Positions 1 through 64,000 of a DNA stretch of 64,000 nucleotides are shown here, piece after piece. The stretch lies in NCBI RefSeq assembly GCF_030265065.1, contig NC_080410.1, positions 29,826,661 to 29,890,660 of the forward strand, given 5' to 3'. Below the pieces are notes generated by a model, which saw only the letters and a program-made list of their open reading frames with translations, was not told where the DNA came from and did not search any database. The position numbers and the translations under genes are program-made. Numbering within the stretch: the first letter of the stretch is position 1; every line of letters begins with the position of its first letter. The DNA is from Corythoichthys intestinalis. Taxonomy: Eukaryota.

Positions 1-840
1 TGCTCAGTGGTCCAAAGTACTTTTTTCAGATGAAAGCAAATTTTGCATGTCATTCGGAAATTAAGGTGCCAGAGTTTGGAGGAAGACTGAGGAGAAGGAA
101 ATGCCAAAATGCCAGTTAGTGATGGTCTGGGTGCCATGTCAGCTGCTGGTGTTGGTCTACTGTGTTTTATCAAGGGCAGGGTCAATGCAGCTAGCCATCA
201 GGAGATTTTGGAGCATTTCATGCTTCCATCTGCTGAAAAGCTTTACGGAATTCAAGATTTCATTTTTCAGCACGACCTGGCACCTGCTCACACTGCCAAT
301 ACCACTGGTAAATGGTTTACTGACCATGGCATTGCTGTGCTCAAGTGGGCTGCCAACTCTCCTGACCTGAACCCCATAGAGAATCTATGGGATATTGTGA
401 AGAGGAAGTTGAGAGACACCAGACCCAACACTGTGGATGAGCTTAAGGCCGCTATTGAAGCATCCTGGGCCTCCATAACACCTCAGCAGAGCCACAGGCT
501 GATTGCCTCCATGCCACGCTGCACTGAAGCAGTCATTTCTGCAGAAGGATTCCCGACCAAGTATTGAGTGCATAGCTGATATAATTAATTGAAGGTTGAA
601 TTTTTTTGTATTGAATAAAACTTTTTTGTATTGGTCGGATGAAATATGCTAATTTTTTTAGATAGAGATTTTTTATTTTTCTTGACTTTTTTTGCCAAAA
701 TCATCAATATTAAAATAAAAGGCTTGAACTACTTCAGTTGTGTATAATGAATCTAAAATATATGAAAGTTTAATGTTTATCAGTACATTACAGAAAATAA
801 TGAACTTTATCACAATATGCTAATTTTTTGAGAAGGACTA
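1..840 (+). mobile_element. Tc1/mariner-like DNA transposon fragment (C-terminal transposase region plus 3' end)
   Basis: Frames in 1-567 (ORF 109-567) carry WSDESKF, HDLAPAHT and [11 protein letters not shown] motifs of the Tc1 DD34E catalytic domain. Antisense ORF 288-476 has the MGFRSG motif recurrently seen antisense to Tc1. The 5' part lies outside the window. Confidence 0.7.
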
Positions 841-841
841 G

Positions 842-2090
<1,249 letters not shown>

Positions 2091-2099
2091 ATAACATTT

Positions 2100-2270
2100 A
2101 ACGACACATTTAACAAGTCACCTCCTGCTGATATCAGGTCACTCCCTGTTGATTTGGGGACATTTCTGGGACATGTCCTGGTGATAACAGGTCACTTCTT
2201 GTTGATTTGGGGACATTTCTGAGACACGTCCTGTTGATATCAGGTCATTTCCTGTGTATTTGGGGACGTT
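2100..2270. repeat. ~56-bp tandem repeat, 3 copies, followed by a T18 run
   Basis: The unit tgatatcaggtcactccctgttgatttggggacatttctgggacatgtcctgg repeats with minor variation. Confidence 0.6.
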
Positions 2271-2289
2271 TTTTTTTTTTTTTTTAAGC

Positions 2290-2700
2290 CATTGAAAATG
2301 AATTGGAAATTTGGACGTACATGGCCATCAATAACATCGACTTACATATGCGTCAATTGAATCCAAGTGCATTGGCATCAACAGAATTGACATACATAGC
2401 CGTTAATGGCATCTGTGTACATGGGCGCCAATGTAATGTAAATGCCATTGGAAATGAATGTGAAATTTGGACGTAGATGGCCGTCAATGGCCTTGACCTA
2501 GATATGCGTCAATGGAATGCAAGTACATCGGCATCAATAGAATCAACATAGATGGCAGTCAATGGCCTCTGTCCACATTGGTGTCAAAGCAATGTAAATG
2601 CCATTGGAAATGAATGGCAAATTTAGACGTGCATGGCCGTCAATATCTATTTTTGACATTCTGGACCTCCCTTGACGGCAATAGACGTTTAATAAATTTG
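2290..2700. repeat. ~155-bp tandem (satellite-like) repeat, ~2.7 copies
   Basis: The unit gccattgaaaatgaattggaaatttggacgtacatggccatcaata...ggcgccaatgtaatgtaaat recurs at about 2290, 2446 and 2601. Confidence 0.65.
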
Positions 2701-2760
2701 GACGTCAATGAAAGTTTAAGACTGGAAACTGGAAAGTGACTGACAGCTTGATTGTTTCAG

Positions 2761-2893
2761 TCTCGTAACAGCCTGCAGCAGGGGAACGTGGACGGGGCCC
2801 GCCGCTTGGGCCGCAATGCCATGGTGCTGTCGGTGGTAGCCATCTTGGGAGGCATCGCCGTCATCGCCGCCGCCATCACACTCAACCGCGAAC
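2761..2893 (+). CDS. exon encoding the second transmembrane helix of a CD225/dispanin-family (IFITM/PRRT2-like) membrane protein
   Basis: The acceptor ttgtttcag is followed by [44 protein letters not shown]. This aligns with the IFITM-type [33 protein letters not shown] segment. The gtaggt donor at ~2894 is uncertain (see noticed_but_rejected for the ORF run-on). Upstream exons were not found in the window. Confidence 0.4.
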
Positions 2894-3885
2894 GTAGGTC
2901 TTGCTCGCTCGCCGTGCCCTGTTGTCCTTTCTCACTCTTTTTCTTTCCTGTCAGTGATTTTAAAATCAGGATAAGACGCCACTTCCTGTTCCTGCACGAC
3001 CAGCATGTGCCCGACATTCTACCGTCGACGCGGAGACCGACGGGGAAACGTCTTCTGCATGACGAAAAAAGACGCCCAGTGAGCGTTTTTCGCATTTTGA
3101 ATGTTTACAAACTGAAGCCCGTTGGTGGCGTGACGTGTGCCGAAGTCACGCCGAGGTCTCGGACCGATCTCTTGTAACTCTGCATGTTTATAATCTTTGA
3201 CCGCTGAATGCCACGTGGCCTCATTTTACGCCTCGTAAAGAGTTCTTTTCATCATCGATTGATTCAGATTTTGACTGAACAGTGAAAAAATAATTTCATA
3301 AAATAGAAATATAAATGTAATCCAATACATAAAATGTGCTGATAAGTAAAATACATTAATTATTTGAGAAAAATAGAAGCAGTGCAAAAAAAAAAAAAGT
3401 GAATTGAAAAAAATGTTTATTTTCCACAGTAAAAGCAGAATTTTTGCCAATATCGTAGTTTGAAAGACAATTCGTCTCATTTTCCTGTCGACAGGTTCAG
3501 TTTATGATGATTGGTTCATTTAAAAAACATGTTTAAAAGAAATCGAATTAAGTTTAAATGTGATTTATTTCTAACATTAATTTACAAAAATAATGAAACA
3601 TTTTACAATGAAATTAAAATAAATCCAAATTGTTTTTTAAAATTAAAACAAACTTTTTGTCACTAAGTAACCTCAAACTGAATAAATGAACAGTAATATC
3701 ATTTTTAAATCATGAGATAAAAAGTCAAAATACAATAAAAGAATGTGATTTTGTCGGAAAAAAATCCAAATGCAATAAGCAAAAACCATCAACTTCATAA
3801 TGTATTGACGGTATCATGGGGAGCTGGGCCGATAAATAGGGGGCCTGCATTGTTGGCGAGGCCGTCAAAGCTGGCCAAAAAAACC

Positions 3886-4330
3886 CGTGCAGTTAGCATT
3901 TATTTTACGTAAATATGTCGAAGTACAATGCTAGTCTGTTAGTGAATGTAGCTAGCAGCTGCCTTATGTAAACAGAGCTTTTTCAGTGAAAATTCTTGTG
4001 AATAAATGCTTAAATCCCCGAATTCTTTACAGATATGGACGTAAAACAGTCTCGATTCTTAGTTAAAAGTAAAAAAAAAAAAAACGTGCAGTTAGTATTT
4101 ATTTTACGTAAACATGTCGAAGTACAATGCTAGTCAGTTAGTGAATGTAGCTAGCGACCACCTTCTGTAAACAGAGCTTTTCCGGTGAAAATTCTTGTAA
4201 ATAAATACTTAAATCCATGAATTCTTTATAGATATGGACGTAAAACAGTCTTGATTCTTGGTTAAAAGAAAAAAAACGTGTAGTTAGCATTTATTTTACA
4301 TAAATATTGCGAACTATGATGCCAATGCAG
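3886..4330. repeat. ~195-bp tandem repeat, ~2.3 copies
   Basis: The unit cgtgcagttagcatttattttacgtaaatatgtcgaagtacaatgctagt...ggacgtaaaacagtctcgattcttagttaaaag restarts at about 3886, 4083 and 4278. Confidence 0.65.
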
Positions 4331-5639
4331 CAGCGGCTAATTTCTCCCATGGATTTTTTTTCTCTTTTCAAAAAGCATGCATGGTACGAAAAATATAATT
4401 ATTACCTTGAGTCCTCGAACAAATCACTCCTGAAACAATCCTTCCTGTTTGTATCCGTCACAGTTTTTGTACTTTTTCAACAGAAATCCGGCGTTAGATT
4501 GCTGCGTGCGTGTTTGTGAATAACTCTTGATGTCGGCGGCCCCCTACTTGAATGCGAGGCACAGTGTATGACCGATCTGACCCGTCAATACCATTATGAA
4601 GTCTATGCAAAAACCTACAAATCGTTAATCAATTCATAAATGTTTGTATAAAGGCCAAATAAAACCGGAATAATCAGCATGCAATTTTACTAACAACAAT
4701 AATGTACGCTCAGCAAACGTTAAATGCAGCCTGTCCTTGCTTCGAATAGCATGAAATCCTTCTATGACATAGTTTACTTGACGTTGACGTTTTTATCGTC
4801 AAATCTTTTTTGTTGCTTCCATTTCTTTACCTCCATTTGATTCGGAAGAAAAATCAAATCGTGAAAGCTTGACTTACGTCGTTCGACCGACATGAACGTC
4901 GTTCGACCGACATGAGATTGTTTACACTGTCGCAAACGTGGCCTGAGAATTTTTTATTTACAAAAAGAACAAAAGTCCGCTTTGTGATTTGCTCCCATTT
5001 TTACCTCGTTGGCCACCGTGGACGGCGAGAGACGTCCAAATGAATCGGATGTCCATCGCCGTCCGTGGCGGCAGAGGAGTTCCTGTTCATTTGGGCAATT
5101 CAGTCGCCACGGCAATACTGTTTGCACTCCTTTTCTATTTTTCTATTCGGCTGCTTTACTATAATGGGATGCCTGTCCGCGCATGCGCACCTTTCTAAGA
5201 TTTCAAAATAAAGCTCACTTTGACATGTGACCGCCGATTCAATCTCATTGATTCTGATCGATGACTGCGAGAGCGTCGCCACGGCAACCGTCACGGCGGG
5301 ACCGAGAGGCAGACGGACGCAGAGGCGACATCCACTGGGCTTCGCGCCAATTTCATTGCACTCCAATCAATTATTCAAGACCTCAGCAGGCTGGAAGAAA
5401 CACCAATGGAAATGGAAGAGACGAGTCTGCAGGATGAAATGGAACAAAATGGAGGAGGAAGAACGGCCTCGAGTTGCACCAAAAACGAAGAGTGCGGCAT
5501 TATGAGCATTCATTATCAAGTCCGGTCTGGCTAATCGGGAGGACCGGGACAAAACCCGGTGGGGTGACCTTACGTTTTGTCCGGAAGAGCCCGTCTTGAT
5601 ATACATTTTGGATAAAGCTGTCCATTAAATGTGTTAATA

Positions 5640-5810
5640 ATTAGGGTTGTTCCGATCATGTTTTTTTGCTCCCCATCCGATCCCGATCGTTTTAGTTTGA
5701 GTATCTCCCCGATCCTGATATTTCCCGATCCGATTGCTTTTTTTTTTTTGCTCCCGATTCAATTCCAATCATTCCCGATCATTTTTCCCGATCAAAAAAA
5801 TGAATAAAAC
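5640..5810. repeat. ccgatc-rich MITE-like interspersed repeat
   Basis: Reverse-complement copies sit at 22540-22730 and 45640-45810 (gatcggaacaa...cccgatcc motifs, A-runs). Confidence 0.5.
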
Positions 5811-6128
5811 TCGGACTAATATATATATTCAACATACAGTACAGGAGTACTGTATTTGTTTATTATGACAATAAATCCTCAAGATGGCATTTACATGATT
5901 ACTGTGAGAGGGATCCACGGATAGAAAGACTTGTAATTCTTAAAGGACAAATGTGACTTTGTATATTGTGAATAAATATTGCCATCTAGTGTATTTGTTG
6001 AGCTTTCAGTAAATGATACTGCAGCCATTCAACCCAAATCCATAATGGGAAGTGCAAACATGACTGTGCGTAGGGGCACCAATTGATATATCTTCTCTGC
6101 GTTGGGAAAGAACATAGGGTGTTAAGAA

Positions 6129-7122
6129 CAGTGTTGGGAGTAACGCCGTTATAAATAACGCCGTTATTTTTAGAGTAACGGGGTAATCTAACTAATTACT
6201 TTTTCCGCCGTTACAACGGCGTTACCGTTACTGAGGGTCAAAAGCGGTGCGTTACTTACTCTGAATAAATTGAAGAAACTACCAACCGTGTTGACTCGAC
6301 TCTCTGCTCTGTTGATTTGTCATCCAAGACTTGTAGTGCGTTCAGGTTCGAGAACAGCGCACGTACTTCTGACTCCAAGCTGTATGTCCCTGCTCATTCA
6401 ATTAGACAATGCTTTCCAAAGTTTGGTACCTTTTCTCTGTTTGCTACACCTGATGCTAGCCTCGTTCCCATCTCCCACTGTCAGCCAGCAATAATTCCGC
6501 TTCCATCTTGATGAAGGCAAACGCTTTGAAGGTGACGTGAATTGTCGGGAAACGAGCCTACCTGAATACATCCCCTCGAGAGATGCGATGGAAATGATTG
6601 TGATTGGCTGAGGGTTAGAGTCATGTGTCGTGGCAAGCCAATCAGAGCCGGTGATTTCACAAGCAAACCGGAACAGCGCGTGCGGCAAACACACACATGC
6701 AAAACATGCACAGGGTCGGGATGGCAGAGCATTCAGAAGAAAAATTGTCCCTTAAGAGGTGGAGATATAGACACTATTTCAAGTTTGTTGAAATTAAAGG
6801 AAAGAACCTGCATGTAATGTGTAATTTATGTCCCGGGGCAAAGCTTTTGTCGACATCTGTGGTAAGCAATTCAAATCTGCTGAAGCACCTAACAAGTTAA
6901 CTACCTGTCTGTTCTTCTCTATTCCACTGACTCGAATACTGCTCAGAAAATTTCAAATTCTTTGACATACAACAAGTTCTTTTTAAAGTAACGGAAATAG
7001 TTACTTTCCCTGGTAACTAGTTACTTTTACTATAGAGTAATTCAGTTACTAACTGTTACTTTTTGGAAGAAGTAGTGAGTAATATAACTAATTACTTTTT
7101 TAAAGTAACGTGCCCAACACTG
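6129..7122 (+). mobile_element. hAT-superfamily non-autonomous element with BED zinc-finger remnant
   Basis: TIR CAGTGTTGGG...CCCAACACTG. Perfect 8-bp TSD GTTAAGAA at 6121-6128 and 7123-7130. ORF 6697-6900 reads WRYRHYFKF...CNLCPGAKLLS...SNLLKHL (BED C2H2 pattern). The same family occurs inverted at 33802-35303. Confidence 0.8.
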
Positions 7123-7235
7123 GTTAAGAAAATGATCAACTACTACCTTTCTTCCCCACATTGCCTCCCACGTTAATTTTAATTGCTGAGAGAGGGAATG
7201 TAAGGCTTTAGCCAAATACAAAAAGGCTCCAAAGG

Positions 7236-7445
7236 CTGTCAAAATTATCTCTACTCATTATACGCTGCGTTTAGCTCTATATATTGGTAAAACGCCGCCT
7301 TTATAGATTGAACGCGACAATGCGTGAGTGGGTTGCGCAGCGCATGCGTTAATTATTTAACGTGATTAATTAAGAAAAAATCATTACCGCCGTTAACGCA
7401 ATAAATTTGATAGCCTACTTTAAGCCAAAACTACTCTGGATGAGT
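7236..7445 (-). repeat. truncated 5'-end fragment of the TAGGGCTGTCAAA hAT-MITE family
   Basis: It shares the cgttaacg...cacgttaaatatttaacgcaattaacgcatgcgctgc core with 21310-21530, 45005-45235 and the 5' ends of the MITEs at 24539, 30797, 59401 and 61736. Confidence 0.45.
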
Positions 7446-7526
7446 GTAAGACATTTTGTCTGTAACGTTATATACAATTAGAAAACGATTTAAATAAAAA
7501 AATATATATATATAAAAAAAAGGCAT

Positions 7527-7600
7527 GTCCGATTTTTTTGCCGATTCCGATACTTTGAAAATGACGTGATTGGGATGCCGATCGATCGGGACATCTTTAT
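7527..7600. repeat. ~75-bp palindromic mini-MITE (atgtcccgatcgatcgg core)
   Basis: Copies at 19918-19995 and 44838-44905 share gatgtcccgatcgatcgg..tttgaaaatgacgtgatcgggat..cggacatgcc. Confidence 0.45.
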
Positions 7601-7639
7601 TAATAACAGCGCTAACCAGGGATGAAAGCGACTAGAATT

Positions 7640-9060
7640 TCTTGCTGGAACTCCCTTACATAAAGGTTGGCACGGAGCCTCCATCCCAGGGGTCGCGTTA
7701 ACCGAATATTTTCCGTCGTTGACGGATTTTTTAAAACGGTGACGGAAAAAACTGAAGTCCACCTGTCATTTTGACAGGTTGCAATTCACACCCCAGACCA
7801 CAGGGTGGCGAGTGAGCATATTAATTAGCTATTGTCTCTCTTGATGCATGACATTGTTGGCCTTACTCTGAAAAATGTCAAGGCAACTGAGTGTCCGAAG
7901 TTTCTTCAAAAAGCCCCAAAACGACGATGGTGTTGATAAAACAGGGACTGCACAAGCGGGCACGCAATTTTCAAGTCCATGCGCACCAGGAGGAAGGTGT
8001 AAGACTCCGTTCAGGCCACAGCAGGTGAACTGTTAATTTCATTGTTCCATAATGTAGCCTACTTACTGGGGCCACAGTCAGCTGTTTTTGTCACTGCGGA
8101 GAAAAAGTTACATATTCATCTGCTTGATGTGTGATGGCACGGTGTGGATTCTCTGTTAAGCTTGTTCGGACAGAATATTAATTTAAAATGAATGAAAACT
8201 AAATACTATTGAATATGTTGAAGCGGTATGCAATGTTAAGAGTCTTGTTTGCTCGAATTGCTGTGTCCAGCCGCTGTAGCTCTGCTGCTCTCTGTGAACT
8301 CTCTATTCAAGCCGGTGTTGTGCCAAAAAATAGCCGCCCTGCGTGAAATGTCCCCCCTGATGGAAACGCTTATTTATAACGCTTTATTGAGCGTTTATTA
8401 GATTTATTTGTTAATTATTTTATTATTGAGCGCCCACACGTCACTCGTACAGCTTTTTCTTACCAATCGATGGACATGGAAACGATTTTCTTGTACCGTG
8501 AATATATATATTATTTTACTCTGCTTGAACTGATAAATGTCATACCTGTGTGATTGCCATTGAGATATGGTCGTGAAAACCTGTAGACTAATACATTTCT
8601 GTTCAAAGATGGGTTATGTGGCCCAGTCCACGATTTGTTACTAAAATAAAGTACTAGTATTTTGTCCAATTTATTTATTTAAAACTGATTTTACAGTCGT
8701 AAATCCATTGCTGTAATGCGTCCATGAAAACATTTGATGTTTTCACCTCAATAAAGCGTTATAAATGAGCGTTCCCGTCAGGGGGGACATTTCACGCGGG
8801 GCGGCTATTTTTCGGCACAACACCGATACGCGCGCGGCTCTTAAGTGTCTCTGTCACGTGACTGTCATAGCCGCTAACGCGCTCGGCCAAATGGACACAC
8901 AAGTACGTAAGGTGAATTATGCCAAACAAAGAGTCACCACAATGTCATTATCATCATTTAAAAAATTTAAGTGACGGGTAAGAATAGATTATGACCGGAT
9001 TTTTATGACCCTGTCAGTCAAAATGACAGACAACGAAAAAGTCTAGCGCAACCTCTGCTC
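7640..9060. repeat. ~1.4-kb interspersed repeat copy, unclassified
   Basis: Region 7660-8240 is the reverse complement of 46950-47530 and 8750-9060 is the reverse complement of 46420-46700. It contains the internal palindrome ctgtcattttgacag. Confidence 0.55.
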
Positions 9061-9494
9061 CACCCCCCCCCCTTTTTTGGGGGGGGGTTAAACCCAGTGT
9101 TGTTAATAACAGCGTTATTTTCTTCAGTAGTGAGTAATCTAATTGATTACTTTTCTCATCTTGGCAACACCGTTACAGTTACTGAGGCGGGAAAGGCGTT
9201 CGTTACTCTGCGTTACGATGTTGGTTGACTGACGCGAGAAAAGTCTGAAAAAGACGGACTCACGGTCAGTGTTGTTGATAACGGCGTTAGAATATAACGG
9301 TTTTACTAACGGCGTTATTTTTTTCAGTAATGAGTAATCAAATTAATTACTTTTCTCATCTTGGCAACGCCATTACCGTTATTGAGGCGGGAAAGGCGTG
9401 CGTTACTATTAGTGTTACACCGATACAATTTTTTTGGCCCCGATACCGATACTTGGCTGTGCAGTATCGGCCGATACCATACCGATACCACCCC

Positions 9495-9497
<3 letters not shown>

Positions 9498-9528
<31 letters not shown>
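9498..9528. repeat. (TA)n microsatellite
   Basis: tatatatatatatatatatatatatatatat. Confidence 0.9.
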
Positions 9529-9530
<2 letters not shown>

Positions 9531-10689
9531 CCCCCCCAAAGAGCTACATAATTGGATGTGAAATCATTGCTATCAAGGCTTTGTCAGGCTGTTGCTTACC
9601 TTTACAAAATAGGAAAAAGACTAGTACAAAGTATAATACTAGCCTAACAGTAAGAAAGTAAAAATAACTTCATAATAATAAACTCTGAATGAACTGAGTA
9701 AACTTTTTTAAACCTCTCAAAGGCCAAACAGTGCAACTTTCATGAAATTATTGTCACATTCTGCTACTGGTTAGATTGTGTTTTGTTGCTGGGCTGTTAG
9801 TGGGGGCGTTCCTGACGTCGCACCTGAATCCAATGCAGGCTCATCAACGCAGCACTTAAGCACGGGTGAGCTCAGAGAAGGCTGCCGAGATATTTGCTTT
9901 GCTGATCGCCATTTGACATCTCACACTATAGTCTCGTTACACTTGCTTGTTACGCCCCTGCATTGGGTTTTTTCTGTTAGTGTGCTGCACTCGTTTGTAA
10001 CCTCTACCCTGTGCAGGTATTTGAGTGTTTTTATTTTGGCTTTTTGGCTCGCTGCCTATCGTCTTAGTTAACCTTCGAGTTTGTAGTATTGAGCTCCGTC
10101 GACCTGCTGTCACAGACTCCTTTTGTTATTTCTACTGTCCCGCGATCGCGTGTTATTTTTTTGTTTGCAATCATTAAACCCTTGTACGTATCCCCCGCTT
10201 GTTGTCCGCTTCGAGGTCCAACCTTGTTTCCGCATTTGCGGACGCTAACAATTATAAGTAATAATAATTGACCACAGCATCCCGTCTCTCTATTAGCCTC
10301 CTTTTTTCAGGGGGGGGGGGGGGGGTCCCTTATTTCTATTTCTGAAAGGTGGCAACCCTACTTTGGAAACAGTTCCCAAATTACTGCAGCATTTCTTTAA
10401 GTAAAAGACAAAGTAAAGTTGACGTAGTGAACTGACCAGTGATTGTTGCACCGGTCCAGCGCCCTTCCTCTGGATAGCAGTCCTGCTCTTCCAGGCTCAA
10501 ACTCGTTGTGTTTGTTCACATTTCGTCTTCAAATGTTTTATCAGGTTCGAGGTATTGAAACTGGCTGATTTAACTCCACATCTCGAAACGTTCAGGCCGC
10601 AAATCTTGCATACAGCCATTGATTTTAATTGACGGGATTTCTATTTTGAAATATTTCCCGACCGCCGCCATGTCGGTGCCGCCAAGCGG

Positions 10690-10770
10690 CCTTGTCATTG
10701 GTCAGGAGTGGCTATTGGCCCGTTCTCATTGGTCTGGAGCAGGCCAATAGCGATAGCTGCTTGGTGTTCA
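10690..10770. promoter_or_regulatory. cluster of four CCAAT/ATTGG boxes plus CACGTG E-box (candidate NF-Y-driven promoter)
   Basis: cattggtcag, ctattggccc, cattggtctg, ggccaatagc and cacgtg lie within ~85 bp. gccgccatgtcgg sits just upstream but gives only a 26-codon ORF. Confidence 0.3.
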
Positions 10771-10974
10771 CGTGTCATCACACAACACAGAGACAGAGTG
10801 TAGTGAGCGCCAGGAGAAAAAAAAAAGGCTGCGGTCAAATGTTATAATAATGGAACGGTAAATGGTATCGGCGCCGTCTTTGTTGGTACTCGCCGATACC
10901 GATACCACCATTTCGGGCTGGATCAGCGCCCCCCTGCCGATACTAGTATCGGTATCGGTGCATCTTTAGTTACT

Positions 10975-11650
10975 ATGCGTTACTAAGTTGGTTGAATAAA
11001 AAAAGTGAGAGAGACGGACTCACGGAGACGAGAGAGCAGAGCAGGAGTGGGGAAGGCGCCGTTGCAAACGCAATGCTAGGTGGCTCCAGCCTCCAATAAT
11101 ACCTGACTGTAGCCATAGCCTACAAACTACGCCCACATGATATCACATAGTAATCACGTGGATATCACATATTATAGAACTAGATGCAAATGACAGACAC
11201 TGCTGCATTGGCAACATGTTTTAAGGACTACATGTGTTAGTAAACAGCCGCCATCTTAAAGCAGTAGACCTCTCAGGAAGGCTCTGATGTAGAGATCCTC
11301 CTAGCGAACCTAAGTACCTTTTTTTTTTTTTAAATCTAAAATGCTCCTAAATCGGCAAAATCTTGACTTAAATCTATCTTTAAATGATGAAACAGTTTTA
11401 AAACTTACACATGTTGAAAGTAGACAGAAGGGACCTAAAGCAATAACGGGAGCAATTTTAACAACTTTAACGGTTGATTCACAACTTTAAATGACTTCCA
11501 CACATAGCAAAGGTTACTATCTAGTTATCGCAATACCCTTGTGTCTAGTTAAGTGAAGGGGAAAGAATTGGGCTAGGGCCAATTGTCCCCAAAACCCTTT
11601 AAACTTCACATTGAATGACCTTCGAAGTGACTCTTCGTGTGCCTGGCGTT
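10975..11650 (+). repeat. ~700-bp unclassified interspersed repeat (family with gccgccatcttaaagcagtagac core)
   Basis: Near-full copies at 41210-41880 (+) and 56230-56930 (-). Partial copies at 27560-27840 and 61100-61480. Confidence 0.55.
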
Positions 11651-12710
11651 CTAATTTTCCACCCCATCAGAAATTGCAACTTTGTGTTAAAAATGGCCGC
11701 GAATACAGCGATTACAAAGTAAACACTACAAACCGTCTTTAAATAAAGGACTATTTACTTACGTTTGATCATGGATGGACATGTAGAAGAGTTCTCCTCA
11801 GACACATCCTGCCAGGTTAGCTGCACAACAACTGCACGCTGCTCTCTCACCGTTTACGTCTTCGCCATGTAGTTAAGCATTAATTTATGCCATATTTGTG
11901 TTGACCATGTGGACGCTACACACTCCTCCAACGTTGTGGTCAAATCGTGAAGAGACATGTGGATCAAGTCAGCACTAGACTTCCTGATCCGGATCTTCAC
12001 CTCGAGAAAGAAGGAAGCTTGCAATTGTTTCCTGACAGCCAGATGAAGGCGTGTCGAAGCAACAAAAACCTAGCCTTGAGCTGAAGGAACTTCAGGTATG
12101 TCCAGAGAAGGATGCCGAGATACCCCCATTCACCAGACCAGTTGGTGAGACGATCTACAAGGATGAGACTTCCGCCAAAGTACCTCCAAGACTTTGTTGA
12201 AGGGGGGAAAAAAAAAAAAAAAAAAATTTGAGTATATTGTTTGCTTGTTACTTTGAAAGGAGTAACAAATGTGCACATTAAAATAGTTGTACTTCAATTC
12301 AAATAATTTTGAGTACAGAAGGTACACATACAGATCAAGCCAAAAAAAAACATTTTCAGGTGTCAGGATGATTATCAGATTTTTCACATTGTGAGCATTA
12401 GTAAAATAGTACATTAAAGTCCTTCAATTCAAATGATTGACTTTATTAGACTTTGGCCTTCACTTCAAATGGTTGGATTTAAGACTTTTATAAGGCTGAA
12501 ATGATTTTGTGTCTGGCTGATCAGATTTTGGCCTTCAGTTCAAATGGTTGGATTTAAGACTTTTTGAAATGGCTGAAATGGAGTGATTTTATGAATAGAG
12601 TTAGGTATAAACAAGCAGTTTTAAAAAAGAAAATACGACTTAACTAAAAAATGCACAATGTCAATAACAAAAAATTGGTTGTTCAAACCCAAGCAAACGA
12701 CACACATGCG

Positions 12711-12729
12711 TTTATTTGCATATTTTATT
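12711..12729 (-). terminator. mvp: mvp polyadenylation signals (two AATAAA hexamers, minus strand)
   Basis: tttatt at 12711-12716 and 12724-12729 on the plus strand, about 145-160 nt downstream of the TGA stop at 12872-12874. Confidence 0.5.
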
Positions 12730-12871
12730 GAGTTCCTTCACACAGACAGAAAGTGCAAGCAGTGTACCACAGATGGAGAGCTTCTTTAAAATTTTGGGTA
12801 CATTAGCAGAAATGTCAGTCATTTCTTGGCTATTTTGCTGACTGGTTTCCGAAGAGTTTCTGCATCCGGTG

Positions 12872-13057
<186 letters not shown>

Positions 13058-13778
13058 CTAGAACAGTCTCATAATAAACATGCACACACATTTTTGGATT
13101 TATAAACACATCTGACACAAAGACAATTCACACACACATTGGATGAATGCGCATTTTGTGTCAGTTGTGGTTATAAATCCCAAAGTTTGTGGGCTTCTTG
13201 TCAGATGTGTGCAAGTTCATTCTACTTTATTTTTCATGTGCTTTAAAGACACCACATGATTGAACAGGCTGGCGTGAAGCTAGAATGGCAAGCTTGCATC
13301 TGATTGGCATCATATGATTGTTGCGACGTCTCATTGGTGAAATCAGTAGAGCTACCCCGGTAATACAGGAGGCACGTCTCAATTCTTGGTATCGCTAGCA
13401 AAAAAAAAATCTAATATGTTGAATAAAAGCGGAAAAATGTAACGACTCTTGTGTAGCCCAACGTAGCGGTGTTGTTGTTTTTTTCTCCACAGATCTACTC
13501 AAAAAGTAATGTTTAGTAAAACTAATCTTAGAAGTAATTTCGTCTTAAAAAGTTATTCAAATAAACATAACTGAGTACATGTAACATTACTACACACCTC
13601 TGTACATAAATATACATATGTACACACATATTAGGGGTGTGCCATATTAGGCACCCCACGATTCGATTACGATTCAGGGTGCTACGATTTGATTATTGAA
13701 CGATGATCACGATATTGGCGATGATCACGGTTGTTGCGATTATCGATGCATCATACACTACTAATTAATACAGTAGCC

Positions 13779-14939
13779 CAGTGCTTCTCGATTATTTTCT
13801 GTTACGCCCCCCCCCCCCAAGGAAGACGTAAATGTTTCGCGGCCCCCCCAAACTCTCTGCGGCCACTTTAAATAGTATCATTTGTCTATAAAATTACTAT
13901 TATAAATACGCATCTGCCTAACATTGTGTCCTTTTTTCTAATAAAGAAAAAAAGTAACATAGATCAACTTATAATAAAGTATAACTTTATTAACATTGTT
14001 TTGTTTGTAACAGAGAAGACTTGACGCGCATCAATTTGCCTGAATTTCAAAAGTCACATCCAAACTGTAAAAAATACACTCAAGGTACATTTTTGACCAT
14101 TTGATACAGAAAAATAAAATGTAATAAAATCAGTAAATAATAAATTAAAATTGATTCGAAACATTCACTCATGGGGACAATATGCCAAAAAATTTGACGG
14201 AAAAAACAAAACAATAAAAGAAAAAAAGTGTCCTTGGACAGAAGGACAGTTTCTATTTTTGCTGCTCACAGTATTACCTCCTTTGCAATGGTGTGGAGTT
14301 ATTTGGCAATGAGCATGCTAACAATGCTCACTGGTTTACTGATAGAACACTGACAAAGCAGGACGATTGTTGGCAATATTCGGCACGTTTTCGCTGAAAA
14401 ACAATCAAGCGGCTTATCAATGAGATTGGGGTCTAATGTCTTTAAGTGGCGTCTTGATTTGGCTTCTGGCTGTCCGCTATAATTATTTTTAGACACAGTA
14501 AACAGTGGTCTTTCCTCATCACACGCTGTATTAAAAGTCAAAGCTAAAAGGCAAACGGCTCGAAAAAAGCGCATTCTCGGCGGCCGAGGTAGAACCGTAG
14601 GTGAGGGCGGTCGTCGTGACGATCCCAAGCCGAAAATGGCACTTCTCGGGCGGCGACGTGAGAACCGGACAAGACATTGGGTCGCTGCGCGAGTGAGTCC
14701 GGTCGGAAAACTGCGGCGGCACACTGCTCTTCATATCTGTTTTGTCTGAGCTGCGTGCTCTTCCTTAGTTCAAAAATACTGCGCGCACTCTGAAAATTAG
14801 AGCGCCACTGCCACCCACTGAGTGGATGTGCAAGTACACTTTCTTCCAGTACAGCTAAAAAAAAAAGCATGTTCCCGAGGTCACATGCGCCCCCCCCCCC
14901 CCCGGCATCGCTCTGCGCCCCACTATTTGAGAAGTACTG
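13779..14939. mobile_element. hAT-like non-autonomous element (left arm of an inverted pair flanking mvp exons 11-13)
   Basis: TIR CAGTGCTTCTCGATTATT...AAATAGTGGGGCGCAGAGCGATGCC / ...CCCCACTATTTGAGAAGTACTG. 8-bp TSD CAGTAGCC at 13771-13778 and 14940-14947. Internal ORFs 14299-14870 have no homology. Confidence 0.75.
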
Positions 14940-16313
14940 CAGTAGCCAAACAAATTTATGTCCATTATTTATCTAAAATATCCTAATGATTCAACAGGAA
15001 CGATGGAAACATGCCCATACAACAAAAAGCTGCCCTCAATCTGCTTATTTATTTATTTATTTTTACTGGAAAGTGCAAAAAAAAAAATTTAAAAGGGAGT
15101 ACTTATTTCTCTCAACAATACAATAACATTTACACAGGTGGAATGAATCGCACATTTCCTGGAAACAAAGTGTCTTCAGAAATAAGACTTCTTCAGTTTT
15201 CTGTACTATTTCGCATGTTTGTAGTGTAACCGCTGTACTTAATCATGGTTTTACACGTTTTGCATATGAAATACACGTTAGCAAATTAGCTTAGTGCTTG
15301 GCGCTAACTATTCACATCGCAAAAACAACAATAAGGGCTAAACAGTACAAGAGGGTTCGTGTACTGACCGCTTATAGATGCACACGGGGCTTAGCAACAC
15401 ACTCAGGACATTTTTCAATGGAAACTCCTTAAAACTACTGCTGGACATTTAAAAGACAAAGAGCAACGAACTCTCTCTCTTCCACTCTTGCTCTAAAAAA
15501 TAACTAGCCTGCCTGTCTCATACACAAATTTATTTTCCAGTCTTTTAAAAAGGAGTAAATCTCTCAGTAACCGGCAGCATCCATCATAACGTGTGTGTGC
15601 TCCCATTAACGGTGCCCGGGCGGCAGACGTGTCTTGAAATTCGTTCCGCTACGAGCGGCTGCCATAAAGTTATGAGGGAAAAAAATCATCATTTTTTAAC
15701 CTTTATGAATCGTAATAGAATCGTCACGTGTCGAATCGCAATGCATGTAATTTTTTGGAACTCCTTTATAATACATTTATTGTAATGCCATATTGGTAAC
15801 AGGTTTTGGTAAGGATGTCCCGATCACATTTTGTTGGCATGCATATTCAAGTCACCACCACTTCGGGAATGTATTGAGAGGAGAGGGAAAAAAGCGCACT
15901 CAATTTGCAAAAAAGCTATTCCAACATAACTGCCACAGTGGTTTTTTCCGTCAACAATGATTTCGTCTGACGAGACGGCAACAATATGAAAACGCGACAT
16001 TGTTTCTGTCATATGCAGTGTTTGAGTCGTGTCACTGATGTGATGTGCTGCGCCTCTCCCTCACTCTCCTCACCGGAGTTTAGGATGTATCTTAAGCAGT
16101 TTGGAAACACTAAGATTTGTTTTCTTATCTTAGCAAGGGATTATGCAATGTTGCTTTAGCCTTTAAAGGTCTGTGCCGAGTGATCATCAGACGCTAAATG
16201 TAACTCCTAGTGTTAGCATAGCATTCAAGTTAGCATTAGCCTCAGAATGGCAAGCGTCCTCTTAAAACACTGGTCACTGTAAAGCAGAGCCATTTGGCTC
16301 TTCTAGTCAGTAA

Positions 16314-16727
16314 GTCTAGAGCAGTGGTTCTTAACCTGGGTTCGGTGAACAGTGGCTTTTTAGACCAAGTTTTGGACTGATTGGCTCCCAATTTACAGGC
16401 TTAATTCATTTAACTGTTAGTCCTCGATCTAATGAAAGGAGGAACTGGTTTGCTCAGTGGAAGGTTTACTTGCATTTGGTATGAGGGAATACAACAGACC
16501 AATGGACTGCGTGGTCTCAAATTTTGACCGGTTTATAAAACATGCGGTCAAAATGAGAAGAATTTTCAACGGGTATTTACTAAATTATTAGCTTGCTAGC
16601 TTAGATATCAGTTTTGAATTTGAAATTTTTTATCTAATTAAAAAAATATTTAATTCCGAAGGGTTCGGTGAATGGGAAACGTGGGGGTTTGGTACCTTTA
16701 AAAAGGTTAAGAACCACTGGTCTAGAG
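16314..16727. mobile_element. MITE with ~35-bp terminal inverted repeats
   Basis: TIR tctagagcagtggttcttaacctgggttcggtgaac at 16314-16350 pairs with ggttcggtgaatggg...ggttaagaaccactggtctaga at about 16650-16727. Confidence 0.5.
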
Positions 16728-17276
16728 GACATTAAGCGCTCGGACAACTTTATTTTTTTTGTATTATCATCATAAAGTTACCATTGTCCTTATAGACTCT
16801 ACAATAGGTGCTCATCTGTCTATGTTCATTCAAAACTGTTTGAAACCTTTATTTTTGGACTAAAACTTTAATTTTACAGACGAAAACATTTTGAGTAACT
16901 CAACTAAAACTAGACGAAACTTGTATGAGATTTCGTCGACTAATAGTAGACGAAAACATTTTGAAATGACTAAAGTATGACCAAGACCAATAAGTATTTT
17001 TGTCCGAAAGACGAGACAAAAATTAAGAGTGCTGCCAAACACTGTAAAGCCAAATAAAAGGGTTTTTAGTAGCGGGGGGTTTATTATTATTATTATTGAT
17101 TTATTTATTTTTAAATCACAAACCCCCAATCACTGTTATTTGCAGCCAATGAGTTAATACTTAAACTTTTAGATTTTAATTTTTTTTACCGGTTTCCTAT
17201 CCTCTGAAAATGATGTGATTGGGGCATTTTGAGATTATACACTACCCATCTATTTTTAGTCCTGTCGGCAACTATA

Positions 17277-17465
17277 CCTGCAACTCAGGCCCGGCGCGCG
17301 CCATCTCGGCGAGCGTGTCGCTTCCCAGGCTTTCAACGAGTTTGCGGAATCGCTCGTTCTCGATGTCTGCAAGCCGTTCCTGCTTGTCAACATCCAGTTG
17401 GTCCATCTGCTTCTTGTAGTTGAGCTCCTGCTCGCGAGCCTTAGATAGACGCTCCAGCTCGGCCT
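17277..17465 (-). CDS. mvp: major vault protein exon (CDS exon 13; C-terminal coiled-coil/cap-helix region)
   Basis: Acceptor gcgcttgcag, then EAELERLSKAREQELNYKKQMDQLDVDKQERLADIENERFRKLVESLGSDTLAEMARAGPELQ, donor gtatag. The human counterpart is [64 protein letters not shown]. Confidence 0.8.
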
Positions 17466-17527
17466 CCTGCAAGCGCACACCGCCGTCAAGCAAATGTCGC
17501 CGGGCGACTTTGGCAACTGGTGACGTA

Positions 17528-17655
17528 CCGCCTCGATGCGCTGCGCCTCTACTTTCAGCTTGGCCTCGTGGACGGCCGCCTCGCCCCGGATGCGGGCCGC
17601 CTCGGCGCGGGACTGAGCTTCGGCCTTGGCGGCACCCGTGCTCTCCACGGCGGCG
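17528..17655 (-). CDS. mvp: major vault protein exon (CDS exon 12)
   Basis: Acceptor ccttgcag, then (S)[42 protein letters not shown], donor gtacgt. It matches human [42 protein letters not shown]. A 62-nt intron separates it from exon 13. Confidence 0.8.
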
Positions 17656-17712
17656 CTGCAAGGCAAAGCGGATAGGTATCGGGATGGAAAGCGGCCACGG
17701 CATGAGGCTTAC

Positions 17713-17829
17713 CTGAGGGCCTCCAGCTCCAGAAGCTCCTTCCTGGCTCGCTCCGCCTCCGCCTGGTCGGTGATCTTCTGGCGCTCCAGTTTGCCACGAG
17801 CTTCCTGCTCTAGACGCTCCGCTTCGTGT
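17713..17829 (-). CDS. mvp: major vault protein exon (CDS exon 11)
   Basis: Acceptor tctatag, then (R)[38 protein letters not shown](S), donor gtaagc. It matches human [39 protein letters not shown]. Confidence 0.8.
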
Positions 17830-18974
17830 CTATACGTAAAAACACAAGGCGCTTAGATTACAGTTTCAGACAGTGTCAGGAACGATGAGACATCCAATCA
17901 TATGGCTCTTTTAGTCCTTTTGCTGTGAATTTCATTACTAGTTGACATCCAATCCATTTGAAATGGCAGATAATTAGTTAACCCTTTCATGCACCATTTT
18001 CTTTTAAAGTGCCTGTGACACGAAAAAGCATGTTTATTTCATAATACACGCGGTATTTTATGCTCCTGAATGATATGGACCGCTTGGATGTGTGTGGAGG
18101 CGATCGCTATATTTAGTTTTTTGAATCCCGCGCCAGGAAAATGAGTGACTTCCGGCTTCGGTCTTGCATTGAGGAGGAGGGCGCTGTGACGTGTACGGTA
18201 GAAGACGTCCTCTTCACTATACAGCGTACTGTTGTGTATGGGGACGAATGATTCAGCTGATTTTGCGGATTAATACGTTTATTTTTCGCATCACGCCAGC
18301 CAAACGGCTGCAGAAAAATCATTCTGTATGAGGGAGAGGCGTATGCTCCTTTTTGGAGTTTCAATAGGTTCCCATTCACCGTGCATATTTACTGTGGGAC
18401 TATTGGACTTACGAGGAAGTGAGTAAACATCTTGTTTTGTATTATGTCAAATACGAATACAGCGATTACAAAGTAAACACTACAAACTTCCTTTAAATGA
18501 AGGACTACTTACGTTTGATCATTGATAGGCATGTAAAAAGCTGTCTTAATGGTCATTAGCAGCAGCCCGTTAGCTGCACAACAACTCCAGCCACCCTCCT
18601 CCGGGGAACGAACTGTAAATTGCTCTCCGCTGGGCGGTTTGCCGATCCGCGACGACAATAGACAATCGGATCGTCATGTCAAATAATCCAGGATAGTTAT
18701 GTGTGATTTTCCGCTTTGAAGACTTTTCAAACATCACTCTGTTCGGGTTAGCATGTCGGCTAGCTGTCACGCCTTCTGGTTTGTTTACATTCTCCGAAGC
18801 CGGGGAAGGGAAATGACATATGTCCGATTTAGGTGTCATAAAATATAGTTCGGGAGGTGCGACAGTAAAGGTGAAGTCGACAGTTTTGACCATTATGGAG
18901 TAATTTTGCCATGTCGTCCTGAATAAATGCATTTTTATTATTTCATATTCCATTCAGCACAAGACTGTTATTTG

Positions 18975-19470
18975 TCATGACCATGCCATTTATTTAGCAA
19001 TTGGGGAAAATACTTGGATAAAAAGAATATCCTGTAAAAATATTGAAGTAAAGAGACAGAAACAATGACATTTTGCCGCTCTCTTCGTCGCGTTTTCCTC
19101 ATTGTGAATAGTTCCCCCTCGACGGGGTGACTGGTCCTTCTCAAGCCATTTATATAGCTATTGGGGAAAAATACTTGGATAAAAAGAATATCTTGTAAAA
19201 ATATTGAAGTAAAGAGACAGAAACAATGACATTTTGCTGCTCTCTTCGTCGCGTTTTCCTCGTTCTGAATAGTTCTCCCTCGACTGGCTGACTGGTCCTT
19301 CTCAAGCAATTTATATTGCTATTGGGGAAAAATACTTGGATAAAAAGAATATCCTGTAAAAATAATGGAGTAGAGAGACTGAAACAATGACATTTGGCGG
19401 CTTTCTTCGTCGCGTTTTCCTCGTTCTGAATAATTCCCCCTCAATGGGCTGAATAGTAAAATCGATGAGA
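18975..19470. repeat. ~165-bp tandem repeat, 3 copies
   Basis: The unit ccatttatatagctattggggaaaaatacttggataaaaagaatatc...cgcgttttcctcgttctgaatag restarts at about 18975, 19141 and 19306. Confidence 0.7.
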
Positions 19471-20103
19471 CCAGTCTACCGCTGACGTCATCCACCTGTT
19501 GGGGACGCTAAAGCCCTATAATGGTAGGCGTGGCTAACTGGCAGATTAAAAGGCTAATTTCTCGTCATCTGTGCTTTGCTAAATTGTTGTATATAGTCGA
19601 ATCGTCTCAAAATATGATTCTAATTCACATAATAATGCCATTTAAGACTTTTTTTCTCGTGTAGTATGCTCTTTAAGGCACTCATGTAACTCATTGGCTG
19701 CCATTGAGGGCAGTAGACGTCCAATCCATTTTGACTGGGAATTTTGTATTCGCATTTAATGCTCTTCTGAATGTGCAAATTAGCAAGCCTTGGTTTTACA
19801 TCTCCTAAAATTGATTCTGTAACACATTAAATACTCCTAATCCGATTACCCAATTATTCGAACTAACTAGTTGATTAATCGACTACTAAAATAATCGATA
19901 GCAGCAGCCCTAAATTGTAGAGATGTCCCGATCGATCGGCATCCCGATCACGTCATTTTCAAAGTATCGGAATCGGCAAAAATATATCGGACATGCCTTT
20001 TTAAATATATATACTGTATATTTTTTAATTAAATCATTTTCTAATTGTATTTAACCTTACAGACATAATGTGTTTCACTCTTCCAGAGTCTTTAAGCTTA
20101 AGG

Positions 20104-21314
20104 CAGTACTTCTCAAATAGTGGGGCGCGCCCCCCCAGGGGGGTGCAGAGTGATGCCGGGGGGGCGCATGTGACCTCGGGGAACATGCTTTTTTTGTTGT
20201 TTTTTTTCCGTACTGGAATAAAGTGTAGTTGCACATCCACTCAGTAGGTGGCAGTGGCGCTCTCATTTTCAGAGTGCGCGCAGTATTTTTGAACTAAGGA
20301 AGAGCACTCAGCACACACAGACAACAGATATGAAGAGCAGTGTGCCACCGCCGTTTTCGAAAGCAGTTTTCCGACCGGACTCACTCACGCAGCGACCCAC
20401 TGTCTTGTCCGGTTCTCACGTCGCCGCTCGAGAAGTGCCATTTTCAGCTTGGGATCGTCACGACGATCGCCCTCACCTACGGTTCTATCTCGGCCGCCGA
20501 GAATGTGCTTTTTTCGTGCCGTTTGCCTTTTAGCTTTGACTTTTAATACAGTGGGTGATGATGAAAGACCACTGTTTACTGTGTCTAAAAAATAATTATA
20601 GCGGACAGCCAGAAGCCAAATCAATTAAGACGCCACTTAAAGACATTAGACCCCAATCTCATTGATAATCCGCTTGATTGTTTTTCAGTGAAAACGTGCC
20701 AAATATTGCCAACAATCGTCCTGCTTTGTCAGTGTTATATCAGTAAACCAGTGAGCATTGTGAGCATGCTCATTGCAAAATAACTCCACACCATTGCAAA
20801 GGAGGTAAATAATGTGAGCAGCAAAAATTAAAACTGTCCTATCCAAGGACACTCTTTTTTTTTTTCTTTTATTCAGTTTTGTTTTTTCGGTCAAAATTTT
20901 TGGCATATTCTCATGAGTGAATGTTTCTAATAAATTTTAATTTGTTATTATTTACTGATTTTATTACATTTTATTTTTCTGTATCAAATGGTCAAAAATG
21001 TACCTTGAGTGTATTTTTTACAGTTTGGATGACTTTTTTTTTTTTTTTAATTCAGGCAAATTGATGCACGTCAAGTCTTCTCTGTTACAAACAAAACAAT
21101 GTTAATAAAGTTATACTTTATTATAAGTTGATCTATGTTACTTTTTTTCTTTATTAGAAAAAAAACGGACACAATGTTAGGCAGATGCGTATTTATAATA
21201 GTAATTTTATAGACAAATGATACTATTTACAGTGGCGGCAGAGAGTTTGGGGGGGGCGCGAAATATTTACGTCTTCCTTGGGGGGGCGTGACAGAAAATA
21301 ATTGAGAAGCACTG
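20104..21314. mobile_element. hAT-like non-autonomous element, second copy in inverted orientation (right arm of the pair flanking mvp exons 11-13)
   Basis: Same family as 13779-14939 in reverse complement (mirror ORF 20340-20546 vs 14531-14734). TIR CAGTACTTCTCAAATAGTGGGG...TTGAGAAGCACTG. Independent 8-bp TSD GCTTAAGG at 20096-20103 and 21315-21322. Confidence 0.75.
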
Positions 21315-21599
21315 GCTTAAGGTAAGGTTATCAAATTTATCGCATTAACGGCGAGAATTTTTACATTTATCACGTTACAATATTTAACGCAATTAACGCA
21401 TGCGCTGCACAACCCACTCACGCATTGTCGCGTTCAATCTATAATGGCGCCGTTTTACCCATACAGTATATAGAGCTAAAAGGCAGCGTAAAATGAGTGA
21501 ATTTTGGCAGCCTTTGGAGCCTTTTTTTAAATGGCAAAAGCAGACATGTCCAAAGTCCGGCCCGGGGGCCAAATGCGGCCCGTGGTCAAATTTCATCCG

Positions 21600-22476
21600 G
21601 CCCCCAGCCTCTGTCATAAAAAGCGGCACCTTAAGGCTCGACTGAAGTTTGCTGCTGATCACATGGACAAAGATAAGACCTTCTGGAGGAAAGTTCTGTG
21701 GTCAGACGAAACAAAAATCGAGCTGTTTGGCCACAATGCCCAGCAATATGTTTGGAGGAGAAAAGGTGAGCCCTTTAACCCCAAGTACACCATGCCTACC
21801 GTCAAGCACGGTGGTGATAATATTATGCTGTGGGGCAGTTTTGCTGCCAATTGAACTGGTGCTTTACAGAGTAAACGGGATAATGAAGGAGGATTACCTT
21901 CAAATTCATCAAGATAACCGGACGTCATCAGCCCGAAGATTGGGTCTTGGGCGCAGTTGGGTGTTCCAACAGGACAATGACCCCAAACACACATCAAAAG
22001 TGGTAATGGAATTACTAAATCAGGCTAGAATTAAGGTTTTCGAATGACCTTCCCAAAGTCCTGACTTAAACCCCATTGAGAACTTGTGGACAATGCTGAA
22101 GAAACAAGTCCATGTCAGAAAGCCATCAAATTTAACTGAACTGCACCAATTCTGTCAAGAGGAGTGGTTAAAGATTCAACCAGAAGCTTGTGGATGGCTA
22201 CCAAAAGCGCCTAATTGCAGTGAAAATGGCCAAGGCACATGTTACCAAATATTAGCGCTGCTGTATGTATATTTTTGACCCAACAGATTTGATCATTTTT
22301 TTCTGTTCACCCATAATAAAGTCATAAAAGAACCAAACTTCATGAATGTTTTTTGTGACAAAGAAGTATCTGTTCCAATCAGAGAAAAATCAGAGTTGTA
22401 GAAATAACTGGAAACTCAAGAGAGCCATGACATTATGTTCTTCACAAGTGTATGTAAACTTTTGACCACAACTGTA
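21600..22476 (+). mobile_element. Sleeping-Beauty-like Tc1 element, 5'-truncated, with transposase pseudogene
   Basis: ORFs 21531-21854, 21649-22047 and 22084-22278 read LWSDETKIELFGHNAQQYVWRRKGE...TVKHGGDNIMLWG...QQDNDPKHTSK...[11 protein letters not shown]...HVTKY* across frameshifts. The 3' TIR gtatgtaaacttttgaccacaactgta ends at ~22476. Confidence 0.7.
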
Positions 22477-24538
22477 TGTACTGTATGGTGAATGTATATA
22501 TTTGTCTGAGTTTTTCATTTTTTTCTTAATGCATTGCCAAAATGCATATGATCGCGAAAAATTATCGAGCAATGATTGGAATTGAATCGGGAGCAAAAAA
22601 AAAACCAAAAAAAAAAAGCAATCGGATCAGGAAATATCGGGATCGGCAGATACTCAAACTAAAACGATCAGGAGCAAAAAAAAAAAAAAAACATGATCGG
22701 AACAATCCTACTAAATTGTACCCATCTGGACGCCACGAACTGTATGTAAAAAAAAAAAAGTTGCCCGAGAGTGCTAAATGCTAACGAGAATGCTACGCTA
22801 ATGCTCCGAGCCACTTAGCCAAGCATCTTCGTGTTTGCAACGGCGTCAACGCCCCCCCCCCCCTTTTCCAGGGCAGGCAGGGAGACGGATGTATGACAAA
22901 ATCAGGCAACTTGCACTTCATTCAACCACATTGTAGTAACGTGTTCCTTCACATCCTCACTAACGTTAACCACGGTCAAGTGGTCCAATAGAATTTTAAA
23001 ATATTTAAACACAGTGGTACCTCTCCTATTTTTTTCCAGAACGTTGCAAGTCGAAATGGTCGTATGTGTAGCAGGATTTTCCCATAAGAATACATTACAA
23101 TACCATTCATTCGTTCCACAGCCCGAAAACATTTATGAGTACCTTAATTTTGAAAAATATATGAGCTCACAAATAAAGTTGCACCGATACCGATACCAGT
23201 CTCGGCAGGGGGTGCCGATCCAGCCCGAATTGGTGGTATCGGTATCGACGAGTACCAACATTAGGGCGCCGATACCATCTACTGGCATCACTTGAGCACA
23301 AATGACCTGTCCTCCCCACGTAAACAAATGTCCCAAATCCTGATGTATGACACCTGCATGTGTTTGTCTCGAAATTATTAAATGACAACAATACATTCGC
23401 CTTTAATATTAAGGATGTTCACAACAACGCTAAACTATGATGATACGCTGCTTTTCTAACATGTCATCAACTAACGACTAGCATGCGTGAGGGTACGCCT
23501 GCTGTTTAAGAGCTAATGGGATCAGAAAGGTTAAGACCGTGAGAGACTAAGCAAACTCATGGTTTCATGATGAACAATGAGTGGCAAATTCTTCAAACTC
23601 GTCCTATTTATGAAAGTCGATTTTCATATGCTGGTGTTGTGCAGTAATGAGCAGAAGTGACTTATGTGGCCAGAATACACTCCAGTGGCGCAGCGCGCAC
23701 ACTAGATATCATCAAATAGCTACCTAGATGTCCTATGATAGATCCCATGCCAACTCTCGCGCGCGCACACACTAGATATAATCAAATAGCAACCTAGATG
23801 TGCTACATTAGACCTCATGCCATTAGCTGCGTGAGCCCAGAGCGAGTCCATATACTACATTGATGAATTAGAAACCGCCATGACTGAATGGAAGTTAAGC
23901 AGGCCAAATCAAGCCATACCAGTGACTATAGATAATGCTGCAAATACTGTTAATTCAGCACATGTTACAGATGGACTCGGACCACAAATAGGATGTTTTG
24001 CTTATATGGTAAATATAGCTGCTAAGAGAGCTGCAGCAATCAACAGTGTGCCCACTTTACAAACAGTAAAGATTGTTCTCAGCACTTATATACAAAATTT
24101 CTTCAGATCAGTAATAAGTAAGCACATAAATATTATGCACTAAAATGCTTGTTTGTATGATGGCAGTTATTTTTGCTTGTTAGCAAATAAAACAATAATA
24201 ATAATAATAACAGTTGTATTTTCTGTTTCAGAGCATTAAATGTATTGAATTGTATCGAAAATCGTACCGAACCGTGACTTAACTGTATCGTTGTATCCCT
24301 TATACGTATGTGTGTGTATATATATACATGTTTTTTTTTTTTTTTTTTTTTTGCAAACAGAGTGGTATCGGAATGGTATCGGTATCGGCCGATACTGCAC
24401 AGCCAGGTATCTGTATCGGTATCGGGCCCAAAAAAATGGTATCGGTGCAACACTACTCACAAATAAACTGTCGAAATATGCTGCCGTTTTTTAAACTGCG
24501 ACATTATATCCTACTCTCTCCACTTAATCTGAATAAAT

Positions 24539-25697
24539 TAGGGCTGTCAAAATTATCGCGTTAACGGGCGTTAATTTTTTAATTTATCACGTTAAAATAT
24601 TTGACGCAATTAACGCACTAGGCCTGCTCAGACAGATTTAAATGTCAGAACAGTGAAAGGCCAACTTGTTAATTGTGTGTTATGGAGTTTTTCCACCCTC
24701 TGCTGGCGCTTGGGTGTGACTTGCATATGTTATCTGGCGTAATGTCGCCCTCTGCTGGCGATTCAGTGCAGCTGATTATTTGGGTTTCGGCGCGCTTTTC
24801 TGACGTGATTATATGTCGACGCGAACTCACACTAATAGACAGTGCTATTCAGACCAGCTAACGTCCGCATCCAGTATTCAGTGGCAGTTCTCATAGCCCC
24901 ATCACACTGTTTGTGTCTAATACATGCATCGCTTGTGAGTTATATTCCTCCTTTGTTTATATTCATGAGCATTAGATAGTTATTGATGATGTGTATTTGA
25001 ATTTGTTCACATATATGGTGAAATGCAGTTACATTGTTAGATGCTTGTGAGCTAATTGGCTAGTGCTACTTCTCAAATGGACACGTGTGTGTACATTTTA
25101 TGTTATTTTGTGATTTATGCAAGTTATTGACACATTGCTTTGGTATTTTCAGTTTTACAAAAATACAAGAAACGTGCTCCTGTCAAAAAGAGGTGACTTC
25201 AGTAAAGCCCATGCAACTTTGCCACACCGTCTGATTTCTTTTTGGAACTTATGTTCGCTATCTGTCAATTTGTGTACGCACACACATTGAGGACAGAATA
25301 GGGCTACTAGTTTATTTTTTGATTGAAAATTTTACAAATTTTATTAAAACGAAAACATTAAGAGGTGTTTTAATATAACATTTCTATAACTTGTACTAAT
25401 ATTCATCTTTTAAGAACTACAAGTCTTTCTATCCATGGATCACTTTAACAGAATGTTAATAATGTTAATGCCATCTTGTTGATTTATTGTTATAATAAAC
25501 AAATACAGTCCTTATGTACCGTATGTTGAATGTATATATCCATCTTGTCTTATCTTTCCATTCCAACAATAATTTACAGAAAAATATGGCATATTTTATA
25601 GATGGTTTGAATTGCGATTAATTGCGATTAATTACGATTAATTAATTTCTAAGCTGTAATTAACTCGATTAAAAATTTTAATCGTTTCACAGCCCTA
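24539..25697 (+). mobile_element. hAT-superfamily non-autonomous element (TAGGGCTGTCAAA family)
   Basis: TIR TAGGGCTGTCAAAATTATCGCGTTAACG...CGATTAAAAATTTTAATCGTTTCACAGCCCTA. Perfect 8-bp TSD GAATAAAT at 24531-24538 and 25698-25705. Confidence 0.8.
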
Positions 25698-28669
25698 GAA
25701 TAAATGTTTATTTGAACCACATTTACAATATTGTCATGTCATAGGGTGCGACACGTTTCCAACTTATCTAACACATCACTCTTCCAGCATCTTTTCAGTT
25801 GTTTTGTGTGTCACAAATGATCTTTTCTTTGATCCAAAGTCCAAACACCTCAAACTGATTCGTCTGTCCATAACACTTTTTTTCCAATCTTCCTCTGTCC
25901 AATGTCTGTGTTCTTCTGCCTGTATTGATTGTTTCCTTTTGTTATCCAGTCACAGATAAAGCTTTTTCCTTTGCCACGCTGCCCTGAAAACCAGCATCCC
26001 GGAGTCGTCTCTTCACTGTCGACATAGACACTGGCGTTTCACGGGTACTATTTAATTAAGCTGCTAGATGAGACCTGCGAAGCATCCATTTCTCAAACTA
26101 GAGACTCTTATGTACTGGTCTTCTTGCTCCCGCTTCTTTTTCTACTATGGTTAGATCTTGTTTGTGCTGCTCTCTGAAGGAAGTGGTACACAGCGTTATA
26201 GGAAATCTTCAATTTCTCTTATGGAATAGCCTTCATTTCTAAGATCAGATTGTCGAGTTTCACGTGAAAGCTGTCTTTTTCTGGCAATTTTAAGAGTTTA
26301 ATCAAACCCACAAAGGTGATGCTCCAGATACCCAAGTAGCTCAAAAGAAGATCAGTTTTATAGCTTCTCTAACCACCTAAACTGTTTTAAGCTGTGCCAA
26401 CATAATTGCACAAGGTTTTCTAATCATCTATTATCCTTCTAAGGCAACTAGCAAGCACATTGTACCATGAGAACACAGGAGTGATGTTTGCTGTAAATAG
26501 GCCTCTTTACATAACTACGTAGATATTGCATTAAAATGGGTCATTTACCACATTAATAATGTATAGAGTGTTTTTCTGATTAGTTTAATGTTATTTCCAT
26601 AGGAAAAAAAACTTTCTTTCAAAAAGAAAAATTTCAAAGTGATCACAAACTTTTGAACGGTAGTGTATTACCAGAAGACAACAATTACATCACTGGGAAA
26701 AACGGAACGCTAAAGTGTACGAGCTTTGGCATCGTGTGCAGAGGACCACAGATCTGGAATAAACTTGATAAAACACTTAAAAATGGAGATGGAGTGTGAT
26801 ATTTTAAGAAAAAACTCAAAACACCTCCTTGCAATGTATGTTTAATATGCGGATTCTTTGAATAACATTAATAAGGCATCTTATATTAAATCCAAAGTAA
26901 CCAGAATGTCGAAATTTTCCAAAGTCAATTGTGCAGTAGGATGAAAAACTATCTGAACCTTTTGGAATTTCTCACATCTCTGCATAAAATCCCCATCAAA
27001 TATGATCTTCGTCAAAATCACACAGATTACCTGACGAAGCTGGCGATTTATTTGGCGATTTTACAATAATAATAATTGTCACCTTAACTTAAACTTATTA
27101 AGACTGGTGAACGGAGGAGGACCGCCAAGATCGTCGACATTCTACGGCCGTATTGTCAAGCCAGGTCACGAACGCGCACGTAAGCCTCAGCTTTTTCCAC
27201 CACCTGCACTGTCATTGTTGGAACCTATGTTGATTTCTCTCACAAGAAAATCTGCCGTGCGTCCATCTTGCAGGAAAACAAACTGCAGCGCTATCATATT
27301 TCGAGCATGTTGTCGGATGTCGACAAGATCGCGTGTCGAAGCCATCGTATGTCGAGGTACCACTGTAATTAAAATTGACTTGAACCAGTAGTCCCTTTTG
27401 TTACTTTCGGTACAACCCCCCAAAAAATTCTAGAGCTGAAACGAATACTCGAGCAACTTGAGTTTAAAAATTGATCCGAGTAATTTTATTCACCTCGAGA
27501 AATTGTTTAATTTTGCCAGCTCTAAGCATCATGTTTTGCCCGGACTACTTTTAATGCGGGACAACGCGCTGACGTCATGTGCGTAGCGGAAGAAGCAATA
27601 ATAAAATAAATAAACAAACAAACTTACTGCAGCCGACAGCCGCTACAACCTATGCCAACGTTACTAAAAACTACGCCCGCATGATGCTATTGTGGTAGCA
27701 GGTAGTGTCTGATGCGTCTCATATCACATGCATTTAGGACTAGATGAGAAATGACAGACTCTGCCGCGTCTGGGCAGCGTTAGTAAACAGCCGCCATCTG
27801 TAAGCAGTAGACTTCTCATCGCTAATAAATATGTTACTGTCACTCGCTCACGTAACATTGGCCCCTCGGAAGGCTCGGTTTCTATTGATTATGACCACTG
27901 TCGATGCGTGGCTAACGTGTCTTACATACAGGCTAAATTTAATTTGTAAAAACACAGCGCTGTAGAGTGATGAGGGTGTAAAATTAAAACATGATAAAGC
28001 TAACTGTCAGTTTTAGCTCAGTAGTCACTGCTGAATAAAACACCAAGTAGCATTACTCCCTAATGTGCTCCAATACAGCAGGTATCATACATTTATTTTG
28101 AAAACTGCAAAAACTCAAAATCCTATCAGTACTGACAGTTTAGACCAACTTAAAACTTAACTAGAACTTAAAAATAGAATGGAAATTCAATTGAAACACG
28201 TGGGACAGAACAGCTTTCAAGTGATGTGTGTTATCAAGCGTAATTACATTTTTAGGTAAGAAATATGTTGTTTTTTTATAAGATCTACAAGTTTTTTGAG
28301 TGAAAGCAGTGAAATTTTTTTTTCTAGTCACATCTGAGATGCAATTGTTAGCTGTTTTCAACAATGTACATCGAAAATAAAGACTGAAAATGGTTCAATG
28401 TTGGAATAAATGTCTTTTTTCTCATGTATATTTATAATTGCTCTACCTTAAAAAAAAAAAAAAAAAAAAGTTTTATCCGATTACTCGAATTTACAGTCGA
28501 TTACTAAAATATTCGATAGCTGCAGCCCTAAAAAAATTCTCTCCCAGTCAGGAGTTTCGAAATATATAACTATAACCTCGCTTTAGATGAAAAACATTTG
28601 TCAAAATGCAAGAAAAGAAAGCCATTTCCCAAATATGAATTCAAACTACTGTTTTTTGTGTGTGTCAAC

Positions 28670-28881
28670 CTGGCAGCGGCCTCCTGGGAGTTGGTGGTAA
28701 TCTCGATGGCGAGCTGGACGCTCTTCTGCAGGGCGTCGCGTGTGCGCTGGTCCACGGGTTCCACCGACTGGATGTCCACGCTGCTGATGATCAGCCGATT
28801 CTGATGGAAGCGAAGACTGGGCCGCACCGCCAGCTTCTCGTCAAAGCCGAACACGGCCGAGCAGATGATGCGGTTGGAGTT
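28670..28881 (-). CDS. mvp: major vault protein exon (CDS exon 10)
   Basis: Acceptor ccgcgggcag, then [70 protein letters not shown](R), donor gttgac. It matches human NSARIIRTAVFGFE...[42 protein letters not shown]. Confidence 0.85.
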
Positions 28882-29159
28882 CTGCCCGCGGAAAGCAGAA
28901 GTTATTTTTAATTATTTTTTACAATTGTCCATAGTTGTCAAGGAGAGTTAATTAGGCTAGGTTTATACCACAGTTCTGAATGCACAATTCCGATTTTTTG
29001 TCACATCTGTTATGTTGGCGTGCCCGTTCAGACTGCCTTTGTCCATTGAGCCCGTTCAAGTATCACGCATGCGCACTTATTCGCAGTCGAAGATTCGCTG
29101 TGAAAAACGGACCCGCCTACGCATCAAAACAAATGCCGGCTCAACATCATTCTAGGGCA

Positions 29160-30440
29160 GGGGTGTCCAAACTTTTTGCAAAGGGGGCCAGATTTGGTGT
29201 GGTAAAAATGTGGGGGATCGGCCTTGGCTGATGTCTAGTGCTGCAACAATTAATCGATTAACTCGAGTATTCGATTAGAAAAAGATTCAAATTAAATTTT
29301 GCTGCTTCGAGTATTTTTTTCATTTAAGTGGCGTTGTAATGGTATATTTTGAAAGTGTTTGCATTTAGTTTTATTGATTTGGGTGGTTACACTGCCTTCT
29401 AGTCTGCCTCATTTCACATGGCTGAATCCATGTGCTCCCTGTTAAGACCAACATAAGCTACGTTTTTGTTACAGCGAAGTTTTTTTTTTTTAATCCATTC
29501 GTTATTTAGTTTATAGGTATTTTTTAGCCTATTTTTGTGGGAATATGTGTTTGAAATATTTGTTAAGAGCATTGTAAAAAAAGTAAGCATATTGTAGTAT
29601 TTCAACTCGCGGACTTTTGCTATGTAAGTTAGCCAATTGTTCTTTTGTTGTTCAAATATCCTCAATAATTCATTTTTTATACCGTTTGAGGCTCAGCTCA
29701 GGTAATTTAATTTTTCATGTTCCTTATCCAATTACTCGATTATTCGAACTAATGGTTGATCGATTAATCGACTACTAAAATAATAGATAGCTACAGCCCT
29801 ACTGACGTCCTTTACATAGAATATATTTAAGCAAATTTTAGCTAGCCATTCTGTGTGTCACATTTGCTTTATTATTTTTTTTAATAATTTCAACAATCTC
29901 ACCACCAGACTGTCGTTCTCTTTCGACTTTCGGGCACTTGCGAAATACTGCTGCTGTGAAATTAAACTAACTTAAATTTCCTTATATTTCTCGCTGCGCA
30001 TCTTCCCTGTAATCTTGTCGTACATGTCAGCGTGTCTTGTTTGGTAATATCGCCTCACAGTGAACTCTTTAAAAACAGCGACTGTCTCTTTGCAAATGAG
30101 GCAGACAGTTGTTGCGTATTTTAGTGAAGAAATAGTCCAATTTCCACCTATCCTTGAAGCATCGGCCAACGCAGTCAACTTTCTCTTTTGTTGATTATCG
30201 CTATTTTAGAAAATTTCAAGTAAAGGGTCACACGGGGTAATGTTGCTTAGAGTGCTGCTGCCTTTTAGAGGGTAAATGAGAAGCAGCATTTAGTGTGTAA
30301 GCTACTTCATATGCTGGTAGTAGTACTGCTGACCAATTTATTAAGTCTGTGTGCGGGCCAGACGTTATTGATTTTATGACAGACGCTAGGGGCCGGATGA
30401 AATTTGACCACGGGCCGTATTTGGCCCCTGGGCCAGCCTT
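29160..30440 (-). mobile_element. hAT-Charlie-like element fragment with N-terminal zinc-finger ORF
   Basis: ORF 29972-30178 reads ISSLKYATTVCLICKETVAVFKEFTVRRYYQTRH, resembling the CVICxxxLxNxxMKPSKLKRHLxTKH finger of Charlie-type hAT transposases. An inverted copy lies at 55530-56230. The ends carry the ggccggatgaaatttgaccacgggccg repeat. Confidence 0.5.
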
Positions 30441-30796
30441 TGGACGTAACTGTTCAAGGGTGATTGTATTTTAAATAATCCCCGTTTAGTCTTATATTCG
30501 GACAGTTTGCCCAGACTCTCGCCCATGTAAGCAATCTTGAAATATTGCTCATTTGGAGCACAGAATACCCCCCCTCCCACCCATTAAAAAAAAAAAAAAA
30601 AACCTGGCAAGCTCGCCTCTACCCTAAAAGCCGCGTTCAAGCTGCTCACACTAATGCACAGCTCCATCGCTAACGTAGCGCCCAGTCTCTCTCGCTCTTT
30701 GCCGATGAAACTGCTGCGTGAATTCCGATTTGGGGTACTTGACAGTTCAGACCGCAGCCACATTCTGGAAAAATGTGGCCCAGATCAGGTTTTAAC

Positions 30797-31395
30797 TAGG
30801 GCTGTCAAAATTGTCGCGTTAACGGGCTATAATTAATTTTTTAAATTAATCAAGTTAAAATATTTGACGCATTTAACGCACATGCCCCGCTCAAACAGAT
30901 TAAAATGACAGCAAAGTGTCATTTCCACTTGTTACTTGTGTTTTGCCGCCCTCTGCTGGCGCTTGGGTACGACTGATTTTATGGGTTTCAGCACCATAAT
31001 TATTATTGACATCAACAATGGCGAGCTACTAGTTTATTTTTTGATTGGAAATTTTACAAACTTTATTAAAAAGAAAACTAAGGGGTTTTAATATAAATTT
31101 TCTATAACCTGTACTAACATTTATCTTTTAAGAACTACAAGTCTTTTCATCCGTGGATTCCTTTAATAGAAAAAATGTTAATGCAATCTTGTGGATTTAT
31201 TGTTACAATAAACAAATACAGTACTTATGTACGGTATGTTGAATGTATACATCAGTTGTGTCTTATCTTTCCATTCCAACAATAATTTACAGAAAAACAT
31301 GGCATATTTTATAGATGGTTTGAATTGCAATTAATTACGATTAATTAATTTTTAAGCTGTGATTAACTCGATTAAACATTTTAATCGTTTGAATT
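30797..31395 (+). mobile_element. hAT-MITE (TAGGGCTGTCAAA family) with degenerate 3' end
   Basis: The 5' end tagggctgtcaaaattgtcgcgttaacgggc is intact. The 3' end cgattaaacattttaatcgtttgaattttaagg is mutated. Confidence 0.6.
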
Positions 31396-31930
31396 TTAAG
31401 GCCACATACGAAAGATTTAGATTGGATTTTAAATGGTCCACTTTTATGTGACCCCGTCCCGTTCAGACAGTCAAGTTAATGCCTGACTAGAATTGGAAGA
31501 ACATGAAAAAAATTGGATTTGTGCATTAAGACTTGCGGTATGAACCTAGTCTTAGTTTATTGGACGTCAAACATGAGCACTGACAGTCAGTCCAGTCCCC
31601 CCTAATTGAAAATTAAATTAAATTAAAATTTGTGACAAATTTGCCATTCATCACATGTTCACCATTTTTAAAAAGCAGCAAATTCGCAATTAATAGCGAT
31701 TGCATTTTTTGAAAAGAATCACCTCGCAATTAATCGCCAACTGGTCACTTTTTAAAATAGTTAACCCACGATTAATCACAAATTTACTATGTGAACATCC
31801 GATTAATAGTAAATATGTCACTTTTTAAAATAGCCAACTCAGGATTTTTTAAATTTGGGATGACTGGCTGTGAATGATCAACTTTCAGTAGCAGCCAGTG
31901 AGTAGAAAAAAAAAAAAAAAAAAAGTCTAA

Positions 31931-32075
31931 CCTTGTGGAAGTCGTCAAACTGCACGGAGGCGACGGCGCCTCGAACCCGCGACGCAATAGCTTTGCACGC
32001 GTCGCCCACAAAGTCCGGCACTGAGAAGACGGCGGCCGCTTCAGCGGGGTCGGCGGGCGGCTTCACGTCAAAGTG
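31931..32075 (-). CDS. mvp: major vault protein exon (CDS exon 9)
   Basis: Acceptor ccctcag, then (W, split TG|G)[48 protein letters not shown], donor gttaga. It is nearly identical to human [32 protein letters not shown]. Confidence 0.85.
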
Positions 32076-32140
32076 CCTGAGGGCGACAAAGTTAGCGTCG
32101 GGGGATAAGAAAGGGGGTTGGTTATGCGCACGTGCACGTA

Positions 32141-32578
32141 CCAGTTGTAGGACAGCTGCAACTGCAGCCGTGCGTGGTCGGCAGTCTCGATAGTGATAAT
32201 GTCGGTGAAGAAGTCTGGTCCTAGCAGCAGGCAGATAGCCTTGATTTGGTTGCCCCGTTTGGGGCGTCCTCCAGACAGCGAGAGGACGGTGAATTGCTCG
32301 TCGGGTCCCAGCATGACCCGCTCGGGGCCAAAGACGACGCGCGCCCTCTTCTCGCGGTAGTCGTACACCTGCACGGCCGCGTTGTGCGGGACCCGGAAGG
32401 ACACCACCTGAGTCTTGTCCCGCACTTTGGGCGGGCCCTCCGGCTTCCTGTGGTCGGATCGGTCGGCAAGGGGGTCTCTGGGAGATGCCAGCAGGGCCTC
32501 CACATTGTCGGGGAGCTCCTTGGGCCACAGCTCCTCATCCTGAGTCAGCATGTACGTCTGGCCGATGATGGCGCGTAC
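32141..32578 (-). CDS. mvp: major vault protein exon (CDS exon 8, large)
   Basis: Acceptor tgctcgcag, then [31 protein letters not shown]...[52 protein letters not shown]...[29 protein letters not shown], then TG|gtacgt donor. Long identity runs with human MVP. Confidence 0.85.
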
Positions 32579-32840
32579 CTGCGAGCACGTCGGTGTCAAA
32601 TTGTAGCTTTTAGAACACTTTTGAAATGTTTTCAACCAATTTTGCAGTTTGTCGTTAGAAGGCAGACGTTTCCCAACTAGCTGCTGCTGGTTACCAGGCA
32701 GATGTTTCTCAATTAGTTACTGGGTGGATTTTTCCCAATTAGTTGCTGCTGGTTACCAGGCAGAGTTTGAGTGTTTTCCAACAAAAAATGGCTAAACGTG
32801 ATGATTTTTACATTTTGAAAGCTGAAGCAGCATTCGTTAC

Positions 32841-33059
32841 CTTCCCGCTCTTCATGTCCCTGACGTAGATTCCCTCGTTCTCGTCCAGCGGGATGGCCTG
32901 GCGCCGGAGGACCACCTCCACCTGGGAGGGGGGCACATACTCGGCAGGTCCTCGTAGCATCCAGCGGTCGCCGGGGCGACGGAAGACTGCGCCGGGAGGG
33001 CGACGTTTCCTGCGAGCCTCCTCCTCTTGCCCTTCCTCCTCGGGCTCCGCCTCCTCACG
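32841..33059 (-). CDS. mvp: major vault protein exon (CDS exon 7)
   Basis: Acceptor ctttctctttgccag, then [73 protein letters not shown], donor gtaacg. It matches human [44 protein letters not shown]. Confidence 0.85.
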
Positions 33060-33446
33060 CTGGCAAAGAGAAAGGGGGAGGGGCCGAAGGAGGGCGGAGA
33101 CCAGGGTTAGCGAGGCGATGGGTGGGGAAGGGGGGCGGGGATGCGGGAAAAAGAGGGAGGACTGATAAGGAGGGCGGTTGGCGGGAAGGCCATGTGACAT
33201 GCGGGAAAGGCGTGAAGGGGGAGGACACCTCAGACAGGATTTCACCCTCATTTCTATCCCACAAAGTGATTTATTTATTTATTTTTTTTAAAAAACAAAT
33301 TAAACCTCAAAAATTAAGTTCCCCAAAATACCTCCGAAGCTCGTTTACGCTTTTGTGGCAAAACAGCCGAAACGGCGTCCTATGAACACAACGCAGCTAC
33401 TTTTAGCACGGCTACTGCAAGCGTGGTCCCCGGGGGTGGAGCATAC

Positions 33447-33574
33447 CTCCTGGGTGTCGGTGAAGGCCTCCACGGCGCGCAGCACCAACCCCTCTTCTTC
33501 AGACAAAACATAGATGTCCTGAATTCCTCGCTCTAGGCGCTCACCAGGCTGCAGAAAGAACGAGCGCTCCCCCT
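33447..33574 (-). CDS. mvp: major vault protein exon (CDS exon 6)
   Basis: Acceptor ccaccag, then [42 protein letters not shown], donor gtatgc. It matches human [41 protein letters not shown]. The ORF-track frame implies 126 nt here while my reading of the printed text gives 128. Confidence 0.8.
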
Positions 33575-33801
33575 GGTGGAACAAAACAAAACAGTCGTCA
33601 CTGACTGCCAGGCTCCACTCAGTTCAAATGGATTGGAGACAGTCAACGGTAACTAGTAAGTTACAAGGAAAACAATCAAAACTTCCATTAAATTCATTCC
33701 AAAAACTCATACTAATGTTGAAAGAAATGACTCTTGGAATGTTAAAATATATAATTAAAAATGTAAAAATCTTAAAAAATAGAATTACAGTATATGATGG
33801 A

Positions 33802-35303
33802 CAGTGTTGGGCACGATACTTTAAAAAAAGTAATTAGTTATAGTTACTCACTACTTCTTCCAAGAAGTAACTGAATTAGTAACTGAATTACTCTATAATA
33901 AAAGTAACTAATTACCAGGGAAAGTAACTATTTGCGTTACTTTAAAAAGAAGTTGTTGTATGTCAAAGAATTTGAAATTTTCTGAGCAGTATTCGAGTCA
34001 GTTAAATAGAGAAGAACAGACAGGTAGTTGTGTTATAGAACCTTGTAATATTTATTGCACCTCACCAGCAACAGATTAATCCTACACTTGAAGTGCAGCA
34101 AAAATAAACAGATTTGAATTGCTTACCACAGATGTCGATAAAAGCTTTGCCTGGGATATAAATTACACTTTACATGCACGTTCTTTCCTTTAATTTTGAC
34201 CGACTTGAAATAGTGTTTATATCTCCACCTCGTAAAGGACAAATTTTCCTCTGAATGCTCTGCCATCATATCCCTCTGCATCTGTTTTGCGTGTGTGTGT
34301 GTGTGTGTGTGTGTGTACGCCGCACGCGCTGTTCCGGTTTGTGTGTGAAAACACCGGTGTTCGGCCATTCCTTACTACACAATGCTCAGCGCGCTTGCGC
34401 AAGCATGCGCACATCGGTTAGAAGCAGCGAGTACTCACTGTTTTTGTTTTTATTTAGTTTTTTAGAACCTTTTCACTGCCCCAAAGATACTTTTTGCATG
34501 TATTAACCTCTAACACTTTTAACCATTGTGTTTTTTTTGTGTTAGCTTTGAAGCAGTTGACCACATTAGTCACGTACCGAATTTAAACCATCCTTATTTG
34601 ATATAACTACATTTAAGTATTTTCTTCAGGCATTTTTTTAGTACGTTATGCCTGTATGCATCTAAACAAAACAAGTTTAGAGCGCACGGTAGTACTTTGG
34701 GTGTCAAATTCGACTAACAACGCAGCCATATTTGAAGCAGGTCTGGCTCGCGGGACATTAACTTGCCAGTTCGATAGAGAAACTCGTTATTAAGGCAAAG
34801 AACAGATACTGTATGTGATCAAACTTAAGGATGTGAACAATGTAGACCCTTACGAGCAAGCCGAAGACAAATTGAGTAAAGATGTCGACGGGCTTCCACA
34901 ATTACACGAAATGGACATTCTGCTGTATTTATTGTTTGCTGTATGTTACTAAACTCATCAGAGATTCTGAAATTACAAATCGCTACAAAGCTACAAACAG
35001 TTTTACTGCGGATGGGTGCAGCTGTACATTATGACCATATCAAACGACAACTCCATCGTTCTTGCAAAGGTAGGCTATGTGTGTTTACTATTTTCATTGC
35101 CATGAATCTAAACGCACCACAAGTCTTGAATGAGAAATAAACAGAGCAGAGTAGACTCGCTACGGCTTGTAGTTTCTTCAATTTATTCAAAGTAAGTAAC
35201 GCATCACTTTTACCGTCAGTAACTGTAACGGCGTTGTAACGGCAGAAAAAATTAGTTAGATTACCCAGTTACTGAAAAAATAACTGCGTTATTCCAAACA
35301 CTG
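33802..35303 (-). mobile_element. hAT-superfamily non-autonomous element with BED zinc-finger remnant (same family as 6129-7122, inverted)
   Basis: TIR CAGTGTTGGGCACG...CCAAACACTG. Perfect 8-bp TSD ATGATGGA at 33794-33801 and 35304-35311. ORF 34123-34368 (-) reads MAEHSEENLSFTRWRYKHYFKSVKIKGKNVHVKCNLYP. It contains the (GT)n run at 34282-34305. Confidence 0.8.
34282..34305. repeat. (GT)n microsatellite
   Basis: gtgtgtgtgtgtgtgtgtgtgtgt. Confidence 0.9.
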
Positions 35304-35459
35304 ATGATGGAAAGAAAAGTATGAATTATGTAGGAAGAGTAGCTGATGTGTTCGTCAGCTAATGGGGGATCCTATTAAAATACAAACACATTAAAACTAA
35401 ATTATATAAAACCTGATATTAAGATGTAAATACAGAAATAAAAATCGAAATAAATTAAT

Positions 35460-37446
35460 CATGGTTGCAGATCGTCAACACGTCTAATTACATGTGGCGT
35501 GCCCCAAGGCTCCGTCCTGGGACCGAAACTATTCATCCTATACATAAATGACTTGCATCAAGCTTCTAAACTATTAAAAATGGTACTTTTTGCGGATGAC
35601 ACCAACATCTTTTGTTCTGGAAAAGACCCTCAGAGTCTATCTAAACAAATAAATGCAGAATTAGCTAAACTGCAAAAATGGTTCGATGCAAATAAATTAT
35701 CTCTGAACCTCGAGAAAACTAAATACATTGTATTTGGAAGAAAAGGTCTGGATATGAACCTAAACATACAAATAAATAATGTGGTGATACAAAGAGTACA
35801 ACAACACAAAGTATTAGGCATAGTTATTGATCACCGCCTAACTTGGAAGCCGCATGTAGAGAAACTGCGAAACAAAATCGCTAGGAGCATCTCAATTCTC
35901 TATAGAGTACAAAACATGCTAGATACGAGGGCTCTCCAAACCCTATACTGCGCACTCGTTCTGCCGCACCTCAGTTACTGCCTAGAGATTTAGGGACGTA
36001 CTTATGAAACGCACCTTAACCCACTCTTCGTCCTTCAAAAGAAAGCCATCAGAATTATTCATGGAGCATCATATAGAGCACATACCAATGAACTCTTTAT
36101 CAAGTCCAAGCTACTAAAATTGCACGACCTGGTTAATTACAAAATAGCTCAAATGATGTATAAGGCCAGCACAAACAGTCTCCCGACTAACCTGCAAGTT
36201 TTATTCCAAATAAAAGAATCCTCCTATGATCTGAGAGTAAGCAGAATGTTTTCCTACCAGACCATTAGGACTACAATGAAATCTTTCTCGACTGTAAACA
36301 CTGGGGCTCGCCTGTGGAATACATGTGATGCAGCGCTAACGAATATTAATTCATTAAGTTACTTCAAAAAAATGTATAAACGAGATATAATAAACCAGTA
36401 CATTGGCCAAACTCAGCTGTAAAATGCACACACATCACAGATAAGATGTTCTCACAGCAAAGGATGCTTAAATGTCAGGGTCAAATAGATAAGACATAAC
36501 ATTCTTAGGACGTGCCCCTCAACAAAATCACATTACTGAACCTGCCATTGCAACGTTACGTACCGAGTTTCCTCTTGAGACAAAATGGAACTGGTAGACT
36601 GGGCACTGAGTTCGATGGATAGAATATTCTCTACGATGCAGCCTACATCGGCCCAACGCCCATGTCCAGCCACCACCTTCACGTCTGGTTATGTGGAGGA
36701 TGCCTGGGGTAAATGGAGGCCCGCTATGCCTAACGTCCCTCCAGATAGAGGACGCCGAGGACCTGTACATCTTCGGCTCGCTGAAGGCTCTTGCCTTCCT
36801 ATTGCTACTTGGTGCTCTCTGGGTTCGTCGCTTCTCGATGAGGATGAAGAACCAACTCCATGAGATACTGGAGGTTGCTCGTTGCAACGGCGACGAATTG
36901 GCACTGCTAATGAAGGAGCAAGCAACGCTAAGTGACGCCGCTGCACGACTGGCCACTAAAATTGATGCGGAGCTGCGTGATCATGAGAGACTCGCCCGGG
37001 CCAACCGGGCTAGGGATGATGATGACTAATCTCCTAAACCGGGCAAGGGATGATGATGAGAAATCTCCTACAGGGGATACTACACATGCGAGCCTCCATA
37101 GCACCCCAGGCCTTCCCACCCTTCACCTACTTGGACATGAGCTGATAAAATACACTCAAATTACCATATGCAAAATCTCCATGGCAATCAATGACTTTTG
37201 AAATGTGTTAGACTATGACTGGACTGATACATAACATGCTACTTGTGCGACCCAGGTGGAAGGGGGACGGGTTCCCGATAAGCTTCTGCTTTTCCCGTCT
37301 CCTTGTCTTGTCTGTCTTCATCTTGTCTTTCCTTTGGGTAAACAAATTCACGCTATGATATTGTCCATACTCTGAACCTGTTAATGATTTCTTGATATTT
37401 TTTTGTTTATGATGATCTTTTCTTTTTTTGATGATTTCTTTCTTTT

Positions 37447-37492
<46 letters not shown>

Positions 37493-37515
37493 CAATAAAT
37501 TCATTCATTCATAAA
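35460..37515 (+). mobile_element. non-LTR retrotransposon (L2/CR1-like LINE) 5'-truncated 3' fragment
   Basis: ORFs 35499-35993 and 36120-36422 carry reverse-transcriptase motifs PQGSVLGPKLFILYINDL and MVLFADDTNIFCSG (the FADD box). The 3' region ends in an (ATG)15 tail plus acaataaattcattcattcat at 37447-37515, as seen in L2-type tails. Confidence 0.7.
37447..37491. repeat. (ATG)15 microsatellite (LINE 3' tail)
   Basis: 15 consecutive atg units. Confidence 0.9.
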
Positions 37516-38709
37516 ATAAAAAATAATGTTAGTATTAATACATTTTATTTGAAGGTGCCTTTCTGGCACTCAAGGTCGCTGTACAATCATTTAAACATGT
37601 TAAAAGTGAGAAAATTAAAGTATAGAACGTTAAAGGCAATTTTGAAATACCAAAAGAGATATAAGGGCAGTAATAAGTATATACAGTATATTAAAAAAAA
37701 CAGACCAGAAACTAGTGATTATTATGGATCGGTAAGTCTGAACAAGTGGGTTTTGAGTTTGGATTGAAAAGGGGGTAGGGAACTAGATCATCCGTAATGG
37801 AACTACACGTTGAAATGAAAAGGTCATTGAAATGGAAATAAAAATATGAATACATAAAAGTTGAATAAAAACCAAATTTAAATGCGTTTTTAAGATATTA
37901 AAAGGCAAAAATAGTATTCTTAAAATATTTTAACCCCTCCAGATCCCCATTTTTTCTGCTGGGCAAAAAAAAAAAAAAATCTTTACAGAATTTTACTGTG
38001 CTCAAACACCAGAACAAATATGTTTTTGATAAGAAAATTGCACTTATGTCTTTTTGAAGTTGCATTTTGTCTCTGCCATTTTCAAAGAGCCAAAAATAGC
38101 AAAGAGGCTAAACCTCATGAATTGATTTCGAGGGGTAAAGTTCCGTCTAATCATCTCCCAGAGGGGGGAATAGCAACTAAATTCAGTCTATCTATTGGTG
38201 TAAAGATGCAATCGCGTCATGTTCTTCAGCAGCATGCTCAGGTCTGAAGGGGTCAAAAAGCTAATAAAACTCAAATCATTCATTTTAAATCAACTTAAAA
38301 TGTATTTTTTTATTCATTAGATTTTTCATGAAAAAAAATTATAATTCATGATTTTTTAACTCCTTCATTACCAAACATTTATAAACAATGCTATGACGTT
38401 CGACTGCTCATTTAGTAAAGAACAAAAAACAAACTTTTTTTTAATGATGAAAGATGGGAATCTAATCTTTTTTTGTTACATTCTGCATTCATGTAGCCAT
38501 AGAACAAAATATTCTGTGGCGCTTGAAAGAACGGGATGTCTTGTGACATGACATTTGGTAGTTAATGAGTTCATCAGATACTTGCAAACATTCTGCTTTT
38601 GTTTTTGAAAACCATGCTTAGGTCAGCGTATTCTTTGAGCACACTCAACATAAAAGGTCAGGAGGTGGAACAAGAATCGATCACTTACCTACTGCTTTCT
38701 GGGGCTCAC

Positions 38710-38946
38710 CTTAACAACTCTCTTCTGACCTAGCTGAGGTTTTCCGTCTGGGCCGACGGGGTCCAAGATGACGCAATACTGCCGCGAGTCCAGTGTGGTG
38801 ACATCCACCACGCCGACCACCTCCTCTGCCACCGCCGGCACGTGCGCCTCGCGCTCTGCCTGCGTCACCAGCCACTCTTCGCCCGTGCGACGCAAGTGAC
38901 CCCCCGCGTCGCGGAAAGGGCGCAGGGCGCGCACATGCAGCGCTTT
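38710..38946 (-). CDS. mvp: major vault protein exon (CDS exon 5)
   Basis: Acceptor ccttcctag, then [79 protein letters not shown], donor gtgagc. It matches human [79 protein letters not shown]. Confidence 0.85.
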
Positions 38947-39013
38947 CTAGGAAGGAACGGAGTTGCCATCAGTCGCTGCCGGGAACACTGTTTGACAAAG
39001 CGGGAGGCGTCAC

Positions 39014-39240
39014 CTTGTCGGTCAGGATGAACGCGTTGACAATGTCTATGACCTCCTCGTGGGCGCCAGGCAGGTATGCGCCCACCTTGCTCACTAGCCA
39101 CTCCTCGCCCGTCACACGCTGCACGCCCTCACGGTCCACGCCTTCTTTACGTGCGCGGAGGCGGATGGCCTGGTTGACGCCGATCACCGTGGCCTTCACC
39201 GTCTCCAGGACCGCCACCTCCTTCCTCGGAATGTACGTGC
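39014..39240 (-). CDS. mvp: major vault protein exon (CDS exon 4)
   Basis: Acceptor gtctcag, then (G)[75 protein letters not shown], donor gtgacg. It matches human [33 protein letters not shown]...[35 protein letters not shown]. Confidence 0.85.
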
Positions 39241-40324
39241 CTGAGACGCCGCATCGGCAAAGCGTTTGAGTTCCTCGTTTCAACTGGAGCTGCAGCTTTC
39301 GATTATTTTAGTAGTCGATTAATCGATGAACTAGTTTGTTCGAATAATTGAGTAATCGGATAAGGTACATAAAAAATTAAAATACCTAAATACCTAAGCC
39401 GTATAAAAAAAATAAAAAGATCCAAGTACAACAAAAGAACAATTGGCTAACTTACATTGCAAAAGTCGGCTAGCTTAAATGCTATAAAATGCCAACTTTT
39501 TTCCCCCCCCCCAATGCTCTTATAAGGTTCAAAGGCTAAATACACTTACAAACTAAATTACAAATGCGTTAAACATTTGCTCGGACAAAAACTTGGCTTA
39601 TGCTGGTCTTAACAGGGAGCAGCTAGATTCAGCAATGTGAAATGAGTTATGTCATATTCACTGTTACCACTAGAAGGCAGTGTATCCACCCAAATCAATA
39701 AAACTTAATGCAAACACTCAAAACAACCCATGACAACACCACTTTATATGAATACTCGAAGCAGCAAAATTTAATTCGATTTTTTCCTAATCGAATTACT
39801 CGAGTTAATCATTGCAGCACTAATTGAAATCGAAGTTTTAGAATCGCTATGGTCATGGGCGACCCGGCATCTGTTTTGCTAAGAAATCTACCGGAATTTT
39901 CCCCCACTATAAGGTGCACCTGACTAAGCCGCCACCCACCAAATTTGACATGAAAACCACATTTGTTCATAGATAAGCCACACTGGACTATAAGCCGCAG
40001 CTGTCCTCACTGTATTATGGGATATTTACACAAAAATATATTAACTGGTAACACTTTGACAGCGGCATCATACGACAGTCATAAGACCAAATAAACCATA
40101 ACGAAGCTTTGAACAAATGGGCTGCAGAGCTTCATTGGTTCAAGAAGCTTCATTTGACCATCACAGTCAACAGACAGACAGTCAACCTCTGCTGCCACAT
40201 GCTGTCAATATTGTCCAATATGCCTCCTAGCATGCATTGCAGCATCGCATATATAAATAATCAAAATTCATGTTCTGTGCTAATTATTTTTTCAGTTACT
40301 GTTCAAATTTCATTAATTGCTCAT

Positions 40325-40615
40325 TATGGTATTTGGTAACACTTTATTTGACGGTGTCATTAGACAATCATAAGTATGACATGAGACTGTCATGAGCATT
40401 AATGAATGCTTATAACCGATGTCATTTAGTGTCATCAGGCAAATTATCTCACTTTTAAATGAATGTAAAAGAGCAGAGCTGGACATAAATGGAGTTAGTG
40501 ACAATTTGCCGAATGACACATGATGACATCTGTCATAAGCATTCAGTAATGCCTGTGATAGTGTCATAATTATGACCGTCTTATGACACCATTGCCAAAT
40601 AAAGTGTTACCTATC
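40325..40615. mobile_element. ~290-bp MITE with ~45-bp terminal inverted repeats
   Basis: The left end ggtaacactttatttgacggtgtcattagacaatcataag pairs with the right end cataattatgaccgtcttatgacaccattgccaaataaagtgttacc (reverse complement). Confidence 0.5.
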
Positions 40616-41089
40616 AAACCAAATGAATCAACAAATAAGCCACACTGGACTAAAAACCGCAGGATTAAAAATGAAGCAAAAAAGTAGTGGCTTATAGTCT
40701 GAATATTACAGTATTAATTTCTTCCGTTTTTACCAGGAAATATATACATTTAACATTTTAACTCCTTCATGCACAGTCGTTGACGGCGCTAGATATCCAA
40801 TCCATTTTGTAACTGTAAATGCCCACAAAATACTGGCTCTGAATGCACTGGGTTCCTTGCCATTGATGGCGCTAGACATCTAATCCAGTCAATGGCAGCT
40901 AACAGACACCATTTTAATGGCAGATTTTGGTAGCAACCTGTTGATTTTTTTTTTTTTTTTTAAACAGTGACACCTATTTAAAACGATATATCAATTCTTG
41001 GTGGGAGCATATCGATAACCTTTAGGGCTACAAAGTATTGCGATATGTCACCTTTTCAATATACTGTCACACCCCCGCTTGTGATCAGT

Positions 41090-41880
41090 GTTGTTAATAA
41101 TGGCGTTAGAATATAACGGCGTCATTTTCTTCAGTAGTGAGTAATGTAATTAATTACTTTTCTCATCTTGGCAACGCCGTTACAGTTACTGAGGCGGGTA
41201 AGGCGTGCGTTACTATGTTGGTTGACTGACGCGAGAAAAGTCTGAGAAAGACCGACTCACGGAGACGAGAGAGGAGAGCAGAAGTGGGGAGGAGGCAAGG
41301 GAGGGTGACGCCGTTGCAAACGTGATGCTACTATGCTAGGTGGCTCCAATAATACCTGACTGAAGCAGGTAGCCAACAAACTACGCCCACATGATGCTTC
41401 GGTAGATATCACATATATACAGAACTAGATGCAAATGACAGACACGGCTGCATTAGCAACATGTATAATAAAGAACTAGATGTGTTAGTAAACAGCCGCC
41501 ATCTTAAAGCAGTAGACTTCTCCGGAAGGCTCTGTTGTAGAGAAACTTCCCAGCGAACCCAAGTAACTTTTTATCCAAAATGCTCCTAAATCGGCAAAAT
41601 CTTGACTTCAATCTATCTTTAAATGATGAAATAGTTTTAAAACTTACACATGTCAAAAGTAAACAGAAGGGAACTAATGCAATAACGGGAGCAATTTTAA
41701 CAACTTTAACGGTTGATTCACAACATTGAATGACTTCCATACATAGCAAAGGTTACTATCTAGTTATGGCAATAATCGCAATACCCCTGTGACTAGTTAA
41801 GTTTAGGGTAAAGAATTGGGCAAGGGCCAATTGTCCCAAAAAACCCTTTAAACTTCACATTGTGTGACCCGTTTTTTTTG
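41090..41880 (+). repeat. unclassified interspersed repeat (gtaacg-rich leader plus ~700-bp family also at 10975-11650 and 56230-56930)
   Basis: Near-identical stretches from gccgccatcttaaagcagtagac to ggccaattgtccc shared among the copies. Confidence 0.55.
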
Positions 41881-42083
41881 TTTGTTTTTTTTCCCCAGGT
41901 AACTGAGTTACTAACGTAATTACTTTTTGGGAGAAGTAATATGTAACTGTAATTAACTACTTTTTTAAAAGTAAGATTAACAACACTGCTTGCGATAAGC
42001 TCATATGAAATCACGACGTCTATCATCATCAATTGTATTGAAAGAGTTACCTTGATCAGGACGAGGAGGCGGAGTCTACTCAC

Positions 42084-42204
42084 CAGGCCCCTCAAAGAGC
42101 CACTGGTCTCCTGCAACGCGCCTTTCGTCGCCATCCTGGAAGTCCAGGGAGGCTTGCAGACGGAGCGCAGTGTCGGGGTACACCACCTGCAGCGGGGTCA
42201 CGTC
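42084..42204 (-). CDS. mvp: major vault protein exon (CDS exon 3)
   Basis: Acceptor ccttcag, then [40 protein letters not shown](G), donor gtgagt. It matches human [42 protein letters not shown]. Confidence 0.85.
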
Positions 42205-42607
42205 CTGAAGGGAGACAAAACTCGTGACTAAACATTGGACCTGAAGCAACTGCAGAATGTTTTATTTTGGGCGGAGATCGCCAACTGCCACTTCATAACA
42301 AAAGATGACTAAGCCTTCATGTCAAGAAATGTTACACCATCGAACCCAGGCCCAGGAAAAACCAAATACACAAATCTTAAAGTTAAAAAAAAAAAAGAAC
42401 ATTTTCAATAAATGTTCAGGTAACTTGGAAAAAAAGAATTGATAAAAATTGCAATGTTTAATTAATGAAATACTATTTAAAAAAAAATAAATGTTGACTT
42501 TTAAATTAAAATGATTAAGTTTATGTTATAAAACCGAAAAAACTACCGTATTTTTCGTAATATAAGGCACATCTTCAATGAATGGCCCATCCGAAAACAG
42601 TTTTCAT

Positions 42608-43143
42608 TAGAGATGCACGATAATATCTGTCACCGATAATTATCGGCCGATAATGGCAATTATGACGTCTCACAGATAATCCAGATAAAACGAAATTCAA
42701 CCGATAATGCAATCCGATAATTATATACTTGATTTAGCCTCCAAATGTGCGCAATCAACAGTTTTGTCCAATTCTGCTAGTTTTAAGGAAGTGTTTTTGC
42801 AGTGTAGTAATGTGATATATGTTAGGAATGGCTTACTTTTAAAGGCATTTTTGTGCAACTTGGGTGTTTACTCTCTAAGTAATTGTTGCCAAAAGTTTAC
42901 CATTACACAATGTCATTGCCATTGTTTAGATGTTGGAATTTACTACTTGTACACATTTGGTGTGGGAAAAAATAGCACTAAATTACATTTTTGCACAGTA
43001 ACGTTTGATCTTTATATACTTTGAAAATTTAAATACATATTTGAATAGAATTATCGGCTTGACATTATCGGTTATCGGGTGGAAGGGGCAGGAAATTATC
43101 GGTTATCGATATCGGTTGAAAAATGTATTATCGTGCATCACTA
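42608..43143. mobile_element. hAT-superfamily MITE in mvp intron 2
   Basis: TIR TAGAGATGCACGATAAT...ATTATCGTGCATCACTA. Perfect 8-bp TSD GTTTTCAT at 42600-42607 and 43144-43151. Internal ORF 42707-43024 has no homology. Confidence 0.75.
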
Positions 43144-43785
43144 GTTTTCATATTTTAGGCTCACTGCATTATAAGGCACAGTAATAGTAGTGTTTTGGCT
43201 TGCATTATGCATCCACTAGAAGAAGCTGTGCTAAATGGAATGTCATGCCATTATTAACCAATATTGATTATTATATAAGGCGCATCGGATTATAAGGCGA
43301 ATGTTGACTTTTGAGAAAATTGAAGGCTTTAAGGGACGCCTTACACTGCGGAAAATACAGTAATACAAAAATATTCAAATTTGAAATCAATTTTTTTATA
43401 TGAAAAAGTCAAATATCTAAATGAAGGACGAATGAAATATATGTGCAGGTCAATAAATTAAAAAAAAAAAAATTCAAAACAAAAACACAAATATTGAAAT
43501 CAACATTAAATATTCAAATGAATAAATACAAAAATGAACTAAATGTCTAAGTATATAAATGAAAAATATATCTAAATGGAACAAGTATATAAAAATGGGA
43601 AAAAAATACTGAAATATGATACTATATGACATTTTTTAATGGCCTTCATGACTCTCCATATCATTTTCCAATTCCTCCGGAGACTATTCGCATCGTATCG
43701 AGTGATTTCTCTCAGCCGTGTTGCTTCTCGGAATTTGACGCAATTGAACTCAAAAAAGCAACCAGCAAGAGTTCATGGGACGAAC

Positions 43786-43981
43786 CTGCTGAATCTCCTC
43801 TCCGGGGTGAAGTGGGAAAGGGTCCCTGGTCAGACGGACATCCAGGTCGGCGTGCCTCAGCTTGGCCTGGCCCGATGGGTCGAAAAGGACGCCGCCGTCG
43901 GCGTCGCAGGCCACCGGGTTGAGCACCACACAGTAGTGACGCGGAGGCACCATGATCATCCGCACTGGGGCGAACAGAACC
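43786..43981 (-). CDS. mvp: major vault protein exon (CDS exon 2)
   Basis: Acceptor ctgccccacag, then (R)[65 protein letters not shown], donor gttcgt. It matches human [65 protein letters not shown]. Confidence 0.85.
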
Positions 43982-44047
43982 CTGTGGGGCAGGGTCGCGC
44001 TGCATTAGCCCCGAGCTCGCTCGCCGACGGACTCCCTGACCTCTGAC

Positions 44048-44160
44048 CTTTCGTTGTCCTGCCGGTAGAAGGTTTGCGGTCCAATCTCCACGCGGGCGAT
44101 GTTGGTGTTCTGGTCCAGAACGTGGATGTAGTGGTGAGGCGGGATGCGGATGACGGACAT
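44048..44160 (-). CDS. mvp: major vault protein first coding exon (start ATG at 44158-44160; an in-frame upstream ATG at 44209-44211 would add 17 aa)
   Basis: [37 protein letters not shown](R), donor gtcaga. It matches human [47 protein letters not shown]-like tttaaaaatt and a CCAAT (ttgcccaat) lie just upstream on the minus strand around 44250-44280. Confidence 0.8.
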
Positions 44161-46419
44161 GTCCACCGGAACCTTAACCTCAACCGGGCGACTTCCTCCT
44201 GTCTTGGACATCTCGCTGACACCGACAACGACAAACTATGGAAAAATCTGAAGCGGGCACAAAAATTGGGCAATTTTTAAACTCAAGCTCCGTGTCTTTT
44301 CACCCTTCTAATGTGAATTTGACAAGTTAAACCACAGCCTGTCTGAACCTTACCCAAAGTGGGAAAAGTCATCAACAAGCGATAGTATTTTCGATGGGAG
44401 GGGGTGTGTGAGGAAAACAAAGCTCACTATTAAGTTAATACCAAATAACAGTAAAAAGCATTGCAACCTATAAGGCTACCTCAAACGCTTATTTTGAAGG
44501 TCAAATAATCAATTACCGGTATTTACATAAATCACATTGTTAGCAAAAGTGGATGTTTTCAAATATCTTATGTGGATTTATTACAAGGATCATCTGTTTA
44601 CAGGGATTACAGAAATCAGAATATTTACTTATTCCGTGTTTTCCCCCCATTTTCAAATTAAAAAAAAAAAAAAAAAAAAAGCACAAGTGTGCTACAGCGC
44701 ACTATAGGCCGAAAGCTAGACGAAGAAAGCCTTCAAATTAATCCTGGGCAATAAAACTAAAGATAATTAATGTCATAATTTTTGTCAACATTAATAGTAA
44801 AAACATTCGATTAAAGTGGAAAGATTTAAACTAATTAATAGAGATGTCCCGATCGATCGGGATTTTAAAAGTATCGGAATCGGCAAAAAAATATCGGCCA
44901 TGCCTTTTTTGAATATATATACATTTTTTAATTAAATCGTTTTCTAATTGTATTTAACGTTACAGACATAATATGTTACACTCATCCAGAGTCTTTAGAT
45001 TAGGTTTAAAGTAGGGTTATTAAATTCATCCCGATAACGGCGGTAATTAATTTTTAAAAAATGTATCACGTTAAATATTTAACGCAATTAATGCATGCGT
45101 TGCACGACCCACTCACGCATTGTCGCACTCAATCTGTAATGGCGCCATTTTACCCATTTAAAGAGATAAAAGGCAGCATGAAATGAGTAGAGTGAATTTT
45201 GGCAGCCTTTAGAGCCTCTTTTAATAGGCTAAAGCCTTACAATCCCCCTCCCTACAATTAGAGATATCTTGGGAAGCAATGTGTGGAAGCAAGGTAGCAA
45301 TTGATCTTATTCTTAACACCTTATATTAATTCCCAACGCAGAGAAGATATATCAATTGGTAGCACTACGCACAGTAATGGTTCCACTTCCCATCATGCAT
45401 TTGGGTTGAATGGCTGCAGTCTCATTTACTGAAAGCTCAACAAATACACTAGATGGCAATATTTAGTCACAATATACAAAGTCACAAGTCTTTCTATCCG
45501 TGGCTCCCTCTCACAGAAAGAATGTTAATAATCTAAATGCCATCTTGTGGATTTATTGTCATAATAAACAAATACTGTACTTACGTACTGTATGTTGAAT
45601 GTATATATTCGTCCGAGTTTCATTCATTTTTTTAATGCATTGCCAAAATGTATATGATCGGGAAAAATTATCGGGAATGATTGGAATTGAATCTGGAGCA
45701 AAAAAAAAGCAATCGGATCGGCAAATATCGGGATCGGCAGATACTCAAACTAAAACGATCGGGATCGGATCGGGAGCAAAAAAACATGATCAGAACAACC
45801 CTACTAATTACACCACCCAAACACTGGACAAAAAGGGGGCGCTGATGGCGCGTGAAGCTCTGAGCGGGTATTCAGTACAGGAGGGAATGAATGATAATTT
45901 AAAATGATTAGCAACAATAACTCAGTGCACGATATGCCAAACAAAAATGACAAAAACAAGTGTTATTAGAAAGACTGACTGTTTCTTTGCAGCACTTGTA
46001 TTGACCAGCATGTCCGAGACCATGTCTAATGCTGTTTTTTTTGCACTGAGCAAAATTGTATGCCACCTGGTATGATGCCTTCACTGCTAGCTAGTTTACT
46101 TTACTGATGAAGCACTCACAAAGCGGGACTATTGTTAGCAATATTTGTCACGTTTTCTTGAGTCCATGGATTGAGAGGTGAGGATTAGGCCTGATTTATG
46201 CTTCTGCATACCGTTGACAGCAGAGCGATGGCATAGAACGAGTTTCTCTGCAATTCCCCACCATGCCACTAGAGGGGTGTGGCTTTGTCTTTGTACGGTT
46301 TTGGGGGACTTGTCGAATTCCTTTACTTTTCCTCCGGTCATTGACAGCAATAGCACTAGAGCTTGAACATGTTTTTGAGGTGCACATCGGGCTACAGCGT
46401 CGGGTCGTAAATCGGGTCT

Positions 46420-47530
46420 CGCTACGCCAGAGGTTGCGCTAGACTTTTTCGTTGTCTGTCATTTTGACTGACAGGGTCATAAAAATCCGGTCATAATCTA
46501 TTTTTACCCGTCACTTAAATTTTTAAAATGATGATAATGACATTGTGGTGACTCTTTGTTTGGCATAATTCACCTTCCGTACTTGTGTGTCCATTTGGCC
46601 GAGCGCGTTACCGGCTACGACACAGTCACGTGACAGAGACACTTAAGAGCCGCGCGCGGTCCCCTCACTATTCACTCGCTCTCGCTGTATGATTGGCCGA
46701 AGAGTCGAAATGCTCTCCCGTGAAATGCCTGTTTAAAAATGTTCCCGTTGTTACTTCTTGCGTTCGCTTATAAGTGCCCATTTAAAAAGGAAAAGCGATG
46801 GATGATACTACACACAGAGCGTATTATTAACAAATGTTAAAGTTGTATGATCATATAGCGAGAATAAGAAACGTCACTGACAAGCGCAGGCCCCCGCGAG
46901 TGGATAGTGAGGGGAATAGGATAGTGCGCCTACAGCTAACAAGACTCTTAACATTGCATACCGCTTCAACATATTCAATAGTATTTAGTTTTCATTCATT
47001 TCAAATTAATATTCTGTCCGAACAAGCTTAACAGAGAATCCACACCGTGCCATCACACATCAAGCAGATGAATATGTAACTTTTTCTCCACAGTGACAAA
47101 AACAGCTGACTGTGGCCCCAGTAGGTAGGTAGCCTACCATATGTAGCATATGGAACAATGAAATTAACAGTTCACCTGCTGTGGCCTGAACGTAGTCTCA
47201 CACTTTCCTCCTGGTGCGCATGGACTTGAATTGTGTGCCCGCTTGTGCAGTCCCTGTTTTTTCACCTCTTATCAACACCATCGTCGTTTTGGGGCTTTTT
47301 GAAGAAACTTCGGACACTCAGTTGCCTTGACATTTTTCAGAGTAAGGCCAACGAAGTCATGCATCAAGAGAGACAATAGCTAATTCATATGCTCACTCAC
47401 CACCCTGTGGTCTGGGGTGTGAATTGCAACCGGTCAAAATGACTGATGGACTTCAGTTTTTTCCGTCACTGTTTTAAAAAAATCTGTCAACGACGGAAAA
47501 AATTCGGTTAACGTGACCCCTGCGCTACGC
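46420..47530. repeat. inverted copy of the ~1.4-kb repeat at 7640-9060
   Basis: Region 46950-47530 is the reverse complement of 7660-8240 and 46420-46700 is the reverse complement of 8750-9060. The two copies lie on opposite sides of the whole mvp gene. Confidence 0.55.
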
Positions 47531-49903
47531 AGAAGCATAAATCAGCCTTAAAGTGCATACGACACGATAAAAGAAATCAGCCACAAAATGCAAGCCACTT
47601 CCTTATTTAAACGTGTGCCATGATGCTAGTATTTAACATAATACAAAACGCTATTGTTGACTCACTTCCTCATAAGTCCAACGGTCCCACAGCTGTCAGA
47701 ATTGTTACGACGATCTTGGGGTGAATGGGAACCATTTGAAACCTAAAAAGGCTCATACGCCTCTTCCTGGTGCAGCAAAAAATTTTCTCCAGCACATTTG
47801 GCTGGCGTGATGCGAAAAATAAATGAATTAATCCGCAAAATCAACTGAATCCGCAGTCGTTCTGCATAGTGCAGTATTGGATGTATACTGAAGATGACTA
47901 TCCCGCTGACGTCACATTCGGAATCCTCGTCAATCCAGGAAGTCGCTCATTTTCATGTCGCGGGATTAAAAAAAAACAATATATCGATTGCTTCCATACA
48001 CATCCAAGCGGTCCATTTCATTCAGGACTCAGCATAAAATACCGTGGAAAATATGAAATAAACATGCTTTTTGCCGTCATATACAATTTAAGGCTTATTA
48101 TGAAAGTCAAGAACATTTTTGTGTACATTTTTTGGGGGGTTACAGTTTACTGTTTGAAAAGACGGACGCTTTTCATGCAAAGAGCATTAATCAAAGTTGC
48201 TTTGTATGCTCCTGGCACTTTTCAAACGGATTATCAATGTGATTGGGGTCCAATGTCTTTAAGTGATGTCCTCATCGATGTTTCATGCTGTCCGCTGCAA
48301 ACATTTTTAAACGCAGTAAACATACCGGTCTTTCCTCATCACCCACTGTATTGAAACTTTGAAAGTGAAGCCAAACACTATATACGCTTTGTCATATTTA
48401 TCTTAGCTTTTGGGAGACTGCTCTATGCTGTGTGCTCTTGTTTAATGCAAAAATACTGCGTACACTCTCAAAAGGAGAGCGCCACTGCCACCCACTGAGT
48501 GGATATGCAATTACACGTGATTGTAGTACGGCAAAAAAAGTGTTCCGCGAGGTCATATACGCCCCCCCCCCCCCCCCCGAGGGTGCATGTCCCACTTTTT
48601 GAGAAGTACCGATTTAAAGCTACATTAGGTTTTTTTTTTCCTAACCTTTATAAAATATTTTCATAACATTTGGGATGATACGTCAACTGACAACTAGTTG
48701 AATAACACCTCTATCTTGAGGGGGTCTGTATCACTTTCACCGGCACTAATTAACTTTGAGGAAGGTAGCAGGGGTCCCACTCTGAACCCCTCCAGCTTCA
48801 AACAGGCCCCTCCCACTTCTATGGCCGTCAATGGCAGCCAGTGCCACTTCCTGTTGATTTTGAGGCATTTTATTGGTGGAAACTATTTTCCCTGTGGGAA
48901 CTCTCCCAAGGGATAAATAAAGTTTATTGAACTGAATTAACTTGAATTCTTGTTGATTTTGGGTTGCAGAACATGAAGTGACTCGGGAATGAATAGGCAG
49001 TGACAAACTCAACAGGAAGTGACCTGTAAATGCCCCGAAAATCGGAAAGAGTGAATGCGCTGGTTTCGAATAAACGAACGTTCATTCGCCCTTCCCGATC
49101 TTAATGGATTGGCCTTCGAGTGCTATCAATGACAGCCATATAAGTTAACTGAGACACTATTATGGTGAAAGATTTTGGTAGCAGCTTGTTGGTCCCTATA
49201 TATACATGGCAGATAACAGATAACTTGAAGTTCCGCTTTGAGACCCACAATTTGGCCAAATTTCAAAACTGTCTTATATGCATGTGTGATACTTCATTTG
49301 AAAGCTTAAAATCTCAATTTTTGGGGGGAAGAAAAATTTTGAACACAAGGGCATTTAAATAAAAAAAAAAAAACAGCAAAACTCTAACTGGAGGTGAGAG
49401 CACGCAAGAGCATAATTAAAGACGCCATGATTTGAACGAGATATCGCTTACTTACCTTGTTTCGATCCAAAAACTCCATGTAGCATGTATCATCGAGTGT
49501 CAAGACACAGATGTGAATGGCCACAGCCGGATTTTATGGGTGAAACATGGTAATATAACAAGGGTGGTGATGCAGAAATCGCAGACATCAAGGAGCGGTC
49601 GAGATTTTCTTTTTCGTATATTATTTTACCTTTTCTACGTTATTTCTCAGTTTTTCTTTTTCATATCGGGGAAAATGCGACAGCGGTTGCGCAACGTCCG
49701 TAAACGAGGGTTTCCAGGGTAAAACGGACAAATTAAAAATAGTTCGGGGGCTTAATGCGCCACGAATCTGCTATGGCAGCATATAGACATATTGGTCTAT
49801 CGAACACAACAGTTCTTTTGGCTTAAAATACAGCAGTTTATTTTAAAGAGGGGTGCAAGAGCAGAAACTCCTTTTTAGGCCTCGTCTGTGTTTTCCGCCA
49901 TTT

Positions 49904-49912
49904 TATATATAC

Positions 49913-49960
<48 letters not shown>
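49904..49960. repeat. (AT)n microsatellite followed by a T10 run
   Basis: tatatatacatatatatatatatatatatatatatatatat. Confidence 0.9.
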
Positions 49961-49968
<8 letters not shown>

Positions 49969-52914
49969 TAAACAGACACCTTTTTAAAACGATACCTACA
50001 TACTTAGCATGAGCAAATCGATAACCTTTTTGGATGCAAAGTATCACGATTATATCAACATTTCGATATTTTGTCAACCCCCTAATTACTATTCATCTTT
50101 AACACAGCCGCTGGAAACACAATGTTTAATCTGCAGGCGACCAGGGGATCATGATTTTACAACACTGTGCGAGTGTGCGCTGGTCCTCATGGGAAACGCA
50201 GTCTTCCTTAAGGCAAAACATTACCGCTTTTGTCCACTGGTGTCGCTAAAGTCGACCAAAACTGAAAAGTTACATAGTGTTGCTTTAACTCAAGTTGCAA
50301 GGTAGGTGATATAAGAGAAAGGATCAAAAGTCAGAGGTGAGAAATATGGCGATGTTTCTCTGTACATTTCTGGATATTGGTATCCCATGACATGAGTGTG
50401 CTTTCAAGAAGTGTTTGTTTTTAATGGAATGTGGCGTGGTTGGCACACCCACTCACCAACAATCAGTCCACAGAACTTGAACTTTAGACGGACACACCAA
50501 GAGTCACACCCTAACGCGGGCAGTGGACTCAAGAGACAAAGGTCTCCCATTTTCTTCTTTATCCCAATCATTCACTAGCTGAAATCCAATTAAATTGATC
50601 GGCCAATCAAATGCAAACGGTTCGGAGAGGCGAGCAGCCAATCACAGACCGACAAAAATACTGTCACGCCGCTTTTTGCAGACAGCCGTCACAAACGCTA
50701 CAACACGGGGTCGCTACGTAATAAACATTGACATTTGAATGAAATTGTTCAGTTTTGGTACCATCCAAACTTTTCCAAAATGGGAGTTGAGCTTCCACAC
50801 GCACGAACCTGACAGGCAAGTTCGGTTTGGCATCGCCGCCTTCCGGGTTGGACGCATGATTTGCTCTTATGACGCAGTTTAAAAAGTACCTTTGCAATGA
50901 AATATACATGGTGGGGAAAAAAAATCTATAGAGTTGCTCCCATGCCGTCACCTGCAACATTCGCCCACCGGAGCATGACATAAATCAAACGCAAACCCGA
51001 TGTAAAGTTGACTTTTCGGCCATCGAACGTAAGACGAATTTAACTTGAACTTTTTAGCACTAAATTTCCTTCCCAGGTGGTTCGAGTGTAGAAGTAGTAA
51101 AAGGAGGGAGAGCAAAGTTGAAATGCCACTTTTTCCCAATGGACTCGCGCTTACCTGCTTTCAGGGTGTCGTCCGTGGGGACTGAAGGCAAGACGAAAAT
51201 CCGGACCAGATGCAGTTGTTTAAAATGATTGGGATGACAGCGGTGGGCGGGGTCGCTGCGTTTTTACCGGAGAACACGTGACCTCCCAGCACTGATGTCT
51301 CAGCAGGGCTGCTGAGTGGGGGCGTTTCGGGCCATAGATATCATATATATAACGTTAGATGTAATTCGACGGGTTCGGCGGCGTAAGAATCTGGCGGCCA
51401 TCTTGGTGAGTTATTGCATTCTTCATCTGCCGTTCATGAGAAACCAAGTTTTAGAAAATCTCAGAATTGAGCATTATATTATGTGTAGTCAGAAACAATT
51501 CGTGTTCGCTCAGAAAGATTGTGTTTGCTAAAATAATTTGTGCTTTTAAAAAAAGAAAAGTGCATTCGCAAAATAAAATTGTGCACTCGCAAAAAATGTT
51601 TTTGTGGTGTGAGTGATTTTTTGGGGGGTAGCACATTTTTTAAGTGAGTGCATTTTATGAACTTCGTGCACTTGCAATGAACACTTTTTTGTTCTTACGA
51701 GCCCCATTATTTGACACTTTTTTGCGTGTAATCACTTTCTCTGGCTGATTAAAAAAAATAGCTATTTTTTTGTTTTGTTTTTAACTTTATTCATAGCAAA
51801 TGCAAATATACAAACATGAGGTGAACAAATCGCATACATTCCAAGAGACCAGATTTAGAACAAAAAAATAAATAAATAAAAGGGTCAGGGTTATTTTCAA
51901 CACAAGCTGTATTGTTTGCAGTCTCTTGGTCCTTAAAGACGTTTTTCCACGCGATATTTTCACGCCTTTGGGTTCAAATAGAAACTTAAATCGTCCAAAT
52001 ATAAAGAAAACATTTCTTCCAAAAACATGAACATTTGATCTTTGATTTACATATTTTACACAGTGAATGTGGAATTTTGTCAAAATTAAGATAAGATTTA
52101 GACGCCAACAGGCCCGACGTAAAATGGCTGATAAGTGACGACGCTTGTCCTTATTGGCTCACAGATCGCCTTAAACATCCTGTGATATACATGAAATCTA
52201 CTTGCTCGGGCTAGCGGCGTGAATTACGTCACATCCGCATAGACGGAAAAGTAACATCAGGTAAATTACCGCGGATTTTGTTCTGATTTCAAACTCGCTT
52301 GTGAACGTACCAATGTTTCTATGGAAACCATCACTTAATGAATAATTGCCGTGCATGCAATTATTGTTTTTTTTTTTAATACTTTAATAATATTTGGGAC
52401 AACGCTGAAACACTTGCCTGCCGCAAGTTTCCTGAACGCAACACAACTTTTCCTTGCTTGTGATTGGCTGCCACTAACCCGGAAGTGGCGAACAGCTCTC
52501 CAGTTGCGTCTTTCCTTTTTCGCGTCAGTTGCATGATTTAATCCACTTTTTTTGAATGGAACATTTGTCAGTTTTCTTCCAAACTCGGTTCCCTTTGGCT
52601 CTGTTGACGTTTTGGGTCTTGCTTGAGGCGCAAACGCTCGCAGAGCAACAGGAATACTGCGACGACGGCGGCTGGTTTGTTCTCACCTGTGCTTCACGAA
52701 GATGCTGTAATGAGGATTTTAATTTTTTAAAATTATTTTCTGTGTTTGTTCAGGTCGTGTGGGTCTCATTTGAGCGTAGAAGATGAAGGTCCGTGCAACA
52801 TTGAAGTTTTGGACGGTGCCTCGCTGTCATTACGTCAGTTTTTGGACAAGTGAGTGGAACAGTTGTCAGAGTTGCTTTGAAAATTCACCGTTTTTACTTT
52901 ATAACTTAGTAACT

Positions 52915-53530
52915 GTTGCGTATTACAGTGATCCCTCGCTACTTCGCGCTTCAAACTCCAGGCCCTCAGTCCATCGCGGATTTTTCTCTTCAATAGGGAA
53001 TGGGACGTACTACGTCACTGTTTGGACGCGCCTCCATGCTGGCAATATGATTTACTTCCGGTTCGGCAGAGTCAATGCGGATTGTAACGTGTGGTAGTGC
53101 TAAGCTAACTCTTTCGGTGTTTTAGAAAGAAAATATGGGTGCTTATTGTTGCGTTACCGGGTGCAACAGCATCTCCTACGACAAAAAAAGGGGTTAGGAA
53201 AAATGGACTCACTTTTCACCGTTTTCCTGCATGGAGGACCAAATATCAGATCACGAAGGTACGACGGATGGCTGGATTGCAGCGGTTCGTCGGAAAAGCA
53301 TTTCTTATGATCATATTTCTGCTGGAATGAGAGTGTGTTCCTGTCATCTCTACTCTTGTAAGTTGAACGATTTATCCACTTTTGGTTTCAATACGTTTTT
53401 CTTTTTTTACACCGTTGTGTAAATCTGCCTCGGTAGCAATGCTCGCCTACTACGACTCACCTACCTGTTGTATTCCTAGGTAAACCTGCTGACAACACAT
53501 CCCGATTTGTCACCATCTCTCATCTTGGAT
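52915..53530 (+). repeat. interspersed repeat carrying a degenerate THAP-type zinc finger (copy A of an inverted pair)
   Basis: MGAYCCVTGCNSISYDKK then a frameshift, then LTFHRFPAWRTKYQI, then WIAAVRR...SAGMRVCSCHLY. This gives the C-x2-C...FHRFP...C-x2-H THAP pattern spread over three frames. The reverse-complement copy lies at 54690-55290. Confidence 0.55.
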
Positions 53531-53649
53531 CATTTGACAAAGAAAATTTGTTCAATGGAGTGGTTCCATTTGTCCTGTGTCGGACTCAAACAAGCCCCTG
53601 CTGCAGACGCCATCTGGGTCTGCCCTTCTCGTCGATGAACTGCGGGCTT

Positions 53650-54400
53650 TTAACTTGTGAAAATGCAACAACTGTAATGCACATATTTATTCTGCCTGGC
53701 TATTTAACTATGGCCAGTGACGTATTATTATTATTATTTTTTTTTAAACCACTTTGACAAAGACACGTTTCATTGTAATGTTGAATTTATATATTCTATG
53801 ATTATTTTTAAATTATAATATTCTTATTTGCACTTATGGAGACTTTAGACTGTCAATTCAAATAGTGTTGGAAAAGTTGCAATACCTAAAATAGAAATGC
53901 AAGAACTGTAAAGTACATATTTTTACACCTTTATTTACCTAAGGCCACTGGATGTTTTTTAACTGCTTTGAAAAAATACAGGTTTTGTTGTGATCTTGTA
54001 TTTATATAGTATATAGCTTTTTATAATGTATTATGTATTATAATATTTGCTGCCCCCTGCCAGAGTGTGGGCCATTTTGTACTAAAAGGATTTTAAACTG
54101 TCAGTTCAAATACTGTGTTGGAGACTAGTACTTGCAATACTTAAAATGGAAATGCAAGAACTTTAAAGCACATATTTATCCTGTCTGGCAATTTACCCAA
54201 GGCCAGTAAATAGTGTTTTAAACTGCTTTGACAAAGACACGTTTATTGTGATCTTGTATTTGTGTATTACTTATAATTATATAATATTTGCTGCCACCGT
54301 CAGAGGGTGGGCCTTGTTTGCACTAATTTAAAGATTTTAAACTGTCAATTCAAATATCGTATTGGAGAAATTGCATTACTTGAAATAAATCTATTGCAAC
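53650..54400. repeat. ~250-bp tandem repeat, 3 copies, lying between the THAP-bearing inverted copies
   Basis: The unit ctttgacaaagacacgttt...ttgctgcc..ctg.cagag.gtgggcc..ttt..actaa...gattttaaactgtca.ttcaaata recurs at about 53750, 54000 and 54230. Confidence 0.6.
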
Positions 54401-54689
54401 TTATCAGTCCCAGTTCTTGTCTACAACACTGTCCAAAAATTGTCAATGCATATTCCAAATAGAATAACAAAATTAAGTCACCTGACTTTGTAATTATTAC
54501 ACCTGTTTATTATGAAGACCTGAAGTAAACAACAAGCAGTTACAGTTTGTCAAGAAGTTGTTCAAGTCATGTTTTGGTATTCATATTTTATTGACTTTTC
54601 ACAACAACACTTGGGATCGTGTTTGTAAGAGCAGAGCAAACTGAAGTTTCAGCGTGCACTCTTCGCCTTTCCAACCTCTCATAACGCGC

Positions 54690-55290
54690 CGATGTGGTGC
54701 GCTTGACCTCAGAATAACCCAAGAAGAGATATGGTGACCAATCGGGATGTGTTGTCAGCATTTCATATGCAGGTTTTCCTAGTAACACAACAGGTAGGGG
54801 AGGAGGAGTAGGTTAGCAGTGCTACCGAGGCAGATTTACACAACAGTAAAAAAAACCACACAAAAAAAAACGTATTGAAACCAAAACGGATAAATCGTTC
54901 AACTTACAAGAGTAGAGATGAGGGGAATACTCTCATTCCAGCAGAAATATGATCATAAGAAATGCTTTTCCGACGAACCGCTGCAATCCAGCCATCAGTC
55001 GTGCCTTCGCGATCTGATATTTGGTCCTCCATGCAGGAAAACGGTGAAAAGTGAGTCCAGTTTTCCTCGCCCTTTTTTTAGTCGTAGGAGAAGCTGTTGC
55101 ACCCGGTAACACAACAATACACACCCATAATTTCTTTCTAAAACACCGAAAGAGTTAGCTTAGCACGATCACACGTTACAATCCGCATTGAGTCTGCCGA
55201 CCCGGAAGTGAATCATATTGCCAGCATGGAGGCGCGTCCAAACAATGACGTAGTACGTCCCATTCCCTATTAAAAAAATAATACAGATGA
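54690..55290 (-). repeat. inverted copy B of the THAP-finger-bearing repeat
   Basis: ORF 54933-55124 (-) MCIVVLPGATASPTTKKRARKTGLTFHRFPAWRTKYQIAK mirrors ORF 53139-53330 (+). The nucleotide reverse-complement match was checked over 55100-55300 against 52960-53160. Confidence 0.55.
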
Positions 55291-55529
55291 GCTGTCCCGA
55301 GCAGTGTTGTTAATCTTACTTTTAAAAAGTAATTAATTACAGTTACAAATTACTTCTCCCAAAAAGTAATTGCGTTAGTAACTCAGTTACCTGAATGTAA
55401 GAGTAGTTACTTGGCAAAGTAACTGGTGATCATTTTCATGCAAAAAATAAAATAAAATAAGGTCACCCAATGTGAAGTTTAAAGGTTTTTTTTGGGACAA
55501 TTGGCCCAAGCCCAATTCTTTACCCTTAA

Positions 55530-56230
55530 CTAGACATGTCCAAAGCCCGGCCCGGGGGCCAAATGCGGCCCGTGGACAAATTTCATCCGGCCCCCAGCCT
55601 CTGTCATAAAATCAATAATGTCTGGCCCGCACACAGACTTAATAAATTAGTCAGCAGTACTGCTACCAGCATATGAAGTAACCTACACACAAAATACTGC
55701 TCCTCATTTACCCAGTAAAAGGCAGCAGCACTCTCACATTACCCCGTGTGACCCAATTTTCTAAAATGGTGACAATCAACAAAAAAAAAAGAAAGTTGAC
55801 TGCAACTGCTGACGCTTCAAGGATAGTTGGAAATTGGACTATTTCTTCACTGAAATACGCAACAACTGTGTCTGCCTCATTTGCAAAGAGACAGTCGCTG
55901 TTTTTAAAGAGTTCAATGACACGCTGACATGTACGACAAGATTACACGGAAGATACGTAGCGAGAAATTGAAGCAACTTGAAACTAGTTTAATTTTACAG
56001 CAGCAGCATTTCGCAAGAGCCCGAGAGTCGAAAGAGAACGCCACAAAGGCTAGTTGCAAGATTGTTGAAATTATTAATTAAAAAAAATATTATAGCAAAT
56101 GCACACAGAATGGCTTGCTAAAATTTGCCTAAATATATTGTTCTACATAAAGGACGTCAGCTAAGGTCGGCCCCCCACATTTTTACCACACCAAATCTGG
56201 CCCCCTTTGCAAAAAGTTTGGACACCCCTG
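55530..56230 (+). mobile_element. hAT-Charlie-like fragment, inverted copy of 29830-30440
   Basis: gacatgtccaaagcccggcccgggggccaaatgcggcccgtggacaaatttcatccggcc...caactgtgtctgcctcatttgcaaagagacagtcgctgtttttaaagagttc matches 30440-29830 in reverse complement. Confidence 0.5.
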
Positions 56231-56930
56231 CCCTAAACTTAACTAGACGCAGGGGTATTGCGATAACTAGATAGTAACCTTTGCTATGTGTGGAAGTCAT
56301 TTAATGTTGTGAATCAACCCTTAAAGTTGTTAAAATTGCTCCTGTTATTGCATTAGTTCCCTTCTGTCTATTTTTGACATGTGTAAGTTTTAAAACTATT
56401 TCATCATTTAAAGATAGATTGAAGTCAAGATTTTGCCGATTTAGGAGCATTTTGGATAAAAAGTTACTTAGGTTCGCTGGGAAGTTTCTCTACAACAGAG
56501 CCTTCCGGAGAAGTCTACTGCTTTAAGATGGCGGCTGCTTACTAACGCATCTAGTTCTTTATTATACATGTTGCTAATGCAGCCGTGTCTGTCATTTGCA
56601 TCTAATTCTGTATACATGTGATATCTACCGAAGCATCATGTGGGCAGTTTATAGGCTATCGGCTACAGTGAGGTGTTATTGGAGCCACCTAGCATAGTAG
56701 CATCGCGTTTGCAACGGCGTCACCCTCCCTTGCCTCCTCCCCACTCCTGCTCTGCTCTCTCGTCTCCGTGAGTCTGTCTTTCTCAGACTTTTCTCGTGTC
56801 AGTCAACATAGTAACGCACGCCTTTCCCAATTCAGTAACGGCAACGGCGTTGCCAAGATGAGAAAAATAATTAATTAGATTACTCACTACTGAAGAAAAT
56901 AACGCCGTTATTAACAACCTTGGTCCCGAG
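56230..56930 (-). repeat. reverse-orientation copy of the ~700-bp repeat family (see 10975-11650)
   Basis: Reverse complement of 41210-41880, including the gtctactgctttaagatggcggctg core. Confidence 0.55.
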
Positions 56931-57773
56931 CCAATCACGTAGTCTCACTATCACTCCCTCACTCTCCCTGCTCTATGTTGGTCAGGCAGTGCACTGGAGT
57001 TGCTTATTAAAGTTAACGATGGTTGACAGACGTTTGGGTTTGATCTCGCCAGAGAGCAAACTTCAAAGCGACCCATGCATCAATCACCGTTTACTTTGTT
57101 AAACAGTTGCTGTAGCAACTAATGTCCCGATTCGATACTCAGTACCGTTACTCATCACTCGATATCAGCACCCGATAAGTCTATTTTTGGAGTATTGGAC
57201 ATGGTAGCAAGACTGGATCCAATCCAGTGGTCGTGTGTTTTCAGTACCATCGTGCTTTTTGACTGCTGTAAATCAAACCACGAGGCAAATATGCCCGCCT
57301 ACTGCTCTTTAGTAATAAATGATGGTAACAGAGCATCGTGTAATACAGTGATCTTTCGCTACTTCGCGCTTCAAGCTTTGCGGTCTGTCCTTAGCGGATT
57401 TTTTTTTCCAATTAAAAAAGAAATACAGATAAGCTGTCCTGAGCAGATTGCGTCGTCCCACTCTACCTCTCTCCGTCCCTCTCCCTGCTCTTTGTTGGTC
57501 AGGCAGTGCACTTGAGTTACTAAAGTAAACGATGATTGACAGACGTTTAAGGTTTGATCTTGCCACATCTGCTTGGAAGTTTCAAAGCGCTGCATGCGTC
57601 AATCATCGTTTAACTTGTTAAACAGTTGCTGTGGCAACTGTAAGTGAGCAGCTTGAACGGATTTGAGTGGACTCACTCAATGACGCATTTAATAAAGCCA
57701 AGCATTTTTCTATCTTATTCTTTTTTCAAAATAATTTGGTGGGACATGTTTAAAACAATTATTACATTTGAAG

Positions 57774-57774
<1 letters not shown>

Positions 57775-57826
<52 letters not shown>
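57775..57826. repeat. (TA)26 microsatellite abutting the Tc1 insertion
   Basis: Uninterrupted ta repeats. Confidence 0.9.
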
Positions 57827-57831
<5 letters not shown>

Positions 57832-59385
57832 TGCCTTGCAAAAGTATTCGGCCCCCTTGAACCTTGCAACCTTTCGCCACATTTCAGGCTTCAAACATAA
57901 AGATATAACACTTTAATTTATTTGTCAAGAATCAACAACAAGTGGGACACAATCGTGAAGTGGAACAAAATTTATTGGATAATTTAAACTTTTTTAACAA
58001 ATAAAAAACTGAAAAGTGGGGCGTGCAATATTATTCGGCCCCCTTGCGTTAATACTTTGTAGCGCCACCTTTTGCTCCAATTACAGCTGCAAGTCGCTTG
58101 AGGTATGTTTCTATCAGTTTTGCACATCGAGAGACTGACATTCTTGCCCATTCTTCCTTGCAAAACAGCTCGAGCTCAGTGAGGTTGGATGGAGAGTGTT
58201 TGTGAACAGCAGTCTTCAGCTCTTTCCACAGATTCTCGATTGGATTCAGGTCTGGACTTTGACTTGGCCATTCTAACACCTGGATACGTTTATTTTTTAA
58301 CCATTCCATTATAGATTTGGCTTTATATTTTGGATCATTGTCCTGTTGGAAGATAAATCTCCGTCCCAGTCTCAGGTCTTGTGCAGATACCAACAAGTTT
58401 TCTTCCAGAATGTTCCTGTATTTGGCTGCATCCATCTTCCCATAAATTTTAACCATCTTCCCTGTCCCTGCTGAAGAAAAGCAGGTCCAAACCATGATGC
58501 TGCCACCACCATGTTTGACAGTGGGGATGGTGTGTTCAGGGTGATGAGCTGTGTTGCTTTTACGCCAAACATATCGTTTTGCATTGTGGCCAAAAAGTTC
58601 AATTTTGGTTTCATCTGACCAGAGCACCTTCTTCCACATGTTTGGTGTGTCTCCCAGGTGGCTTGTGGCAAACTTTAAACGAGACTTTTTATGGATATCT
58701 TTGAGAAATGGCTTTCTTCTTGCCACTCTTCCATAAAGGCCAGATTTGTGCAGTGTACGACTGATTGTTGTCCTATGGACAGACTCTCCCACCTCAGCTG
58801 TAAATCTCTGCAGTTCATCCAGAGTGATCATGGGCCTCTTGGCTGCATCTCTGATCAGTTTTCTCCTTGTTTGAGAAGTTTGGAAGGACGGCTGGGTCTT
58901 GGTAGATTTGCAGTGGTCTGATGCTCCTTCCATTTCAATATGATGGCTTGCACAGTGCTCCTTGAGATGTTTAAAGCTTGGGAAATCTTTTTGTATCCAA
59001 ATCAGGCTTTAAACTTCTCCACAACAGTATCTCGGACCTGCCTGGTGTGTTCCTTGGTTTTCATAATGCTCTCTGCACTTTAAACAGAACCCTGAGACTA
59101 TCACAGAGCAGGTGCATTTATATGGAGATCCTCACTGAACTTCTGGAGTGAGTTTGCTGCACTGAAAGTAAAGGGGCCGAATAATATTGCACGCCCCACT
59201 TTTCAGTTTTTTATTTGTTAAAAAAGTGTAAATTATCATATAAATGTTGTTCCACTTCACGATTGTGTCCCACTTGTTGATTCTTGACAAAAAAAATTAA
59301 ATTTCATATCTTTATGTTTGAAGCCTGAAATGTGGCGAAAGGTTGCAAGATTCAAGGGGGGCGAATACTTTTGCAAGGCACTGTA
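57827..59385 (-). mobile_element. near-full-length Tc1-like DNA transposon (~1.56 kb) inserted in a TA microsatellite
   Basis: Terminal inverted repeats cacagtgccttgcaaaagtattcggccccc at 57827 and gggggcgaatacttttgcaaggcactgta at 59355-59385. Subterminal direct repeats (aatattattcggcccccttg at 58028 and 59163). Encloses a transposase gene. TA-rich flanks on both sides. Confidence 0.9.
58049..59064 (-). pseudogene. Tc1 transposase, nearly intact (294-aa uninterrupted DDE-domain ORF; two or three frameshifts in the first ~70 codons)
   Basis: From ATG 59064-59062 the frame reads MKTKEHTRQVRDTVVEKFKA, then after frameshifts NISRSTVQAIILKWKEHQTTANLPRPSRPSKL, joining ORF 58049-58933. That ORF carries LWSDETKIELFGHNAKRYVWRK...[15 protein letters not shown]...FQQDNDPKYKAK...[15 protein letters not shown]...ATKY*. 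Confidence 0.85.
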
Positions 59386-59400
59386 TATATATATATATAT

Positions 59401-60210
59401 TAGGGCTGTCAAAATTATCGCGTTAACGCGCGGTAATTAATTTTTAAAATTAATCACGGTAAAATATTTGACGCAATTAACGCACGTCCCGCTCAGAAAG
59501 TATTTTGCCTTTTGGTAAGTTTTACAGCAAGGCTTTTTGCGCTGTCCAACAGCAAACTCTTGTGGTCGCTTTGCGACATGGTTTATTATTTTCTTCTTTT
59601 CTTCATTATGGCTGCACGACGTCTCGGGCTGATAATGTTGTGCTTATATGATCCTTGGACAAGATTTGTCCGTAAGTATGGTTGTTGTAAAGAATGTACA
59701 TATTATGTTAGTAAGCGAAATGTTCTATTTTTCTATGAGACGCTTTTTGTTTATGTTTAGTGAACCTGTATCGCGTGCTAAGCTAACGTTGTTGCTAATG
59801 CAATGCTGTGTACTTTTTTGTTGTTGTTTCACTACGGTCTAAAGAGGACAGTGGTTTGAAGCCATTTTATTAATAAATCAGATGAAAAAGGAAGAAGTCT
59901 GATTATTAAGGCGTCGTTCACTAGCTGTCTAGCTTTGGAAAAAGTAGACGCTTCGGAGTGAGGACAGCATAGACAGATTTAAATGACAGTAGAGTGAAAT
60001 GCCCACTACAGTCCTTATGTACCGTATGTTGAATGTATATATCCATCTTGTGTCTTATCTTTCCATTCCAACAATTTATTTTACAGAATATATATATAAT
60101 TTACAGAAAAATATGGCATATTTTATAGATGGTTTGAATTGCGATTAATTACAATTAATTTTTAAGCTGTAATTAACTCGATTAAAAATTTTAATCGTTT
60201 GACAGCCCTA
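59401..60210 (+). mobile_element. hAT-MITE (TAGGGCTGTCAAA family), copy C
   Basis: TIR TAGGGCTGTCAAAATTATCGCGTTAACGCGCGG...CGTTTGACAGCCCTA. 8-bp TSD ATATATAT within TA-repeat context. Interior 59520-59880 is near-identical to 61840-62220 of copy D. Confidence 0.8.
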
Positions 60211-60237
60211 ATATATATATATATATATGTATATGTG

Positions 60238-60860
60238 TGGTAAATTTCTCCCAGAAAATGATTGCAATTACAAATGCTTTGGTAGTAATATCTTTATTTA
60301 TTTTGCTTGCAATGAAAAAACACAAAAGAGAATGGGGAAAAAATTTTAATCATTTGACACAAAACTCCAAAAATGGACCAGACAAAAGTATTGGCACCCT
60401 CAGCTCAGCCTAATACTTGGTAGCACAACCTGTAGACAAAATAACTGCGAACAACCGCTTCCGGTATCCATCAGTGAGATTCTTACAATGCGCTGCTGGA
60501 ATTTTAGACTATTCTTCTTTGGCCAAATGCTCCAGGTCTCTGAGATTTGAAGGGTGCCTTATCCAAACTGCCATTTTCAGATCTTGCCACACGTGTTCTA
60601 TGGGATTCAGGTCTGGATTTATAGATGGTCACTTTAAAAGTCTCCATAGCTTCCTCTCAAACCATTTTCTAGTGCTTTTCAAAGTATGTTTTGGGTCATT
60701 GTCCAGCTGGAAGACCCATGACCTCTGAGGGAGACCCAGCTTTCTCACACTGGACCCTACATTATGCTGTAAAATTTGTTGGTAGTCTTCAGATTTCATA
60801 ATGGCATGCACACGGTTAAGCAGTCCAGTGCCTGATGTAGCAAAGCGCAACAGGACGTCA
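60238..60860 (-). mobile_element. Tc1-like element fragment (3' terminal region plus C-terminal transposase remnant)
   Basis: 60241-60410 matches the terminal region 895-1060. ORF 60629-60850 (-) reads [61 protein letters not shown]. Antisense ORF 60417-60728 has the MGFRSG motif. Confidence 0.7.
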
Positions 60861-61735
60861 AGTAGTGTGATCTAGTCGTTATTACACTATAATACAATGA
60901 TAATACTATAGGCGTGCGAAATTTACGATTCTTAGATTATTCGCGATTCGGCCGTAGAAGATTCGAGAGCGATTCACAAATATCCAAATTCCGATTATTG
61001 AATTATACCAGGTAAAGCGGAAGTAAAACACAGTCAGCGCGGTCTTTGGGACGCAATGAGGAACGGACTGAGAGTAAATATCATGTTCAACTCATGCCGC
61101 TAGATAAAAAAACAATCATACCTGAGTGCGGCTGACAGCCGCTACAAACATACGGCTACAGTAGATATATATGTAGAACTAGATGCAAAATGACAGACGA
61201 CGTCGGTGTTAGAACATGTATTATTGAACAGAGATCCGAAATGACAGATTTTCCGGCGTAAGTAAACAGCCGCCATCTTAAAGCAGTAGACCTCTCTAGA
61301 AGGCTCTGTTGTAGCGAACGTAATTAACTTTTTATCTAAAATACTCTGAAATCGGCAGAATCTTGTCTTGAATCTATCTTTAAATGATGAAATAGTGTTA
61401 AAACTTTGACAAAAGTAGACAAAAGGGAAATTATGGAATAACGGGAGCAATTTTAACAACTGTAACAGTTGATTCACAACATTAGAGTTTTTTTATTTAC
61501 TGTTCTTTTTGTATATTTGTTTACTGTTATATGTTAACTTGATACTGAAATAGTAGTTTGGTTTAACCTGAGAGGATTTTTGAACAATTTTGGAACTAAT
61601 GTACAAAACAAAGGGGGGTGCATCAATAATAGTTTTATAATCGAATCGGAGCCTCTGAATCGTAATCGTAATCGAATCGTTAGGTGCCCAAAGATTCCCA
61701 GCTCTAGATAATACACACTATTTTTATATTCTACT

Positions 61736-62566
61736 TAGGGCTGTCAAAATTATCGCGTTAACGCGCGGTAATTAATTTTTTAAATTAATCACGTTAAAAT
61801 ATTTGACGCAATTAACGCACATGTCCCGCTCAGACAGTATTCTGCCTTTTGGTAAGTTTTACAGCAAGGCTTTTTGTGCTAACAGCGAACTCTTGTGGTC
61901 GCTTTGCGACATGGTTTATTGTTGTCTTGCCAGTTCAATATGGCTGCAGGACGTCTCGGGCGGACGCCTACGTTGTAATGTTGTGCTTATATGATCCTTG
62001 GACAAGATTTGTCCGTAAGTATGGTTGTTGTAAATAATGCACATATTATGTTAGTAAGCGAAATGTTATATTTTTTGTATGAGACGCTTTTTGTTTGTTT
62101 TGTGAACCTGTATAGCGTGCTAAGCTAACACTGTTGCTAATGCAATGCTTGTGTACTTTTTTTGGTAGTTTTACGACGGTCTAAAGAGGACAATGGTTTG
62201 AGGCCATTTTATAAATAAATCAGATGAAAAAGAAAGAAGTCTGATTATTAAGGCGTCGTTCACTAGCTGTCTAGCTTTGGAAAAAGTAGACGCTTCGGAG
62301 TGAGGACAGCATAGACAGATTTAAATGACAGTAGAGTGAAATGCCCACTACAGTCCTTATATACCGTATGTTGAATGTATATATCCATCTCGTGTCTTAT
62401 CTTTCCATTCCAACAATTTATTTTACAGAATATATATGTAATTTACAGAAAAATATGGCATATTTTATAAATGGTTTGAATTGCGATTAATTGCGATTAA
62501 ATACGATTAATTAATTTTTAAGCTGTAATTAACTCGATTAAAAATTTTAATCGTTTGACAGCCCTA
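61736..62566 (+). mobile_element. hAT-MITE (TAGGGCTGTCAAA family), copy D
   Basis: TIR TAGGGCTGTCAAAATTATCGCGTTAACG...AATCGTTTGACAGCCCTA. Perfect 8-bp TSD ATTCTACT at 61728-61735 and 62567-62574. Confidence 0.85.
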
Positions 62567-63549
62567 ATTCTACTAGTACGGCAAAAAAGTATGTTCCGTG
62601 AGGTCACATAATTATAATAATCGACGGCGGGAGACGTCTAATTCATTTTGACTAGGAGTTGCTGGCAGTCGTAATGGATTCGACGTCAAAAGCTGTCGAT
62701 GGCACTTCAACGTCTAACATGTTGTTTCCATAGTTATGCATACAGCACGCCGGTGATCATCACTGGACTGACGCAGAACACTGTGAGTATGTTGAGCTTG
62801 AACTTTTTCTTAAACTTTTCACTCTTAGCATCGTTTTAGGCTGTTTTAATATTTTGAGCTTTGCTTTTTGGATTTTGTGTTTCAGAGTTTGACATTTTTG
62901 TTTTTATTTTGAAGAAATTTCGTTCCTCGTGCTCCAAGCAGAATCTGCTGGATGAGTACGGCGATCGCCAAGTGCGTCTGAGTACGGCCAACACGTATTC
63001 GTACAGGAAAGGTCAGCATCGGCCTCTCCATGAGTTTCGCGTGGCTTGGAGTAAGATTGTCGCATCTACCCGCAGTGGACGTGTCGCTGAGGGACTACGT
63101 GGACGTCGTCCTCCGGCCGCAGTCTCCCGACGTCCTCGGTAGCGGTGAGGACGAAGTATATTATTTTTCAGGGTTTTAACGATGTATGGAGCTTGATCAA
63201 TAAATCGAATGGTTAAACTACGATCAATCGAAAAGCAAAATATTAAGACATTTTGATGTTCTGTTTTGTTGACAAGAACGCTTTTGAGTCAAATGTCTGG
63301 AATCTTTCATCAGCTAAAATATCAAAATTGCTTATTTTTGTTGTTGTTGATGGTTTGAAGTCAGATTTCAAACTCAAGGCACAAGGGCCAGATCCACTTG
63401 ATGTTTCGCACTAAAATAAGATTTAAATAAAATTTCTGTAGTCATTGATGAATGATCGAGGATGCCAGAAACTAGTGAATATTTACTGATTTATCCCCTT
63501 TTTTTTTCAAAATTTGAAATAAAATGTAAAAATATTAAGAGAACGTGTT

Positions 63550-64000
63550 ATTTTTAAGGATGTCCCGATCCAATACTCCGTATCGGCATCCGATAAGTCT
63601 ATTTTTGGAGTATTGGACATGGTCACAAGACAGGATCTGATCCAGTGGTCGTGTGTTTTCAGTACTATCGGGCTTTTCAACTGCTGTAAATCAAACCACG
63701 AGGCAAATATGTCCGCCGAGTGAGACTACTGCTCTTTAGAAATGAATGATAGTAACAAAGCATCGTGTAATAGTGCTCCTTCGCTACTTCATGCTTAAAA
63801 CTTTGCGCCCTCAGTCCACCGCAGCTGTCCTGAGCCGATTGCATAGTCCCATTCCACCCTCTCCCTGCTCTTTGTTGGTCAGGCAATGCACTTAAGTTGC
63901 TTATTAAATTTAACTTTGATTGACAGACGTTTAAGGTTTGATCTTGCCACAGCTGCTTGGAAGCCGAAGCTTCAAAGCGCCGCACGTGTCAATCACCGTT
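63550..64000. repeat. interspersed repeat family (ctctccctgctctttgttggtcaggcagtgcac core), third copy
   Basis: It shares more than 300 bp with 57120-57640 and partly with 56930-57130 and 52920-53010. It begins with the gatgtcccgatcc motif shared with the mini-MITEs. Confidence 0.5.

Follow-up and report, generated by a model that had tools for sequence, protein, structure and literature searches.

The 64,000-nucleotide stretch of Corythoichthys intestinalis DNA that was analyzed (the window) contains mvp, the gene for major vault protein, on the minus strand. We located its exons with an approximate human-MVP-like probe and checked the assembled protein by independent comparison with PDB and NCBI. 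The resulting model has 14 exons with canonical boundaries and encodes 880 amino acids, matches NCBI isoform X2 at 100% identity, and aligns over its full length with the solved rat/human MVP (PDB). A homologue search with a 106-amino-acid C-terminal fragment returned short fragments only, and confirmed the identity of the protein as MVP. Between the two NCBI isoforms, X1 and X2, the sole difference is a micro-exon located in intron 6 (33379-33332, extra in X1). Exon numbers used here refer to the coding exons of X2; they shift by +1 in X1, and by a further +1 if a non-coding first exon exists.

Coding exon 10 (28670-28881, minus strand) lies upstream of a 10,840-nt intron 10, and the last coding exon, exon 14 (12872-12997, minus strand; stop codon TGA at 12874-12872), lies downstream of a 4,280-nt intron 13. 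Between them are exons 11 (17713-17829, 117 nt, with AG/GT boundaries), 12 (17529-17655, 127 nt) and 13 (17278-17466, 189 nt), all on the minus strand, with canonical splice sites and separated by tiny introns of 57 and 62 nt (introns 11 and 12, respectively). Exons 11-13 (17829-17278) total 433 nt, encode amino acids 695-839 (the cap-helix coiled coil, aligning to approximately residues 674-819 of rat/human MVP), and are retained in both annotated isoforms.

Each of the two long introns harbors a copy of the same non-autonomous, hAT-like element. Copy A (13779-14939, plus strand, 1161 nt) is located in intron 13 and constitutes the 3' arm in the pre-mRNA, while copy B (20104-21314, minus strand, 1211 nt) is inverted relative to copy A, lies in intron 10, and constitutes the 5' arm. 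The segment between the two arms measures 5.2 kb. Both arms are ~2.3 kb away from splice sites, and the polymerase leaves the 3' arm with 781 nt still to go before the exon-14 acceptor. An earlier reading made from the sequence alone had placed the arms in the introns bracketing three coiled-coil exons. Its placement and its numbering (exons 11-13 for the X2 coding exons) hold, although position 17277, given there as the exon boundary, already belongs to the donor GT as its first base, and the exon ends at 17278.

Two independent insertions of one element

Global alignment of copy A with the reverse complement of copy B yielded 1088 matches, 62 mismatches and 72 gap columns (16 indel events), which corresponds to 94.6% identity over aligned columns, or 89% with gaps counted. 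The sequence-only reading, which had called the copies near-identical in reverse complement, had set 80% as its lower limit, and the value found is far above this. An inverted-repeat search resolved the arms into 13 collinear inverted segments with 83-100% complementarity. Homology between the copies ends precisely at the terminal inverted repeats (TIRs). The 13-bp TIR CAGTRCTTCTCRA is present at the ends of both copies, with two mismatches in copy A (CAGTGCTTCTCGA / CAGTACTTCTCAA) and one in copy B. It occurs five times in the window versus 0.29 times expected by chance, and all five occurrences are at element ends.

Copy A is flanked on its left (13771-13778) and right (14940-14947) by the 8-mer CAGTAGCC, and copy B on either side (20096-20103 and 21315-21322) by GCTTAAGG (plus strand). 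These target site duplications (TSDs) are perfect and 8 bp long and differ in sequence between the copies, as do the flanks, in keeping with the earlier proposal of separate insertions. Copy B also splits an older repeat of ~410 bp, the left (19918-20103) and right (21323-21541) halves of which were delimited by empty-site alignment to paralogues. When the empty site was rebuilt, it aligned unbroken over the junction with two uninterrupted paralogues at 7205-7599 (83%) and 44831-45235 (80%), both of which hold the copy B target 8-mer only once; the transposition of copy B is therefore directly shown. A paralogous empty site for copy A was not found in the window searched, and the insertion of this copy is supported by its TSD and by the lack of the element in orthologous introns.

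The sequence-only reading had suggested that related species be checked for the insertions, and we compared mvp orthologues from five syngnathids (Phycodurus, Stigmatopora, Syngnathoides, Festucalex and Vanacampus). The element was absent from introns 10 and 13 in 5/5 of these, where intron 10 is 85-353 nt and intron 13 is 139-891 nt long. Given these short introns without the element, both insertions are lineage-specific. The coding span of mvp is 31 kb in C. intestinalis versus 5-17 kb in the relatives, with intron 10 measuring 10.8 kb versus <0.4 kb and intron 13 measuring 4.3 kb versus <1 kb. Taken together, the different TSDs and flanks, the empty-site paralogues of copy B, and the absence from five relatives confirm that copies A and B are the same element, inserted independently on two occasions.

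A third copy of the family, bringing the number in the 64-kb window to three, is located at 48222-48611 (plus strand). It is older (75-80% identical), and has lost its 5' part while keeping the 3' portion, with the terminus CGGTACTTCTCAA and the 3' flanking 8-mer ATTTAAAG. A Pfam search with the longest open reading frames of the element gave no meaningful match (a Cas5d match at E = 0.16 is noise), and no open reading frames conserved between copies were found. Because its reading frames are also full of stops (17 stop codons on frame translation), the element is non-coding and non-autonomous. Rfam and tRNA scans of the 12.5-22.5 kb region identified no RNA family and no tRNA; a mir-4803 match outside the element reached 30.7 bits, where the gathering score is 90, and this sub-threshold match is attributed to chance.

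Class and origin of the element

hAT elements move by means of a transposase with BED, DDE (RNase-H-like) and hATC-dimerization parts, either their own or supplied by another element, and their termini have the form YARNG. The 5' end of the pipefish element (CAGTG) fits this form, whereas the 3' end, read inward (CAGTA), departs from it at position 5. Ac-type hAT elements have the target consensus nTnnnnAn, which neither TSD matches on either strand, and an Ac-type target was rejected on these grounds. Elements of the hAT superfamily are defined by an 8-bp TSD, short TIRs (5-27 bp) and an overall length of <4 kb (PMC3517528), and the two full copies here have perfect 8-bp direct repeats, a 13-bp TIR, and lengths well below 4 kb. 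The target consensus of Buster elements is 5'-nnnTAnnn-3' (PMC3517528), and TA occupies positions 4-5 in three out of three flanking 8-mers (CAGTAGCC for copy A, CCTTAAGC for copy B and ATTTAAAG for the third copy). The probability of a central TA at all three is ~3e-4 based on the window TA frequency of 0.068, albeit from three sites only. Buster elements have also been recently active in Actinopterygii (PMC12637253). Judged by TSD and TIR features alone, the element would belong to the hAT superfamily, and is most likely of the Buster type.

The closest likeness is to non-autonomous Buster elements, such as the Mar MITE family of Drosophila, which share the central-TA 8-bp TSD (nnnTAnnn; PMC3517528). 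The Mar TIR, CAG(G/A)GGTAGGC, and that of the pipefish element are both short and imperfect, and start with CAG. Like other non-autonomous Buster elements, Mar has no coding capacity and is often intronic, as is the element described here. At 1.16-1.21 kb, however, the pipefish element is larger than a typical MITE (MITEs usually span a few hundred bp and occur at high copy number), although it is non-coding as MITEs are, and it is likened to Buster by its termini and TSD rather than by family sequence. Given this size, and a copy count taken from the window alone, "non-autonomous hAT" is a safer label than MITE.

Two other accounts of the arms' origin were considered. Membership of a different superfamily with roughly 8-bp duplications (P, Mutator-like, Merlin or Zisupton) is decidedly improbable. 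The element encodes no transposase, such that its class rests on its termini, the 3' terminus departs from YARNG, and the Ac-type target is unmatched, all of which would suit such an assignment, but the exact 8-bp TSD, the short TIR beginning with CAG, the length under 4 kb, and the central TA at 3/3 sites fit hAT/Buster (PMC3517528), a group recently active in ray-finned fishes (PMC12637253). It is scarcely credible that the arms instead arose by segmental duplication in inverted orientation, or that they are an artefact of the assembly, for example from a mis-joined haplotype. While fold-back duplication or misassembly can yield inverted, near-identical kilobase segments a few kilobases apart, this origin is contradicted by homology that stops exactly at the TIRs, by a perfect direct duplication belonging to each copy, by the older repeat that copy B splits and that is continuous in its paralogues, by the 62 substitutions and 16 indels separating the copies, and by the existence of a third, older copy elsewhere in the window.

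Predicted pairing of the arms and its possible consequences

In the minus-strand pre-mRNA, the two arms are predicted to form a duplex of -1909.8 kcal/mol, a net gain of -1264 kcal/mol over their self-folds, whereas a shuffled-arm control showed no pairing gain. The predicted duplex comprises 1102 intermolecular bp, with a longest helix of 115 bp and 11 uninterrupted helices of at least 30 bp. The ~1.2-kb pre-mRNA stem envisaged earlier would thus take the form of an imperfect duplex of ~1,100 bp. No other inverted repeats of at least 60 nt involving either arm were found within the gene. The only other partner of the arms is the third copy at 48.2 kb, which may not be transcribed; if it is, its predicted pairing with copy B is weak (net -217 versus -1264 kcal/mol). 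The locus therefore has the reverse complementarity between flanking introns that is expected of circRNA loci, and the pairing of the arms is stronger than any intra-intronic pairing.

Inverted Alu pairs (IRAlus) are known to promote back-splicing and ADAR editing, and effects of competition, ADAR and helicases on such pairs have been described (PMC11263572). IRAlus are likewise reverse-complementary transposable elements (TEs) of one family in introns flanking internal exons, and in both cases there is no stronger partner within either intron and a long intramolecular duplex is predicted. They differ in that the mvp pair derives from a DNA transposon and Alu is a SINE, that the mvp arms are ~4 times the length of Alu and ~2.3 kb from splice sites, and that mvp has a single pair, known from the genome sequence alone, where IRAlus have many alternative partners. 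By this likeness, the A-to-I editing, back-splicing and exon skipping proposed in the sequence-only reading are plausible for the mvp arm pair, as a generic expectation drawn from work on inverted Alus (PMC11263572, PMC8516420). Back-splicing usually acts on young TE pairs that are specific to one lineage and lie in the flanking introns, and these pairs have been read as by-products (Gruhl et al., eLife 2021, PMC8516420). The TE dimers in those circRNA parental genes are similarly lineage-specific, little-degraded copies within a "transposon sink" gene, although that work concerns mammals and starts from observed circRNAs, whereas the teleost mvp locus offers the genomic precondition alone.

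It is very probable that mvp received two independent, lineage-specific hAT insertions, and that the resulting pair is a selectively neutral by-product of TE-driven intron expansion. A single non-autonomous ~1.2-kb hAT-like element inserted twice by cut-and-paste, in opposite orientations, into introns 10 and 13, both times after the Corythoichthys lineage split from the five compared syngnathids, and within a broader enlargement of mvp driven by TEs. With both arms on one nascent transcript, the duplex would be deaminated by ADAR, and may occasionally bring the exon-13 donor near the exon-11 acceptor (exon 13 end GCCGGGCCTGAGTTGCAG, exon 11 start ACACGAAGCGGAGCGTCT), giving a low-abundance 433-nt circular RNA. 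Its counterpart would be a linear product joining exon 10 to exon 14 (exon 10 end CAGGAGGCCGCTGCCAG, exon 14 start GTGAAACTGTTACAGTCC), with AGG-TGA at the putative skip junction, encoding a 695-amino-acid MVP from which the cap-helix domain is missing. Normal linear splicing would nonetheless be expected to dominate, because introns 11 and 12 are tiny, because intron 10 could be removed while the polymerase covers the ~4 kb from the exon-11 acceptor to the end of the 3' arm, and because the arms are distant from the splice sites. Given this expectation, the pair is most likely a selectively neutral side effect and not a means of regulation. The retention of exons 11-13 in both annotated isoforms is mild evidence against appreciable skipping. 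In minigene studies, a long, near-perfect pair that faces no competitor within either intron acts as a strong circularization signal, and the circular product could exceed the low abundance assumed here.

In its strong form, the suggestion of the sequence-only reading would give the pair a regulatory function, with the stem looping out exons 11-13 to produce biologically meaningful amounts of a circular mvp RNA and/or the truncated 695-amino-acid MVP. We consider this highly unlikely. Such a role would be served by a very stable predicted 1102-bp duplex with no rival intra-intronic partner, by canonical splice sites on exons 11-13, and by a 3' arm that is fully transcribed while the exon-14 acceptor is still 781 nt away. 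Transcripts that terminate in the last exon escape nonsense-mediated decay (NMD), and the skipped product would do so because its stop (AGG-TGA) lies in the last exon. However, the absence of both insertions from 5/5 syngnathids (introns of 85-891 nt) indicates that the gene functions where the pair is lacking, the annotated isoforms retain the three exons, and the arms lie ~2.3 kb off the splice sites. The divergence between the copies (5.4%, and 16 indels besides) also matches what unconstrained decay would produce, and young TE pairs of this kind are read as by-products (PMC8516420).

Meaning of the mvp pair

An inverted TE pair around exons is an ordinary, well-understood, textbook arrangement, often encountered in TE-rich genomes, and the mvp pair leaves current understanding unchallenged and opens no new question. 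It is very improbable that, in Corythoichthys, mvp has gained a lineage-specific output through the hAT pair, whether an abundant 433-nt circle or a stable, NMD-escaping mRNA for the 695-amino-acid MVP. If it had, a protein without the cap-helix and cap-ring could interfere with vault assembly, and the locus would be a recent, datable case in which a pair of DNA transposons has rewired a conserved structural gene of a teleost. The pair provides a clean, fully resolved example of recent DNA-transposon activity inflating a compact teleost gene, with a precondition for back-splicing and RNA editing arising as a side effect. Because it is missing from related species, the pair could also be used as a natural test case in a vertebrate outside the mammals.

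Two opposed insertions of one element in the mvp gene

Minus-strand ORFs match the major vault protein, and exons were located with a human-MVP-like probe sequence before splice sites were picked computationally. The assembled model has 14 coding exons, all 14 with AG/GT boundaries, and an 880-aa product, residues 17-873 of which align with 4-852 of solved rat MVP (~1256 bits). It is validated by its match to NCBI "major vault protein isoform X2" of Corythoichthys intestinalis (100% identity over 100% of length). Isoform X1 differs solely by an alternative micro-exon in intron 6 (33332-33379, minus strand, 48 nt, 16 aa, AG/GT boundaries). Exons 11 (17829-17713, 117 nt), 12 (17655-17529, 127 nt), and 13 (17466-17278, 189 nt), all on the minus strand, are separated by introns of 57 and 62 nt and, with 433 nt in all, code for the cap-helix coiled coil (aa 695-839). 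Copy B of the element lies in intron 10 (10,840 nt) and copy A in intron 13 (4,280 nt), and thus the model bears out the placement, in the sequence-only reading, of the two copies on either side of the three coiled-coil exons.

Copy A (13779-14939) and copy B (20104-21314, opposite strand) both have sharp ends when the sequence is read. A repeat finder joined 13769-14896 to 20158-21324 by 13 collinear inverted segments (83-100% complementarity), and global alignment of A against reverse-complemented B gave 1088 matches, 62 mismatches, and 16 indel events (72 gap columns). The proposed near-identity of the inverted pair holds, at 94.6% over aligned columns (89% with gaps counted; K2P distance 0.056). 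Most indels fall in poly-C and poly-A tracts; poly-C/poly-G tracts near both element ends (13809-13819, 13845-13851, and 14890-14904 in A; 20150-20165, 21257-21264, and 21281-21287 in B) vary in length from copy to copy and explain several of the 16 events. Both copies start 5' with CAGTGCTTCTC(G/A)A and read CAGTACTTCTCAA inward from the far end, giving a 13-bp terminal inverted repeat (TIR) with one mismatch in B and two in A. Five matches to the CAGTRCTTCTCRA motif (≤1 mismatch) lie in the 64 kb, each at an element end, versus 0.29 expected from shuffles. A third, older copy (48222-48611, 75-80% identity) lacks the 5' part and retains the 3' terminus.

The target-site duplications (TSDs) claimed earlier were confirmed, with CAGTAGCC at both flanks of copy A and GCTTAAGG at both flanks of copy B. 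A stretch of 78 nt adjoining copy B was found again at 44920-44997. The pre-insertion site, rebuilt as left flank, single TSD, and right flank of copy B, aligned unbroken across the junction with two paralogous copies of an older repeat of ~410 bp (7205-7599, minus strand, 83% identical to the rebuilt site; 44831-45235, plus strand, 80%). In a three-way alignment, these paralogues carry a single GCTTAAAG or GTTTAAAG where copy B shows GCTTAAGG twice; hence, copy B is a true transposition event that duplicated 8 bp of target. No paralogous empty site for copy A was found within the 64-kb window. The older family is interspersed, its start containing GATGTCCCGATCGATCGG, with one member split by copy B (19918-20103 and 21323-21541) and fragments at 24539-24617, 59401-59484, and 61736-61819. 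Origin of the pair by inverted segmental duplication, or as an assembly artefact, is excluded by the different TSDs, the unrelated flanks, and the nesting of B in the older repeat, features which also uphold the earlier claim of independent insertions.

The element had no protein-family match, its longest ORF (141 aa in copy A) is disrupted in copy B, its whole-frame translation contains 17 stops, and Rfam and tRNA scans found no family or tRNA inside it. These results make it a non-autonomous DNA transposon. Published definitions describe hAT elements as <4 kb long, with TIRs of 5-27 bp and 8-bp TSDs, and give the Buster family a target consensus of nnnTAnnn (PMC3517528); in ray-finned fishes, Buster elements show recent activity (PMC12637253). 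The element falls within the hAT definition on TSD, TIR, and length, and TA occupies positions 4-5 in all three flanking 8-mers (CAGTAGCC, CCTTAAGC, and ATTTAAAG; chance P ~3e-4 at a TA frequency of 0.068). The Ac-type target consensus fits neither TSD. Membership in hAT/Buster is putative and structural only.

Lineage specificity, age, and neighbourhood

Orthologous mvp loci were compared in Phycodurus eques, Stigmatopora argus, Syngnathoides biaculeatus, Festucalex cinctus, and Vanacampus margaritifer. Introns 10 and 13 are short in every one of them (~85-353 nt and ~139-891 nt, respectively), and a search for the element, a check suggested by the sequence-only reading, found it absent at 5/5 loci, with short low-complexity matches and nothing more. 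Hence, both insertions and the accompanying intron expansion are specific to the Corythoichthys lineage. The coding span of mvp is 31.3 kb in the window (12872-44211) against ~5.0 kb (Stigmatopora argus), 8.1 kb (Syngnathoides), 11.0 kb (Vanacampus), 16.4 kb (Festucalex), and 17.1 kb (Phycodurus), which points to strong growth of the introns through TEs in Corythoichthys. Dating of the A-B distance by T = k/2r at 1e-8 per site per year, a rate applied to Actinopterygii (PMC12637253), gave ~2.8 My, or ~11 My at a four-fold slower rate, both rough because A and B need not share an identical source.

Other repeats are also present. Between the two insertions, intron 10 contains a 161-nt unit repeated three times in tandem (19003-19485), the other two copies sharing 94% and 78% identity with the first. 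A Tc1/mariner transposase remnant (21531-22278, plus strand) lies ~200 nt from copy B; the pieces of its ORF, when joined, match the catalytic domain of Sleeping Beauty SB100X (E = 1e-58), its broken frame marks a dead copy, and 80 nt of it are found again at 55532-55611 and, in inverted orientation, at 30372-30452. Exon 10 is flanked, in introns 10 (24575-25687) and 9 (30838-31390), by copies of a separate ~0.5-1.1-kb repeat that share one orientation and 80-94% identity. A mir-4803 Rfam match in intron 13 outside the element (13092-13184, plus strand) was sub-threshold (30.7 bits vs gathering score 90, E = 0.013) and was taken as chance. Synteny around mvp is kept with Stigmatopora (50402-51293; 52494-52870 and 62714-63334; 2736-5469). 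A conserved non-coding block lies ~0.3 kb upstream of the coding start in Stigmatopora and ~6.2 kb in the window, with a Cupin_8-domain gene beyond it and a CD225-domain gene downstream of mvp.

Pairing potential and expected RNA consequences

Co-folding of the arms as minus-strand transcripts (5' arm, copy B; 3' arm, copy A) gave a predicted energy of -1909.8 kcal/mol, a net -1264 kcal/mol over the two self-folds. The predicted duplex has 1102 intermolecular base pairs in 54 helices (11 of ≥30 bp, longest 115 bp), in line with the ~1.2-kb stem proposed around exons 11-13, and a shuffled 3' arm gave no folding gain. The inter-arm loop is 5164 nt; the exon-11 acceptor is 2274 nt downstream of the 5' arm end, the exon-13 donor 2338 nt upstream of the 3' arm start, and the exon-14 acceptor 781 nt downstream of the 3' arm end. 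No other inverted repeats ≥60 nt involving either arm were found within mvp. The third copy pairs weakly with the intron-10 arm in prediction (net -217 kcal/mol, 289 bp); it sits between the ATG exon and the conserved upstream block at 50.4-51.3 kb, and so may or may not be transcribed. Further short inverted pairs (75-81 nt, 83-89%), 21541-21621/30372-30452 (introns 10 and 9, bracketing exon 10) and 29408-29651/39428-39646 (introns 9 and 3, bracketing exons 4-9), could act as weaker pairing partners in other parts of mvp.

When the introns on either side of a set of exons hold reverse-complementary TE copies, the pair promotes back-splicing, in competition with pairs formed inside one intron; ADAR binds and edits such pairs, DHX9 destabilises them, and NF90 stabilises them (PMC11263572). 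The mammalian pairs that act in this way are mostly young, species-specific TEs, and the circRNAs they give rise to are seen as splicing by-products in transposon-prone genes (PMC8516420). For mvp, by analogy, the arms would be expected to be hyper-edited whenever both are present on one RNA, and exons 11-13 to yield a circular RNA of 433 nt as a minor product. In its counterpart exon 10-14 mRNA, the junction ...AG|GTGA would read AGG-TGA, giving a 695-aa protein with its stop in the last exon. Under standard NMD rules, such a transcript should escape decay. Linear splicing would be expected to dominate, since the ~4 kb from the exon-11 acceptor to the completed 3' arm gives time for intron 10 removal, introns 11 and 12 are of minimal size, kilobases separate the arms from the splice sites, and no annotated isoform (NCBI X1 and X2) lacks exons 11-13.

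The inverted pair is real and its structure was read correctly, both points being well documented, and the suggestions of editing, back-splicing, and skipping seem reasonable but generic. A possible further consequence is ectopic recombination between the inverted copies, which may invert the 5.2-kb segment with exons 11-13. That the pair is lineage-specific and decaying argues for its neutrality, and it represents a fresh instance of a well-known arrangement.
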